Source: an uncultured Pseudomonadota bacterium (GTDB lineage: Bacteria; Pseudomonadota; Alphaproteobacteria; RF32; CAG-239). Taken from it: DNA of 64,000 bases. Location of the stretch: assembly GCA_949292375.1 (NCBI GenBank), contig CASEZG010000005.1:4546-68545 (forward strand), given 5' to 3'. The position numbers were made by a program, and so were the translations under genes. Shown in pieces: positions 1 to 64,000 of the stretch. The notes under the pieces were generated by a model. It saw only the letters and a program-made list of their open reading frames with translations. It did not search any database and was not told the origin of the DNA. Numbering within the stretch: position 1 is the stretch's first letter; every line of letters starts with the position of its first letter.

Positions 1-9679: not shown

Positions 9680-10627
9680 ATGAACAATATCTATGAACCC
9701 AATGAGCAAAATCTAAATCTTGCAGCCCAAACCATCAAGAACGGGGGTTTAGTTGCCATGCCAACCGAAACCGTTTATGGTTTAGGAGCCAATGTTTATA
9801 TCGCTTCTGCAGTTGCCAAAATTTTTGAGGCTAAACAACGTCCTTTTTTTGACCCGCTGATTTCACATATTGCCGAAATTGATTTTCTAAAAACTTATGC
9901 CCAAACAGATGAACGAATTATCTCTCTGGCACAAAAATTTTGGCCGGGACCTTTAACCATGGTTCTAAAGCGCACGGACAACAATGCTGCCATAGATTTA
10001 GCTTGTTCAGGCTTGCCCAATATTGCAGTCAGGATGCCGTCGCACCCAGTAGCCCTAAGCCTGATAAAGAAAAGCGGTGTACCTATTGTAGCCCCTTCTG
10101 CTAACAAATTCAAATCCATCAGCCCCACCACCGCCCAACATGTTTTTGACAGCCTTGGCGAAAGAGTTGATATGATTTTAGACGGCGGAGCTTGCTCTGT
10201 CGGCGTCGAATCCACTATTATAGATGTTACGGGAAAAAATATTGTCATTTTGCGCGCCGGCGGAACCTCAAAAGAAGACCTTGAAAAATTCTTAAACGAA
10301 AAAGTTTTCCTCTCTGACGGCGATCCCAACAAGCCGAGTGCCCCCGGACAACTGCTTAAGCATTATGCCCCGGAGCATCCCCTGCGCATTAATGCGGCCA
10401 CTCGTCAACCCGGAGAATTTTTTATCGGCTTTGGCAAAATTGCCGATTGCGACCTCAACCTAAGCCCAAATGGCGACTTATGCGAAGCTGCAGCCAATCT
10501 TTTTGCCTTTTTAAGAGAGGCGGATCAAAAAAAAGACTACAAAGGCTTAGCTATATCCCCCATACCGGAAACAGGCTTAGGATTAGCCATCAACGACCGC
10601 ATTCGTCGAGCCTCATATAAGGCTTAA
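9680..10627 (+). CDS. L-threonylcarbamoyladenylate synthase (Sua5/TsaC family, long form)
   Basis: YrdC-domain motif PTETVYGLGAN and SANKF, plus a C-terminal Sua5 extension. The ORF is 315 aa. Confidence 0.9.
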   Translation: MNNIYEPNEQNLNLAAQTIKNGGLVAMPTETVYGLGANVYIASAVAKIFEAKQRPFFDPLISHIAEIDFLKTYAQTDERIISLAQKFWPGPLTMVLKRTDNNAAIDLACSGLPNIAVRMPSHPVALSLIKKSGVPIVAPSANKFKSISPTTAQHVFDSLGERVDMILDGGACSVGVESTIIDVTGKNIVILRAGGTSKEDLEKFLNEKVFLSDGDPNKPSAPGQLLKHYAPEHPLRINAATRQPGEFFIGFGKIADCDLNLSPNGDLCEAAANLFAFLREADQKKDYKGLAISPIPETGLGLAINDRIRRASYKA

Positions 10628-10640
10628 AAAGGATAATACC

Positions 10641-11393
10641 ATGCCTGACTTTTCTGAAGATTATTTGTTGGATAAACAAGTCAAAATTTTTCAGCCCCTT
10701 GACGGTTACAGAGCCTCAACCGACGCCGTAATTTTATCTTCACTGATTTCAGAACTCAAAAGTAGCTCAACCATTCTGGATGTAGGCTCCGGCACCGGCG
10801 CAATTTCCTTATGTTTAGCGGAAAGGTTTAAAGATATTAAACCCAAGATTACCGGACTTGAACTACAACCGGAGTTGGTAAAGCTCTCCAATCAAAGTGC
10901 CGAAGCCAATGGTTTTTCTGATTTTCTTACCTTCATCAACGCCAATATTGCAGATAAAAAAAACTGCCCCGAACCATGCTCTTTCTCACATGTCATAACC
11001 AACCCTCCTTATTCTGAACATGACATGCCCTCACCTAATGTAAGCAAAGCATTCGCCCATAATGGAAAAGATTTTAAGCTTTCCGAATGGATTGCTTTTT
11101 GCATCAAAATGTTGCGCCCGCAAGGCTATTTTTATCTGATAAATCGAGCAGAAGCACTTCCGGAAATTATGTCTTGCTTATATGGAAAGATGGGCGCAAT
11201 AAATATCATCCCGCTATATTCAAAAAGCAATCAAAATGCTAAAAGAGTAATGATTTGTGCACGCAAAGACTCAAAAGCAGCTGCCGTCATCCGACAAGGC
11301 CTCACCATCCATAACCCTGACGGAAGCTACAACCAAACCGCACACAAAATCCTACGGATTGGGCTCTCCCTAGACAATGCTTTGCATGACTAA
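10641..11393 (+). CDS. SAM-dependent N6-adenine methyltransferase (tRNA m6A37 TrmN6/YfiC-like)
   Basis: SAM-binding ILDVGSGTGAISL and catalytic VITNPPYS (NPPY) motifs. Confidence 0.75.
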   Translation: MPDFSEDYLLDKQVKIFQPLDGYRASTDAVILSSLISELKSSSTILDVGSGTGAISLCLAERFKDIKPKITGLELQPELVKLSNQSAEANGFSDFLTFINANIADKKNCPEPCSFSHVITNPPYSEHDMPSPNVSKAFAHNGKDFKLSEWIAFCIKMLRPQGYFYLINRAEALPEIMSCLYGKMGAINIIPLYSKSNQNAKRVMICARKDSKAAAVIRQGLTIHNPDGSYNQTAHKILRIGLSLDNALHD

Positions 11394-12520
11394 GCACCAA
11401 AAACAACTACCCGATTACCACCGTCATGTTGAGCTTTCTGAATAGATAAAATCGCTTGCTCAACCAATTTTTTTGCTGAAGTTGCCGGATCCGGAAAAAT
11501 ACTAACTCCAATACTTGCATCCAGATGATGCTCCGTAAAATTATCCGCCACAGGCTCATCCAAAGCAGCCTTAACACGTTTAATTTCGACATCAAGATTT
11601 TCCATATTATCCACACCGGTTATTAAAATCCAAAACTGATATTTTAAACCTGTTGCAATTGTGAATGTTTTTTTCAAGCCCAAAAGCAGTCTTTCAGAAA
11701 TCTTACGCAAAATAAAATCCGCGATACCCAAATTCTTAAAAGCATTTAGATTATCAATCGAAACACCAATCAGCGCAATCATATTTTTTCTTTGCCGAAC
11801 ATCTTTATAATTTTCTGCATTAACGGCCATTTGCACGCGATCTTCCAGCAAATAAAAGTTGGGCAAACCGGTCAGTTCATCATACAAACCTGAAACCAAA
11901 TTAATTTTGGTAACAATTTTGCTTCCGATAAGAATAAAAGCAAAATGTTGGTTATCTGGTAAATAAACCGCATCAAAATTCATTCTTTGCACTTTATTAT
12001 CTGCCAACTTCAAGCGCACCATCAAATTTTTATCATTTGTCAGCATTTCACCAATATTTTCAGCCAACAAATTCCAATCTTCCTTAACCACAAATTTAAG
12101 AAAATTTTTTCCCAAAACATCTTCTTCGGCAGAAACACCCAGTATTTTTAAGAAAGTCTTGTTTGCATATTCAATTTTGTCATCCCTAACAATAACAAAA
12201 GAGCGCTCAGAGTTTTTAAAAACCTTGTTAATAACATCTTTAAGATGCACATCAGAATTTTCAATAAAATCCTGAACTTCAAAATCATCATTATCTTCAC
12301 TTACCGAAGCTCTGCTCTGCTTAATCGTCTTAAAATTTGGAATATCACTCAAACTTTCCAAAGAATCTAAATCTACATTAAAATTTTTAGCCGAATTCAA
12401 AATTTCTAAATCAACACTAGACGTTTTTTTGTCACTAACGCCCTCCAAGAAATTAAGCGTATCTTTATCAAAGACTAAATTACGATTAGCTTCAGTCATT
12501 TCAAAATCCCAAAAAAACAA
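11390..12520 (-). CDS. PAS domain protein with a degenerate GGDEF domain
   Basis: PAS-like segment (IEYANKTFLKILGVSAEEDVLGKNF). GGDEF-fold landmarks are present (DELTGLPN..., SIGVSIFP..., KAQHDGGNRVV), but the GG(D/E)EF position reads LKYQF. Confidence 0.7.
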   Translation of the reverse strand: MFFWDFEMTEANRNLVFDKDTLNFLEGVSDKKTSSVDLEILNSAKNFNVDLDSLESLSDIPNFKTIKQSRASVSEDNDDFEVQDFIENSDVHLKDVINKVFKNSERSFVIVRDDKIEYANKTFLKILGVSAEEDVLGKNFLKFVVKEDWNLLAENIGEMLTNDKNLMVRLKLADNKVQRMNFDAVYLPDNQHFAFILIGSKIVTKINLVSGLYDELTGLPNFYLLEDRVQMAVNAENYKDVRQRKNMIALIGVSIDNLNAFKNLGIADFILRKISERLLLGLKKTFTIATGLKYQFWILITGVDNMENLDVEIKRVKAALDEPVADNFTEHHLDASIGVSIFPDPATSAKKLVEQAILSIQKAQHDGGNRVVVFGA

Positions 12521-12659
12521 ACAATTTCAGCATATTTTAAATGAATATTTCCAAAAAACAATCAAATAATTACATTTGTATACCCAAAAATTTGCTCTTT
12601 ATTAACTTTAATCTCATAATATAAAAAAAATTAAGTTAATAAAATCGGATACTAAAACC

Positions 12660-14693
12660 ATGGCAGAAGAAGAAAACGAAGCCCCGGAAGTTGCCCCTCA
12701 ACCAGAAGCAGAAAGCGGTAACGAGATTGGTGCAAACAAATATTTGGTCAAAGAAAGATTTGAGATAGATTACTCTCAACCTTTGCCCTGGCTTGATAAC
12801 AACGGCGCAAAAGCTTATCGCGTTATAGACCGTATTGACACTAAACGTGGACTTTTTGCACTGCTTTGCAGCAACACAACCTGCCCCCGTTCAACTATTT
12901 TGCCATACATAAAATCCATTGAATGCCGTAGTCTGATGAAATTAGTAGAGTTCGGCATTGTTACTTGGCTGCCTGAAAAATCACGCAATCTTGCGCTCAT
13001 ATACAAAATGCCTCACGGAAAAGTTTTTGAAGGTGGCAAAACAACCCTTGATATTCAAAATTCTGAAAAATTCAAAAACACCTTAATCAGTCTTTTATCC
13101 GCCGTTGAAGCCTTAAAAAACTACAACATAACACACCGCGCCATTCGAGCAGATAACCTTTATTACGCTAATGCCGATAAAACAGAAATAATGCTTGGTG
13201 ATTGCTGCGCTTCTTTTCCGGCCTTTCATCAACCACCGGCATATGAAACCATCGAAAATATGCTCTCAATTCCGGAAGGAAGAGGAAACGGCAACGAAAA
13301 AAACGATATTTACTCAATCGGCGCACTCATGATGGCTCTATATCTCGGTCATGACCTTGGTTCGGATTTAAGCTCTCCAGAGTTATTACGCATAAAACTA
13401 AAAAAAGGAAGTTACCAAGCTCTCTTGGGTGAAGACAAAATCCCCAACCAAATCTCTCCCATCCTACGCCATCTTTTAAGTGACAATATAGATGCCCGCT
13501 TAAACTATATACAGGCTTATAACATTCTGGATGGAAAACCCAACAATTACACAGCTTCTGTCACATCAGACAGACCCAAAAGAACCATATCTTTCAATGG
13601 CGAAAAATTTTATAACACACGTGATTTTGCCATCGCCATAAGCTCAGCACCCGAAGAAGCCTATGAACTCATTCAATCCGGAAAACTTTTGGATTGGATA
13701 AAAAATGGTTTGGAAAATGAAAAACTTGCGGGAAAGATAGAAAAAGTCTTAACCACATCTCCCGAAGGAACAACTTCAATAGACATTATCATATCCAAAA
13801 TTTGCATTTTACTTGCGCCGGATTTACCATTAAAACTTCATAATCTATGCTTGTTTCCTGACGGAGCCCCCAAAGCAATATTTTATGCCTTACGCAATGG
13901 CTCGGATACCAAGCCTTTTCATGAACTTTTTGCGGCAGAACTTATCAAGCTCTGGTATCTGGAACAAGAACATATGCGCTCTCCGGCCAATACTGCCGAA
14001 TTCCGCATTTATATCAATCGCCAAGACATCGGTTATGGGTTGGATAGAATTATGTATGACTTTGACGATGATATCCCGTGCGTAAGCACCCTTTTAGGCG
14101 ATGAATTTGTCAACTCACCCACTCGTATTTTGCGAGCATTAGACAATACCTATGCCAAACAAATCGTTAAAAGTATGCCCTATGACCGCAACATAATTGC
14201 TTATTTACGTTGTAAAATGGGTAAAAAAATTGATGGTATCTTAACCGACTTAGCCACCAATAAAGACTATCTTCAAGCCAGCGCAATTCTGAGGCTTTAC
14301 ACCTCAATGCAAAACAAGTTCGGACCGGCTCAACTACCTCACTTATCTCAATGGTTAGCTAGTTCATCAATGGCAATTATTAAAAGTTATCATAACCTAA
14401 AATACCAAAAATTTTTGGAAAGAGAGCTGCTTAAAATCAACAAAAACGGCAAGCTTCATGAACTTTGTGATATTTTAGAAGATGAGGAAGCTCGCAACAA
14501 AGACAAGGCCAATTATGCCAAAGCTGTAAGCGACATAAACTTCTTACTCTCTGAAAAAAACAAGCTTCTCAACAATAGCTCCAAACTAGATGATGACGCA
14601 CGTAAACTTGCCATCAGATTTACTTCTATCTTAGCAATTATGGTAATGTTAGCGTCATTTCTCTTCAATCTTATCATGTGGGTATTGCAATGA
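12660..14693 (+). CDS. Hanks-type protein-kinase-like protein, probably a pseudokinase, with a C-terminal TM anchor
   Basis: The catalytic-loop region reads HRAIRADN (canonical HRDxKxxN), the DFG position reads GDC, and the downstream DIYSIGAL motif is conserved. The C-terminal hydrophobic segment is ILAIMVMLASFLFNLIMWVL. Confidence 0.6.
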   Translation: MAEEENEAPEVAPQPEAESGNEIGANKYLVKERFEIDYSQPLPWLDNNGAKAYRVIDRIDTKRGLFALLCSNTTCPRSTILPYIKSIECRSLMKLVEFGIVTWLPEKSRNLALIYKMPHGKVFEGGKTTLDIQNSEKFKNTLISLLSAVEALKNYNITHRAIRADNLYYANADKTEIMLGDCCASFPAFHQPPAYETIENMLSIPEGRGNGNEKNDIYSIGALMMALYLGHDLGSDLSSPELLRIKLKKGSYQALLGEDKIPNQISPILRHLLSDNIDARLNYIQAYNILDGKPNNYTASVTSDRPKRTISFNGEKFYNTRDFAIAISSAPEEAYELIQSGKLLDWIKNGLENEKLAGKIEKVLTTSPEGTTSIDIIISKICILLAPDLPLKLHNLCLFPDGAPKAIFYALRNGSDTKPFHELFAAELIKLWYLEQEHMRSPANTAEFRIYINRQDIGYGLDRIMYDFDDDIPCVSTLLGDEFVNSPTRILRALDNTYAKQIVKSMPYDRNIIAYLRCKMGKKIDGILTDLATNKDYLQASAILRLYTSMQNKFGPAQLPHLSQWLASSSMAIIKSYHNLKYQKFLERELLKINKNGKLHELCDILEDEEARNKDKANYAKAVSDINFLLSEKNKLLNNSSKLDDDARKLAIRFTSILAIMVMLASFLFNLIMWVLQ

Positions 14694-15187
14694 AAAAAGA
14701 AAAAGAAAAAGAAACAGAAAAAAAACCTCTCGCTAACCTAAAAAAATCATACCGCAAATTATCCATTGCGCAAAAGATGCTGTTATTTATCGGACTAATG
14801 TTCATTGTCATCAGCACTCTTCCTGCCGTCATGGTTCTTATTATCGGTCTATTGCCTACCTTCACAATTTTGATTACGGATCCCAAAAACACGGATAAAT
14901 TAGTAATCATCGGAAGTTTTAATTTAGCCGGCGTATTTATTTACCTCATGAGCATCATAAATAGCTTCACAATACACAATGCGTTTTTTATCGTCGGAGA
15001 TATTTTTAACCTGATAATAATGCTCGGATCTGCAGGATTAGGCTTAGTCGCTTACTACGAAATTCCGAACTTATTTATTTTTATAAGTAAAGCTTCCGCT
15101 CAAAAACGCCTAAAAAATATAGACACAAAATTGGCTCATCTTGCTGAAGATTGGGGAACTGATTTAATAGACCGCCAACATAACTAA
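14690..15187 (+). CDS. Polytopic small membrane protein
   Basis: The ATG at 14690 overlaps the TGA of the kinase-like gene (ATGA). There are about 4 hydrophobic helices. I recognise no family. Confidence 0.55.
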   Translation: MKKEKEKETEKKPLANLKKSYRKLSIAQKMLLFIGLMFIVISTLPAVMVLIIGLLPTFTILITDPKNTDKLVIIGSFNLAGVFIYLMSIINSFTIHNAFFIVGDIFNLIIMLGSAGLGLVAYYEIPNLFIFISKASAQKRLKNIDTKLAHLAEDWGTDLIDRQHN

Positions 15188-15214
15188 AAAAACTCCCGAA
15201 TGGGAGTTTTTTTT
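15186..15214. terminator. Bidirectional hairpin terminator
   Basis: Stem actccc (15192-15197) pairs with gggagt (15202-15207), flanked by an A-run and a T-run. It sits between the convergent gene 14690-15187 and rpoH. Confidence 0.6.
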
Positions 15215-16082
15215 ATGCTGCAATCAATTTTCTGATTTTCTTTATTGAATTAAGTTCAATCTGACGCACACGCTCTTTTGAAATCGAATAAGCTTTACTC
15301 AAATCATCCAGTGTGACAGTTTTTTCAGCCAAACGCCTTTTAAATAAAATATCTTTTTCTCTTTGATTCAAACAAACCAATGCGCTCTGAAATAATTTAC
15401 GTCGATATCGCATTGTTTCGCTATAGGCCAAAACATCTTCCTGATTAGGCTTCGTATCCGAAATAAAATCAATCCACTCCGATCCTTGTTCTGCAGACAC
15501 ATCCAACACCGAATTAAGTGAACCATCATGAGAGCCAAGCCGCATATTCATATCCGTCACTTCCTGAACACTTACATCCAAAGAAGAGGCAATATTTCCG
15601 AGCACATCCAAAGAAAGCTCTCTATCATCAATCAAATTAAGCTTATTCTTAATTTTACGTAAGTTAAAAAAAAGTTTTTTTTGAGCCGCCGTTGTACCAA
15701 TTTTGACCAAAGACCAAGAGCTTAAAATATATTTTTGAACCGAAGCCTTAATCCACCATAAAGCATAGGTTGAAAAACGAAATCCTTTATCCGGGTCAAA
15801 TTTATCAACAGCATACAACAAACCGATATTCCCTTCCGAAATCATCTCACCCACCGGTAAGCCATAACCTCTGTACTTAGAAACAACCTTAACCACCAAA
15901 CGAAGATGCGAAGTCACTAATTTATAAGCAATTTTTTCATTTTTTGTTTGCTTATATTCCTTTGCCAAGCGAAATTCTTCCTCTTGCTCCAAAATCGGAA
16001 ATTTGCGAATACTTTGCAAATAACGAGCCAAATTGAGCTCCGGCGAAAAGTCCAGTCCATTAAGAGCGATAGTTCCGTCCAT
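15213..16082 (-). CDS. rpoH: RNA polymerase sigma-32 (heat-shock sigma factor)
   Basis: Sigma70 regions 2-4 plus an RpoH-box-like AQKKLFFNLRKIK. The ORF is 289 aa. Confidence 0.9.
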   Translation of the reverse strand: MDGTIALNGLDFSPELNLARYLQSIRKFPILEQEEEFRLAKEYKQTKNEKIAYKLVTSHLRLVVKVVSKYRGYGLPVGEMISEGNIGLLYAVDKFDPDKGFRFSTYALWWIKASVQKYILSSWSLVKIGTTAAQKKLFFNLRKIKNKLNLIDDRELSLDVLGNIASSLDVSVQEVTDMNMRLGSHDGSLNSVLDVSAEQGSEWIDFISDTKPNQEDVLAYSETMRYRRKLFQSALVCLNQREKDILFKRRLAEKTVTLDDLSKAYSISKERVRQIELNSIKKIRKLIAA

Positions 16083-16144
16083 AAGGTTTCTCCTCTTTAA
16101 CTGTTGACTTTTTTACGTTAAATAAGCCAAAACTAAAATACAAC

Positions 16145-17146
16145 CTATTCTTTAGTTTTAAGAGAGAACTCTCGTCGTAGTTTGGCTAAAAGATTTTGAA
16201 TATCATCAGGAAAATCAGAAAAAAATTGTAACTTTTTACCGCTTCTGGGATGGATGAAGCCAAGAGAAGCCGCATGTAAAGCCTGCCTTGGAAAATGATT
16301 AACCAATTCCATAGTCTCGTTATCTAAACCTTTGAGTGAAGTTTTTTTACTTTTAACATACAATTGGTCCCCGACAAGATTACAACCGATAGAGGCCATA
16401 TGCACTCTGATTTGATGCGTGCGTCCCGTCTCCAAATTGCATTGTACCAACGCCGCCGCTCCGTTAAAATTCTCCAAAGTTTTATAATTCGTGGCGGCAA
16501 ACTTTCCGCCATTTTCCAAAATGGCCATTTTTTTACGGTCAAAACGGCTTCTTCCGATGTTTTTTTCAATTCTGCCGGAAAGAGGATTAGGCAAGCCGTA
16601 AACAACGGCATAATATGTTCTCTCAATTGAATGTTCGAAAAACTGCGCACATAAACCCTGATGCGCCAAATCATTTTTGGCCACCACCAACAAACCGCTC
16701 GTATCTTTATCAATTCTATGAACAATTCCGGGACGTTTTACACCGCCGATACCGGACAAATTATCTCGACAATGATACAAGAGAGCATTAACCAAAGTTC
16801 CGCTATAAGCTCCCGGAGCTGGATGCACTGTCACCCCCGCGGGTTTGTTAACGACCAACAAATCTTCATCTTCAAAAACAACATCTAAGGGAATATTTTC
16901 AGGCTCTGGCTCAGCGTCTGTAGCTTCGGGAATAAATATTTGATAAACATCACCCACCCGCACCTTAAAAGAATTATCTGCGATTGTAGCATCATCACAT
17001 ACAACATTTCCGCTCACAATAAGTCTTTGTGCCTGAGAACGGGACAAGCTTGGCATCACCTTTGCTAAAAACTTATCCAATCTTTCAGCTTTTTCAGCCT
17101 CACCGACCGGCTGTGTATAAAAAATATTATCGAAGTTGTCATTCAT
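16145..17146 (-). CDS. rluD: 23S rRNA pseudouridine synthase, RluD/RluA family
   Basis: N-terminal S4 domain (ERLDKFLA) and catalytic HRIDKDTSGLLVVAK motif. Confidence 0.9.
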   Translation of the reverse strand: MNDNFDNIFYTQPVGEAEKAERLDKFLAKVMPSLSRSQAQRLIVSGNVVCDDATIADNSFKVRVGDVYQIFIPEATDAEPEPENIPLDVVFEDEDLLVVNKPAGVTVHPAPGAYSGTLVNALLYHCRDNLSGIGGVKRPGIVHRIDKDTSGLLVVAKNDLAHQGLCAQFFEHSIERTYYAVVYGLPNPLSGRIEKNIGRSRFDRKKMAILENGGKFAATNYKTLENFNGAAALVQCNLETGRTHQIRVHMASIGCNLVGDQLYVKSKKTSLKGLDNETMELVNHFPRQALHAASLGFIHPRSGKKLQFFSDFPDDIQNLLAKLRREFSLKTKE

Positions 17147-17233
17147 ATTTGCGCAAACAAAAAATTTACGATATAGTTACCAATTAGGAGTTAGGATATA
17201 AGAATTAAGATTATTTGGCAAGGATAGATTCGC

Positions 17234-17521
17234 ATGGATAAATTAAAACTGGTTAAAACAATTGTTTTTATACTGACATTTCTGCTTGTCTTTGGGAGTC
17301 TAATGCTTATCGGAACATTATTCAAAAAAACGCATTCCGCGCCAAAAATTCCCGAAGAAATTAGCCTAAATGAACCAATCGGCAGCAGCCTGACAGAAAC
17401 ACACATTAACGACAATCTTCTTTTCTTAAGCATTGCCGATGGTGGCAAATCGGACCGCATAATCATTTTTGACACGATATCCGGTCATAAAGTTTCAACA
17501 ATATATCTGAATCAGAGGTAA
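17234..17521 (+). CDS. Small membrane-anchored protein (95 aa)
   Basis: N-terminal TM helix (IVFILTFLLVFGSLMLIGTLF). The stop codon lies 2 nt before the next start codon. Confidence 0.5.
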   Translation: MDKLKLVKTIVFILTFLLVFGSLMLIGTLFKKTHSAPKIPEEISLNEPIGSSLTETHINDNLLFLSIADGGKSDRIIIFDTISGHKVSTIYLNQR

Positions 17522-17523
17522 CC

Positions 17524-18462
17524 ATGAGCGAAAACGCCCTTAACGAAAATCCGGCAGATGAAACCAACAAAACAAACACAACTTCCGCTCAAAACACAAA
17601 AAGTTATGAGGAAGAAATTGCTGAAGACGATGAGTTTGAACGCTTGCTGAACCAATTCATCAGTGCCGAATTGGAAGATATAGATACAGGCATAGAAGAG
17701 CCTTCGCCACAAACGGCTAACACGCAACAACCAGCTCCACAACCTCAAGCCTCTGCAGCCCAAAAACCCGCCGCTCAACTTGGAAGCAACGAAACAGCTT
17801 TGTTTGAAGCATACAAAAACTTCTCAAACTCCATTGTTATGATGGCCAGTATGAACGACATTGCTGCTCCTGATTTCAAGATTAATGATTCATACCTCAT
17901 TCCCCACTACCGCAACAGAACCGGTTCCATTATTGCCGACGAAGCCCTACAAGGTTGGGAAATAATGTTTAAAATACACGCCAATGTTTTAGGCGGTTTA
18001 AATCCCAATGCTTCTGACGAAGATCTCTTAAGTTTTGCCGAACAATGCGAGGACGAAATTCTACAACTGGCCATAATCTCATACGTTGAAATCTTAATTG
18101 AAATGGAAGGCTGCGAGATAGCAATGGAAGAACGCCGCCTAAAAAGACAAAGAAAAAAGATAGAGAGAGAAATATACGAAGAACACCAACGACGTCTAGA
18201 ACGTAAACAACGCTATATTGATGCTATTAAGAAAAAAGATTTTCCCATAGACGCAGAACGCCTTGTAAATAACTATTTCAAAACAGCACAAAAAGACCCT
18301 GACGGAGCTTACCAAGTTCTGATAAATAATCCGGCAGTGTATGCCCCCATAGACACCTCAAAAATTAAGCCGCGTTTCTTTGGATTGATTAAGCCGACAC
18401 CGCAAGATGGCATCAGAATCAATCGTGAAATAGGTTCTTTTTTGAAAAAAGTAAAAGTTTAG
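17524..18462 (+). CDS. Hypothetical protein with an acidic, Q/P-rich N-terminus and a charged coiled-coil-like centre
   Basis: 312-aa ORF that is tightly linked to its neighbours. I recognise no family. Confidence 0.55.
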   Translation: MSENALNENPADETNKTNTTSAQNTKSYEEEIAEDDEFERLLNQFISAELEDIDTGIEEPSPQTANTQQPAPQPQASAAQKPAAQLGSNETALFEAYKNFSNSIVMMASMNDIAAPDFKINDSYLIPHYRNRTGSIIADEALQGWEIMFKIHANVLGGLNPNASDEDLLSFAEQCEDEILQLAIISYVEILIEMEGCEIAMEERRLKRQRKKIEREIYEEHQRRLERKQRYIDAIKKKDFPIDAERLVNNYFKTAQKDPDGAYQVLINNPAVYAPIDTSKIKPRFFGLIKPTPQDGIRINREIGSFLKKVKV

Positions 18463-18541
18463 CGAAAATATAATAAATATAGACAAAAAAGATTTTTAAT
18501 GTTAGAATAAAAACAATTAAAAGACTGATAGGATTAAAGCA

Positions 18542-20263
18542 ATGTCCGAGAATCAAAATACGAACCAAACAACAACGAGGCAACCGAACACTCAATCGGT
18601 TCAGCCGAATGCTCAGTCTCGCCCTCAGACGGTTCAACCGAACAATCAATCGGTACAACCGAATGCTCAGCCTCGCCCTCAGACGGTTCAACCGAACAAT
18701 CAATCGGTACAACCGAATGCTCAGCCTCGCCCTCAGACGGCACAACCGAACAATCAATCGGTACAACCGAATGCTCAGCCTCGCCCTCAGACGGCACAAC
18801 CGAATGCTCAGCAAACTCAGTCAAATAATCAAACATCAGATGATGATATAACATCCCACTTAGACACGAGCATAGAAGATGATGGAGCAACCGCTTCTAT
18901 AAATGAAAACACAGATACTCAGTCTGAAAACTCTGATGAAGAAGAAGCCAACGCAGCAGAAGTCAATGAAACCCAGGATAATGCGGAAACCGTTAACGAA
19001 GATATTAACTTTGACACATTATCTGTAGATGAACAGCAAGACTACCTCCATATTTTGGAAGAAAAGGACAAAAGGGGCTTACTTTCCGTCAGCGAAAAAG
19101 CAATTCTAAACGAACAAAATAAAAATAAAGACAAAAATATTGGTGACTTTGGCCCCAAAAAAGGTGACGAGAATGAAGATCCTGATCCTGAAAAGAAAGG
19201 CCCCTTCAAAGAAAAAGATGTCATCAAATATATGTACGAAGACTGGCTTTTGGAAGGTGCAAACTGGCTATGGTGCAAAACCGCATCAAAAATTGATAAG
19301 GGATGCTACTGGGCCCAGAAAAAAATTTTGGACCATATTGCAGAAAACCGCCTAAAGAAGGGAAAAACTTATGAAAGCGAACAGCAATACGACCAAATGG
19401 CCAATCATGCTGTTTCTCTTGGACAAGCCAATATGGATTCCATCAAAAAACACGAAGAAGCCCAGCTCAAAAATCTTCAACTTCTTAAAGAAGGCAAATA
19501 CGACGAGGCAAATGTTTCCAATCTGACAAAACTCATGTTTAAAAACATGGATAAGAAAGAAAAAGAACAGTTTTTCAAAATCTCTGAACAAGGCATCAAA
19601 AATTATTATGACAACTTCGCTATGGCAGAACAATTTGGCTCTAACTATGCTCAAGCCGGAATGACTTTTGACCTCGCAACTGACAAAGATTTTTATAAAG
19701 GCAAGGATATTAAAAAAGAATTTGAGCAGCAAAAAGCCAAAGCCATGAAAAAATTCTTCAACTTAATCGATGCAGCACAAAAGAAAGGTAAAGATCCCCG
19801 AAAAGTTGCAACAGAACTCTTTGAAGAATCCAAGAAAGCACTCAAAGCATCACAAGAAAATATGGAAGATCGTCATATTTCAGAACTTGGCAAAAAACCT
19901 AACAAAGATTTAGCTAAATACATAACTAGTTTAAGCAATAAGCTTAAAGAAGCCCCCGAGGAACAAGGAATGTATAGTGCTGCTTTAAACAACAAAAACT
20001 TTGACTTTGGCATCCAACAAACTCAGGACAATCTTAACAAAGCATTTGTAGCAAACCTTGACAAAAAAGCAAATAATGATGAAAAAAGAGCAAAAGTAAA
20101 TAAACTAAAAGAAGATCTTGGTTTAACGAATCAAAATATAAATTCTACAGAATTTGACCGAGTACAAGCTGATTTGCGAAAAAAAGAACGCAATCAACAT
20201 GCCGCCGACACATTATCGGGTATGGCCGCTTTGGGTGGTTATATGGGCGGAGGACGCAGCTAA
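18542..20263 (+). CDS. Repeat-containing low-complexity protein (573 aa)
   Basis: The N-terminus carries four 18-aa repeats (QPNNQSVQPNAQPRPQTV), followed by an acidic block and then a Lys-rich helical region. The stop codon abuts the next start (TAAATG). Confidence 0.6.
   Translation: MSENQNTNQTTTRQPNTQSVQPNAQSRPQTVQPNNQSVQPNAQPRPQTVQPNNQSVQPNAQPRPQTAQPNNQSVQPNAQPRPQTAQPNAQQTQSNNQTSDDDITSHLDTSIEDDGATASINENTDTQSENSDEEEANAAEVNETQDNAETVNEDINFDTLSVDEQQDYLHILEEKDKRGLLSVSEKAILNEQNKNKDKNIGDFGPKKGDENEDPDPEKKGPFKEKDVIKYMYEDWLLEGANWLWCKTASKIDKGCYWAQKKILDHIAENRLKKGKTYESEQQYDQMANHAVSLGQANMDSIKKHEEAQLKNLQLLKEGKYDEANVSNLTKLMFKNMDKKEKEQFFKISEQGIKNYYDNFAMAEQFGSNYAQAGMTFDLATDKDFYKGKDIKKEFEQQKAKAMKKFFNLIDAAQKKGKDPRKVATELFEESKKALKASQENMEDRHISELGKKPNKDLAKYITSLSNKLKEAPEEQGMYSAALNNKNFDFGIQQTQDNLNKAFVANLDKKANNDEKRAKVNKLKEDLGLTNQNINSTEFDRVQADLRKKERNQHAADTLSGMAALGGYMGGGRS
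18581..18815 (+). repeat. 54-bp tandem repeat, about 4.3 copies, in-frame within CDS 18542-20263
   Basis: Units at 18581, 18635, 18689 and 18743 are near-identical (caaccgaacaatcaatcggtacaaccgaatgctcagcctcgccctcagacggtt). A partial fifth unit follows. Confidence 0.9.
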
Positions 20264-20758
20264 ATGATTAAAAAAATCTTCAAATTTCTCAAAGCGTTGG
20301 TTGTCGGAGCAATCTGGACCGTCATTTTTGCTTATCTCGCAGAAACGACAATGATTTACTTCTGGAGTTTTGATATTTTGAATATGCGAGACTGGCAAAT
20401 TATCAACACATTTTGGGAGAGTGGCGGTTCCATAAAAACAGGAAAAGACTATTTATTTGTAGCAATGTTGTTGCTGCTCATTCCACTTTGGATATGTGGC
20501 TGGCGTTTTTTCTATCATCTAGACTTTATCAAACTTCTACTGTTTCCGTTCACTTGGTATAACAACCGTATGATAAAGAAATATGGCGACAACACGCCGC
20601 GTATTATCCTAAAAAACATGGGCGCAAGCAAAAACAAACCCAACATGGAAGAGATTATTGAGAAAAGATTAAAAGAGAGTGTAAAACCTCATGAAAAAGA
20701 AACTGGCAAAATACGCCGCTCACTTCAAGAAAAAATAACATCTTCCGAACAACAATAA
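20264..20758 (+). CDS. Membrane protein, paralogous to the N-terminus of the next gene
   Basis: IWTVIFAYLAE...FWSFDILNMRDWQ...LLLLIPLWICGW aligns with CFWSIFFLEG...LRNWRFDIFNNAHW...ILTFIPLWLTGW in ORF 20845-22113. Confidence 0.6.
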   Translation: MIKKIFKFLKALVVGAIWTVIFAYLAETTMIYFWSFDILNMRDWQIINTFWESGGSIKTGKDYLFVAMLLLLIPLWICGWRFFYHLDFIKLLLFPFTWYNNRMIKKYGDNTPRIILKNMGASKNKPNMEEIIEKRLKESVKPHEKETGKIRRSLQEKITSSEQQ

Positions 20759-20844
20759 AAAACTAAACACTTTTTAACCAATTTCGGAGTATATTAAACA
20801 ATAAAAATCTGTTTTAAAACAGAGAATTATATTTGGAGAATAGT

Positions 20845-22113
20845 TTGAAACCCTTACTCATCTTAACAAGAATCATTTTTGTCGGATGCTTCTGGAGTAT
20901 CTTCTTTCTGGAAGGCATAAGGGTAATTATGCTCCGCAATTGGCGATTTGACATTTTCAACAATGCTCATTGGTATTATGCATGGAACAAATGGAACGAA
21001 GGATGGATAATCGATGATCCCAAAGAATGGGCTTTTGTTCTCATCATTTTAACCTTTATTCCTCTATGGCTTACAGGCTGGGCAGCTTTAAGCATGATTC
21101 CTTGGGGAAAAATATTTTTAAATATTCTTCGTTTTCCATCAAGAATTTTCCGCAACTTATTTTATAAACCTGTCAAGATTATTGCTAAGAACGCCGGAGT
21201 CCCCGTCGTTAAAAAGAAAAAATCATACAAAGAAATTCGCCCCAGAGGCACCCGTGCTCCGATTATGGATTATAATGAACCCATGCGTCCATCGGTTTTA
21301 AGCAATGCGGCTAAACCAGCAACGCAGCCCAAACCCTTACCCATAAAGAAGGAAGAACCTGTTGCCGCAGCAACAACTTTTGAACACAACTTGTTCAAAT
21401 TTGATGACGACAATGATGATGACTTTGATTTCGACTTCGATTCCTTTGATAAAAAATTTGAAGAAGAAAAAACAGCACCCCAACCAAAAGAACAAGAGCA
21501 GGATACCCCCAAACCAGCTCAAACTCAAACACCAAATAAAAACAAAAACAACAACCGCGATAAAAAATCTCCGGCAAAAAATAATACCTCAGCTCAAAAT
21601 ACAGCCCCTCGTAGTGGCAACTCAACTCTGGAAGTTCTAAAACAAAAGGGCTATGAAGTTATTACCACGGCAACAATAAAAAATAGCGTCATTGACTTTA
21701 TCGGCGTGGCTGAAAAACAAATTGTTCTCTGCCTACTGGACAAAGAACCCGGCGATTGGTTAGCAGATGAAGAACGTTTCAACGACGAAGAACCTCTGTG
21801 GTTTTCAGAAAGCAGCCATAGAATATCTCCCGTACGCAAAGTTGACCTAGCTCGCAAAGTTTTGTCCGATAAATTATCTGAAGCAGACCTGAATTTCGAT
21901 ATAAAAGCTTATGTCATCGTTCAAATCGGAAACATTATTAATGCAGAAGATATGTTCGAAACCTGGGATGATTTGAATATCTCTGTAACCAGGATTGACA
22001 GAGGAACCCCAAAAGAATTAAAATTATTCTCAAAAACAATAGAAGATGCGGAAAGCCATATTGAAAAAGATAAATTTGAAAAAATCAAAAAGCTTGTTCG
22101 CAGCATAGCATAA
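20845..22113 (+). CDS. Membrane protein with a disordered linker and a C-terminal NERD/PD-(D/E)xK-like domain (tentative)
   Basis: TTG at 20845 with GGAG 6 nt upstream; the ORF track uses a TTG at 20833. The N-terminal TM module is paralogous to 20264-20758. The linker is acidic and K/N/Q-rich. The C-terminus (VIDFIGVAEKQIVLCLLDKEPGDW) resembles the NERD core. Confidence 0.55.
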   Translation: MKPLLILTRIIFVGCFWSIFFLEGIRVIMLRNWRFDIFNNAHWYYAWNKWNEGWIIDDPKEWAFVLIILTFIPLWLTGWAALSMIPWGKIFLNILRFPSRIFRNLFYKPVKIIAKNAGVPVVKKKKSYKEIRPRGTRAPIMDYNEPMRPSVLSNAAKPATQPKPLPIKKEEPVAAATTFEHNLFKFDDDNDDDFDFDFDSFDKKFEEEKTAPQPKEQEQDTPKPAQTQTPNKNKNNNRDKKSPAKNNTSAQNTAPRSGNSTLEVLKQKGYEVITTATIKNSVIDFIGVAEKQIVLCLLDKEPGDWLADEERFNDEEPLWFSESSHRISPVRKVDLARKVLSDKLSEADLNFDIKAYVIVQIGNIINAEDMFETWDDLNISVTRIDRGTPKELKLFSKTIEDAESHIEKDKFEKIKKLVRSIA

Positions 22114-22143
22114 CAAAGCAAATACAAAAAAGGGAAAACAGCA

Positions 22144-24363
22144 TTGCAAAAAAGAGGAGAAGAATGGGAAGAATATGATCATGCCGTCCAATGGATGGTC
22201 ATGACTGTTGTTATTACACTCATTGTCACCATTATACTTGCCATGATATCCATGCCTTTAGGCTATCTTATCGGTTCGGGAATATCTAAAGATTCTCTGA
22301 ATGATGTCGGCAAATTTATCTCGACAGTTTTTAATAACCCCTCATACCTTTTTTCTCGTTACTGGGCCTGGTTTAGACAACTCAGTTCCTACCGCGGAAG
22401 TTTTTCCGTAAGCCTTTGGCTGCCGATACTTCCACTGCTTTCCTTACCTTTCGGTATCATTATTGGCGTAATAACCAATCCTTATCGTTTTCAATCAAAC
22501 ATTCACGGTTCTGCCCGCATTGCCGAATATAAAGATATTAAAAAGATGGGTTTATTTGACGGTTTCTGTATGGTTGTAGGCAAATACAAAGGCCGCCTCC
22601 TAATGTTGAAAGAAACCTTATCCACTTTGTGCTGTGCTCCTCCGGGAACAGGTAAAACCGTTGGTGTCGTTATCCCGACAATTTTTAACTCTCACGGAAT
22701 GAGCATTGTTGTAAACGACCCCAAACCGGAACTCTGCTACTCAACCACCGGAGCTCGAGCTAAAGACGGCCCCGTATTTGTCATCAATTGGGGCGCAGAA
22801 GATAATCCGGCAGAGGGAATATACTATCCGAGTTGGAATCCGCTGTCTCCGAACGCATTACCCGCTCCCGGACCGGACCGCGATATGTATGTCGATTCTA
22901 TGTGTAACATCTTGGTAGAAGACCCCAAAGGAGGAGCAGATCCCCACTGGTCTAAGACCGGTCGAGCTGCCCTAACCGGCTTCATCCACTTTATTGCTTC
23001 CAAATGCGAACGTGCTAGAGCAAATGACTACTTCATCGGCCGAATATACGAAGGCAAGTTAGATGAAGAAGACAAACGTGTTCTGGAAGGCTATTATCTG
23101 GACATGCGTGACCCTATGTCTGCCCGCGCCATTCAAAACCTGCGCAACAATAACATCACCATTGATAACTATCTGCCGATAGGTACATGGCAGTTATTGC
23201 CTGAAAAATGGATTGGGCACGAATCTTGCCTGGCTATGATTTTGGAATGGATTACCGAAGCGCAAATCAAACAAGCCCAAGATATCAAACGCCGCATTGA
23301 GGAAGGAGACCAAATGGCCGCAATGTCCGACCCGATGCGTACCATGCTGGAAGAAGCTGTAGATGAGGCCAGACGTTTTGGTTATTCTCCACGTTGTATA
23401 ACAGAATTAAGCCAACTTTCCTCAATGCCGGATAAAGAGCGCGGCTCCGTCTTATCAACAGGTTTTGCAGGTATTGGTATTTTCAAAAACTCAGCTGTTG
23501 TTTCCCGCACCAGCTTTTCAGACCTGCAATTTAAAGACTTGCGCGGTATGAAAGACCCGATTACGGGTGAATGGAAACCGATTTCGGTTTACCTTTCTGT
23601 TAACCAAGTTGATGCCAGAGCTTTAGGTGTTATTTCCGGAACCTTCATTGAATTGATGTCCTCCTACCTTATCGCCAACCCGCCGAAATTCGTCAATAAA
23701 ACTGATGGACAAATGGGCCCCTTCCCTTGCTTGTTTGTTTTGGACGAGTTTCCACAGATGCCAAAGCTTAAAGCCATTATTGATGGACCTGCCGTCGGAC
23801 GTGGTCAAAAAGTTTCATACTTGCTGATTGGACAAGACTTAGGACAAATTTCGGGTAAATATGGTAAGGATGACTTGGAAACAGTTATTTCCACAACCGC
23901 ATGCAAAATCATCTTATCACAAAACAATGAGCAAACGGCTCAACGCTTTTCTAAGATGATTGGTAACAAAACAGTCCAAACAACATCTTACTCCAAGAAC
24001 GAAGGAGCTTTAGGAAAAGGCGCAAATCCCTTTGCCAAAAACGTATCCTACCAGTTGCAAGGAACATCTGTTATCAGCACGACACAACTTCTGAGCTTGC
24101 CAATGCTTAAACAAGTTGTCTTGATGCAAGGTTTTATCGACCGTCCGATTATGGCCGATGCACCTCGTTGGTACCTAGATTCTACAATGAAAAAACTGGC
24201 TGCTCTTCCTCCTTCGCCATATGTTCCGGATTGGATTGTGGCACAAAGAGAAGATATCAACGAAGACATGCTATCCAAACTCGGCATTGATTATGACCCT
24301 GAAGCGGATGATGATGACGACGAGTTTGACGAAGAAGAAGATACGCAAACACAACAAAACTAG
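22144..24363 (+). CDS. Type IV secretion coupling protein (VirD4/TraG family ATPase)
   Basis: Two N-terminal TM helices. Walker A reads CCAPPGTGKTVGVVIPT, followed by VVNDPKPEL. Walker B reads CLFVLDEFPQMPKL, followed by GQDLGQISGKYG. The C-terminal tail is acidic (DDDDDEFDEEED). The start codon is uncertain (TTG at 22144 or ATG at 22195). Confidence 0.85.
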   Translation: MQKRGEEWEEYDHAVQWMVMTVVITLIVTIILAMISMPLGYLIGSGISKDSLNDVGKFISTVFNNPSYLFSRYWAWFRQLSSYRGSFSVSLWLPILPLLSLPFGIIIGVITNPYRFQSNIHGSARIAEYKDIKKMGLFDGFCMVVGKYKGRLLMLKETLSTLCCAPPGTGKTVGVVIPTIFNSHGMSIVVNDPKPELCYSTTGARAKDGPVFVINWGAEDNPAEGIYYPSWNPLSPNALPAPGPDRDMYVDSMCNILVEDPKGGADPHWSKTGRAALTGFIHFIASKCERARANDYFIGRIYEGKLDEEDKRVLEGYYLDMRDPMSARAIQNLRNNNITIDNYLPIGTWQLLPEKWIGHESCLAMILEWITEAQIKQAQDIKRRIEEGDQMAAMSDPMRTMLEEAVDEARRFGYSPRCITELSQLSSMPDKERGSVLSTGFAGIGIFKNSAVVSRTSFSDLQFKDLRGMKDPITGEWKPISVYLSVNQVDARALGVISGTFIELMSSYLIANPPKFVNKTDGQMGPFPCLFVLDEFPQMPKLKAIIDGPAVGRGQKVSYLLIGQDLGQISGKYGKDDLETVISTTACKIILSQNNEQTAQRFSKMIGNKTVQTTSYSKNEGALGKGANPFAKNVSYQLQGTSVISTTQLLSLPMLKQVVLMQGFIDRPIMADAPRWYLDSTMKKLAALPPSPYVPDWIVAQREDINEDMLSKLGIDYDPEADDDDDEFDEEEDTQTQQN

Positions 24364-24377
24364 GCTAAGAGGCAACG

Positions 24378-25004
24378 ATGTGGGAATGGTCCAACAAACA
24401 AAAAAGCAAAACCATTTCTTCGGAGAAACCCAACAAAAACTCCGCATCGTTGCTTACGGCCTATAACGACCTGATTGGCAACAGCTATTCGGCTTACCAC
24501 AACAGAATAAAAAACATTCAAATAGCTGACACCCCTGAAAATGAACCAATATCTTCACCTTCACCGGAAGAAGTTTACAATCTCGTACAAAAAAAAATTT
24601 CTGAATTAAAACTCCCCAAAAATACTCAAATCATAGAACGAGAATATGCGCCACAATCATGGCAAGAAATGAACAAAGCTTTTGACCGCTACCATAACTT
24701 ACGCGCACGTTTTTTCAAACTACTAGGATATTCAGAACAAGAAGAATGCCTTCAGGCCGGTCTAAACGAAGCTGATATAAACACTTTGCGCGAAGGTTTT
24801 GCCCCTGAAAACTTCAATATTCATCTTAAAATTCCGGCAGACTTTGGTGGTCTTCCTGAGTTCAAAAATTTCAGCTTAATAAAGACTCATCCCTACCATG
24901 ACAATATTCATCATATTATAGATTTGCAGATAGAAAACAATTTCCTAAGAGTCTATAAAAAAATTTATTTACCCTGGTTTGAAGGAAAATTTTATCATGA
25001 TTAG
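24378..25004 (+). CDS. Short paralogue of the HNH-motif protein, with the general-base His replaced
   Basis: PENFNIHLKIPADFGGLPEFKNFSLIKTHPYHDNIHH aligns with PELNIHHKIAVQDSGEKTNFAEVNQFKNLCLIIEPYHFFAH of ORF 7470-9269, so HH has become HL. AAGAGG RBS. Confidence 0.5.
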   Translation: MWEWSNKQKSKTISSEKPNKNSASLLTAYNDLIGNSYSAYHNRIKNIQIADTPENEPISSPSPEEVYNLVQKKISELKLPKNTQIIEREYAPQSWQEMNKAFDRYHNLRARFFKLLGYSEQEECLQAGLNEADINTLREGFAPENFNIHLKIPADFGGLPEFKNFSLIKTHPYHDNIHHIIDLQIENNFLRVYKKIYLPWFEGKFYHD

Positions 25005-25449
25005 CCGCTATTTAAATCACTTTCGTCAAGCTCCGGGAAATGTTTTTTTTGAGCCGGCTGTTGAAAGAAACTTAAACAAAATCAACATAGAACTGACTAA
25101 TCGCAATTTTGCTCCAATCCCAGATGAATACCGAAATTTTCTAAAATTAACCGACGGTCTGATTTTTAACGGAATAGAATTTTATGGCTGCATGCCTCAT
25201 TATCGTGAAGAAAAAGAATACACTTTTCCAAACCTGATTACGGTAAATGAATACTACCTAAGCTATGACTATTTCATCCGAAAATTAGTAATCGGCAGAA
25301 TCTCCGAAAATCTGCTTCTTTATAATGACGCCGAAAAAGTCTACACCATAACCGACAGAATAAATCTGCGTCCCATACTAGAATGCGAAAGTTTTATCGC
25401 TTTTCTAAAGATTTTCTATGAACACGCAATCCCTGCCGAAAATCGCTGA
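24997..25449 (+). CDS. SMI1/KNR4 (SUKH)-like putative immunity protein
   Basis: The ATG at 24997 overlaps the upstream stop codon. It has a SUKH-like core (IPDEYRNFLKLTDGLIFNGIEFYG) and is homologous to ORF 9266-9676. Confidence 0.55.
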   Translation: MISRYLNHFRQAPGNVFFEPAVERNLNKINIELTNRNFAPIPDEYRNFLKLTDGLIFNGIEFYGCMPHYREEKEYTFPNLITVNEYYLSYDYFIRKLVIGRISENLLLYNDAEKVYTITDRINLRPILECESFIAFLKIFYEHAIPAENR

Positions 25450-25453
25450 TACA

Positions 25454-25497
25454 TTGACAAGAGAAGGAAAATTTTATATCTTCTTCCCAAAGATATA
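25454..25497 (+). promoter_or_regulatory. Candidate promoter plus ArsR-type operator palindrome
   Basis: TTGACA at 25454-25459. An 8-bp perfect inverted repeat, tatatctt (25475-25482) and aagatata (25490-25497), lies directly upstream of the ArsR-family gene. Confidence 0.35.
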
Positions 25498-25522
25498 GAA
25501 AATAATTTTTTAGGATAAATTT

Positions 25523-25891
25523 ATGTCTGAGAACGATTCACTCCATAACCACGGCGAAGATATAATGCCTTTATTGGAAAAAATGCCAAACGAAGAAGCT
25601 TTTTATCAAGCCTCAGACATTTTTCAACAACTTTGCGACCCGACACGGTTAAGGATTTTGTGGTTATTGGCTCATTGCGAAGCCTGCGTCCAAAATGTAT
25701 CAATCGCCGTTGGTATGAGCACTTCAGCCGTATCCCATCATTTAAGGATATTGCGTCAAACCGGATTAATAACCAACCGCCGCTCAGGAAAAGAAGTTTA
25801 TTATAAACTGGCCAACACCCAAACGTCCAAACTTATCCATAAAATGATAGACGATGTTTTTGAGATGAACTGCCCTCAAAACAAATCTTAA
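25523..25891 (+). CDS. ArsR/SmtB-family metal-sensing repressor
   Basis: Winged-HTH segment (LAHCEACVQNVSIAVGMSTSAVSHHLRILRQTGLI). The ORF is 122 aa. Confidence 0.85.
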   Translation: MSENDSLHNHGEDIMPLLEKMPNEEAFYQASDIFQQLCDPTRLRILWLLAHCEACVQNVSIAVGMSTSAVSHHLRILRQTGLITNRRSGKEVYYKLANTQTSKLIHKMIDDVFEMNCPQNKS

Positions 25892-25893
25892 TC

Positions 25894-27741
25894 TTACTTA
25901 GCTTTTAAAGCGCGCATTGCATTCAAAATTGCTATAACCGAGACACCGACATCAGCAAACACGGCATCCCACATCGTGGCAACACCTTCTGCGCCCATAA
26001 TCAAAACCAAAAATTTGACCCCCAATGCAAAAACAATATTTTGCCGCACAATCTGAAGTGTTTTCTTTGAGATTCTGATAGCCTGAGCAATTTTAGACGG
26101 CTCGTCATTCATAATCACCACATCCGCAGCCTCAACGGCAGCATCTGAACCAACACCTCCCATGGCTATACCAATATCGGAAAGAGCCAAAACCGGAGCA
26201 TCATTAATTCCGTCCCCCGTAAAGACCAATTTTCCCTGCGCCGTTTTATCCTGCAACAGTTTTTCTACTTTTTCAACCTTTTGCGCCGGCAGCAAATTAG
26301 CAAAAAACTTATCTAAACCAAGTTTTTGCGCCACATTTTCCGCAACGGCAAAATTATCTCCGGTCAACATCACGGTTTCTTTTATACCAGCTCTTTTCAA
26401 TGCCAAAATTGCAGACAAGGCATCTTCCTTAATTTCATCAGCAATAAGAATATACCCCAAATATGCCCTGTTTTGTGCTACATAAACAACCGTACCGACC
26501 TCTTTTGCTTCCTCAAAACTAACCTGAAATTCATCCAAAAGACGTTTATTACCAAGCAAAACCTCTTTTCCATCAACAACAGCTTTAGTCCCTCTTCCGG
26601 CAAGTTCTTCATAAGAAGAAATTTTTTCAAAATCCGGCTCCTGACCGAAAGCCTTTCGGATAGATTGTGAAACCGGATGTGTTGAACCCAAACCGGCATA
26701 AGCCGCCAACTCTAAAAGCTTGCGATTATCAATTCCCTCACCCTGAACTTTGCAAACCTCAAAACTACCTTTGGTCAAAGTTCCGGTCTTATCAAAAACC
26801 ACAATTTCAGCCTTTGACAAAGCCTCCAAATAATTACTTCCTTTAACCAAAATACCCTGTCTGGATGCGGCACCAATACCTCCGAAAAAGCTCAATGGTA
26901 CCGAAATAACCAAAGCACAAGGACAAGAGATAACCAAAAATGTCAAAGCTCTATAAAACCAATCACTCCATAAAGCCCCGTCAATTAACATCGGCGGAAA
27001 AACGGCAATAAACACGGCCAAAAGCACAACAATCGGCGTATAATAACGCGCAAAACGCGTAATAAAATTTTCAACGACAGCTTTTTTAGAGCTGGCATTT
27101 TCAACTAAATCCAAAATTTTAGCAACGGTAGATTGAGAATAAATTCGACTAACTTTAACCTTAAGTCTGGCGGTTAAATTAATACATCCGCTTACGACAT
27201 CACTACCAACGGCAGCCTCTCTTGGCACCGATTCTCCCGTAATTGCCGACGTATCAATTAAAGAATATCCTTCTATAATTTGCCCATCCAAGGGAATTTT
27301 TTCTCCAACATTTATAATGATGAGATCATCGACAGCAACATCTTCTGGCGCAACCTTAACAACCTTTCCGTCTTTTTCAATATTTGCATAATCCGGACGA
27401 ATATTCATTAAGGAAGCAATAGATTTGCGAGATTTTGCCACGGCATAAGATTGAAATAACTCGCCAATCTGATAAAACAACATTACCGCAACGCCTTCGG
27501 AATATTCGCCTATGGCAAAAGCTCCGATTGTTGCCAAAGCCATCAAAAAATTTTCATCAAAAACTTGCCCATGCCCGATATTTTTCAAAGCTTTAAGCAA
27601 AACCGGCAAACCGACAATCACATAAGCACTCAGCCAACAAGCCAAACGCCAAACTTCTTGCTTGACGGGAAGAAAAAAAGCACCCAAAAACAAAATTGCA
27701 GCAATTAAAATTTTATACAGAAGTTTGCGTTGCTTTTTCAT
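25894..27741 (-). CDS. Heavy-metal-translocating P1B-type ATPase (Cd/Zn-like) without a fused N-terminal metal-binding domain
   Basis: SCPCAL transmembrane metal site, DKTGTLT phosphorylation site and GDGINDAP hinge. The protein begins directly in a TM segment. Confidence 0.9.
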   Translation of the reverse strand: MKKQRKLLYKILIAAILFLGAFFLPVKQEVWRLACWLSAYVIVGLPVLLKALKNIGHGQVFDENFLMALATIGAFAIGEYSEGVAVMLFYQIGELFQSYAVAKSRKSIASLMNIRPDYANIEKDGKVVKVAPEDVAVDDLIIINVGEKIPLDGQIIEGYSLIDTSAITGESVPREAAVGSDVVSGCINLTARLKVKVSRIYSQSTVAKILDLVENASSKKAVVENFITRFARYYTPIVVLLAVFIAVFPPMLIDGALWSDWFYRALTFLVISCPCALVISVPLSFFGGIGAASRQGILVKGSNYLEALSKAEIVVFDKTGTLTKGSFEVCKVQGEGIDNRKLLELAAYAGLGSTHPVSQSIRKAFGQEPDFEKISSYEELAGRGTKAVVDGKEVLLGNKRLLDEFQVSFEEAKEVGTVVYVAQNRAYLGYILIADEIKEDALSAILALKRAGIKETVMLTGDNFAVAENVAQKLGLDKFFANLLPAQKVEKVEKLLQDKTAQGKLVFTGDGINDAPVLALSDIGIAMGGVGSDAAVEAADVVIMNDEPSKIAQAIRISKKTLQIVRQNIVFALGVKFLVLIMGAEGVATMWDAVFADVGVSVIAILNAMRALKAK

Positions 27742-27752
27742 ATAAATAAGTC

Positions 27753-27986
27753 CTATCTCACAAGTGTCACATCATCATCAACTTTGGCTATCTGCTTTTC
27801 AGCCTTATCCAAAATCTCTTCAAAACGCGATTCTTCCGCTTCCAAGACCAACTTTCCCGTCATAAAAGAAACCGTAGCTGAAATAACACCCTCAATTTGC
27901 TGAATCGCTGTCTCTATTTTTGCAGCACAGTTAGCACAGTCCAAATCTTGTAAAACAAAAGTTTTTTTCATAACCGCCTCACTCAT
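27753..27986 (-). CDS. Stand-alone heavy-metal-associated (HMA) domain protein
   Basis: 77 aa with a DCANCAAKIE (CxxC) motif. It lies 11 nt upstream of the ATPase on the same strand. Confidence 0.8.
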   Translation of the reverse strand: MSEAVMKKTFVLQDLDCANCAAKIETAIQQIEGVISATVSFMTGKLVLEAEESRFEEILDKAEKQIAKVDDDVTLVR

Positions 27987-28053
27987 TCAAACATTCGTTT
28001 AATTGTTTATATGTTTAAGGTATCATAATATTTCAGCCTTGTCAACAACCAAT

Positions 28054-28084
28054 AAAAAAGGGTGGAAACAAAACATTTCCACCC
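28054..28084 (-). terminator. Rho-independent terminator of gene 28096-28635
   Basis: Stem gggtggaaa (28060-28068) pairs with tttccaccc (28076-28084). The A-run at 28054-28059 gives a U-run on the minus strand. Confidence 0.6.
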
Positions 28085-28095
28085 CGTCAAAATTT

Positions 28096-28635
28096 TTACT
28101 GAAGCCTCATCAAAGGAGCGTTACCCAGCTCAAATTTCCAACTTTTTTCATCAAAACGAGTCAAATATCCCTCGTCTTTACAAGATTGAAACAAAACTTC
28201 CAACTTTGACATAAGCTCTGCAGCATCCGTCGCGCAAATTTGTATATATTCGGAATTTTCCAAACTTAAACCAAACATTTTTGCACCGACCTTCTTTGTC
28301 AGAACCAGAACATAAACATCGACCTTTTGCAAAAAGCCCTGTCTGAGCAATACTCTCATCAGGATATCTGAAAAAGCTCTTTCTGAAGAAACAATTCCAA
28401 ATTCTGAATAAGAAACCAAATCCTCAGGCGCGCCACAAAAATCCCTTTTTGCACAAGCATAAACTAACCTGGCAAAATCCGTTGCTCTAGTTCCCGCATA
28501 GCAAGCAAACAGCCACTTTTCATAATTGTGTTTTGTTTTCAACTCTCTTGCCAATAAATTAGCAAAAGCAAAATCTTGTCTGTTCAACAACTTACCGTCA
28601 AGCTGCGAACCAATGGTTTTAATAATCAGCTTCAT
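28096..28635 (-). CDS. Hypothetical protein (179 aa)
   Basis: Clean ORF with its own terminator. I recognise no family. Confidence 0.5.
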   Translation of the reverse strand: MKLIIKTIGSQLDGKLLNRQDFAFANLLARELKTKHNYEKWLFACYAGTRATDFARLVYACAKRDFCGAPEDLVSYSEFGIVSSERAFSDILMRVLLRQGFLQKVDVYVLVLTKKVGAKMFGLSLENSEYIQICATDAAELMSKLEVLFQSCKDEGYLTRFDEKSWKFELGNAPLMRLQ

Positions 28636-28751
28636 AACATAATAAATTTAATATTGTAATGAAAAACACGCGCAATATAACATAATCAGCAAAAGAATCA
28701 ACAAGCAAATAGAACAAAACTTATGAAGCAAGAATAGCCCCATAGTTCGCA

Positions 28752-28780
28752 CAAAAAAAGCACTCTGAAAACAGAGTGCT
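28752..28780 (-). terminator. Rho-independent terminator downstream of tRNA-His
   Basis: Stem agcactctg (28759-28767) pairs with cagagtgct (28772-28780). Seven A residues at 28752-28758 give a U-run on the minus strand. Confidence 0.65.
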
Positions 28781-28788
28781 TTTTTAAC

Positions 28789-28865
28789 TGGGGCGAACTA
28801 TGGGACTCGAACCCACGACAACCGGTACCACAAACCGGGGCTCTACCAACTGAGCTAAGTTCGCC
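28789..28865 (-). tRNA. tRNA-His (GTG) with encoded G-1:C73 and CCA
   Basis: The reverse complement folds as a cloverleaf: G-1, GCGAACT acceptor, GCTC/GAGC D-stem, CCGGT-TTGTGGT-ACCGG anticodon arm (anticodon GTG), GTGGG-TTCGAGT-CCCAT T-arm, and AGTTCGC-C-CCA. Canonical G-1/C73 is retained, unlike the alphaproteobacterial orders reported to lack G-1. Confidence 0.9.
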
Positions 28866-29027
28866 ATCAGACTTATGAGTTTTTACAAACAAACCAACTT
28901 AAAGTCAAGACAAAAAAACATAAAATTTTTTTTATAATATTAAAACACCTTTCCCAAAATTAACAATTTATTTTCTTTTTGTCGTTAAACTGAGTTTAAA
29001 CAACTCCAGAAAAAGAGATAAAAAGTG

Positions 29028-30242
29028 ATGAAAAGTAGTCTTTACAGACATTTGGTTCATATATTTGAATGCATGCTTTTAGTTTTCGGACTTGCCTTCA
29101 CCTCCGAAGCAAAAGCATCAATTTCTTCTATTATGATTGACGCTGAAAGCGGAGAGGTTTTATCTTCGTCCGGAGCAGACACTCTACGCTACCCGGCCTC
29201 ACTAACCAAAGTCATGACCTTATACATCACTTTTGACGCTTTAGAAAAAGGCATTATCAAGTTAGATGACGAGCTCCCCGTTTCACGCAAAGCAGCCAAC
29301 CGCTCCCCTTCAAAACTCGGCCTAAAAGCAGGTTCAAAAATTGATGTAAAAACTTGTATTATGGCACTTATCGTAAAATCAGCCAACGACTGTGCCACCG
29401 TCTTAGCCGAAGGACTGGGATACAGCGAAGAAAACTTTGCCAAAACCATGACCCGCGTTTCTCGCGAACTCGGAATGAAAAATACCACTTTCAAAAACGC
29501 CTCCGGCCTGCCCAATCGTCAGCAAAAGACCACAGCAAGAGATATGGCTCTGTTAGCGGCAGCAATGTATCATCACTTTCCGCAATATTACAAATGGTTT
29601 TCCGAAACCAAATTCACTTATCAGGGAAAAACTATTTATACCCACAATTATGTTCTAAAAAAATTTGAAGGCGCAGACGGTTTAAAGACGGGATTTACGA
29701 ATGCTGCCGGTTTTAATATCATCACCTCCGCCGAGCGTGATGGTCATAGGGTAATTGCCGTAACAATGGGACATAACACAGCCAAAGAACGCGACAAAAA
29801 AGTCGTTCAAATGATGAACAAAGGTTTGAGCAAATTAGCCCTGAATGATAAAGTTAATTCCGCCAATATGTACGCAAACTTAGAAGAGAAAAAATTAGAT
29901 TCGCAAGCAACAACTCAGGTTGCCGGACTAAAAATGCCCCAATCACAAGAAAAAACTTGGGATATTCAAGTCGGAGCTTTCTCCAACTATGCCAAAGCGC
30001 GTAACTATGCACTTTCAATAAAACAAAAATCGTCTCGCAAATTAGCCGACAAAGAAATTAATATTGAGCCGATTTCCACAGGCTCAGCCATCATCTATCG
30101 TTCAAAAATAACCGGTTTTGCAAAAAAAGAAGCTGATGCTGCTTGCAAGAGTTTGAAAAAATCAAACAAGTCATGTATAGTTGTCGCATCAAAAGAAAAC
30201 GAACAGCTTATCTTAGCACAAAATCAATACCAACAACAGTAA
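29028..30242 (+). CDS. D-alanyl-D-alanine carboxypeptidase (PBP5/6, S11) with a C-terminal SPOR domain
   Basis: Signal peptide. SLTK (SxxK), SAN (SxN) and KTG motifs. The C-terminal segment WDIQVGAFSNYAKARNYA is SPOR-like. Confidence 0.85.
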   Translation: MKSSLYRHLVHIFECMLLVFGLAFTSEAKASISSIMIDAESGEVLSSSGADTLRYPASLTKVMTLYITFDALEKGIIKLDDELPVSRKAANRSPSKLGLKAGSKIDVKTCIMALIVKSANDCATVLAEGLGYSEENFAKTMTRVSRELGMKNTTFKNASGLPNRQQKTTARDMALLAAAMYHHFPQYYKWFSETKFTYQGKTIYTHNYVLKKFEGADGLKTGFTNAAGFNIITSAERDGHRVIAVTMGHNTAKERDKKVVQMMNKGLSKLALNDKVNSANMYANLEEKKLDSQATTQVAGLKMPQSQEKTWDIQVGAFSNYAKARNYALSIKQKSSRKLADKEINIEPISTGSAIIYRSKITGFAKKEADAACKSLKKSNKSCIVVASKENEQLILAQNQYQQQ

Positions 30243-30248
30243 GAAATA

Positions 30249-31055
30249 ATGAACGATCCTCTTGAAAAAAAAGCACATACTATAGTCATCAGTAACGAAA
30301 AGGGCGGCACGGGAAAATCCACCATTTCCATGCACTTAGCCATAAAACTGATGCAAGAAGGTTTTTCCGTTGCCACCATTGATATGGACGGCAGACAAGG
30401 AACACTTTCCAAATATCTTGAAAACCGCGAAGCCTTTTGTGCCCGCCACAAAATTTCCTTGCCGATTCCTGTTCATTATCGTTTTTCACCACAGGAAGAT
30501 TATAATTTAATTCCCGCAGACAGAGCCAATATACGTATGCAAATATCAAAATTGCAGGATAACTATGACGCTATCATCATTGATACGCCGGGAACAAAAA
30601 ATTATCTGTTTGAAGAAGCTCATAAATTTGCCGATACTCTAATAACCCCTATTTCAGACAGTCTGATAGATTTAAATGTTCTGGCAGACATTGATTTTGA
30701 AAATGAAAAAATCGGGCAACCCGGTCATTATGCCAACTATATCTGGGAGGTCAAAAAATATTTGGCATCCTTAGGCAAACCCTACTTAAATTGGATTGTT
30801 GTCGGCAACAAATTATCATCATACAACTCAAAAAACAAACAAGTTGTTTTCAAATATCTTGAAAAAATGTCCAAATTATATGGCTTTCGTTTAGCTGAAA
30901 TCATTAAAGACAGAGTTATCTATCGTGAGCTCTTTTTAGAAGGTTTAACCGTATTAGACATGCAGCACCCGGACTTACGCTTCAAGATGAACGTTTCGCA
31001 CATTGCTGCAAAGAGAGAGATTCGCGCTCTGGCTGAGTTTATTTGCCCCGAATAG
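30249..31055 (+). CDS. mipZ: Division-plane positioning ATPase MipZ (ParA/MinD superfamily)
   Basis: Deviant Walker A NEKGGTGKST. IDMDGRQGTLSKYLENR and DRVIYRELF match my recollection of Caulobacter MipZ along the full length (268 aa). Confidence 0.85.
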   Translation: MNDPLEKKAHTIVISNEKGGTGKSTISMHLAIKLMQEGFSVATIDMDGRQGTLSKYLENREAFCARHKISLPIPVHYRFSPQEDYNLIPADRANIRMQISKLQDNYDAIIIDTPGTKNYLFEEAHKFADTLITPISDSLIDLNVLADIDFENEKIGQPGHYANYIWEVKKYLASLGKPYLNWIVVGNKLSSYNSKNKQVVFKYLEKMSKLYGFRLAEIIKDRVIYRELFLEGLTVLDMQHPDLRFKMNVSHIAAKREIRALAEFICPE

Positions 31056-31064
31056 GAGAACAAA

Positions 31065-31589
31065 ATGAAAGAACTAAGTCTTTTGATGTTTGTAGCCGCC
31101 TGCGGTTACATCCTCAACGGCTTTTTTAATCGCTTTTTTCCCAACAAAATCAGGCAACGTAACTTTTTTATTCCGTCGCAATTAGACTATAATCTTTTAT
31201 GGGGCTTCATTTTTTATATGGGATTCGCAGCTCTGATGTTTCCACCCCAATATAAAATCCTACCCTTAAGCGCGGCAAGCGTTATTTTTTGTTTATTATG
31301 CTATTACAAACTCTTACACCGATGCCTTAGCAAACCGCACAAAGGTTTGTTCTTAAATGATTTACAAAACAGGCTGCAAAGACAGCAAAAAAACGATTCT
31401 CTGCTAAATACCCCCTATTCACGCAAAGAAGCCTTACGCACTTTGGGGTTACCGTCCGGCTTAGAAAATGATAATGACTTATTAAAAAAACACCTGAATA
31501 TTCTGAAAAACTTTGCTCAACAAAACCCCAACTTTCCCTATCTCTCAGAGCTTATCAATCAGCTTGAACAAGCCCTCAAAACAAAATAA
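31065..31589 (+). CDS. Hypothetical membrane protein (174 aa)
   Basis: Two or three N-terminal hydrophobic helices and a helical C-terminus. There is no HPD motif, so I do not call it a J-domain protein. Confidence 0.5.
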   Translation: MKELSLLMFVAACGYILNGFFNRFFPNKIRQRNFFIPSQLDYNLLWGFIFYMGFAALMFPPQYKILPLSAASVIFCLLCYYKLLHRCLSKPHKGLFLNDLQNRLQRQQKNDSLLNTPYSRKEALRTLGLPSGLENDNDLLKKHLNILKNFAQQNPNFPYLSELINQLEQALKTK

Positions 31590-31676
31590 ACGGCTGATAA
31601 CTTTGTGTTGGACTTGAGTTTAATGCTCAGAGTGATAAACTCTTGCCATTAAAACAAACCACAATAAGGAGAGAGA

Positions 31677-33296
31677 ATGATAAAAACAGTTTCTACTACC
31701 CCTTACACCGATCAAAAAATGGGTACGGGCGGCTTGCGCAAAAAAACAAAAGTTATGATGCAGCCAAACTATTTTGAAAACTTCATTCAAACCATTTTCA
31801 ACACCATCGGCGGTGTCAAAGGAAAAACTTATGTAGTAGGCGGCGATGGTCGTTACTTTAACGACATTGCCATCCAAAAATTTATCAAAATGGCAGCCGC
31901 TAACGGCGTCAGCAAACTCATCATCGGTCAAAACGGCTATATGTCAACCCCCGCAGGATCTAATGTTTTGCTTAAAAACAAAACCAATGGTGCATTTATC
32001 TTCTCTGCATCACACAACCCCGGAGGCATAGACAACGATTTTGGCGTAAAATATTCGGACGAAACCGGAGGACAGGTGCCAACCTCCATTACCGATGCCA
32101 TTTATAAAAACTCTCAAAGCATCAGTGAATACAAGATTCTCGATGCTTCTGATGTTGATATCAGCAAAATCGGCACTCAAAAATTGGAAGATATGACGAT
32201 TGAAGTCATTGATCCGATTAAAGATTATGTCGAAATGTTGGAAGGTATTTTCGACTTTGAAGCCTTGAAAAAGCTTTTCAAAACAGGCTTCACAATGAAG
32301 TTTGATGCCATGAATGCCGTTACCGGACCTTACGGTAAACGCATTTTTGAAGAAATTTTGGGAGCCGCTCCGGGATCTGTAATTAATGCTACCCCGAAAC
32401 CTGATTTTGGTGGCTTGCACCCAGACCCGAATATGGTTTACGCCAAAGAACTGATTGGCATCATGTATGGTGACAACGCTCCTGATTTTGGCTGTGCCAA
32501 TGACGGAGACGGCGACCGCAATATGATTTTAGGCAAAAAGTTTTTTGTTTCCCCATCTGACAGCTTATCCATTTTGACGGATAATTATAAACTGATTCCG
32601 GCTTATAAAAACGGCATCTATGGTGTAGCAAAATCTGCCGCAACTTCAACAGCCGTTTGCCGCACGGCAAAAGCCTTGGGAATGGACTGCTATGAAGTTC
32701 CGACCGGCTGGAAATATTTTGTAAACCTAATGGATTCGAAACGCATCACTTTCTGCGGTGAGGAAAGTTTTGGCACAGGTTCCAGCCACATCCGTGAAAA
32801 AGACGGTATTTGGGCAATTTTGTTCTGGTTGAGTATTATTGCCGCAACCGGAAAATCTGTTGAAGAAATTACCAAAGAACATTGGAAAAAATACGGACGC
32901 AGCTATTACATCCGTTTTGACTTTGAAGGTATTGACAAAGCTGTTGCCGACAAATTGATGGCAGATTTGGAAACAAAATTGCCGTCTCTCAACGGCAAAA
33001 AGTTTGGCGCATATGAAGTCAGCGAAGCGGCACCTTTCATCTACAACGATCCGGTAGACGGCTCTTCCACCAAAAACGGTTTGGTTGTCAAATTTGCTGA
33101 CGGCTCTCGCATTGTTTACCGTTTATCCGGAACCGGCACCAGCGGTGCAACCTTGCGTGTTTATATGGAAAAATTTGAGCAAAATCGCCTAGATGAAGAA
33201 CCATTGGGTATGCTCAAAGACATTGCCGAAATAGCGGCAGAAATCGCCGAAATCGGTCCTCGCACAGGAAAACAACAACCCGATGTTATCACTTAG
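31677..33296 (+). CDS. pgm: Phosphoglucomutase (alpha-D-glucose-phosphate specific)
   Basis: Active-site SASHNPGG and metal loop DGDGDRNM. The ORF is 539 aa with a strong RBS (AAGGAGAG). Confidence 0.92.
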   Translation: MIKTVSTTPYTDQKMGTGGLRKKTKVMMQPNYFENFIQTIFNTIGGVKGKTYVVGGDGRYFNDIAIQKFIKMAAANGVSKLIIGQNGYMSTPAGSNVLLKNKTNGAFIFSASHNPGGIDNDFGVKYSDETGGQVPTSITDAIYKNSQSISEYKILDASDVDISKIGTQKLEDMTIEVIDPIKDYVEMLEGIFDFEALKKLFKTGFTMKFDAMNAVTGPYGKRIFEEILGAAPGSVINATPKPDFGGLHPDPNMVYAKELIGIMYGDNAPDFGCANDGDGDRNMILGKKFFVSPSDSLSILTDNYKLIPAYKNGIYGVAKSAATSTAVCRTAKALGMDCYEVPTGWKYFVNLMDSKRITFCGEESFGTGSSHIREKDGIWAILFWLSIIAATGKSVEEITKEHWKKYGRSYYIRFDFEGIDKAVADKLMADLETKLPSLNGKKFGAYEVSEAAPFIYNDPVDGSSTKNGLVVKFADGSRIVYRLSGTGTSGATLRVYMEKFEQNRLDEEPLGMLKDIAEIAAEIAEIGPRTGKQQPDVIT

Positions 33297-34389
33297 AAAA
33301 AACATATTCATCGGCATTATCGGCGCACTTGCCTTTTCGGCAAGTGCGAATGCCGGTTTATACGGTTTTACCTCCGCTAATCCCTACACTTATGAAGAAC
33401 AAATTTTGGACTTCAAATCAGCGCCGCGAAGCATTGTCAACTATCGCGAAGCCATGCGTAAACACATTATCGCACTAGCGGAATATGCCAAGACACAAAA
33501 CAAAGATTTTGAATTTATAGCGCATGAAGGCGAAGAACTTTTGCATAAAAGTTTATGGGAATATCATTTAGATGGCTATAATGAAGCCCGCAAAAAAGGC
33601 CTAAATGCGGATGACCCGGTATTTTTAGCTCACTTAAAACAAACTGAGCCACAAAAAGATTATTCTCTTTCTTCCGAAACCTATAGCAAACACTTAAGCG
33701 GCCTTGCCATCAATAATCGTTTTTGTGGCAAGCACAAACTCAATGAGCACATAAAAAAACATAATTTAAAATTAATTTCAATTGACCAGTGCAAAACAGA
33801 AGCAGCCTTTGATGAAGCCGCCATGAATGCAACAGGCCTAAACTACCTTCTTTATGCATTTATAAAACCGGAAACTGCTTTCAAAAAAATAAAAAAACAA
33901 CCGATTATCAATGAAAACGCCCAAAATATTTTCAAGGTTGCCGATGCCCAAAACATCTCCTTGTTAATAGACGATAGCTTATACAAAGACAAGGAACGTT
34001 TCTTGCAAGATATCCGAGATTCAAACTACGATATTGTTGTTATTGAGCCTTTTTTCCATCATGCTTCTCCTTTCAGCAAAGAAGAAGTAGAAAGTCTAAA
34101 GTTCAAAAAGAATGGAGCCAAACGTCTGATTTTTGCCAAAATAAATGTTAGCGAGGCCGATCAAGACGACTATTATTGGCAAGATGATTGGGAAATCGAA
34201 AAAACACCTTGGCTTCCCAGAGCATCTTTCACCGACGAAAACTCTGCAATAACAGAATATTGGGACGAAAATTGGCGGCACATTAACGGACTTTATTTTA
34301 AGGGGATTGTTGATAGCGGCTATGATGGAGCCTTTTTAACCGGCATTGAAAACCACATCTATTTTGAAAAACAAACCCCGCTGGAGTAA
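33283..34389 (+). CDS. Secreted protein, TM1410/GH114-like putative polysaccharide hydrolase (tentative)
   Basis: Signal peptide (ALAFSASANA). The C-terminal YWDENWRHINGLYFKGIVDSGYDGAFLTGIE resembles the GH114/TM1410 motif YW...W...GFDGVFLD. Confidence 0.5.
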   Translation: MLSLRKNIFIGIIGALAFSASANAGLYGFTSANPYTYEEQILDFKSAPRSIVNYREAMRKHIIALAEYAKTQNKDFEFIAHEGEELLHKSLWEYHLDGYNEARKKGLNADDPVFLAHLKQTEPQKDYSLSSETYSKHLSGLAINNRFCGKHKLNEHIKKHNLKLISIDQCKTEAAFDEAAMNATGLNYLLYAFIKPETAFKKIKKQPIINENAQNIFKVADAQNISLLIDDSLYKDKERFLQDIRDSNYDIVVIEPFFHHASPFSKEEVESLKFKKNGAKRLIFAKINVSEADQDDYYWQDDWEIEKTPWLPRASFTDENSAITEYWDENWRHINGLYFKGIVDSGYDGAFLTGIENHIYFEKQTPLE

Positions 34390-34392
34390 GCA

Positions 34393-34659
34393 ATGAATGA
34401 AGTAGAAGTATTAGACATATCCCGCGAAGCCATTTTTACCCTAATAAAAGTGGTTAGTCCGGCATTGCTGGTGGCCTTATTTATCGGTTTAATTATCGGT
34501 ATTTTTCAAGCTCTGACGCAAATTCAGGAAATGACTCTGGCATTTGTACCAAAGATTCTCGGTGTGTTTTTCACCTTAACCCTGCTTTTTCCGTTTATGT
34601 TAAACCAAATGCGAATGTTGTCCGAAACCCTGTTTGATAAAATTGTAAATGGCGGATAA
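34393..34659 (+). CDS. fliQ: Flagellar export gate protein FliQ
   Basis: 88 aa with two TM helices and the conserved QALTQIQEMTLAFVPKI. Confidence 0.9.
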   Translation: MNEVEVLDISREAIFTLIKVVSPALLVALFIGLIIGIFQALTQIQEMTLAFVPKILGVFFTLTLLFPFMLNQMRMLSETLFDKIVNGG

Positions 34660-34664
34660 GCACA

Positions 34665-35426
34665 ATGACAGAGCTGCTTAATCTTGAAATATACCGCTTT
34701 ATATTTATCTTTTTGAGGATAGGCTCGGCAATGGTTGTGATGCCGGGCTTTGCGGTCTCTTATGTTACGGAGCGTCAAAGACTTTCCATCGCTCTGGCCA
34801 TAACTGTTGTCCTTGTTCCATTTTTAAGCAGCTATCTTCCCCCTGCCCCGACAGATTTTTTAGAATTTCTGCGCATTGCATTATTTGAAATAATTTATGG
34901 CGTATTTATGGGAATTTTTATGCAAATGATGTACTCGGCATTAAGCCTGGTCGGTAATTTTGCCGGACAAGCCATCAGCTTTTCCAACGCCCAAAGTTTT
35001 GACCCCACATTCCAAAACCAAAGCATCGTCATTGAAACCTTTTTAAGTCTTGTAGCCTTAACCGTTATTTTTGTAACAGACTTACATCATCTGATGCTTT
35101 CCGCAGTCATTGACAGTTATCAATTATTTCCGGTCGGGGTCTCTTTACCCGTAGCCGATTTTTCAGACTTTCTAAGCCAAACCGTAAATAAAAGTTTTAT
35201 TATCGGTTTCAAAATTGGTTCACCATTTATCGCTTTTTCCATTATTTTTTATGTAGGTATGGGGCTGGTTTCAAGATTAATGCCCCAATTAAACATTTTC
35301 TTTTTGTCTTTGCCGCTACAAATCTATCTGGGGCTGGGATTATTATTCCTAACCACCCCGATAATGATTCTTTGGTTTACCAAATATTACGAAGACGGCT
35401 TAATAAAATTTACGTCGGGGAGCTAA
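34665..35426 (+). CDS. fliR: Flagellar export gate protein FliR
   Basis: 253-aa polytopic membrane protein between fliQ and flhB. The N-terminus (FIFIFLRIGSAMVVMPGF) is typical of FliR. Confidence 0.85.
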   Translation: MTELLNLEIYRFIFIFLRIGSAMVVMPGFAVSYVTERQRLSIALAITVVLVPFLSSYLPPAPTDFLEFLRIALFEIIYGVFMGIFMQMMYSALSLVGNFAGQAISFSNAQSFDPTFQNQSIVIETFLSLVALTVIFVTDLHHLMLSAVIDSYQLFPVGVSLPVADFSDFLSQTVNKSFIIGFKIGSPFIAFSIIFYVGMGLVSRLMPQLNIFFLSLPLQIYLGLGLLFLTTPIMILWFTKYYEDGLIKFTSGS

Positions 35427-35429
35427 AAG

Positions 35430-36506
35430 ATGATAGCCGAAGATGAAGACGAATCATCGAAAACCGAAGAACCGTCGGAACGAAAAATAAGCAAAGCCAA
35501 AGAAGAAGGTGATATTGCCATCTCCCAAGATGCCAAAAGTTTCATCATGCTCATCGGCATGCTTTTTGTAATATGGCTGATATTACCCCTAATGTTCAAA
35601 TGGTTTTATATTTTTTCATTGCGTTTTATAGAAACACCGGAAGCCATTCCGACAGATGGCAGACATCTTCGTTTATTAATGTATGAATGCGTTTTAGCCC
35701 TTATCAAAATCTTAGGAATTCCTTTTGCCATATTTATGCTTTTGGGCATTTTTGCAAGTGTCGCCCAAACCGGCTTTGTTTATGCCCCGAAAAAACTTGA
35801 GCCCAATTGGAACAAACTCAATATTTTTGCGGCACTCACCCAATTTATTAATATGAAAAAAATCGTAGAAAGCTTAAAAGGCATCATCAAAATTACGGTT
35901 ATTGCTTTTATCGGGGTTCTGGTTTTAAGACCTTACTTAGAAAAAGTAAACCTAATGCCTGAAATGGATGTTATGGCTATTTTATCTTTCATTCACAAAG
36001 TCGTCGTCGTCCTAATCTTCACGGTAGTTATAGCTGTTTTTGTCATTGCTGTAGCCGACTATGCTTACCAAAAATACCAACATTTGAAAAAACTACGAAT
36101 GACCAAGCAAGAAGTCAAAGACGAATATAAGCAAATGGAAGGTGACCCTTTGGTCAAATCGCGCATCCGACAAGTTCGTATGGAAAGAGCCCGTCACCGC
36201 ATGATGGATGCGGTTCCCCGTGCCGATGTAGTTATCGTCAACCCGACGCACTATGCTGTTGCGCTAGAATATAAAATGGAAACAATGGACGCACCGGTAG
36301 TCGTTGCCAAAGGTTTGGATAATTTGGCTCTACGCATTCGCGAAATAGCCGAAGAACACGAAATCCCGATTGTAGAAAATCCACCGCTGGCGCGTGCATT
36401 ATTCGCATCAGTAGAACTGGATCAGTCAATTCCGGCCGAACATTTCAAGGCCGTAGCCGAGGTAATTGGATATGTTATGCAGCTTAAAAACCCGCAGACC
36501 AGATAA
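35430..36506 (+). CDS. flhB: Flagellar export switch protein FlhB
   Basis: Autocleavage motif NPTHYAVAL, plus KMTKQEVKDEYKQMEGDP. The ORF is 358 aa. Confidence 0.92.
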   Translation: MIAEDEDESSKTEEPSERKISKAKEEGDIAISQDAKSFIMLIGMLFVIWLILPLMFKWFYIFSLRFIETPEAIPTDGRHLRLLMYECVLALIKILGIPFAIFMLLGIFASVAQTGFVYAPKKLEPNWNKLNIFAALTQFINMKKIVESLKGIIKITVIAFIGVLVLRPYLEKVNLMPEMDVMAILSFIHKVVVVLIFTVVIAVFVIAVADYAYQKYQHLKKLRMTKQEVKDEYKQMEGDPLVKSRIRQVRMERARHRMMDAVPRADVVIVNPTHYAVALEYKMETMDAPVVVAKGLDNLALRIREIAEEHEIPIVENPPLARALFASVELDQSIPAEHFKAVAEVIGYVMQLKNPQTR

Positions 36507-39117
36507 ACTTCTGCAAAAAAGATTAATACAACTTGCTTACTGTTTAATCGCACTAAGTACAGCAATCATATTATTTATGCTCTATCCTGAATATTACATT
36601 TATTCGGTTATCGGAATGCTTCTGCTGAGCATTCTATGCTTAGCATTAACAATCAAGACCCTGCGAGCCGGCGAAGAAGCCATAAGCTACGGAGGCTTTG
36701 CTAATGAGATTATTAAAAACGACTTTAAAGCACGACGCATAGATAATGCCAACGGAGAACCGGTCATCCAAAATGACGCAGCTAAAGAACTTCTCAAAGG
36801 CGAAGCTATTTTAGAATATCTGGAAAAACAACTAAGTGAAAACCGCAATAACAAATCAGCCTTTTACCGCTTACAAACAGCTTGTCGTAATCTTGTTTCC
36901 GAAAAAGTAAACTTAGCTCTGAACTTAAACCATGAAGCAGAAAAAATCTTTGCCGAAGAAGAATGGTTTGAAATCACCGTCAGACCAATCTTTCTAAAAA
37001 AAACCGACATTTTTGATGGCCCTTTTTCCATAAAAGCCATAAAAAAAGAAACATATTTATATTGGAGTTTTCAAAATATTACAGCATCCAAAAATATGGA
37101 GCGAATTTTCCAAGATGAGAGACAAAACCTGCACGATTCTTTAGACTACCTTCCCGTGGGCTTATATACGCGCAATAAAAATTTTGAAATAGAATACGCA
37201 AACCACGCTTTTGCCTCGCTATTAGGTATTCCTCGAGAAGAAATAATCGGCACGGATTTTCGCAAATATTTAGTCGAGAATCAGGAAACTCCTTTAAATA
37301 CAAGTTGGTCTGGACGCCAATATTTTATAAACAATGAGAAAAAAACAACAGAATGTTTTGCCATACAAGAAAGTTTTCGCAGCAACAAAGAATATAAAAT
37401 CAGAGGCGTTGTTGTATCCGAAATTCCCACAGACAAAGCCACCAAAAAAGAACTTAGTTCTTGTCTGGATAAAATCAGTTGGCTGTTTAACGCCGCACCG
37501 GTAGGAATTATCTTCATCAATCGAGAGGGACAAATTACCGATTGCAACACAAAAGTCCAAAACTTTCTGGGTGCCCCAAAAGAACAAATTTTATTTAAAA
37601 GTATTTTTACTTACATAAAAGAGGAAGATAAAACCGAACTTGAGAAGAAATTTGCTGACATATATTCCGCCAACACTCAATCCGATTCTTTAGACATCCA
37701 CATCAATCTGGAACAAGAAGAACACATAATCCAACTCTACATAAGTCCAATGCGCAAATTCTATTCTTTTGATATTAGCGAAATCGATGGACTTGTTTTA
37801 TACATGATTGATGCAACCAAACAAAAAACTTTAGAGTTGCAGTTTGCCCAAGCGCAAAAGATGCAAGCAATGGGTCAATTGGCCGGAGGCGTTGCGCATG
37901 ACTTCAACAATCTCCTAACCGCCATGATAGGTTTCTGCGATTTGCTGTTACAAAGACACGGCGTTGGCGACCCATCATTTACGGATTTAATCCAAATCAA
38001 ACAAAACGCCAATCGTGCCGCAGGGCTAGTCCGCCAACTTCTAGCTTTCTCACGCAAACAACCTCTAAAACCAAAGCTAATAGATGTCACGGAAAACTTT
38101 GTCGAATTAAGCCACATGCTTAAACGCATTCTGGGAGAACAAATTGTTTTGGAATTTTATCACGGAACAGACTTAGGCTACATAAGAGTAGACCCCGTAC
38201 AATTTTCACAAGTAATCATCAATTTAGCCGTTAATGCTAAAGATGCCATGAACGGCAACGGAAGATTGAGCATTGCCACACGTGTCGAAAGCCTGAATGA
38301 ACCATATCAGTTCGGCGCAGACACAATCAAACCCGGAGAATTTGTGGTTATTGATGTAAAGGATACAGGCTGCGGTATTCCGCCGGAAAACTTAACCCGC
38401 ATTTTTGAACCGTTTTTCTCCACCAAACAAAATGTCGTTGGTTCCGGAACCGGATTAGGCTTAGCCATGGTTTATGGTATTGTTCGTCAAACGGAAGGCT
38501 TCATCAAAGTTGAAAGCAAAATAGGCCAAGGGACAACCTTCTCAATCCATCTTCCGCGTTTTGATACACAAGCTGAAGAAGAAAACGAAAAAGCTCTACC
38601 CTCCCCAACCAACATCACAACCAAAGACGGCACCCCTGTCATTACGGTTCAAGAACAAATAACCTCGCCCGTTGCGGTCAACCAAAAGCTCATATTTGGG
38701 TTAAATGTTTCAGCCATAGACCGAAATCTTAAAGAAACAGCAGAAACATCATCAACACGCATCTTGTTCGTAGAAGATGAGGATTCTGTTCGCTCTTTCG
38801 GCGTCAGAGCATTAAAGAAAAAGGGCTTCGAGGTTGTAGCTTGCAATTCAGCCGAGAATGCGTTAGAACAATTGGCACAAGACAAAAACTTTGGACTTCT
38901 GATAACTGATATGGTCATGCCGGGAATGAACGGAGCCGAACTTGCCGGCAAAGTCAGAGAGCAAATCCCCGGCATAAAAATCATATTAGCCTCAGGTTAT
39001 TCGGAAGAAATTGCCAGAAGAGAATTGGCAGGCTCTCAAGACTTTGACTTTTTAGCCAAACCATTCAGCTTAGGGGATTTAACTAAAAAAGTTTTTGATG
39101 TCTTAAGTAAAAACTGA
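36472..39117 (+). CDS. cckA: Hybrid sensor histidine kinase/response regulator, CckA-like
   Basis: N-terminal TM helices and PAS repeats. The DHp region QLAGGVAHDFNNLLTAMIGFCDLLL...LLAFSRKQPL is typical of CckA. It also has an HATPase G-boxes region and a C-terminal receiver domain (ILFVEDEDSVR...DMVMPGMNG). The start codon is uncertain (TTG 36466 or ATG 36472) and either one overlaps the flhB 3' end. Confidence 0.7.
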   Translation: MLCSLKTRRPDKLLQKRLIQLAYCLIALSTAIILFMLYPEYYIYSVIGMLLLSILCLALTIKTLRAGEEAISYGGFANEIIKNDFKARRIDNANGEPVIQNDAAKELLKGEAILEYLEKQLSENRNNKSAFYRLQTACRNLVSEKVNLALNLNHEAEKIFAEEEWFEITVRPIFLKKTDIFDGPFSIKAIKKETYLYWSFQNITASKNMERIFQDERQNLHDSLDYLPVGLYTRNKNFEIEYANHAFASLLGIPREEIIGTDFRKYLVENQETPLNTSWSGRQYFINNEKKTTECFAIQESFRSNKEYKIRGVVVSEIPTDKATKKELSSCLDKISWLFNAAPVGIIFINREGQITDCNTKVQNFLGAPKEQILFKSIFTYIKEEDKTELEKKFADIYSANTQSDSLDIHINLEQEEHIIQLYISPMRKFYSFDISEIDGLVLYMIDATKQKTLELQFAQAQKMQAMGQLAGGVAHDFNNLLTAMIGFCDLLLQRHGVGDPSFTDLIQIKQNANRAAGLVRQLLAFSRKQPLKPKLIDVTENFVELSHMLKRILGEQIVLEFYHGTDLGYIRVDPVQFSQVIINLAVNAKDAMNGNGRLSIATRVESLNEPYQFGADTIKPGEFVVIDVKDTGCGIPPENLTRIFEPFFSTKQNVVGSGTGLGLAMVYGIVRQTEGFIKVESKIGQGTTFSIHLPRFDTQAEEENEKALPSPTNITTKDGTPVITVQEQITSPVAVNQKLIFGLNVSAIDRNLKETAETSSTRILFVEDEDSVRSFGVRALKKKGFEVVACNSAENALEQLAQDKNFGLLITDMVMPGMNGAELAGKVREQIPGIKIILASGYSEEIARRELAGSQDFDFLAKPFSLGDLTKKVFDVLSKN

Positions 39118-39130
39118 TATATGGATATGT

Positions 39131-39856
39131 ATGAATAAAAACACAAACATAGAACAGTTATCTTTCAGCTTTGAACACAAACCATACCTTGGCAAAGAGG
39201 ACTTTATGGTTGCTTCTTGCAACGCTGAAGCATTTTCATATGTCGAAAGTTGGCCCAATTGGCCTTTTTTTGCCATTTGCCTATATGGTCCTGCCGGCTG
39301 CGGAAAAACACATTTAGCACATATGTTTGCCGAAAATGTATCTCTTAAAACCCATTTTCCCTACAAGATTCCGCAAGTCCGCGCCTCAGACGTCAAACCC
39401 GAAACTTTACGCCTGTTTGAACAACATCCTTGCCTGATTGTTGAGGATTTAAATAGCAATCTCAATTATGAGGCAATGTTCCATTTGTATAATCAGTATC
39501 GCAACGAAAACGGCTTTATTTTATTTACCTCAGAAGTCGCTCCGGCAAGACTAAACATCCCCTTGCCGGATTTACGATCAAGATTAAATATTATTCCGTC
39601 AATTGAGATAAAAGAACCAGATGATGAACTTTTACAAGCTCTAATCGTCAAACTATTTACGGACCGTCAAGTCATCATATCTCAAGATGTTCTAAACTAT
39701 ATTATTGCCAATATGCAGCGATCTTATGCCTATGCCCGCAAATTGGTAGAAGAAATAGATAACATTTCTCTGGCGCGCAAAAGAGCCATAAGCATTCCTA
39801 TTGTCAAAGAGGCATTATCCGTATTAAACGATAACCACCAAGGTGAACTTTTTTAA
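39131..39856 (+). CDS. hdaA: DnaA-related regulatory protein HdaA
   Basis: 241 aa with a DnaA domain III-like AAA+ core: Walker A GPAGCGKTHL and Walker B LIVEDL. Confidence 0.75.
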   Translation: MNKNTNIEQLSFSFEHKPYLGKEDFMVASCNAEAFSYVESWPNWPFFAICLYGPAGCGKTHLAHMFAENVSLKTHFPYKIPQVRASDVKPETLRLFEQHPCLIVEDLNSNLNYEAMFHLYNQYRNENGFILFTSEVAPARLNIPLPDLRSRLNIIPSIEIKEPDDELLQALIVKLFTDRQVIISQDVLNYIIANMQRSYAYARKLVEEIDNISLARKRAISIPIVKEALSVLNDNHQGELF

Positions 39857-39877
39857 ACAACACAAGAAAGACAACAA

Positions 39878-41479
39878 ATGATCAATGGACTACTAAAAAA
39901 AAATTGGTTTTCACTCTCCGCAACAAAATTTAACTTTATATTTGCGGCATTTCTGCTTATTGCCTACAATATACCTTTTGCACAAAAACTCTGGCGGATA
40001 GAACCATCTGCATTATTTGTCCTTTGCGGATTGCTTTGCGCCTTTTTCTTGTTTTGCATAAGCACCGCGCTTTTGTTCAACAAATACACGGCAAAACCCA
40101 TAAGTATACTCCTTTGCATTATTAACGCCTTTGTTCTTTATTTTATGGTCAGTTACAACACCCCAATAGATAAAGTAATGCTTTTGAACGTCATTCAAAC
40201 AGATGTTTATGAAGTTCAAGATTTACTCAGTTTTAGAATGCTGACCTATTTTCTTTTGCTAGGTTTACTTCCAAGCTTATTCATCATAAAAACCCAAATA
40301 ACCTATGGGAATTTTAAACAAGAATTACTTAACTCTCTGAAAATAATAACCGGCAGTGCGATTCTTTGCGGAATAATAATGCTCAGCGGTTATCAAGCAA
40401 CAGACAATGTCTTCCGCAATCATCGCGACACAAAATATTACCTATCTCCCGTAAACTACATCGGCGCAAGCTTATCCGTAGCCAAAATGCGCCGCAAATC
40501 AAATCATCCTTTTGTGGTTGTTGCGCCCGATGCCGAGTTAAACAAATACTGGAAAAACAATAAGAAAAACCTATTTGTTTTTGTTGTTGGTGAAACAGCT
40601 CGCGCTGCAAACTTTTCTTTGGGAGGCTATCATCGCCCGACCAACACCCCCCTAGAAAAACATATGAACGATATCATTTATTATTCAGACACCACAGCCT
40701 GTGGAACTTCAACGGCAGTTTCCCTCCCCTGCATGTTTTCCCCTTATGGCCGCAAAGATTTCAAAATCGGTTCGGAAGAATATACGGAAAATATGTTGGA
40801 TATATTGGACAAGAATGGCTACAAAGTTCTATGGAGAGAAAACAATACCGGTTGCAAAAACAACTGCGACAGAGTCGAAATTGAAGATTTTTGCACCAAG
40901 AAAACCTGCCTTGATGAAATCTTGCTCACGGATTTTGCAAAAAAAATACAACAAAATGAAGAAAATACTTTTGTTGTCATGCATCAGACCGGCAGCCACG
41001 GACCAGCCTATTTTGAACACTATCCCAAAGAAATTGAACAATGGTCTCCGGTTTGCACAACAGAAAATTTAGGCAGTTGCTCAAAAGAAGAGTTAATTAA
41101 CGTTTATGATAATACGGTTTATTATACCAGCATCTTTTTAAGTAATATTATGGATGAGCTAAACAAATTATCCGATAAATACAATGTTGCACTGATTTAT
41201 GCCTCAGACCACGGAGAATCTTTAGGAGAAAACGGCATTTACCTACATGCCCAACCTTATGATACAGCACCAAGTTATCAGAAACAAATTCCAATGCTTA
41301 TTTGGCTTCCCAACGATTCGGCAAAAGCCTTCGGTATTGATATGGACTGCATGAAAAAAGCCGCCAACGCCCCTCACTCACACGACAATTTATTCCATTC
41401 GGCTTTAGGTCTTGCCGGCATAAAAACAAATATATACAACAAAACGTTGGATATTTTTGCCGCCTGCAAAAAAAATTAA
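39878..41479 (+). CDS. eptA: Phosphoethanolamine-lipid A transferase (EptA/MCR family)
   Basis: Five N-terminal TM helices and a sulfatase-fold domain with VVGETARAANFSLGGYHRPTNTPL, MHQTGSHGPAY and SDHGESLGENG. Confidence 0.85.
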   Translation: MINGLLKKNWFSLSATKFNFIFAAFLLIAYNIPFAQKLWRIEPSALFVLCGLLCAFFLFCISTALLFNKYTAKPISILLCIINAFVLYFMVSYNTPIDKVMLLNVIQTDVYEVQDLLSFRMLTYFLLLGLLPSLFIIKTQITYGNFKQELLNSLKIITGSAILCGIIMLSGYQATDNVFRNHRDTKYYLSPVNYIGASLSVAKMRRKSNHPFVVVAPDAELNKYWKNNKKNLFVFVVGETARAANFSLGGYHRPTNTPLEKHMNDIIYYSDTTACGTSTAVSLPCMFSPYGRKDFKIGSEEYTENMLDILDKNGYKVLWRENNTGCKNNCDRVEIEDFCTKKTCLDEILLTDFAKKIQQNEENTFVVMHQTGSHGPAYFEHYPKEIEQWSPVCTTENLGSCSKEELINVYDNTVYYTSIFLSNIMDELNKLSDKYNVALIYASDHGESLGENGIYLHAQPYDTAPSYQKQIPMLIWLPNDSAKAFGIDMDCMKKAANAPHSHDNLFHSALGLAGIKTNIYNKTLDIFAACKKN

Positions 41480-41580
41480 CAAAGCCAAAAATTTTATGAA
41501 AAAGGCTTGCAAAAATTAACGATTTATTATACATACCTACCGGAAAGTATATATGTAGATTTGAATATAATAGAGGAACT

Positions 41581-42216
41581 ATGCCCAGAAGAACTAAAGA
41601 AGAAGCCGAACAAACAAGGCAAAATATCTTATACTCCGCTCTGGATATCTTTTGTGAAAAAGGCTATTCCAAAACCACATTTGACGAGATTGCCAAACGC
41701 ATCAACTTAACTAAGGGTGCTGTATACTGGCACTTCCGTAACAAACCAGACATCATCACGGCTCTCATAACAGAAGCATTCAACCGCACCAACAATGCCA
41801 TAACCGAAAAAATTCCGGAGGTTAACACCTTGGCAGACTTACGGACACATTTTAAATGCTTGGCTGAAATTGTGCGAGATGTTCCAAACTACCGCAAGTT
41901 TTTATTTTTTATGCTGTTTCAGATGGAATGGTCTGAATCTTTATTTTTGCACATAGGTTCTGCGGTTAAAGAAATTCGTGATTTTCCAATAAACATTATA
42001 ACCCAAGCATTAACCAACTCTCAAAAAAGCGGTGAAATTTCAGAAAAAATAAACATCAATAAAGCCGCAGTATGTATCTTCAGCCTATGGCAAGGAATGC
42101 TCTCTTATGCCATATGCAGAAAATCATGGATAGATTTCCCTAAACTTTTTTTAAACGGATTTGACTTAATAATAAAAGCTCTAAAAGACGAAAGGTCAGA
42201 CAATGAAACTAGGTAA
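41581..42216 (+). CDS. TetR/AcrR-family transcriptional regulator
   Basis: N-terminal HTH segment (ILYSALDIFCEKGYSKTTFDEIAKRINLTKGAVYWHFRNK). Confidence 0.85.
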   Translation: MPRRTKEEAEQTRQNILYSALDIFCEKGYSKTTFDEIAKRINLTKGAVYWHFRNKPDIITALITEAFNRTNNAITEKIPEVNTLADLRTHFKCLAEIVRDVPNYRKFLFFMLFQMEWSESLFLHIGSAVKEIRDFPINIITQALTNSQKSGEISEKININKAAVCIFSLWQGMLSYAICRKSWIDFPKLFLNGFDLIIKALKDERSDNETR

Positions 42217-43381
42217 AGTAAGTAATAGAAAAATTTTAAAACAAACAGCGATTCTACTTTTATGCGTCGGTGCAGGCTGGTTTTTAAAAAGCCGTCTGAC
42301 CCCACAAGTTCCCATGATGGGAGCCGGCGGAGGCGATCCGTACGTATTGGTTCAAAAAGTCCAACAACAAAATATTTCTCCGAAAAGAAGTTACATCGGA
42401 CATGTTGAAGCCATAAAATCTGTTGACCTACGCCCACAAATTACCGGCTATGTTGAAAAAGTTCTTTTTCAAGAAGGTTCTTTGGTAAACGAAGGTGACA
42501 TTTTGTTTGTCATTGAACAAAAACGCTATATGGCAACTGTTGAACTGCGAGAAGCAGAGTTAGACAGTGCCAAAGCTAATTTAGTTAGAGCTGAACGCGA
42601 CTACAAACGCCAAAAATCATTAAGCAGCCAAAACTATGCCTCCAAAGCCACTTTGGATACATCTGAGAGCAACTACCTGCAAGCCAAAGCAGCCGTTGCA
42701 CAAGCAGAAGCCAACTTAGAATTAGCTAAAATTGATATGGGCTATACCGAAATCAAAGCACCCATAACCGGTTATATTGGTAAAGCTCTGGTAACGGAAG
42801 GAAACTACGTTAACTCTTCCACCCAAAATCTGGCACGTATTGTTCAGGTTGATCCGATTCGCGTAGCATTCTCGGTTGCTGACAAGGATTTCTTAAACAT
42901 GCGCGAACAACGCATGGCTCAGGGAAGTGATTCCATTAAGACCGAGATTGTTTTGCCGAATGGAAAAGTCCTCGTCAATCACTTAAAATCTCGCTTTACA
43001 GACAACGAAATCAACTCCGACACAGCCACAATCGCAGTTTATGCCGAATATAACAATAAAGACAATTTGTTAATTCCGGGCAACTATGTAGACATCCGTT
43101 TGGGTAACAAAGAAGACAAATTAGCTATCTTAGTCCCGCAAGCCTCTGTTGCTCAAGACAAACACGGCAACTACGTTATGGTTGTGGGCGACGACAACAT
43201 TGCCTACGAAAGACGTGTTGTTATGGGAGACACCATTGAAGACAAACAAATTGTTTTAGATGGCTTAAAAGCAAACGAACGAGTCATTATCCAAGGCTTA
43301 CAAAAAGTAAGTAACGGACAAAAAGTTCAGGTTGGTGAAATAGCCAACAATGCTGAAATCGTTACCGAGGAGGGTAAATAG
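42203..43381 (+). CDS. RND efflux periplasmic adaptor (membrane fusion protein)
   Basis: Lipoyl/hairpin architecture: VDLRPQITGYV, ...AKANL...AEANLELAKIDMGYTEIKAPITGYIG. It overlaps the tetR stop codon. Confidence 0.88.
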   Translation: MKLGKVSNRKILKQTAILLLCVGAGWFLKSRLTPQVPMMGAGGGDPYVLVQKVQQQNISPKRSYIGHVEAIKSVDLRPQITGYVEKVLFQEGSLVNEGDILFVIEQKRYMATVELREAELDSAKANLVRAERDYKRQKSLSSQNYASKATLDTSESNYLQAKAAVAQAEANLELAKIDMGYTEIKAPITGYIGKALVTEGNYVNSSTQNLARIVQVDPIRVAFSVADKDFLNMREQRMAQGSDSIKTEIVLPNGKVLVNHLKSRFTDNEINSDTATIAVYAEYNNKDNLLIPGNYVDIRLGNKEDKLAILVPQASVAQDKHGNYVMVVGDDNIAYERRVVMGDTIEDKQIVLDGLKANERVIIQGLQKVSNGQKVQVGEIANNAEIVTEEGK

Positions 43382-43384
43382 CCG

Positions 43385-46300
43385 ATGTTTTCTCGTATTT
43401 TTATTGAACGCCCGCGCTTTGCGATGGTTATTTCCATCGTGTTGACGCTTGCGGGTATTATTTCGGTATTTTCTTTACCTATTGCCTTATATCCGGAAAT
43501 TACCCCACCGGAAATCGTTGTTTCCGCTTCCTATCCCGGTGCCAGTGCAGAAGTTATCGCCAAAACTGTCGGTATTCCGTTGGAAGAAGAAATCAATGGT
43601 GTTGAAGACATGCTTTACATGAGTTCTTCATCAGAAAACTCATCATACCAATTGACCGTAACCTTCAAGGTTGGTGTAGACCGAGATATGGCGCAAGTTA
43701 AGGTGCAAAACCGCATTCAGCAAGCACAATCAAAACTTCCGTCAGACGTTACGCGTCAAGGTTTAACGGTTAAGAGCCGTTCTTCGAACATCTTAGGTTT
43801 TATCAGCTTGCTCTCACCAAACAACACTTATTCGCAACTAGAGTTGGCAGACTATGTTCAAAACAACATCAAAGATAGCCTAAGTCGTGTATCCGGTGTT
43901 GGTGAAGTAAACGTTTACTCCTCAAAGTTAAGTATGCGTGTATGGTTGGATGCAGACAAAATCACCGCATTAAACATTCCGGTAGATACGATTAAGGCCG
44001 CCATTGAAGGTCAAAACTACCAACCTTCCTTGGGTAGCATTGGCGGCATCCCCGGAGACGGCACCCAACAAATGGTTTACACCTTGCAAACTCAAGGACG
44101 TATTAATGAAGTTGAAGACTTCAAAAACATCATTGTCCGCACAGCCGAACAAGGTGGTTTGGTTTACCTTAAAGATATTGCTCGCGTAGAAATCGGAGAA
44201 GAAAACTACCACGCAACATCAAAATTCAATGGAGCTCCAAACGTCGCCATCGCCATCAACCAGCTGGCAGGAGCTAACGCGCTTGATGCCATGGCTGGTG
44301 TAAAAGCCGAAATAGAACGCTTGGCACAACGTTTTCCTGATGACATCATCTACACCATTGGTTATGACTCTACAGGTTACATTAAAGCATCCATTGAAGA
44401 AGTTGTTTTCACTTTGATTTTGACTTTTGCTTTGGTTATTTTGGTCTGCTATGTTTTCTTGCAAGATTGGCGCTCAACCTTAATTCCAACCTTAACCATT
44501 CCGGTCTCTTTATTTGCCACCTTTGCCGTTATGTTGGCTTTAGGCTACAGCTTAAACATGATGACATTGTTTGGTTTGGTTTTGGCCATTGGTTTGGTTG
44601 TGGACGACGCTATCGTGGTTGTAGAACGTGTTCTGTTCTTAATGGAAAACGAAAAACTCTCCCCGAAAGAAGCCACCATCAAAGCTATGGAACAAGTATC
44701 AAGCGCGGTTATTGCCACAACCTTGGTATTGTTAGCCATCTTTGTACCGGTTGGTTTCTTGGGAGGTATTACCGGACAAATTTACAAACAATTCGCGATT
44801 GCAATTTCAACTTCGGTAACCTTCTCTTCTATCAATGCTTTGACCTTATCTCCGGCTTTGTGCGCGACCTTGCTGAAACCGTTCAAACCGGCACAATCAG
44901 GTCCTCTGTATTGGTTTAACCATTTCATTAACCGCTCCAGAGATCGTTACGCATCTATTGTTGGTCTTCTCGGACGCAAAGTCAGCGTTATCTTCTTGCT
45001 GATGATAATGTTGTTTGCCGGTGTCGGTGGATTCTTACATATCAGCCAAACATCATTCATTCCGTCTGAAGACCAAGGTGTTATCTTCATGAACATTCAG
45101 TTGCCTGAGGGTGCAACCCGCAACCGCACACAAGAATTTGTTGATAAGATTTACCCCTTGGTTAAAGAAGAACCCGGCGTAGACAATGTGATGAACGTCG
45201 TTGGCGCAAGTATGATTGGCGGTTCCGGCGAAAACGTAGCCATGGGTATTATTACTTTACACCCCTGGAACGAACGTAAAGGAGATGAACTCTATTCATC
45301 AAACATCTTAAACCGCATTCGAGCCAAAGTTGCAGGTCTGCCGGAAGCAGAAATTCAATTATTTGAACCACCTGCAATTATGGGCTTAGGTATGAGCGGC
45401 GGTATGGATTATCGTTTGCAAGCCTTAAACTCTGACGACCCGCAACAACTTGAGGCCGTTTTAAGGAGCTTTTTGGCAAAAGTTAACCAAAACCCCAATA
45501 TTTCATATGCTTATACAACATATACGGCTCAAACCCCGAACTACTATATTACGATTGATAAAGAAAAAGCTGAGGCAATGAAAGTAAGTATCGGCAGTAT
45601 TTATAGTGTTCTGCAAAACTACTTGGGTTCAAGCTATGTTAACGACGTTAACTTCGGCACACAAGTAAACAAGGTTATGATTCAGGCCGACTGGAAGTTC
45701 CGTAAGGATTTGGAAAGCTTGAAAAAACTACATGTTCAAAACCAAAACGGCGAGATGGTTCCTCTGGAATCTGTTATCTCAATGAAAAAAGTTTTGGCAC
45801 CACGTGTTGTAACTCGTTATAACCAATATCCGAGTGCATCAATTACGGCCGTACAAAACCAAGCCTCCAGTACAGGTCAAGCCATGGGTGCAATGGAAGA
45901 AATGTCCGCAAGCTTGCCAAATGGCTTCAGCTATGACTGGTCAGGCATGAGCTATCAAGAAAAATCCAGCAGCGGACAAATCGGCTACTTAATTGTGTTG
46001 GCCATGACCTTTGCTTACCTGTTCTTGGTTGCTCAGTACGAAAGTTGGTCAACACCTCTACCTGTTTTAACCTCTGTATCCGTGGCTATGCTTGGTGCTT
46101 TGGCCGGTCTGTTCATCACAGGACTTCCGCTAAGTATTTATGCTCAGTTAGGTCTGATTTTGTTGGTAGGTTTGGCCGCCAAGAACGCTATTTTGATTGT
46201 TGAGTTCTCCAAAGAAGAAAGAGAAAAAGGCTCTTCAATCATCAAAGCGGCGACAACAGGTACCAAAGAGCGTTTCCGCGCGGTATTGATGACGGCCTTC

Positions 46301-46498
46301 ACCTTCATCTTAGGCGTTTTGCCGATGATTGTGGCTACAGGTGCCGGCGCGGCCAGCCGAATTGCCATCGGTGTTCCGGTATTTTACGGAATGTTGCTTG
46401 GTACGACTGCCGGTCTGATTATCATTCCTCTGTTGTATATTCTCTTCCAAACCTGGCGAGAAAATACTTACAAATGGAAAAACAAAAAAGCTGAATAA
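43385..46498 (+). CDS. RND multidrug efflux permease (AcrB/HAE1 family)
   Basis: 1037 aa with a 12-TM topology. The N-terminus [20 protein letters not shown] and the [12 protein letters not shown] motif are typical of the family. Confidence 0.95.
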
Positions 46499-46503
46499 GC
46501 CAA

Positions 46504-46532
46504 AGCCCCTCTTCTCTGAGGGGCTTTCTTTT
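46504..46532 (+). terminator. Rho-independent terminator after the RND operon
   Basis: Stem agcccctc (46504-46511) pairs with gaggggct (46518-46525), followed by tttctttt. Confidence 0.7.
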
Positions 46533-46544
46533 ACAAAGGCACAC

Positions 46545-46576
46545 AAAAAAATCCTCGCTCACGGCGAGGATTTTTT
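46545..46576. terminator. Second hairpin terminator, bidirectional; serves the minus-strand gene 46580-47560
   Basis: Stem atcctcgc (46551-46558) pairs with gcgaggat (46564-46571), flanked by an A-run and a T-run. Confidence 0.65.
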
Positions 46577-46579
46577 AAC

Positions 46580-47560
46580 TTAAGCTTTCAAAGTCAACTT
46601 ACCATCTTTAAGACTTGCCGTACCACCAACCGGAATAGTCAACAACGGCGTGCTGTGCCCAAAATCCACATTCGCCAAAATCGGCAAATTTTTAAGTTCA
46701 CGTTTGTTGTTTAAGATAAATTCCAGCTGTTCCCGACTGATTTGGGAACCCTTTTGAAAACGCCCAACAATCAAAGCCTTAACATTTTCAAAATCAGGCT
46801 GATATAAAAGCGCCTGCAAATTGCGCTCAAACGCAACCAAATTAGCCCCTTCCGTATCCTCAACAAACAAGATTGTATCTTTTACAAAAGCAGGACGATA
46901 TTTTGTGCCGAGCAACAAATCAAAAGTACAAAGATTTCCACCGACAATCACACCTTCTGCAGAGCCGTTATGAATATTCCAATATCCTTCATTTTTAATA
47001 AATTCACGCTTTTCTTGGTCAATAAACCACGCATCATCGCTCCATTCAGCTGAGGGAATAACGTCATTAATACCATCAAGCATTAACATCTTGCACATAT
47101 TTTCCAAAGTATAATCAAAGCCATACTTCATTCCAAAAGAGCTATAATGAGGACCGGAATAAGTCTCTAAGCCGGTCATAGCATAAATACCGTTTAACAA
47201 AGCCGTAATATCCGAAAAACCGCAAAAAATCTTCGGATTAGCCTTAATCAAATCATAATCCAAATAAGGCAAAAGCTGATTAGAGTTTGCCCCACCGATA
47301 ATTGTAAAAATCGCTTTCACATTTTTATCGGCAAAAGCCTCATGGATATCCGCCACTCTGTCCTCAATCGGCGAAGAACCGGTCATATCCCAGTTATCAT
47401 CGGTCATATGCTTACTGAAACTTACTTTTAATCCGAGTTCGGCAAAACGCTTAGCCGCAATCTCACGGGAATCTTGTCCGATAATCTTAATCCCGCGAGC
47501 CGGCGCAATAACTCTTATTTCATCACCTTTGGCTAACTTTGCCGGAATAATTTTTTGCAT
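46580..47560 (-). CDS. LD-carboxypeptidase (peptidase S66, LdcA/MccF-like)
   Basis: The ATG at 47560 is preceded by GGAG; the longer track ORF is probably an upstream extension. DEIRVIAPA and CGFSDITAL (nucleophile Ser) match S66. Confidence 0.8.
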   Translation of the reverse strand: MQKIIPAKLAKGDEIRVIAPARGIKIIGQDSREIAAKRFAELGLKVSFSKHMTDDNWDMTGSSPIEDRVADIHEAFADKNVKAIFTIIGGANSNQLLPYLDYDLIKANPKIFCGFSDITALLNGIYAMTGLETYSGPHYSSFGMKYGFDYTLENMCKMLMLDGINDVIPSAEWSDDAWFIDQEKREFIKNEGYWNIHNGSAEGVIVGGNLCTFDLLLGTKYRPAFVKDTILFVEDTEGANLVAFERNLQALLYQPDFENVKALIVGRFQKGSQISREQLEFILNNKRELKNLPILANVDFGHSTPLLTIPVGGTASLKDGKLTLKA

Positions 47561-47629
47561 CTCAAAATCTCCTTTTTTCAAAACACTGCACCCAATATAA
47601 TGCAAAAAAATTCTTTTGCTAACAAATTT

Positions 47630-47658
47630 TTGTTGCAATCTGCAAACAAGCCTATAAT
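47630..47658 (+). promoter_or_regulatory. Candidate sigma70 promoter of umuDC
   Basis: TTGTTG at 47630-47635, a 17-nt spacer, and a consensus TATAAT at 47653-47658. Confidence 0.35.
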
Positions 47659-47662
47659 ATAA

Positions 47663-47677
47663 GAACAAAATAAGAAC
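47663..47677 (+). promoter_or_regulatory. Alphaproteobacterial-type LexA (SOS) box GAAC-N7-GAAC
   Basis: GAAC (47663-47666), aaaataa, GAAC (47674-47677). It lies 4 nt after the -10 element and 19 nt before the umuD start. It matches the GTTC-N7-GTTC direct-repeat operator described for Rhodobacter and Rhizobium LexA. Confidence 0.6.
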
Positions 47678-47695
47678 ATTTATAAGGAGTCTGCA

Positions 47696-48046
47696 ATGTC
47701 ATTCGGTTCCCCCGCTTGTGATTATGTTGAAAACAGCCTTGACCTCAATCGCTTTCTGGTCAATCACCCCATCGCCACATATTTTATGAAGATGCAAGGA
47801 GACGCCCTCAAAAACGCCGGCATCTTTAATGGCGATATTTTGGTTGTTGACCGCTCTTTACCTGCTTCTGATCGCAAACTCATTGTTGCCGAGCTCAACG
47901 GCGAACTAACTGCTCGTCGTTTTCGCTCCCATGATGGCAAATCATTTCTGCTCGGTGAAGATGGACGCACCCCGCCCTACTGCCTCAGCCGCAAAGACCG
48001 CTTTTCTGTTTGGGGTGTTGTAACTTCAGTAATTCGGAAAATCTAG
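47696..48046 (+). CDS. umuD: UmuD'-like protein (S24 fold), natively truncated, with catalytic Ser and Lys substituted
   Basis: MSFGSPACDYVENSLDLNRFLVNHPIATYFMKMQGDAL aligns with E. coli UmuD residues 25-61 ([37 protein letters not shown]). Ser60 is Ala and Lys97 (TVKKL) is Arg (TARRF). An in-frame stop lies 12 codons upstream, and AAGGAG sits 6 nt before the ATG. Confidence 0.8.
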   Translation: MSFGSPACDYVENSLDLNRFLVNHPIATYFMKMQGDALKNAGIFNGDILVVDRSLPASDRKLIVAELNGELTARRFRSHDGKSFLLGEDGRTPPYCLSRKDRFSVWGVVTSVIRKI

Positions 48047-48048
48047 CA

Positions 48049-49293
48049 ATGTATTTTCTCATAGATTGCGACAACTTTTTTGTTTCCTGCGAAAAAGTTT
48101 TTCAACCTCGCTTGAAAAATCGTCCTGTTGTCGTTCTATCCAATAACGACGGCTGCGTAGTATCCCGTTCATATGAAGCCAAAGCACTCGGCATTCCGAT
48201 GTGCGCTCCATGGTTTAAGATAGAACAAATGTTCAAAGCTGCCGGCGGTATTGCTTTGTCCTCAAATTATGAACTTTATGCAGATATGTCCAAACGTGTT
48301 ATGCAACTGCTTGAAAACTACTTTGGCAAAATAGAAATCTATTCCATTGATGAAGCCTTTGCACAAACCGAAGACAAACAAGATCTTCTTCATACGGCAC
48401 TTACCATCCGCAATCAGATTCTAACCCAAACCGGTATTTCTGTTTCCGTCGGTGTCGCTCCCAGCAAAACACTTTGCAAAGTTGCTTCCGAACAAGCCAA
48501 AAAACTCACTTTAGCCAAAGTCAGCCTTCTGACCGAACAACTGGCAATTACACAAGCCCTTCAAAAGCTAGATGTCGGAGATGTCTGGGGCATTGGAAGA
48601 AAATTAGTTAAAAAACTTAATTTTATGGGAATTTTCACCGCCGCCGAATTAGCCAATGCACCTCAAGCCCAAATCCGCCAATCTTTCGGCATCACAACAG
48701 CCAAAACCCAACAAGAACTAAATGGTATTTCTTGCCTCAAAGCCGAGGATAATCCGGCTCAAAAAAGCATAATTTGTTCACGTACTTTTGAAGCCGAAAT
48801 CAAAGATTTTGCCAAGTTGGTTCAGGTCATATCCGAATTTGTGGACAATGCCTGTTTGCGCTTAAGAGAACAAAACAGCCTTGCCGGAGGCATTATTGTT
48901 TTTATTGCCACCAACCGCTTTCATGAACAAACCTACAACAACTCCAAACTAATATCTTTGTCAGCACCGTCATGCCACACCGCAAAATTCATCAAAGCCA
49001 TGATTGAGGGGCTTAAAAGCATCTATAATCCCCGTTTCAGCTATAAAAGAGCCGGTGTAATGTTAACGGATATTTCAGACATAAACACCCCACAAACCGA
49101 CTTTTTAGTATCCGAAAAAACACAAAATAAAGATACCTCCTTAATGCAAACCATAGACAACCTAAACCGCAAACTCGGCCGCAAAACACTCTACTTTGGC
49201 ACCCAAGCACAAGGCATCCGCCACTACATCAAGAGAGAATTCAAAAGCCGCTCTTATACCACATCATGGGACGAACTTCCAACAGTTAATTGA
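48049..49293 (+). CDS. umuC: Y-family translesion DNA polymerase UmuC
   Basis: MYFLIDCDNFFVSCE matches the UmuC N-terminus (MFALCDVNAFYASCE), plus SIDEAF. The gene starts 2 nt after the umuD stop codon. Confidence 0.9.
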   Translation: MYFLIDCDNFFVSCEKVFQPRLKNRPVVVLSNNDGCVVSRSYEAKALGIPMCAPWFKIEQMFKAAGGIALSSNYELYADMSKRVMQLLENYFGKIEIYSIDEAFAQTEDKQDLLHTALTIRNQILTQTGISVSVGVAPSKTLCKVASEQAKKLTLAKVSLLTEQLAITQALQKLDVGDVWGIGRKLVKKLNFMGIFTAAELANAPQAQIRQSFGITTAKTQQELNGISCLKAEDNPAQKSIICSRTFEAEIKDFAKLVQVISEFVDNACLRLREQNSLAGGIIVFIATNRFHEQTYNNSKLISLSAPSCHTAKFIKAMIEGLKSIYNPRFSYKRAGVMLTDISDINTPQTDFLVSEKTQNKDTSLMQTIDNLNRKLGRKTLYFGTQAQGIRHYIKREFKSRSYTTSWDELPTVN

Positions 49294-49371
49294 TTGTTAA
49301 AATTGCTTGATTTTTCAAAAAAAATAAGCTATATTTCAGGCATAAAACATCAACAATTCCGGGGATAGAAA

Positions 49372-49965
49372 ATGCTAAAAAATTTTTACATTTTTCGTCA
49401 CGGACAGAGTTCATACAACTTGGAAGGGCGCATTCAGGGTCATACCAATAATTCTGTTCTGACCAACCAGGGGATTGACGAGGCGCATAACGCTGCCAGT
49501 CTTCTTCAAGATAAAGAAATTGAAGTTGTTGTTTCTTCACCACTCCGTCGAGCTAAACAAACAGGCTCTATTGTTTCTAAAATAATCAAAGCTCCCATGC
49601 AATATGATGACCGTTTTACCGAAGTCAATGTCGGTGTTGCTGAAGGTCTGCATTATACGGAAGTTCAGCAACAGTTTGGGGACTTATACCGTCAATGGCG
49701 CAGTGCCGACCCCAAATATATTGACACCCGTTTCAAAGACGGCGAAAGCAAACGAGATGTCCAAAAACGTGTTTTCAAAGCATTAAATGAGTATGCCCAA
49801 AACTCAAAATATCAAAACATTGCCGTTTCTGGTCATGGTATAACTTTATCCCAAACGCTTATGGCCTTAAACATTGAACAACCGGACATTCCCAACGGCG
49901 CAGTCATTCACTTACAATATGATAACAGCAATAACCATTGGAAATTCCTTGGCTTTGTAAACTAA
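49372..49965 (+). CDS. Histidine phosphatase family protein (GpmB/CobC-like)
   Basis: RHG motif (IFRHGQSSYN), SSPLRRAKQT, and a distal GHG His. The ORF is 197 aa. Confidence 0.8.
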   Translation: MLKNFYIFRHGQSSYNLEGRIQGHTNNSVLTNQGIDEAHNAASLLQDKEIEVVVSSPLRRAKQTGSIVSKIIKAPMQYDDRFTEVNVGVAEGLHYTEVQQQFGDLYRQWRSADPKYIDTRFKDGESKRDVQKRVFKALNEYAQNSKYQNIAVSGHGITLSQTLMALNIEQPDIPNGAVIHLQYDNSNNHWKFLGFVN

Positions 49966-49997
49966 AAAAAACTCGGCTTTAATAGCCGAGTTTTTTT
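49964..49997. terminator. Bidirectional hairpin terminator
   Basis: Stem actcggct (49971-49978) pairs with agccgagt (49984-49991), with a 7-nt A-run and T-run on either side. It sits between convergent genes. Confidence 0.7.
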
Positions 49998-50654
49998 CTA
50001 TTGCAGTTCAAAGAAACTTTTATCAACGCCGCACAACGGACAAACCCAATCTTCCGGCAAGTCTTCAAAAGGTGTTTCCCCATCATAAACATAACCACAA
50101 ACCGTGCAAACCCACTTTTTACCTTCATTCTTATCTTCAGCCATTTTTTTCTCCTTTGCTTGTTTGACCTCATTAAATTTTTTAATGACTTCATCTTTAA
50201 AGTAACTGCGATAATCTAAATATGTCAACGGTTCGCAGTCTTTCCCGTTCACACAATTCTCAACTTCTGCCAAAAATAACGTATTGCTTTCATACTGAAC
50301 TTTTTGCAAAACCTTGCAACCAACCCTCGCAATATTATCTTTCAAATATGGCAGATTATCCTCCATAACATAATCCATATTTTGCCACTTATCAACGTTT
50401 CGACTAGTCTGAAAACCAAAATTAGCAATTATATACGGATCAATATCTTTGCTTAAGACCGACAAGCTAAACTTTCCATTACGTTCAATACATTCTTTAG
50501 TATAGCTCTGATTATTACAAGACAAAGCCAAAACCAAAGGCTTATTTGCCACCTGCATCACGGCATCAACCACCGAACCGACGGGTCTTTCACCATCCAT
50601 CGCTCCCAAAACATAAAGTCCGTGCGTTAATTTATATAAAGCCTCAAGTTCCAT
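49998..50654 (-). CDS. Flavin reductase-like domain fused to a C-terminal rubredoxin
   Basis: N-terminal FMN-binding split-barrel-like domain. The C-terminus [35 protein letters not shown] is a canonical rubredoxin (2x CxxC). Confidence 0.8.
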
Positions 50655-50668
50655 ATATGTATCTCCGA

Positions 50669-50872
50669 TTAATAATGCGGTGGAGGAGTCTCCTCGCTCA
50701 AAGGTTTAACTGTTTCTTCTTCCAAATGAGAAATCAAAAACTGATTTTGCTTTTGCAACCAATCAATCAGTTTACCCTGTTCAATTACAACTTGGTTTAA
50801 GTCTTCCAACACGCGTTCCTGATTCGCTAAAGCCATTTCAATATTAATCAGTCGCTCTTCCAAATTATCCAT
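50669..50872 (-). CDS. slyX: SlyX-family small coiled-coil protein
   Basis: The ATG at 50872 is preceded by [34 protein letters not shown] matches the SlyX pattern. Confidence 0.7.
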
Positions 50873-50980
50873 AGTTCCTCCAATTACTTTTTTAGATATA
50901 ACACGGACATACAAAAATACAACAAACAATGGAGTTATTAATAGCAAAAAAAAAGACCACTCCTACAAAGCAGTCTTTTT

Positions 50981-51586
50981 TTAGTAAACATACTCATCTT
51001 GTTTCAACATTCGCATCTTATTAAACTTTGAAGCGTCATATTGCTTCAAGACCTCCTTCATTTGCTTAGCCAACTCAGGAACATCCAAACTCCCATCCAA
51101 TTCAAATATGGGAGACTTAATCTGCTTCAAGACATTATCACCAAACATCATCTCATCCAAACGGCGTTTTGCTCGAATATCATCCAAATTCTCACCTCTG
51201 TCAATCATTCGTTGGATAACCACCCGCGACGGAGCTTCAATCATCATAACTCGAATATTGCTTGGAGAAACACTCTTTTCAAGTTGCAAAATTCCATCTG
51301 TATCAAGAGTAACAAAAGAACGTCCCTTATATTCAGTCAAAGCCTTTTGGTTGATTCCATACAAACTATAGCCAATTCTTGAAGTGACCAACATTGTCGG
51401 ATCGCCAATAAATTCATCTAAAGTCACAAATTTATAATCACGCCCATCAACTTCACCTTCATGAGGTTCGCGTGTTGTCATCTTCAAAATTTTATGTTCG
51501 CCTTGCTCAACCAGATAATCGCTCAGCGAAGACTTGCCGACAGCTTCCTTACCGGTCAAGACAATAATTTCTTTGTCATCAATCAT
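50981..51586 (-). CDS. Guanylate-kinase-like P-loop protein (tentative)
   Basis: P-loop GKEAVGKS. TTREPHEGEVDGRDYKFVTLDEF resembles the Gmk motif TTR.PR.GE..G.DY.FV. It is divergent, so its function is uncertain. Confidence 0.45.
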   Translation of the reverse strand: MIDDKEIIVLTGKEAVGKSSLSDYLVEQGEHKILKMTTREPHEGEVDGRDYKFVTLDEFIGDPTMLVTSRIGYSLYGINQKALTEYKGRSFVTLDTDGILQLEKSVSPSNIRVMMIEAPSRVVIQRMIDRGENLDDIRAKRRLDEMMFGDNVLKQIKSPIFELDGSLDVPELAKQMKEVLKQYDASKFNKMRMLKQDEYVY

Positions 51587-51667
51587 CTTGGGAAATTCCT
51601 TTTACCGAAATTTTAACACAAAAATCAAAAAATTCAACAAGATATTATATTTCTTTTTAAGTTTAAG

Positions 51668-52798
51668 CTAATATTTCAAAGCCAAACCGGTAATAATCGC
51701 ATAACCTTTATTGTTATCATTTGAGTTCCGCACAAAACCCTTGGAGTTGATATAGGCATTAATCCAAAACAGCTCAAACCATTCGTTCAGCGCAAAACGG
51801 TTGGTTTGCACCACCAAATCATCTCGGTTTCGTGTATTTTTGGCTTCCGTATGCAAATAAGCCAAATTAGTCTTAAACCGGCCAAAATCATATCCCATAC
51901 TAAAATCCCAAGCCTGACTCTCGCGATAATTATCAAAATAAGCCGGCAAATGCGCATTTACAGTTTTTGTGGCAATCGGATTTTTATGACCTTCAACATA
52001 AGCATGTTTATAAGCCGCCGAAATATTAAATTTCCCGACAATCCATCTTGCCCCGAAAGCCCATTCTTTGTCTGTTCGGTTAAACAAGCCATAAGCCGCA
52101 GAAGTATACAAATCACCCAAAGCTAGCTTCCAATGATTTTTCATTGCTGCCGTATACCCATCCTCTTTTGTTTCATAATTCACATAGCGGCTGACCATAC
52201 CTCTCCGGTTAGCATTATCAGGAGCATAACTGAAACCAAATTGTGTATTACCTAACATTGGCGTAAAATAACTTATCTTTGGCGCACGCCCATCATCAAT
52301 CATTCTGGTTGATTTTGGAGTAAAAAACCTAACTCTCTTAAATCCGTTACTCCAGTTTGCACTGCTTAGATAATATGTTAAATTTGAATCCTGAATATTA
52401 AGCCACGAAATATCTTGCGCTCCCAAATGCAAAAGAGCGGCCGCATTATAAGTATAACCGATGGTCATTTTACCAAACTTCTCATTTTCAGCAATCATAT
52501 AAGGATAAAAACGCCAATCTCCTTGACCATAATCTTTATCATGTTGCCGAATAACCACCGTATAATTGGCCGCCGCACCGATACGCATTCCATTATACTG
52601 TTCATAAAGAGCTTCTAACTTTCCGTCAGCCCGAAACACTGTTCTGTCCGACCTATTGGCAATATTATTATTTTCGCGTGTTTGGGCTATACCATAATAT
52701 ATTCCGGCCGTACCGGATTGTGCAAGATTCCATCCTTCAGCCCAAGCAGAAATAGGATAAAACAAAGAGCTAGCTAATATAAAACAAATCTTTTTCAT
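51668..52798 (-). CDS. Outer-membrane beta-barrel porin (tentative)
   Basis: Signal peptide (ISAWA), alternating amphipathic strands rich in Y/G/N, and a C-terminal aromatic residue (LALKY). Confidence 0.55.
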   Translation of the reverse strand: MKKICFILASSLFYPISAWAEGWNLAQSGTAGIYYGIAQTRENNNIANRSDRTVFRADGKLEALYEQYNGMRIGAAANYTVVIRQHDKDYGQGDWRFYPYMIAENEKFGKMTIGYTYNAAALLHLGAQDISWLNIQDSNLTYYLSSANWSNGFKRVRFFTPKSTRMIDDGRAPKISYFTPMLGNTQFGFSYAPDNANRRGMVSRYVNYETKEDGYTAAMKNHWKLALGDLYTSAAYGLFNRTDKEWAFGARWIVGKFNISAAYKHAYVEGHKNPIATKTVNAHLPAYFDNYRESQAWDFSMGYDFGRFKTNLAYLHTEAKNTRNRDDLVVQTNRFALNEWFELFWINAYINSKGFVRNSNDNNKGYAIITGLALKY

Positions 52799-52884
52799 TC
52801 ACGTCTCTTGAAAGAGGCAAAAACATTAATAAATATAATCACAAGAAAAACTTAAAAATTATTAAACTCCCCATTTCCCACATA

Positions 52885-52914
52885 TAAAAAAAGCTGCTTT
52901 AAAGCAGCTTTTTT
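52885..52914. terminator. Bidirectional hairpin terminator
   Basis: Perfect stem aagctgcttt (52891-52900) pairs with aaagcagctt (52901-52910), flanked by an A-run and a T-run. It lies just downstream of the GT2 gene, between GT2 and the co-directional porin gene. Confidence 0.65.
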
Positions 52915-52918
52915 ATCA

Positions 52919-53968
52919 TTATAGTTGGTTTTGTTTATAATTTTTTACCGCATTCACTAAATTAAACAATTGCTCAGGACACTTCGGCTTAGATTTCTTT
53001 TCAATTCTTAAATCCCGACAATCAATTGCTGACTGAAAATCTTTTTCCCAATCTTGTTTATTATAGCCTTTCAAATCGCCTGATTGATTTTTTTTATCAA
53101 CAATATTTCCGATAACTATATACTTAACTTCTAAAAACTTATTGATATATTTATCGGCATCTTCAATAAATTGAGATTTGTTATCAGCAACCATTTTTTG
53201 CAAAGATTTCAAAAAACCTAAACGAACAACCTTAAAATCTTCAGGCACAACTTGAGCTGTTGATGATTGCTTATGCTTATAGTAGTCATACATATTTTCG
53301 GACAATCCCGTAATTTTGGCGTCCTTAAACAACAACATTGCCAAACTCGGAAAATCTTCACAAACTTTCATTTCTTTAGAAACTTTCGGATACATACCCA
53401 TATATTTCTTGAATATGTTGCCTTTCACAATCTTGGTCCATCCGATACTATCGGCATGCGAAGCAATTTCTGGCATTTCTACAACAGAAGAACTTCCGAC
53501 TTCTGCCAACTTTTTAGATAAATTATTATGAGGCGTACCTGAATTCCAATTCAAAACCAACTCCATATCTCCGGACAAATCAAAACCGGCAATACAAATA
53601 TTGGCATTATTTTTTTCCATCTGCTGAACACATTTACGAACAGCATCTGAGGATGTAAACTTATCATCGCTGTCCAACATAACAAAAGTATCGTCATCAC
53701 CCATTTTTTCAGCAATCTTCCGCCCCAAATTTTCAAAAGACTTGCCGCAACCACTATGTTCCTCATTTTGATAAATATCAAAAGCAATCCCTTTTTGAGC
53801 AAAAACATCTTTCCATTCTTGCAGCTTAGACATTGTAGCATCTGATGACTTATCATCCAAAACAACCAAATGCATATCTGGACAATCTTGCTTCAAAACA
53901 GAATCAAAACAAGCATCCATATATTTTTCCTGATTATAAGTTCTAATACCGAGAAATACTTTTGACAT
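52919..53968 (-). CDS. Family 2 glycosyltransferase
   Basis: N-terminal GT-A signature (GIRTYNQEKYMDACFDSVLKQDCPDMHLVVLDDKSSDAT) and the DxD motif LDSDD. Confidence 0.8.
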   Translation of the reverse strand: MSKVFLGIRTYNQEKYMDACFDSVLKQDCPDMHLVVLDDKSSDATMSKLQEWKDVFAQKGIAFDIYQNEEHSGCGKSFENLGRKIAEKMGDDDTFVMLDSDDKFTSSDAVRKCVQQMEKNNANICIAGFDLSGDMELVLNWNSGTPHNNLSKKLAEVGSSSVVEMPEIASHADSIGWTKIVKGNIFKKYMGMYPKVSKEMKVCEDFPSLAMLLFKDAKITGLSENMYDYYKHKQSSTAQVVPEDFKVVRLGFLKSLQKMVADNKSQFIEDADKYINKFLEVKYIVIGNIVDKKNQSGDLKGYNKQDWEKDFQSAIDCRDLRIEKKSKPKCPEQLFNLVNAVKNYKQNQL

Positions 53969-54139
53969 ACTTTACAAGACCTTTCTTTAATCAAAATAAA
54001 TTTAGTCGGAAACACTCCGAATGGAGCAAACATATCATAATTTTAGAACAAAGTAAACACAAAATTCGACAAAACATATTTTTTTGTCAAACAAATTTTA
54101 GAATGTAGACATTTTTTCTAAAGAACACTCTTCTAACAA

Positions 54140-54199
54140 AAAAGCCACCTTCAACAGGTGGCTTTTCTTCATTTTGGTCGGATTGACTGGACTCGAACC
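54140..54199. repeat. 60-bp exact copy of 54446-54505 (terminator hairpin plus the last 25 nt of tRNA-Pro)
   Basis: aaaagccaccttcaacaggtggcttttcttcattttggtcggattgactggactcgaacc occurs at both positions. The last 25 nt equal the 3' end of the tRNA-Pro gene. Confidence 0.9.
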
Positions 54200-54293
54200 T
54201 TCTCTCGCTTGGTAAGTTTGTGCTCCGCACACACTAACTGACTGGACTCGAACCTTCTCTCGCTTGGTAAGTTTGTGCTCCGCACACACTAAC
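54184..54293. repeat. 55-bp perfect tandem duplication (x2), each unit starting with 16 nt of the tRNA-Pro 3' end
   Basis: The unit tgactggactcgaaccttctctcgcttggtaagtttgtgctccgcacacactaac occurs at 54184-54238 and 54239-54293. Confidence 0.9.
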
Positions 54294-54462
54294 CGCGCTT
54301 CGGTCACTCGTTTTTTATGTTTTTTAGCGGTGGCTCACGCCGCCTTAAAAAACTGACAAAACTTCGCCGCTTGCGGTAAAATCAACCGGAGCAACGGTTG
54401 ATTTTATCCTCGCGCCTCTCCCGAGGTCGCTGGTTCGTATAACAGAAAAGCCACCTTCAACA

Positions 54463-54548
54463 GGTGGCTTTTCTTCATTTTGGTCGGATTGACTGGACTC
54501 GAACCGGTGGCTTTTCTTCATTTTGGTCGGATTGACTGGACTCGAACC
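54463..54548. repeat. 43-bp perfect tandem duplication (x2); the second unit runs into the intact tRNA-Pro gene
   Basis: The unit ggtggcttttcttcattttggtcggattgactggactcgaacc occurs at 54463-54505 and 54506-54548. Confidence 0.9.
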
Positions 54549-54600
54549 AGCGACCTCTTCGTCCCGAACGAAGCGTTCTACCAGGCTGAACTACAATCCG
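54524..54600 (-). tRNA. tRNA-Pro (CGG) with encoded CCA
   Basis: The reverse complement is CGGATTG-TA-GTTC-AGCCTGGTA-GAAC-G-CTTCG-TTCGGGA-CGAAG-AGGTC-GCTGG-TTCGAGT-CCAGT-CAATCCG-A-CCA. This is a 77-nt canonical cloverleaf with anticodon CGG. Confidence 0.9.
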
Positions 54601-54763
54601 ATAACGAAGCCTATATTTATCATAAAAAATAAAATAAACAAGACTTTTTTTATTAAAAAATAATTTCAACCTTAAATTCGTTCACAAAACAAAGATAATT
54701 ATGTTTTTACAATATGTTAATAATTAACTTTTAAAATACCGTCACAACATTCGGGAGAGATAA

Positions 54764-55393
54764 ATGACATTAAAAGCCGCTATTTTTGATTGGGATGGCA
54801 CAATCACCGATTCTAATTATGTCAAAACAGATGCATTTATCGAAATCTTCAAAGAAACTAATTCCCAAGCTGCCGAATACATCCGAAACTATCAACAAAA
54901 TAACGGAGGCGTCTCCAGATTTGAAAAATATCGCCACTACATTAAACATTTCTTGCATCGAGAAGTCTCAGAAGAAGAGCTAAATTCCTTCGGGATACGC
55001 TATGCCAAACTCTGCAAAGAAAAACTCCTTCAAACACCCTTCATTCCCGGAGCCATAGAGAGCTTGCAAAAACTAAAACAAAACAATATCCCTGTTTTCA
55101 TTGTCACAGGCTCCCCCGCTGAGGAAATAAAAGAGCTCGCCGCTGCTAGAAATTTATTACCATTCATCACCGATATTTATGGCTCGCCGCAAACCAAAGA
55201 TATTTTACTTGCTATGCTTTTACAAAAATACAAACTCCAGCCAAATGAAACTGTTTTCTATGGGGATGCTTTAACAGATTATAACGCCGCAAAAATCAAC
55301 AAAATTCCTTTTATTGGCATCTGTCCAGATAAAAAATCTTCCCCTTTTCCGCCTCAAACAAGAATTTTAAACCGAGTTTCTATCCGAATCTAA
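54764..55393 (+). CDS. HAD-superfamily hydrolase (phosphatase)
   Basis: Motif I AAIFDWDGTITDS, motif II VTGS, and motif IV GDALTDYNAA. Confidence 0.8.
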   Translation: MTLKAAIFDWDGTITDSNYVKTDAFIEIFKETNSQAAEYIRNYQQNNGGVSRFEKYRHYIKHFLHREVSEEELNSFGIRYAKLCKEKLLQTPFIPGAIESLQKLKQNNIPVFIVTGSPAEEIKELAAARNLLPFITDIYGSPQTKDILLAMLLQKYKLQPNETVFYGDALTDYNAAKINKIPFIGICPDKKSSPFPPQTRILNRVSIRI

Positions 55394-55521
55394 TTCGCCA
55401 AGCACAAAAAAGTAAAAAAAATATTAACAAAAAATTGACAAATTAGAAAAATTGAGTATATTTAAGACAAAATAATCTAAAAATAACTTTTTATATTAAC
55501 CTTTGAGAAGAGAGATACATT

Positions 55522-56271
55522 ATGAAAAAAGCTCTTATTACCCTTGTCGCTCTTTTAGCGACAGCTTGCTCATCCAACCGCGAAGAACCTACAGTAATCT
55601 ATCGTGGCTACGATGATGCTGGTTGCAACTACTACAATGGTGTTTGCCACCGCACAGCCAAAAAATATGTTGTAGAATCTGCTGACAATGAAGTTCGCAC
55701 GGTTCGCCCGACAACAACAATCGTTAAAACTGGTGAATATAAACATTGTTCAGACACCATTTGGGGTGATCCCGTACCTGCACCGAAATATGTTGCCAGC
55801 GGTCCGAAAGTCATTACCGAACAACAGCCTGTTCAAGTTCGTCGTGTTCAATATGTTCGCCGCATTCCGGCTGTAGAATACGTTCAACAACCGACTGTTC
55901 AATATGTTCAACCCGTTGCACAACCGGTTGCTCAACCTGTAGCTGTTCAACAACCATGCAATGGTTGCCAACCCACCATCACTCAAACTCGTGAACCGGT
56001 AGAAGTTTTGTTCAAGAAGACAACAACCAAAACCGTTTACGAACCCAAAACCACACAGGAAGTAAGCTATGAGAAGGAACCCTACACAGGTCAACTTCCT
56101 TGCACAGATTGCGTTGTTCCGGCTCAAGCTCCGGCTCCTGTCGCAACTCAGGTCGTTGCTCCGACTTTAACTGTTCCGGCATCAACTGTCGTAACCGTTC
56201 AAGCTCCGGCTCCCATGCCTGAAGCTCCGCTCTATACCGAAATTACGATGGATGCGGATGAAATTAAATAA
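55522..56271 (+). CDS. Lipoprotein with Pro/Val/Gln-rich repeats
   Basis: Lipobox LLATAC. The centre is repetitive (VQYVRRIPAVEYVQQPTVQYVQPVAQPVAQPVAVQQP) and the C-terminus is AP-rich. Confidence 0.65.
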   Translation: MKKALITLVALLATACSSNREEPTVIYRGYDDAGCNYYNGVCHRTAKKYVVESADNEVRTVRPTTTIVKTGEYKHCSDTIWGDPVPAPKYVASGPKVITEQQPVQVRRVQYVRRIPAVEYVQQPTVQYVQPVAQPVAQPVAVQQPCNGCQPTITQTREPVEVLFKKTTTKTVYEPKTTQEVSYEKEPYTGQLPCTDCVVPAQAPAPVATQVVAPTLTVPASTVVTVQAPAPMPEAPLYTEITMDADEIK

Positions 56272-56305
56272 TTAAAATCAAATATCCTTAAATTAGTAAA
56301 ACCTC

Positions 56306-56343
56306 AACAGGCACTTTTCCCCAAAAGTGCCTGTTATTTTTAT
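56306..56343 (+). terminator. Rho-independent terminator
   Basis: 13-bp stem aacaggcactttt (56306-56318) pairs with aaaagtgcctgtt (56323-56335), followed by atttttatt. Confidence 0.7.
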
Positions 56344-56369
56344 TAGTTGCCTTACAGAAAACCCCGAGT

Positions 56370-57194
56370 TTACTCGGGGCTGAATGCCAAGGTGTTGGAA
56401 CAACACCGCTCCACGCCAACGAGCGTGGTCAAACCATTCGGCTCCATTTTCTTAATCTTAATCAGTCTACTCGGACGGATAACCAGAATCTCCCCCTTTC
56501 GCGAAGCCTGTTCAATCTCTTCTAGCTCTTGATTATACATCAAATGTCTGTTCTTAATCGCCGCCACAAACTTCGGATATTTTCTATAAACCACTTTTGC
56601 CAACCAAGCCATATGTGTTGGCTTTTTCCGATACCCCAAGGGGCGTGTTTGCACCACGATATTTTTTTCAAAACCGAGTTTATAAGCTGCCTGAAGCGGT
56701 ATACTGTCCGCAATTCCGCCGTCCAAAAGCTTCATCCCGCCTTTTTCAACAATCTGGGATACCAAAGGCATTGATGCGGAAGCCCGCAAAAAATCAATAT
56801 CCTTAAACATATCCTTACACCAAACATACTCCGGAGCACCTGTTTCAACATTGGTACAAACGGCATAGAATTTAGTTGCGGATTTTTTAAAAGTTTCATT
56901 ATCAAAGGGGTCTAAAATTTCGGGTAAGTCATGATAACAAAATTGCGTATCCACCATATTTCCTGATAACAATAGCGACCGAAAACTCATAAAACGATAA
57001 TCATTACCATATTTTAGATTATATCGAATGCTTCGTCCCACTTGCTTGGCAACATAAGAACATCCATGAATAGCTCCGGCGGAAACACCTAAAACACCAT
57101 CTGTCATAACATCGTTTTCTAACAAAACATCCAACACGCCGGCGGTATAAATCCCGCGCTTTGCCCCACCTTCCAGCACCAAACTTGTTTTCAT
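56370..57194 (-). CDS. Patatin-like phospholipase
   Basis: Oxyanion motif GGAKRG, nucleophile GVSAGA (GxSxG), and a catalytic Asp in LDGG. A hairpin at 56362-56379 overlaps the stop codon. Confidence 0.85.
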   Translation of the reverse strand: MKTSLVLEGGAKRGIYTAGVLDVLLENDVMTDGVLGVSAGAIHGCSYVAKQVGRSIRYNLKYGNDYRFMSFRSLLLSGNMVDTQFCYHDLPEILDPFDNETFKKSATKFYAVCTNVETGAPEYVWCKDMFKDIDFLRASASMPLVSQIVEKGGMKLLDGGIADSIPLQAAYKLGFEKNIVVQTRPLGYRKKPTHMAWLAKVVYRKYPKFVAAIKNRHLMYNQELEEIEQASRKGEILVIRPSRLIKIKKMEPNGLTTLVGVERCCSNTLAFSPE

Positions 57195-57206
57195 CTTGTC
57201 CGCTCC

Positions 57207-59561
57207 TTATATCAAGCTTCCTATTGAATATACACCAAAGGCCACAAACCAAGCCACAACACATTGCAACACCACAATCATAAAGGCATAAGCTGTGCCC
57301 AACTCTTTTTTAACTGTTGCAATCGCTGCCACACAAGGCGTATAAAGAAGCGAAAAGACCAGAAAAGCAAAAGCACTCAAAGGTGTTAAGATACTCGGCA
57401 AAAGTTCAATTTGACCGCCAAGTAACACACTTATGGTACTGACCACGCTTTCCTTTGCGGCAAAGCCGGTCAAAAAGGCCGTAGACAGACGCCAATCGCC
57501 GATACCCAAAGGCTCAAAAACCGGCACCAACAAGCTTCCGATACTGCACAAAATACTGTTTGCCGAATTTTCCACCACATTCAACCTGCTATCAAAAGTC
57601 TGCAAAAACCAAATAATGATTGTTGCCATAAAGATTATTGTAAAGGCTTTGGTAATAAAATATTTAGCCTTATAATAAATCAGCCGCCACACATTTTTAA
57701 GCCCCGGCATTCTGTAGTTCGGCAGCTCCATCACAAAGGGTACCGCCTCACCGCGAAAAGCCGTCAATTTAAGCAATAAAGCCAAAGCCAAACCCACCCA
57801 AATTCCCAAGATATAAAGACTGATAATAACCAATGTCTGGTGTTGGTTAAAGAATGCCGCCGTCAACAAAACATAAATCGGTAACTTAGCCGAACAACTC
57901 ATAAACGGGATAAGCATAATTGTAAGTTTTCTGTCTCTTTCAGAAGGGAGCGTACGCGCCGCCATAATCGCCGGCACCGAGCAGCCGAAACCAAGCAGCA
58001 TCGGCACAAAGCTCCGACCTGATAATCCGGCCTTACGCAAAAGTTTATCCATCACAAAAGCCACTCTGGCCATATAACCGCTGTCTTCCAACATTGAGAG
58101 AAAGAAAAACAACACAACGATGATGGGCAAAAAGCTCAAAACACTACCCACACCGGAAATCACACCGTCAACCAACAAAGAGATAACAACGGGGTTCATT
58201 TGATAATTGATAAGCCCCTGCTCCACCCAAGAGCTAAAACAAGCTATGCCTGCTTCAGTCAGCTCAGAAAGCCAAGCCCCGAAAGGACCAAAAGAAACAT
58301 AAAAAACCAAAGCCATAATCAGCAAGAACACCGGCAAAGCCGTAAATTTTCCGGTCAAGACTTTATCCAAAGCAAGGCTGCGCAAACGCTCTCGGCTTTC
58401 CACCGGTTTACGCACACATTCAGCACAAAGTTTTTCAATAAAGGCAAAACGCATATCCGCCATTGCGGCTTCGCGGTCAGACTTGCTTTCATCTTCCATC
58501 TGCCAAACCAAATGCTCCAAAGCATCAACTTCATTGGTTGTCAGGTTTAACAAATTCAATACCGGTTGGTCACCTTCCGCAAGCTTGGCTGCGGCAAAAC
58601 GCACCGGCACACCGGCAGCTTTGGCATGGTCTTCAATCAAATGCGCAATAGCGTGAATACAACGGTGCACCGCACCCTCATCACGCCCTTCATAATTACA
58701 AAAATCAACCTTTTCCGGCAATTCACGATATCTTGCCACATTAACCGCATGCTCAGCCAACTCGTCAATACCCTCATTTTTAATTGCGGATATCGGAATA
58801 ACCGGCACCCCAAGCAAATGCTCCATACGGTTAATATCAATCGCTCCGCCGTTAAGCTTCACCTCATCCATCATATTAAGCGCAATCACCATCGGAATAT
58901 TCAAATCCAATAGCTGCAAAGTCAAAAACAAATTGCGCTCAATGTTAGAGGCATCAATAATATTAATAATAGCCTCCGGCTTTTCATTAAGCAAAAAATC
59001 TCTGGTAACCATTTCTTCGTTAGAATAAGGCGACAAAGAATAAATCCCCGGCAAATCAGTAACAGATACGCGTGAAAACTTCCGAACTTCGCCATCCGTT
59101 CGGTCAACCGTAACCCCAGGAAAATTTCCTACATGCTGGTTTGAACCAGTCAACTGATTAAACAAAGTCGTCTTGCCACAGTTTTGGTTACCGATTAAAG
59201 CTAACCGAATTTTCTGGTTAGCGGGAATAACTTCCCCGCAACGCCTCATTTTCAAATCCTGAGTTTCACCTTTGCGTGGTGAGAGCGGTACTTTCAGATT
59301 TGGCAAATCAATTGGACAACTTTCTGCCTTGTGTACATCCATAATCTCAATCTCGGCCGCGTCTTTCTTACGCAAAGTCAGCTCATAACCACGAACCTTA
59401 ATCTCCAATGGGTCGCCCAAAGGCGCGGCCTTAACCATCAAAACTTCGGTTTTAGGAGTCAAACCCATTTCTAAAATATGCCGCCTAAGCTTTGCATCTT
59501 TACCGCGCACAGCAGCAATAACAGCGGTCATCCCTGGCTTCAACTTGTTTAACGTAAGCAT
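57207..59561 (-). CDS. feoB: Ferrous iron transporter, FeoA-FeoB fusion
   Basis: N-terminal FeoA SH3-like domain (LNKLKPGMTAVIAAVRG...GDPLEIKVRGYELTLRK), then the FeoB G-domain (IALIGNQNCGKTTLFNQLTG, DLPGIYSL) and a polytopic permease. The start is taken at the ATG with GAGG 9 nt upstream; the ORF stays open up to 59624. Confidence 0.88.
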   Translation of the reverse strand: MLTLNKLKPGMTAVIAAVRGKDAKLRRHILEMGLTPKTEVLMVKAAPLGDPLEIKVRGYELTLRKKDAAEIEIMDVHKAESCPIDLPNLKVPLSPRKGETQDLKMRRCGEVIPANQKIRLALIGNQNCGKTTLFNQLTGSNQHVGNFPGVTVDRTDGEVRKFSRVSVTDLPGIYSLSPYSNEEMVTRDFLLNEKPEAIINIIDASNIERNLFLTLQLLDLNIPMVIALNMMDEVKLNGGAIDINRMEHLLGVPVIPISAIKNEGIDELAEHAVNVARYRELPEKVDFCNYEGRDEGAVHRCIHAIAHLIEDHAKAAGVPVRFAAAKLAEGDQPVLNLLNLTTNEVDALEHLVWQMEDESKSDREAAMADMRFAFIEKLCAECVRKPVESRERLRSLALDKVLTGKFTALPVFLLIMALVFYVSFGPFGAWLSELTEAGIACFSSWVEQGLINYQMNPVVISLLVDGVISGVGSVLSFLPIIVVLFFFLSMLEDSGYMARVAFVMDKLLRKAGLSGRSFVPMLLGFGCSVPAIMAARTLPSERDRKLTIMLIPFMSCSAKLPIYVLLTAAFFNQHQTLVIISLYILGIWVGLALALLLKLTAFRGEAVPFVMELPNYRMPGLKNVWRLIYYKAKYFITKAFTIIFMATIIIWFLQTFDSRLNVVENSANSILCSIGSLLVPVFEPLGIGDWRLSTAFLTGFAAKESVVSTISVLLGGQIELLPSILTPLSAFAFLVFSLLYTPCVAAIATVKKELGTAYAFMIVVLQCVVAWFVAFGVYSIGSLI

Positions 59562-59725
59562 TTTTAACATCCTCAATTTGACCAACTTTTTTCTATAGTT
59601 ATGCAAACTTTTGCTAAGATTCAATTAAAAAAAATTATAAAAATCAACCAGAATTCCAAACCGCTTGACAAGTAACACAAAGCCTCAAATAATAAACCCA
59701 AACTAATAACCTTAAGAGGTCAAAA

Positions 59726-60091
59726 ATGAAAATATTGCTTTCCTGCCTATTTTCTGCCATTTTTTTCATAACCGCCTGCCACAAAACTCCAACTTCAGAA
59801 CCGAACAATCTCTTTGTCGGTAACTGGATTGAAGTTATGCCTGTAAACAAACACATCACTCAAGGTATTAGCCTAAAAGAGAACGGACAAGCTTCGTCAA
59901 TTGGTATGGCAACACTCAAATATGAAACATGGCAGGTCAAAGACGGAAAAATCACCTTCACAGGCAAAAGCATAGGCAACCATCAAACCATAGATTTTAC
60001 CGATATTTTAGACATTGTCGAAATTACACCTGACACGTTAATTCTGCAAAAATATGGAGCCTATCAAATCCACTACACCCGCCAAAAATAA
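59726..60091 (+). CDS. Small lipoprotein (lipocalin-like, tentative)
   Basis: Lipobox FITAC. 121 aa and beta-rich. Confidence 0.55.
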   Translation: MKILLSCLFSAIFFITACHKTPTSEPNNLFVGNWIEVMPVNKHITQGISLKENGQASSIGMATLKYETWQVKDGKITFTGKSIGNHQTIDFTDILDIVEITPDTLILQKYGAYQIHYTRQK

Positions 60092-60115
60092 CTCCAATTT
60101 TTAGGAAATCCGCTT

Positions 60116-60763
60116 ATGCAACAATTTTTTCAATCCAAAAATTCCAATACACTGATTATCTTCTTCGCCGGTTGGGGCTGCGATGAAAACCAATTCACCA
60201 ACTTGCATGACAACGAAGATGTGCTCATCTTGTATGATTACCAAAATCTTGATTTAAACTTTGACTTTTCCCAATATCGCCACATAGACTTAATCGCCTA
60301 TTCCGCCGGCGTATTCATCGCCTCCATAATGCAAGACAAAATCCCCAATTTGCGGCAAAAAATCGCTGTCTGCGGCAATCCTTATTTAATGGATGAAAAA
60401 CTTGGGCTTTCTGCCGCTACCATAGAAATTTTTAAGACCATAGATTTAGACAACTTTCTTGAATTTCGTCGCCAATATATGGTTGACAATGAAGGGGAAT
60501 TTCAAAAATACAACAATCTGCAATCTCTTCGCAGCCTTGAGAGTTGCCAAAACGAGCTCACCTGCTTGCAAAAAATATATCAGGAGCACAAAGACGAAAT
60601 CAATCCCAATTTTGACCTTGCCTTAATGGCAGAAAAAGATGTTTTGTTTAAGCTCAAAAGACAAAAGGAGTTTTATCAGGATAAATTACGCATCATCCCA
60701 CATGCCCGCCACCACGTCTTTTTCAACTTCAATAGCTTCCGTGAAATCTTAAATACTAAGTAA
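60116..60763 (+). CDS. bioG: Pimeloyl-ACP methyl ester esterase BioG (DUF452 family)
   Basis: LIIFFAGWGCDENQF and YDYQNLDLNFDFSQYRHIDLIAYSAGVFIAS closely resemble my recollection of the BioG/DUF452 signature (ILYFAGWG ... YDYQDLNLDFDLSAYRHIRLVAWSMGV). Confidence 0.6.
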   Translation: MQQFFQSKNSNTLIIFFAGWGCDENQFTNLHDNEDVLILYDYQNLDLNFDFSQYRHIDLIAYSAGVFIASIMQDKIPNLRQKIAVCGNPYLMDEKLGLSAATIEIFKTIDLDNFLEFRRQYMVDNEGEFQKYNNLQSLRSLESCQNELTCLQKIYQEHKDEINPNFDLALMAEKDVLFKLKRQKEFYQDKLRIIPHARHHVFFNFNSFREILNTK

Positions 60764-60772
60764 GGAACGACA

Positions 60773-61096
60773 ATGCACAAAATTATCATTCTATTTCTTT
60801 TCCTCTTACCCGCTTGCTCCACCTTAGAGAATAGCAAAGAAGTATCTGGAACTCTGCGTATAGGACACGAAGTCCGCTCTTTTACGGATAATACGGATAA
60901 TAAAGAATATTGGGTTATAGATAAAACAGGAAATCTGACAAAAGCATATAACGAGACCATAAAGCCCCAAATCGCCAAATATCAACCCCTTCAGGCACGG
61001 TTGAAAGTAAAAGAACTCGGCAAACTTCAAGAAGGCTTTGCCGCCGAATACGACGGCACCTATGAGGTCCAAGAAATCATCTCAATCCATCAATAA
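60773..61096 (+). CDS. Small lipoprotein
   Basis: Lipobox LLPAC. 107 aa. Confidence 0.55.
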   Translation: MHKIIILFLFLLPACSTLENSKEVSGTLRIGHEVRSFTDNTDNKEYWVIDKTGNLTKAYNETIKPQIAKYQPLQARLKVKELGKLQEGFAAEYDGTYEVQEIISIHQ

Positions 61097-61475
61097 CATA
61101 GAAAATTCTATAAGAAATAAAGTGGCTTTGGATGGACGGTGCTTCTCATCATCGGCACATGAATACGTCATGCTTCGCAGCTCACCGATTTTCTGCATTT
61201 CAAAGCCACTCTTTTTATATAAGATTTGTCCCCATATAAAAACATATCAGATTGACAAATAACCTTAATGATATGTCTTATACAATTATCACAACCTTTT
61301 ATAAACGTCAATAGAACATAAAATTTTATTCTTAAAATAACTTATTAGAAATTTTATATTTCATAATGAGTCCTTATTTTGCAAGACCTTTAACAACGAA
61401 TCCGTTGATGGTTAAAAATAAAGCCATTATAATTTACATAAAATATTGTGTAATTATAATAACTTGGAGAGCATT

Positions 61476-62060
61476 ATGGGTATAGGAAAACAAGCAAAAA
61501 TATTAAACGCTAAGCAACAAACCATGGTCTTAGCCTATTTGGAAAATACCAGATATCCGCTCAGAAACAAAATAATGTTTTTACTAAGCTTCAAAGCCGG
61601 TTTAAGAGCTAAGGAAATATCCCAACTCACATGGTCGATAGTTTGTGATGGCGAAGGTTATATATCCGACTGCATTAATTTACCAAATAACGCTTCAAAA
61701 GGTAAATATTCAGGTCGGATTATACAGATACATAAAGACTTAAAAAAGTTGCTGACAAACTTAAAACAAGAAAATACAAGTCTGTCTTCATATATCATCA
61801 CCACCGAAAGAGATAAGAAAATATCTGCTCAAGCAATCGTTAATTTCTTTTATTTACTGTATAAGGGACTGAATATGGATGGATGCTCATCTCATAGCGG
61901 CAGAAGAACTTTTATTACCCAAGCTGCGAAAATGATTAGCCAAGCCGGAGGCTCAATAAACGATGTCAGACAGCTTGCCGGACACTCAAGCCTAGCCACA
62001 ACACAACGATATATTGAGTATAATACCGAAGCTCATAAAAAAATAATTGAAATGATATGA
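61476..62060 (+). CDS. Short tyrosine recombinase/integrase (catalytic domain only)
   Basis: The ATG at 61476 has GGAGAG upstream. The catalytic residue pattern is R (GLRAKE), HSGRRTF (HxxR) and LAGHSSLATTQRYIE (H...Y). At 194 aa it lacks an N-terminal SAM-like DNA-binding domain. Confidence 0.75.
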   Translation: MGIGKQAKILNAKQQTMVLAYLENTRYPLRNKIMFLLSFKAGLRAKEISQLTWSIVCDGEGYISDCINLPNNASKGKYSGRIIQIHKDLKKLLTNLKQENTSLSSYIITTERDKKISAQAIVNFFYLLYKGLNMDGCSSHSGRRTFITQAAKMISQAGGSINDVRQLAGHSSLATTQRYIEYNTEAHKKIIEMI

Positions 62061-62125
62061 ACTGAAATACGTCATATTTTGTCGTGGGATGTTGCTATAT
62101 TAAATAATAAACCGAAGAGGCCCCG

Positions 62126-63232
62126 ATGACTGAAAAACATTTATATAAGGATTTATATACCCGCAAATGGATAAAAGTTTACCGTCAAAGTCAAGCAAAC
62201 GGCGATTATTGTTGCTGTCTGGAATTTACTTTGCCCTTTTTTTATTATGTAAAAATTACCCTTGCAAAGCATATTCGTATAACTATTGGTAAAAACAAAT
62301 TAGAGCGAGAAAGTAACCTGCTATCACGAGCTGCCATTTCACGAATTTTGAAGCTTTTACCCAGAAACAAGTCGCACTCTCCTGAATATATCTCGATTCT
62401 GCTTAAACATAAGCAATACGACTTGCTTAATTATATGTATAATCTTGCCTCATTTGTGCCGGAAGACTTGAAAGAATATGTAAATCAGTATGGTTTTAAA
62501 GAATTTTGCCAGAAACACACATTTGATAAAAAGCTGTTTGATAACTTCTACAATGCCATAATCAAAAGCGATGCAGAGGTAGAAAATTGGGCAAATTTAA
62601 CAGCAGATAACCCAAATATTGCCGATTATGCTAAAAACAAACTGTTAAATTTAAGAGAATGCCGAATAAAACATCTACAAAGCCAATATAACTTTAATCT
62701 GGAAAATATTGAGGACTATTGGTCTAACGGTAAATATTGGTGCATAAAAAGGAGTTTTGAATATTTAGGCAAAGCTTATTCTTGGCAGACAATTATTGAT
62801 TATCAAGGCAAGGAAATAATCCATTTTGCCAATAAGTCGGTCGAAGACATAACTCCCAACGGAAAAGTCATATTTAGAGATGAAGATGGTAAATACGGAG
62901 TTAAAGGTCTGCCCGATAAAAGTACTAATATTTCTACAGGAGCAAGAAACCAAGAAGAGCTTAAACCGATTACTCGCCATAACCATTGGGGATATATGGA
63001 TAACAACGGAAAAATCGTTATTCCGATAATTTTTGATAAGGTCGGACAATTTTATAATGGACAAGCTTTTGTTGCAGTAAACAACCAATATTGCATTATT
63101 GACACTTCCGGTAAACAGGTTAATACCGATAGTATCACTCTTAAACTTCCCCAAACTTTAGATAACAAAGAAGCAACCAAGCTCTTCCAAAAATTCCTTC
63201 GGAAATATCTGATTGTTTTTGATAATATATAA
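62126..63232 (+). CDS. Hypothetical protein with C-terminal WG-containing (KWG-like) beta repeats
   Basis: HWGYMDNNGKIVIPIIFDKVGQFYNGQAFVAVNNQYCIIDTSGKQV fits the WG repeat pattern. I do not recognise the N-terminal 220 aa. Confidence 0.5.
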   Translation: MTEKHLYKDLYTRKWIKVYRQSQANGDYCCCLEFTLPFFYYVKITLAKHIRITIGKNKLERESNLLSRAAISRILKLLPRNKSHSPEYISILLKHKQYDLLNYMYNLASFVPEDLKEYVNQYGFKEFCQKHTFDKKLFDNFYNAIIKSDAEVENWANLTADNPNIADYAKNKLLNLRECRIKHLQSQYNFNLENIEDYWSNGKYWCIKRSFEYLGKAYSWQTIIDYQGKEIIHFANKSVEDITPNGKVIFRDEDGKYGVKGLPDKSTNISTGARNQEELKPITRHNHWGYMDNNGKIVIPIIFDKVGQFYNGQAFVAVNNQYCIIDTSGKQVNTDSITLKLPQTLDNKEATKLFQKFLRKYLIVFDNI

Positions 63233-63336
63233 AAATAATGGGGGCAATAAATCACCCCCTCATCTTGCGGCATATAGCCTTATTATATATGTATTGACCG
63301 TCTAATTAATCTCTGAAAAAATCAAAACATATATCA
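63231..63336 (-). ncRNA. Candidate tracrRNA, divergent from cas9
   Basis: A minus-strand promoter: TTGACA (reverse complement of 63367-63372), N18, TATAGT (reverse complement of 63343-63348). The predicted ~105-nt RNA ends ...CAAUACAUAUAUAAUAAGGCUAUAUGCCGCAAGAUGAGGGGGUGAUUUAUUGCCCCCAUUAUUUUU. It contains a nexus-like AAGGC-loop-GCC element followed by a GC hairpin and a U-run. Confidence 0.4.
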
Positions 63337-63431
63337 CCTACAACTATAAGAATATTTTGATTGAAATGTCAAGAATAATATTATAAGTTGTTCTGTATAT
63401 AATTTTTCAACAGATATATAAGGGGTTGTCT

Positions 63432-64000
63432 ATGAAATATCGTCTTGGTTTAGATTTAGGTGTAGGTTCAATCGGTAGCGCAGTTGTTGAATTAGATGAA
63501 CAAAACAACCCAAAAAATATCGTAGATGCAGGTGTAAGGATTTTTAATGTTTCTGAAGGAGCCGAGGAAAGAAGGCTCAAAAGAACAATGAGAAAAAATC
63601 AAGTTCGCACCCGAAAAAGATTAGAGCTGCTGGCTCAAAAACTTTTTGAAAATAATCTTTGGGTAAATGAGACCCCGGAAGGAACAGATAAACTAAGAAC
63701 AAAGTCTCCTTACAAAATTCGTTTTGATGCGCTTGACGGAAAGCTTTCTAATCCCAATTATATCGGACGTGCTATTTTACATATGGCCAAACATCGCGGA
63801 GCTGGCTTCGTGTCTGCCTCCGAGGACTTACAAGAAGAAGTTTTAGAAGAAGGAGAAAAAACAAAAGTCAAAAAATCAGCTTATGATATGATGTCAGAGC
63901 ATTTAAAAGAAACTCATTCCAGAACATTAGGTGAATTTTTTTATAAAAGGATTTGCGAAGGCTATGAAAAAAATGAAAAAGGTGAAAAAATAAATCCAGA
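63432..64000 (+). CDS. cas9: Cas9 (type II, II-C-like N-terminus), 3'-truncated by the window edge
   Basis: This ORF is not in the track because it is open-ended. ATG at 63432. The RuvC-I motif is YRLGLDLGVGSIGSAVV, followed by an Arg-rich bridge helix (RRLKRTMRKNQVRTRKRL). The frame stays open to base 64000. Confidence 0.85.
   Translation, partial: MKYRLGLDLGVGSIGSAVVELDEQNNPKNIVDAGVRIFNVSEGAEERRLKRTMRKNQVRTRKRLELLAQKLFENNLWVNETPEGTDKLRTKSPYKIRFDALDGKLSNPNYIGRAILHMAKHRGAGFVSASEDLQEEVLEEGEKTKVKKSAYDMMSEHLKETHSRTLGEFFYKRICEGYEKNEKGEKINP

Follow-up and report, generated by a model that had tools for sequence, protein, structure and literature searches.

A conserved gene block around a VirD4/TraG-type coupling protein of gut alphaproteobacteria is probably the coupling module of a dispersed type IV secretion system

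Type IV coupling proteins (T4CPs) select the substrates that are exported by a type IV secretion system (T4SS), and there are only few well-described sets of T4CP partners, namely relaxosomes, DotM/N-IcmSW-LvgA, and CagZ. In Legionella, the coupling complex of the Dot/Icm type IVB system consists of DotL, DotM, DotN, IcmSW, and LvgA. The coupling protein Cag-beta (Cag5) of Helicobacter pylori has the lineage-specific partner CagZ and belongs to an effector-translocating, non-conjugative T4SS, and the X-T4SS of the Xanthomonadales kills bacteria with toxins that are recognised by VirD4 and that have cognate immunity proteins. We know of no T4CP that has been shown to work without a VirB4-containing channel. 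The rvh system (Rickettsiales vir homolog) is a scattered VirB/VirD4 P-type T4SS, in which two copies of virB8 flank virB7 and virB4 is followed by multiple virB6 paralogues (Gillespie et al. 2009, PMC2653234).

The T4CP described here is encoded in a stretch of 64 kb, which was analysed as a whole and is called the window in the following. It lies in a block of eight plus-strand genes (17234–25449) that adjoins rpoH-rluD, and the first gene of the block follows the divergent rluD. The initial annotation had seen eight same-strand genes at distances of -26 to +79 nt, and the translation of the window reproduced all of these open reading frames and their spacings, which along the block are +2, +79, 0, +74, +30, +14, and -26 nt. 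The start codons of two genes are uncertain: with other gene callers, the 426-aa protein comprises 422 aa and the 156-aa protein 150 aa, the latter with a start at ATG 24997. The 739-aa protein that anchors the module (22144–24363) is a genuine T4CP of the VirD4/TraG type, as had been proposed from its two transmembrane (TM) helices, its Walker motifs, and its acidic tail. It matches the Pfam family PF02534 (T4SS-DNA_transf) with 193 bits (E 1e-56, cut-off 20.1), and also PF12696 (TraG-D_C, 82.7 bits) and PF10412 (TrwB_AAD_bind, 59.7 bits). The Walker A motif APPGTGKT lies within CCAPPGTGKTVG and the Walker B motif LFVLDEFP within CLFVLDEFPQ, hydrophobic stretches at about aa 17–40 and 84–110 form the two N-terminal TM helices, and there are an all-alpha insertion and an acidic C-tail. 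Reading frame and ATPase motif set are intact, and K171 of Walker A and D534 of Walker B are invariant in the alignment of the whole T4CP clade. The profile of this clade matches Cag-beta (8DOL, 1.4e-13) as the sole solved structure, but unlike in the Cag system, no partner in the block is homologous to CagZ, and whereas the cag genes lie on a pathogenicity island, the block is a fixed core-genome locus. The T4CP fails all NCBIfam equivalog cut-offs of the named subfamilies (VirD4, IncP TraG, Ti TraG, F TraD), the best scores being 137 against a cut-off of 250 for the CD1115 type, 129 against 728 for VirD4 (PRK13897), and 120 against 674 for IncP TraG. Its closest plasmid counterparts are 34–35% identical and are located in virB8-B9-B10-B11-virD4 clusters.

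The order rluD | 95aa-312aa-[variable repeat protein]-164aa-426aa-T4CP is found without exception in 80 GTDB species representatives wherever the locus is long enough. These are species-level gut alphaproteobacterial genomes, and many metagenome contigs show the same order. Over these 80 loci, the T4CP is 77–97% identical and is thereby better conserved than the neighbouring housekeeping genes rpoH (sigma-32, 61–90%) and rluD (58–85%). As the order is kept in 80 species genomes and the T4CP is conserved to that degree, the block is not a remnant of a mobile element. In total, about 484 loci with this T4CP clade are present in GTDB species genomes, and the exact T4CP of a close relative occurs in 7,040 assembly-index blocks, including whole-genome contigs of 1.95–2.04 Mb. 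The genes of the 312-aa, repeat, 164-aa, and 426-aa proteins keep their order and their tight spacing with the T4CP gene down to a T4CP identity of 64%. Genome bins of the host lineage bear names like 'Azospirillum sp. CAG:260', 'Proteobacteria bacterium CAG:495', or 'Ca. Scatocola', a lineage that we take to be the GTDB order RF32. The initial annotation had named an examination of the eight-gene order in related metagenome-assembled genomes (MAGs) as a check, and it is the order of the core that turned out to be strongly conserved, while the last two genes are variable and present in about a third of the species, and the block is thus not a uniform unit of eight genes. Neither an unconserved order nor neighbours from known Tra/Dot families, which had been named as counter-evidence, were found.

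As had been noted, no VirB/Trb/Dot gene, relaxase, or integrase is present in the block or in the rest of the 64-kb window, which was covered by Pfam scans of 30 further open reading frames and by precomputed Pfam matches for the 25–39 kb stretch. VirB4/8/9/10/11 proteins gave no match below E 0.28 when searched against the whole window by tblastn, and Pfam finds the window as a whole to consist of housekeeping genes in a chromosomal context. Also in about 160 loci, no VirB genes were found within 10 kb of the T4CP, with L156 as the only exception. This locus is distant from the lineage of the window (T4CP identity 49%, G+C 60%), and its order is fliK-flgD-flgE, a gene for a 426-aa-like protein (C-domain 9e-16), which thus lies two genes 5' of the T4CP gene, a 129-aa open reading frame, the T4CP gene, genes for a 208-aa-like protein (BLASTP 4e-16) and a 156-aa-like protein, a virB7-like gene, and the genes of VirB8 (Pfam, 5e-19), VirB9 (CagX, 7e-16), and a giant VirB10. 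The VirB9 of L156 has 1,369 matches in chromosomal virB loci of gut alphaproteobacteria. Such loci of relatives contain virB4 / virB8-B7-B8-B9-giant B10-virB11 with no virD4 after virB11, and the giant VirB10 is a repeat protein of 2,100–2,800 aa with a TrbI domain. The arrangement virB8-(58–66 aa)-virB8-virB9 is found in five of the loci (L172, L176, L178, L194, L195), and two others (L184, L215) have a single virB8 only; in L172, five open reading frames that have no Pfam match and may encode VirB6 lie 3' of virB4. Because the module of L156 abuts virB7-B10 and the virB loci of relatives lack virD4, the T4CP, which had been called an orphan, is so at the scale of the window but probably not genome-wide. 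In the window's own lineage, virB genes and the block were not found together on one contig or assembly. For one T4SS locus only, sample and sequencing coverage allowed an assignment to a T4CP type (L188/L167), and this was the sister T4CP clade, which has a pentapeptide-repeat protein as its partner on the upstream side.

There are several traits that recall rvh. The T4CP of the block is a member of the VirD4/TraG family with TM anchor, Walker motifs, and TraG-D_C domain, and its highly conserved gene is a chromosomal one that is passed on vertically. In relatives, the T4SS genes occur in islets, with the T4CP block as a separate islet in about 160 loci, and relatives have virB8 duplicated around a small virB7-like gene and several unrecognisable open reading frames after virB4. 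In rvh and the nearest plasmid systems, however, virD4 directly follows virB11 (with two small open reading frames between them in one plasmid), whereas the T4CP gene of the block lies apart, by rpoH-rluD, together with four partners that lack rvh counterparts. It also stays below every NCBIfam VirD4/TraG equivalog cut-off (129 vs 728 bits for VirD4), the VirB10 of relatives is a giant, and the hosts are free-living, flagellated gut bacteria and not intracellular, with a channel in the own genome that is putative.

Directly 5' of the T4CP gene lies the gene of the 426-aa membrane protein (20833–22113), and the 164-aa membrane protein (20264–20758) consists of its W-rich two-helix module alone. 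That two membrane proteins share a TM module had been noticed before, and with a BLASTP match of 3e-14 between the 164-aa protein and the N-terminal membrane module of the 426-aa protein the two are indeed paralogous in this part. The 164-aa protein is encoded at the same position in all RF32-type loci with 27–78% identity and matches no known family. The 426-aa protein consists, from the N-terminus on, of the two-helix W-rich anchor, the basic KKKKSYKEIRPR, a variable linker, an acidic FDHSLFKFDD..DFDFNFDAFD motif, another variable linker, and a very conserved cytoplasmic domain of about 165 aa. The family has 929 members, the listed ones of which come from gut metagenomes and MAGs, and their alignment contains an invariant stretch of 33 residues, DKEPGDWLADEERFNDEEPLWFSESSHRISPVRK. 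No sequence match was obtained in Pfam, NCBIfam, or the PDB, with Pfam NERD at E 0.47, but an AF2 model of the C-domain alone (pLDDT 80.6, pTM 0.78) has the topology a-bbb-a-b-a-b, to be compared with alpha-beta-beta-beta-alpha-beta in the PD-(D/E)XK core. The best Foldseek matches in the PDB are Cdn1, N.BspD6I, AF1548, the R2 endonuclease domain, EndoMS, SfsA, Hjc, and Card1, and the top matches are nearly all PD-(D/E)XK proteins. It is due to these matches, at E 0.008–0.1 and TM 0.33–0.42 (probability up to 0.98), that the modelled domain can be said to resemble a restriction-endonuclease-like fold. Strand 2 carries an invariant D288, and strand 3 ends with the conserved D303-K304-E305, in a non-canonical spacing, and D288 is not clearly kept in the alignment with the L156 homologue.

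The position of the 426-aa gene had suggested a parallel to DotM-DotL, and a membrane protein with a cytoplasmic domain that is encoded immediately 5' of the T4CP, as well as additional small or acidic proteins in the T4CP operon, are indeed features of both systems, and the idea of a multi-subunit receptor platform fits both. However, the block proteins have no sequence similarity to DotM, DotN, IcmS, or IcmW, the T4CP groups with VirD4/TraG and not with DotL, and the channel genes of relatives are VirB-type. The predicted cytoplasmic fold of the 426-aa protein matches PD-(D/E)XK nucleases, with DotM absent among the 50 Foldseek matches listed for two models, and neither sequence nor fold lends support to the DotM parallel.

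The 312-aa protein (17524–18462) is a cytoplasmic core partner with a variable, acidic or Q/P-rich N-terminus, as described initially, which contains a conserved 'EDDEFE.LLN.FI' motif, and about 200 aa at its C-terminus are conserved: …ISYVEILIEIEGCEI…FPIDAERL..NYFKT…NPA.FAPI…RFFGLIK. It has no match in Pfam, NCBIfam, PADLOC, PHROGs, or a PDB profile search. Its gene is found 5' of the T4CP gene in RF32-type loci with 37–76% identity, and also in the locus L097, whose T4CP is 64% identical. The tandem repeat that had been seen in the 573-aa protein (18542–20263) has a unit of 54 bp in 4.1 copies (18581–18804); its N-terminus has Q/P/N-rich 18-aa repeats, an acidic stretch comes next, and the C-terminal half is helical and rich in K and E. 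No known family in Pfam or NCBIfam is matched. This protein evolves fast, as it comprises 409, 580, 616, or 573 aa in strains with identical T4CP and is 23–58% identical between species, and its profile finds 96 loci, always in the same slot. It is a candidate for a substrate or an adaptor. The 95-aa protein (17234–17521), correctly recognised as a TM protein, is a single-pass membrane protein of the family DUF6476 (28.4 bits, cut-off 24), a general alphaproteobacterial family. The family profile recovers 94 copies. Most close relatives have the protein at 33–73% identity, and tblastn did not detect the gene at several loci farther away where the other module genes are retained, which makes its place in the module doubtful.

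A T4CP in such surroundings could have survived from a decayed integrative conjugative or mobilisable element that has lost its channel genes along with relaxase and integrase. Conjugative elements typically encode a T4CP, HNH-like/SUKH pairs and repeat proteins are common cargo, and in close relatives a metal island lies just downstream, but the same chromosomal site and gene order in 80 species-level genomes, the lack of an integrase, a relaxase, a tRNA target, and a composition break at the block, a constraint on the T4CP that exceeds that on the flanking housekeeping genes, and the intact frame and ATPase motifs bring this explanation close to being refuted. An integrative conjugative or mobilisable element was also rejected as such, with no relaxase, integrase/recombinase, or VirB4 in the window and a locus that is fixed by rpoH-rluD in 80 species. 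It is quite improbable, too, that the T4CP gene merely came to lie beside unrelated genes – a DUF6476 gene that goes with rluD, genes of membrane proteins, and a separate toxin-immunity pair – that form no functional unit. The general family of the first gene, the variability of the last two, and promoter-like sites inside the block (e.g. 21995–22024 5' of the T4CP gene, and 18480–18508) would agree with this, but the 312-aa, repeat, 164-aa, and 426-aa genes stay in order and spacing at 64% T4CP identity, a 426-aa-type domain and a 208/156-type pair are found with the T4CP even at 49%, and no convincing plus-strand terminator was found between the genes.

More weight has to be given to an orphan machine that needs no T4SS, although we consider it unlikely. 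The T4CP would then form, together with both membrane partners and the nuclease-fold domain, an inner-membrane translocase for DNA or protein that might, for instance, export or take up DNA, handle the chromosome, or serve in envelope delivery, as a co-opted core function in a genome-reduced lineage. A T4CP that is more conserved than sigma-32 and RluD, the absence of virB within 10 kb in about 160 loci except L156, lineage-specific partners that match no Tra/Dot family, a PD-(D/E)XK-like domain that, if modelled correctly, would suit DNA handling, and a virB link that is seen in relatives and not in the window's own lineage all point in this direction. Against it stand the contiguity of the homologous module with virB7-B10 in L156, the complete-looking virB loci of related gut alphaproteobacteria that miss exactly a T4CP, and the lack, to our knowledge, of any T4CP that acts without a VirB4-containing channel. 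It is thus probable that the block serves as the coupling module for a T4SS of the VirB/VirD4 type that is inherited vertically on the chromosome and has its channel genes elsewhere on it. The initial annotation had offered a dispersed T4SS or an undescribed T4CP-dependent module, and the former is better supported, because the L156 module lies beside virB7-B10 and the virB loci of relatives end at virB11. What stands of the latter are the conserved partners (312-aa, repeat, 164-aa, 426-aa), which by sequence comparison match no described family, but not the uniform eight-gene unit.

In such a dispersed T4SS, the host, an uncultured, genome-reduced gut alphaproteobacterium, would keep the T4CP at the fixed rpoH-rluD site, and putative channel genes (virB4, virB6-like, virB7-B11) would be scattered over the chromosome as in rvh. 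The T4CP may form a hexamer in the inner membrane together with the 164-aa and 426-aa proteins and their paralogous two-helix modules, which would place the nuclease-fold domain and the acidic FDFDF linker of the 426-aa protein beside the ATPase ring. We propose that the 426-aa protein is a T4CP-docked, lineage-specific receptor or processing subunit that would resemble DotM or CagZ in role and not in ancestry, and the acidic, partly disordered 312-aa protein and the repeat-bearing 573-aa protein could be adaptors or substrates; the roles of all partners, including the 208/156 pair, are inferred. The block would add a T4CP partner set that has no detectable relation to relaxosomes, DotM/N-IcmSW-LvgA, or CagZ, and it has a fixed place in the core genome of a widespread gut lineage. 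A T4CP with a membrane-tethered subunit of predicted nuclease fold would be a novelty in this field. If the virB link is true, these bacteria rely on a T4SS that is encoded on the chromosome and translocates effectors, with neighbouring microbes or host cells as the probable targets, and this could be one reason why a specialist with a poor metabolism is able to persist in the gut. As a tentative extension, about which we are rather doubtful, a core-genome T4SS of a prevalent, uncultured order of alphaproteobacteria from human and animal guts might be gated by an undescribed coupling complex and deliver strain-variable cargo to neighbouring cells. Such a complex would consist of a VirD4-type ATPase and two paralogous membrane subunits, one of them with a tethered domain of modelled PD-(D/E)XK fold, and would represent either relaxase-independent nucleic-acid processing at a T4CP or a new kind of effector receptor, with a cargo that would include HNH-like toxins and SUKH immunity proteins. 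Candidate substrates would be the repeat protein, the 208/156 pair, and the 599/136 pair.

The genes of the 208-aa protein (24378–25004) and the 156-aa protein (24979–25449) are the variable end of the block. The former lies directly 3' of the T4CP gene in about 27 of the 80 species loci, with homologues also in L097 and L156, and the latter always accompanies it, so that their presence co-varies. The initial reading as an HNH-like/SUKH-like pair holds for the second protein, which passes NCBIfam NF038335 (YrhA/YPO0640) with 68.7 bits (cut-off 55) and weakly matches the Pfam families SMI1_KNR4, SUKH_5, and SUKH_6 (SUKH-1/5/6; 18–21 bits, under the gathering scores). The 208-aa protein has a variable N-terminus and a conserved C-terminal PENFN.H.KIP.DFGGT..F.N..LI.THP.H.NIH, and its HNH-like look is that of a by-eye motif (H.KIP.DFGGT..F.N..LI.THP.H..IH), the first His of which is lost in L156. 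It was dropped as a recognisable HNH (beta-beta-alpha-Me) nuclease, with no match by sequence or profile in Pfam (five family members), NCBIfam, or the PDB; two PHROGs without assigned function are matched at 1e-6. The 208-aa protein is a candidate effector or toxin and the 156-aa protein a candidate immunity protein or chaperone, and where present, the two may be a cargo pair that is passed on by the T4CP to a distant VirB channel for export. This recalls the X-T4SS, which is likewise chromosomal and of the VirB/D4 type, by a putative toxin/immunity-like pair directly after virD4. In contrast to that system, Pfam finds no XVIPCD domain and no X-Tfe/X-Tfi homology in the block, the toxin role of the 208-aa protein is putative with its motif His lost in L156, the pair is absent in about two thirds of the species, and SUKH proteins are cytoplasmic whereas X-Tfi are periplasmic lipoproteins. 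A second pair elsewhere in the window adds to the likeness, as it includes a paralogue of the SUKH-like gene (9266–9676; profile 7e-16, BLASTP 2e-6). Just 3' of the block, an ArsR-CopA metal island is found in close relatives only.

The eight genes of the block lie on the plus strand between positions 17234 and 25449, as the initial annotation had stated, and are separated by +2, +79, 0, +74, +30, +14 and -26 nt in the ORF list. The 739-aa product (22144-24363) is a genuine coupling protein (T4CP) that matches the Pfam family T4SS-DNA_transf with 193 bits and also TraG-D_C and TrwB_AAD_bind, and the two N-terminal hydrophobic helices, the Walker A (APPGTGKT) and Walker B (LFVLDEFP) motifs and the acidic tail that had been recognized in it are all present. 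Also the solved T4CP Cag-beta (8DOL) is matched by the profile of the clade, at 1.4e-13. The protein scores far under the cut-offs of all NCBIfam VirD4/TraG/TraD subfamily models and thus represents a divergent branch; the T4CP superfamily is the only membership of the system, which belongs to no named VirD4/TraG subfamily. The closest annotated T4CPs, 34-35% identical, are encoded on alphaproteobacterial megaplasmids in classic virB8-virB9-virB10-virB11-virD4 clusters. Small hypothetical ORFs in the virB11-virD4 gap of a Microvirga plasmid were considered as relatives of the 164- and 426-aa proteins of the block and were rejected as unrelated.

In agreement with the first reading, the gene annotation of the window contains no VirB, Trb or Dot protein, no relaxase and no integrase, and a tblastn search of the whole window with VirB4, VirB8, VirB9, VirB10 and VirB11 proteins gave no match. 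The G+C content along the window reveals no island, and the remainder is ordinary chromosome, with genes for PFOR, peptidases, Sua5, a GGDEF protein, rpoH, rluD, ArsR/CopA, PBP5, MipZ, PGM, fliQ/fliR/flhB, a hybrid kinase, Hda, EptA, TetR-AcrAB, UmuDC, FeoAB and a porin. A defence function of the block was rejected, with PADLOC giving no matches except a marginal one for the T4CP.

Proteins 89-96% identical to the T4CP are encoded on thousands of gut metagenome contigs and MAGs, under names that include "Azospirillum sp. CAG:260", "Azospirillum sp. 47_25/51_20", "Proteobacteria bacterium CAG:495" and "Candidatus Scatocola". The hosts are uncultured, genome-reduced gut Alphaproteobacteria, a lineage which we take to be the GTDB order RF32. 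Fewer than 2,000 genes have been described for RF32 (a 2026 paper), and nothing pertinent was found in the literature on RF32 or CAG-239 with T4SS, or on orphan VirD4 proteins. With one genome scanned per GTDB species, 484 loci with this T4CP clade were obtained, the best 80 of which are 77-97% identical, and these 80 were surveyed for synteny together with 80 metagenome loci by tblastn and, in addition, by profile HMMs. The gene order is conserved: every locus that is long enough contains rpoH and rluD (both on the minus strand), followed by the genes of the 95- and 312-aa proteins, the position of the 573-aa repeat protein, and the genes of the 164-aa protein, the 426-aa protein and the T4CP. 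Identities to the window proteins across loci are 77-97% for the T4CP, 61-90% for rpoH, 58-85% for rluD, 41-81% for the 426-aa, 37-76% for the 312-aa, 27-78% for the 164-aa and 33-73% for the 95-aa protein, and 23-58% for the 573-aa protein, which the profile still detects in 96 loci. The T4CP is thus more strongly constrained than the neighbouring housekeeping genes, and a decayed mobile element is practically excluded by this constraint together with the conserved order and site.

It follows from the survey that the conserved unit consists of the 312-aa protein, the repeat protein, the 164- and 426-aa proteins and the T4CP. Membership of the DUF6476 gene (95 aa) at the 5' end is doubtful, and the 208/156-aa pair at the 3' end, which no more than about a third of the species have directly after the T4CP, is a predicted variable cargo. 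The loci have a functional-looking T4CP with four conserved partners at a fixed site of the core genome, and a cargo pair that is optional. Further upstream, a 677-aa protein (12660-14693, plus strand) with a weak kinase-like match (Pfam Pkinase 9e-4; PADLOC MkoA 1.6e-9) is directly followed by a 169-aa membrane protein (14678-15187, plus strand). Most of the 80 species loci have both genes immediately upstream of rpoH, with 39-88% identity, and with such conservation they travel with the T4CP neighbourhood.

For the 312-, 573-, 164-, 426- and 208-aa proteins, nothing useful was obtained from Pfam, NCBIfam, PADLOC, PHROGs or sequence and profile searches of the PDB, and the block partners match no Tra, Trb, Vir, Dot/Icm, defence or phage family in Pfam, NCBIfam, PADLOC or PHROGs. 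The 426-aa protein has 929 relatives, those listed being from gut metagenomes and MAGs. It is composed of a W-rich two-helix anchor, a basic KKKKSYKEIRPR stretch, a variable linker, an acidic motif (FDHSLFKFDD..DFDFNFDAFD) that is invariant in the family alignment, a second variable linker, and a domain of ~165 aa that contains a 33-residue invariant stretch. The basic stretch directly after the anchor suggests, by the positive-inside rule, that the remainder of the protein should be cytoplasmic. The membrane module is common to the 426- and 164-aa proteins (3e-14), as had been noticed before, and the 164-aa protein is this anchor without anything else. Two AlphaFold models, one of the full 426-aa protein and one of the domain alone (pLDDT 80.6, pTM 0.78), agree in an alpha-beta-beta-beta-alpha-beta-alpha-beta topology of the domain, the best Foldseek PDB matches of which are nearly all PD-(D/E)XK nucleases (Cdn1, N.BspD6I, AF1548, the R2 endonuclease domain, EndoMS, SfsA, Hjc, Card1), statistically weak as these matches are (E 0.008-0.1, TM 0.33-0.42). 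The domain has a putative nuclease fold, in which D288 and D303-K304-E305 are conserved in a non-canonical arrangement, so that nuclease activity is no more than possible. The arrangement with the T4CP had been compared to that of DotM and DotL, and this analogy is rejected by sequence and by fold, as there is no sequence similarity to DotM and DotM is absent among the 50 Foldseek matches listed.

The 312-aa protein combines a conserved acidic EDDEFE.LLN.FI motif with a conserved C-domain of ~200 aa. The repeat protein (18542-20263) indeed contains a 54-bp tandem repeat in 4.1 copies (18581-18804), the units of which encode QSVQPNAQPRPQT(A/V)QPNN, and its length is 409, 573, 580 or 616 aa among strains with identical T4CP, a variation that is repeat-driven and contingency-like.

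The most telling locus on whether the T4CP is an orphan is that of a distant relative. When metagenomes were scanned with distant T4CPs as seeds, most matches were again from the gut lineages already found, the new results being a sister clade and the locus L156, with a G+C content of 60% and a T4CP that shares 49% identity with that of the window. In L156, fliK, flgD and flgE precede a 415-aa protein, the C-domain of which is homologous (9e-16) to the C-domain of the 426-aa protein; a 129-aa ORF and the T4CP come next. They are followed by homologues of the 208-aa protein (319 aa, 4e-16) and of the 156-aa protein, a virB7-like gene, VirB8 (Pfam 5e-19), VirB9 (CagX, 7e-16) and a giant VirB10 gene cut off by the contig end. 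The module of the window is homologous to this one, which is contiguous with virB7-B10, so that the term orphan holds within the 64-kb window and probably fails beyond it.

VirB9 of L156 has 1,369 relatives, the top 120 of which are 42-59% identical; the few named ones among these 120 are from "Alphaproteobacteria bacterium", and cluster members have CAG-bin names, e.g. "Acetobacter sp. CAG:977". They lie in chromosomal contexts, of which three kinds occur. One consists of virB4, five unrecognised ORFs, virB8, a 66-aa gene, a further virB8, virB9, a protein of 2,100-2,800 aa with a TrbI/VirB10 domain at its C-terminus, and virB11; another is the virB8-to-virB11 stretch alone, and the third is a locus with a single virB8. 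In all three kinds virB11 is followed by housekeeping or flagellar genes and in none by virD4. The giant VirB10 proteins of 2,100-2,830 aa (L172 11614-20109, L176 11608-18552, L178-L183, L184 11692-18744, L195 3378-9983, L215 11680-19047) have internal repeats (Pfam 'Bflower', weak RHS) over hundreds of residues ahead of the C-terminal TrbI domain, and vary from 2,438 to 2,664 aa between strains of one species. The scattered and duplicated layout resembles that described for the Rickettsiales rvh system (PMC2653234), with the difference that here also virD4 appears to have left the virB8-B11 islet. Flagellar genes are found by the module in L156 (fliK-flgD-flgE, 3545-8058), by virB11 in L195-L204 (FlaF, fliI, fliJ, flgH, flgA, flgG; L195 10975-20978), and, in the window itself, ~10 kb downstream of the module (fliQ, fliR, flhB, 34400-36506). 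That the T4CP module and the virB8-B11 islet both tend to have flagellar neighbours may date from an ancestral arrangement in which they were contiguous.

Given the module in L156 and the virB loci without T4CP, the block is probably a piece of a dispersed T4SS. Among the records from the VirB9, VirB11, T4CP and 426-aa look-ups no virB locus shares a contig or assembly with a window-type block; candidate contigs of nearly equal length (~349 kb and ~304 kb) were of different species by G+C and were ruled out as one genome. A machine that works independently of any T4SS is unlikely in view of the contiguity in L156. The sole T4SS locus that could be paired with a T4CP, by sample and coverage, is L188 with L167, of the sister clade. 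The T4CPs of this clade are 34-39% identical to that of the window, chromosomal and alone, with no virB gene within 10 kb in these loci (L096 8483-9943, L126 8978-9964, L168 8693-9697, also L115, L117, L120, L167, L169 and L171). A pentapeptide-repeat protein (Pfam E 1e-17 to 3e-37) always precedes the T4CP in place of the 164/426-aa pair and is a different lineage-specific T4CP partner; PepN is often encoded further upstream.

As part of a dispersed T4SS, the coupling complex would consist of a T4CP hexamer and the 164- and 426-aa proteins in the inner membrane, and the putative nuclease-fold domain and acidic linker of the 426-aa protein would be held beside the ATPase ring, possibly as substrate receptor or nucleic-acid-processing subunit. 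The 312-aa and repeat proteins may be adaptors or substrates, and substrates would be received by a VirB channel encoded elsewhere. The strain-variable repeats of the 573-aa protein and of the giant VirB10 of relatives could point to a surface or target interaction under diversifying selection. Such a working mode would be like that of effector-translocating VirB/VirD4 systems, with an rvh-like scattered gene layout and, as in Dot/Icm, the idea of a multi-subunit coupling platform. None of the partners belongs to the DotM, CagZ or relaxosome families. What makes the system moderately interesting is that its host lineage is prevalent, its T4CP extremely conserved and its set of partners undescribed.

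Of the pair described as HNH-like and SUKH-like, the second assignment was borne out, the 156-aa protein belonging to the SUKH/YrhA family above the NCBIfam cut-off, and the first found no library support. The C-terminal motif of the 208-aa family (PENFN.H.KIP.DFGGT..F.N..LI.THP.H.NIH) resembles an HNH finger by eye, and its first His is missing in L156. A paralogue of the 156-aa protein (136 aa, 9266-9676, plus strand; profile 7e-16, BLASTP 2e-6) follows, with a 4-nt overlap, the gene of a 599-aa protein (7470-9269, plus strand) that has no Pfam family and lies 13 kb upstream of the T4CP. This SUKH-like paralogue suggests that the window encodes another cargo pair, of an effector/immunity-type look. 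A stretch of the 599-aa protein, 'ELNIHHKI…N…EPYH', resembles the 208-aa motif, with a BLASTP match that is not significant.

Between the block and PBP5 lies a metal island (25523-28000) with an ArsR-family regulator, a P-type metal ATPase (615 aa, minus strand) and an HMA-domain metallochaperone; this ArsR-CopA island is restricted to the closest relatives of the window. A species with a T4CP 89% identical is without it, and in some strains an HNH_3 gene takes its place. One 829-kb contig (L037, JAISVX010000003.1) carries the full alphaproteobacterial block, with a T4CP 82-83% identical, in a public record titled 'Lactobacillaceae bacterium', probably a mislabelled or chimeric MAG.
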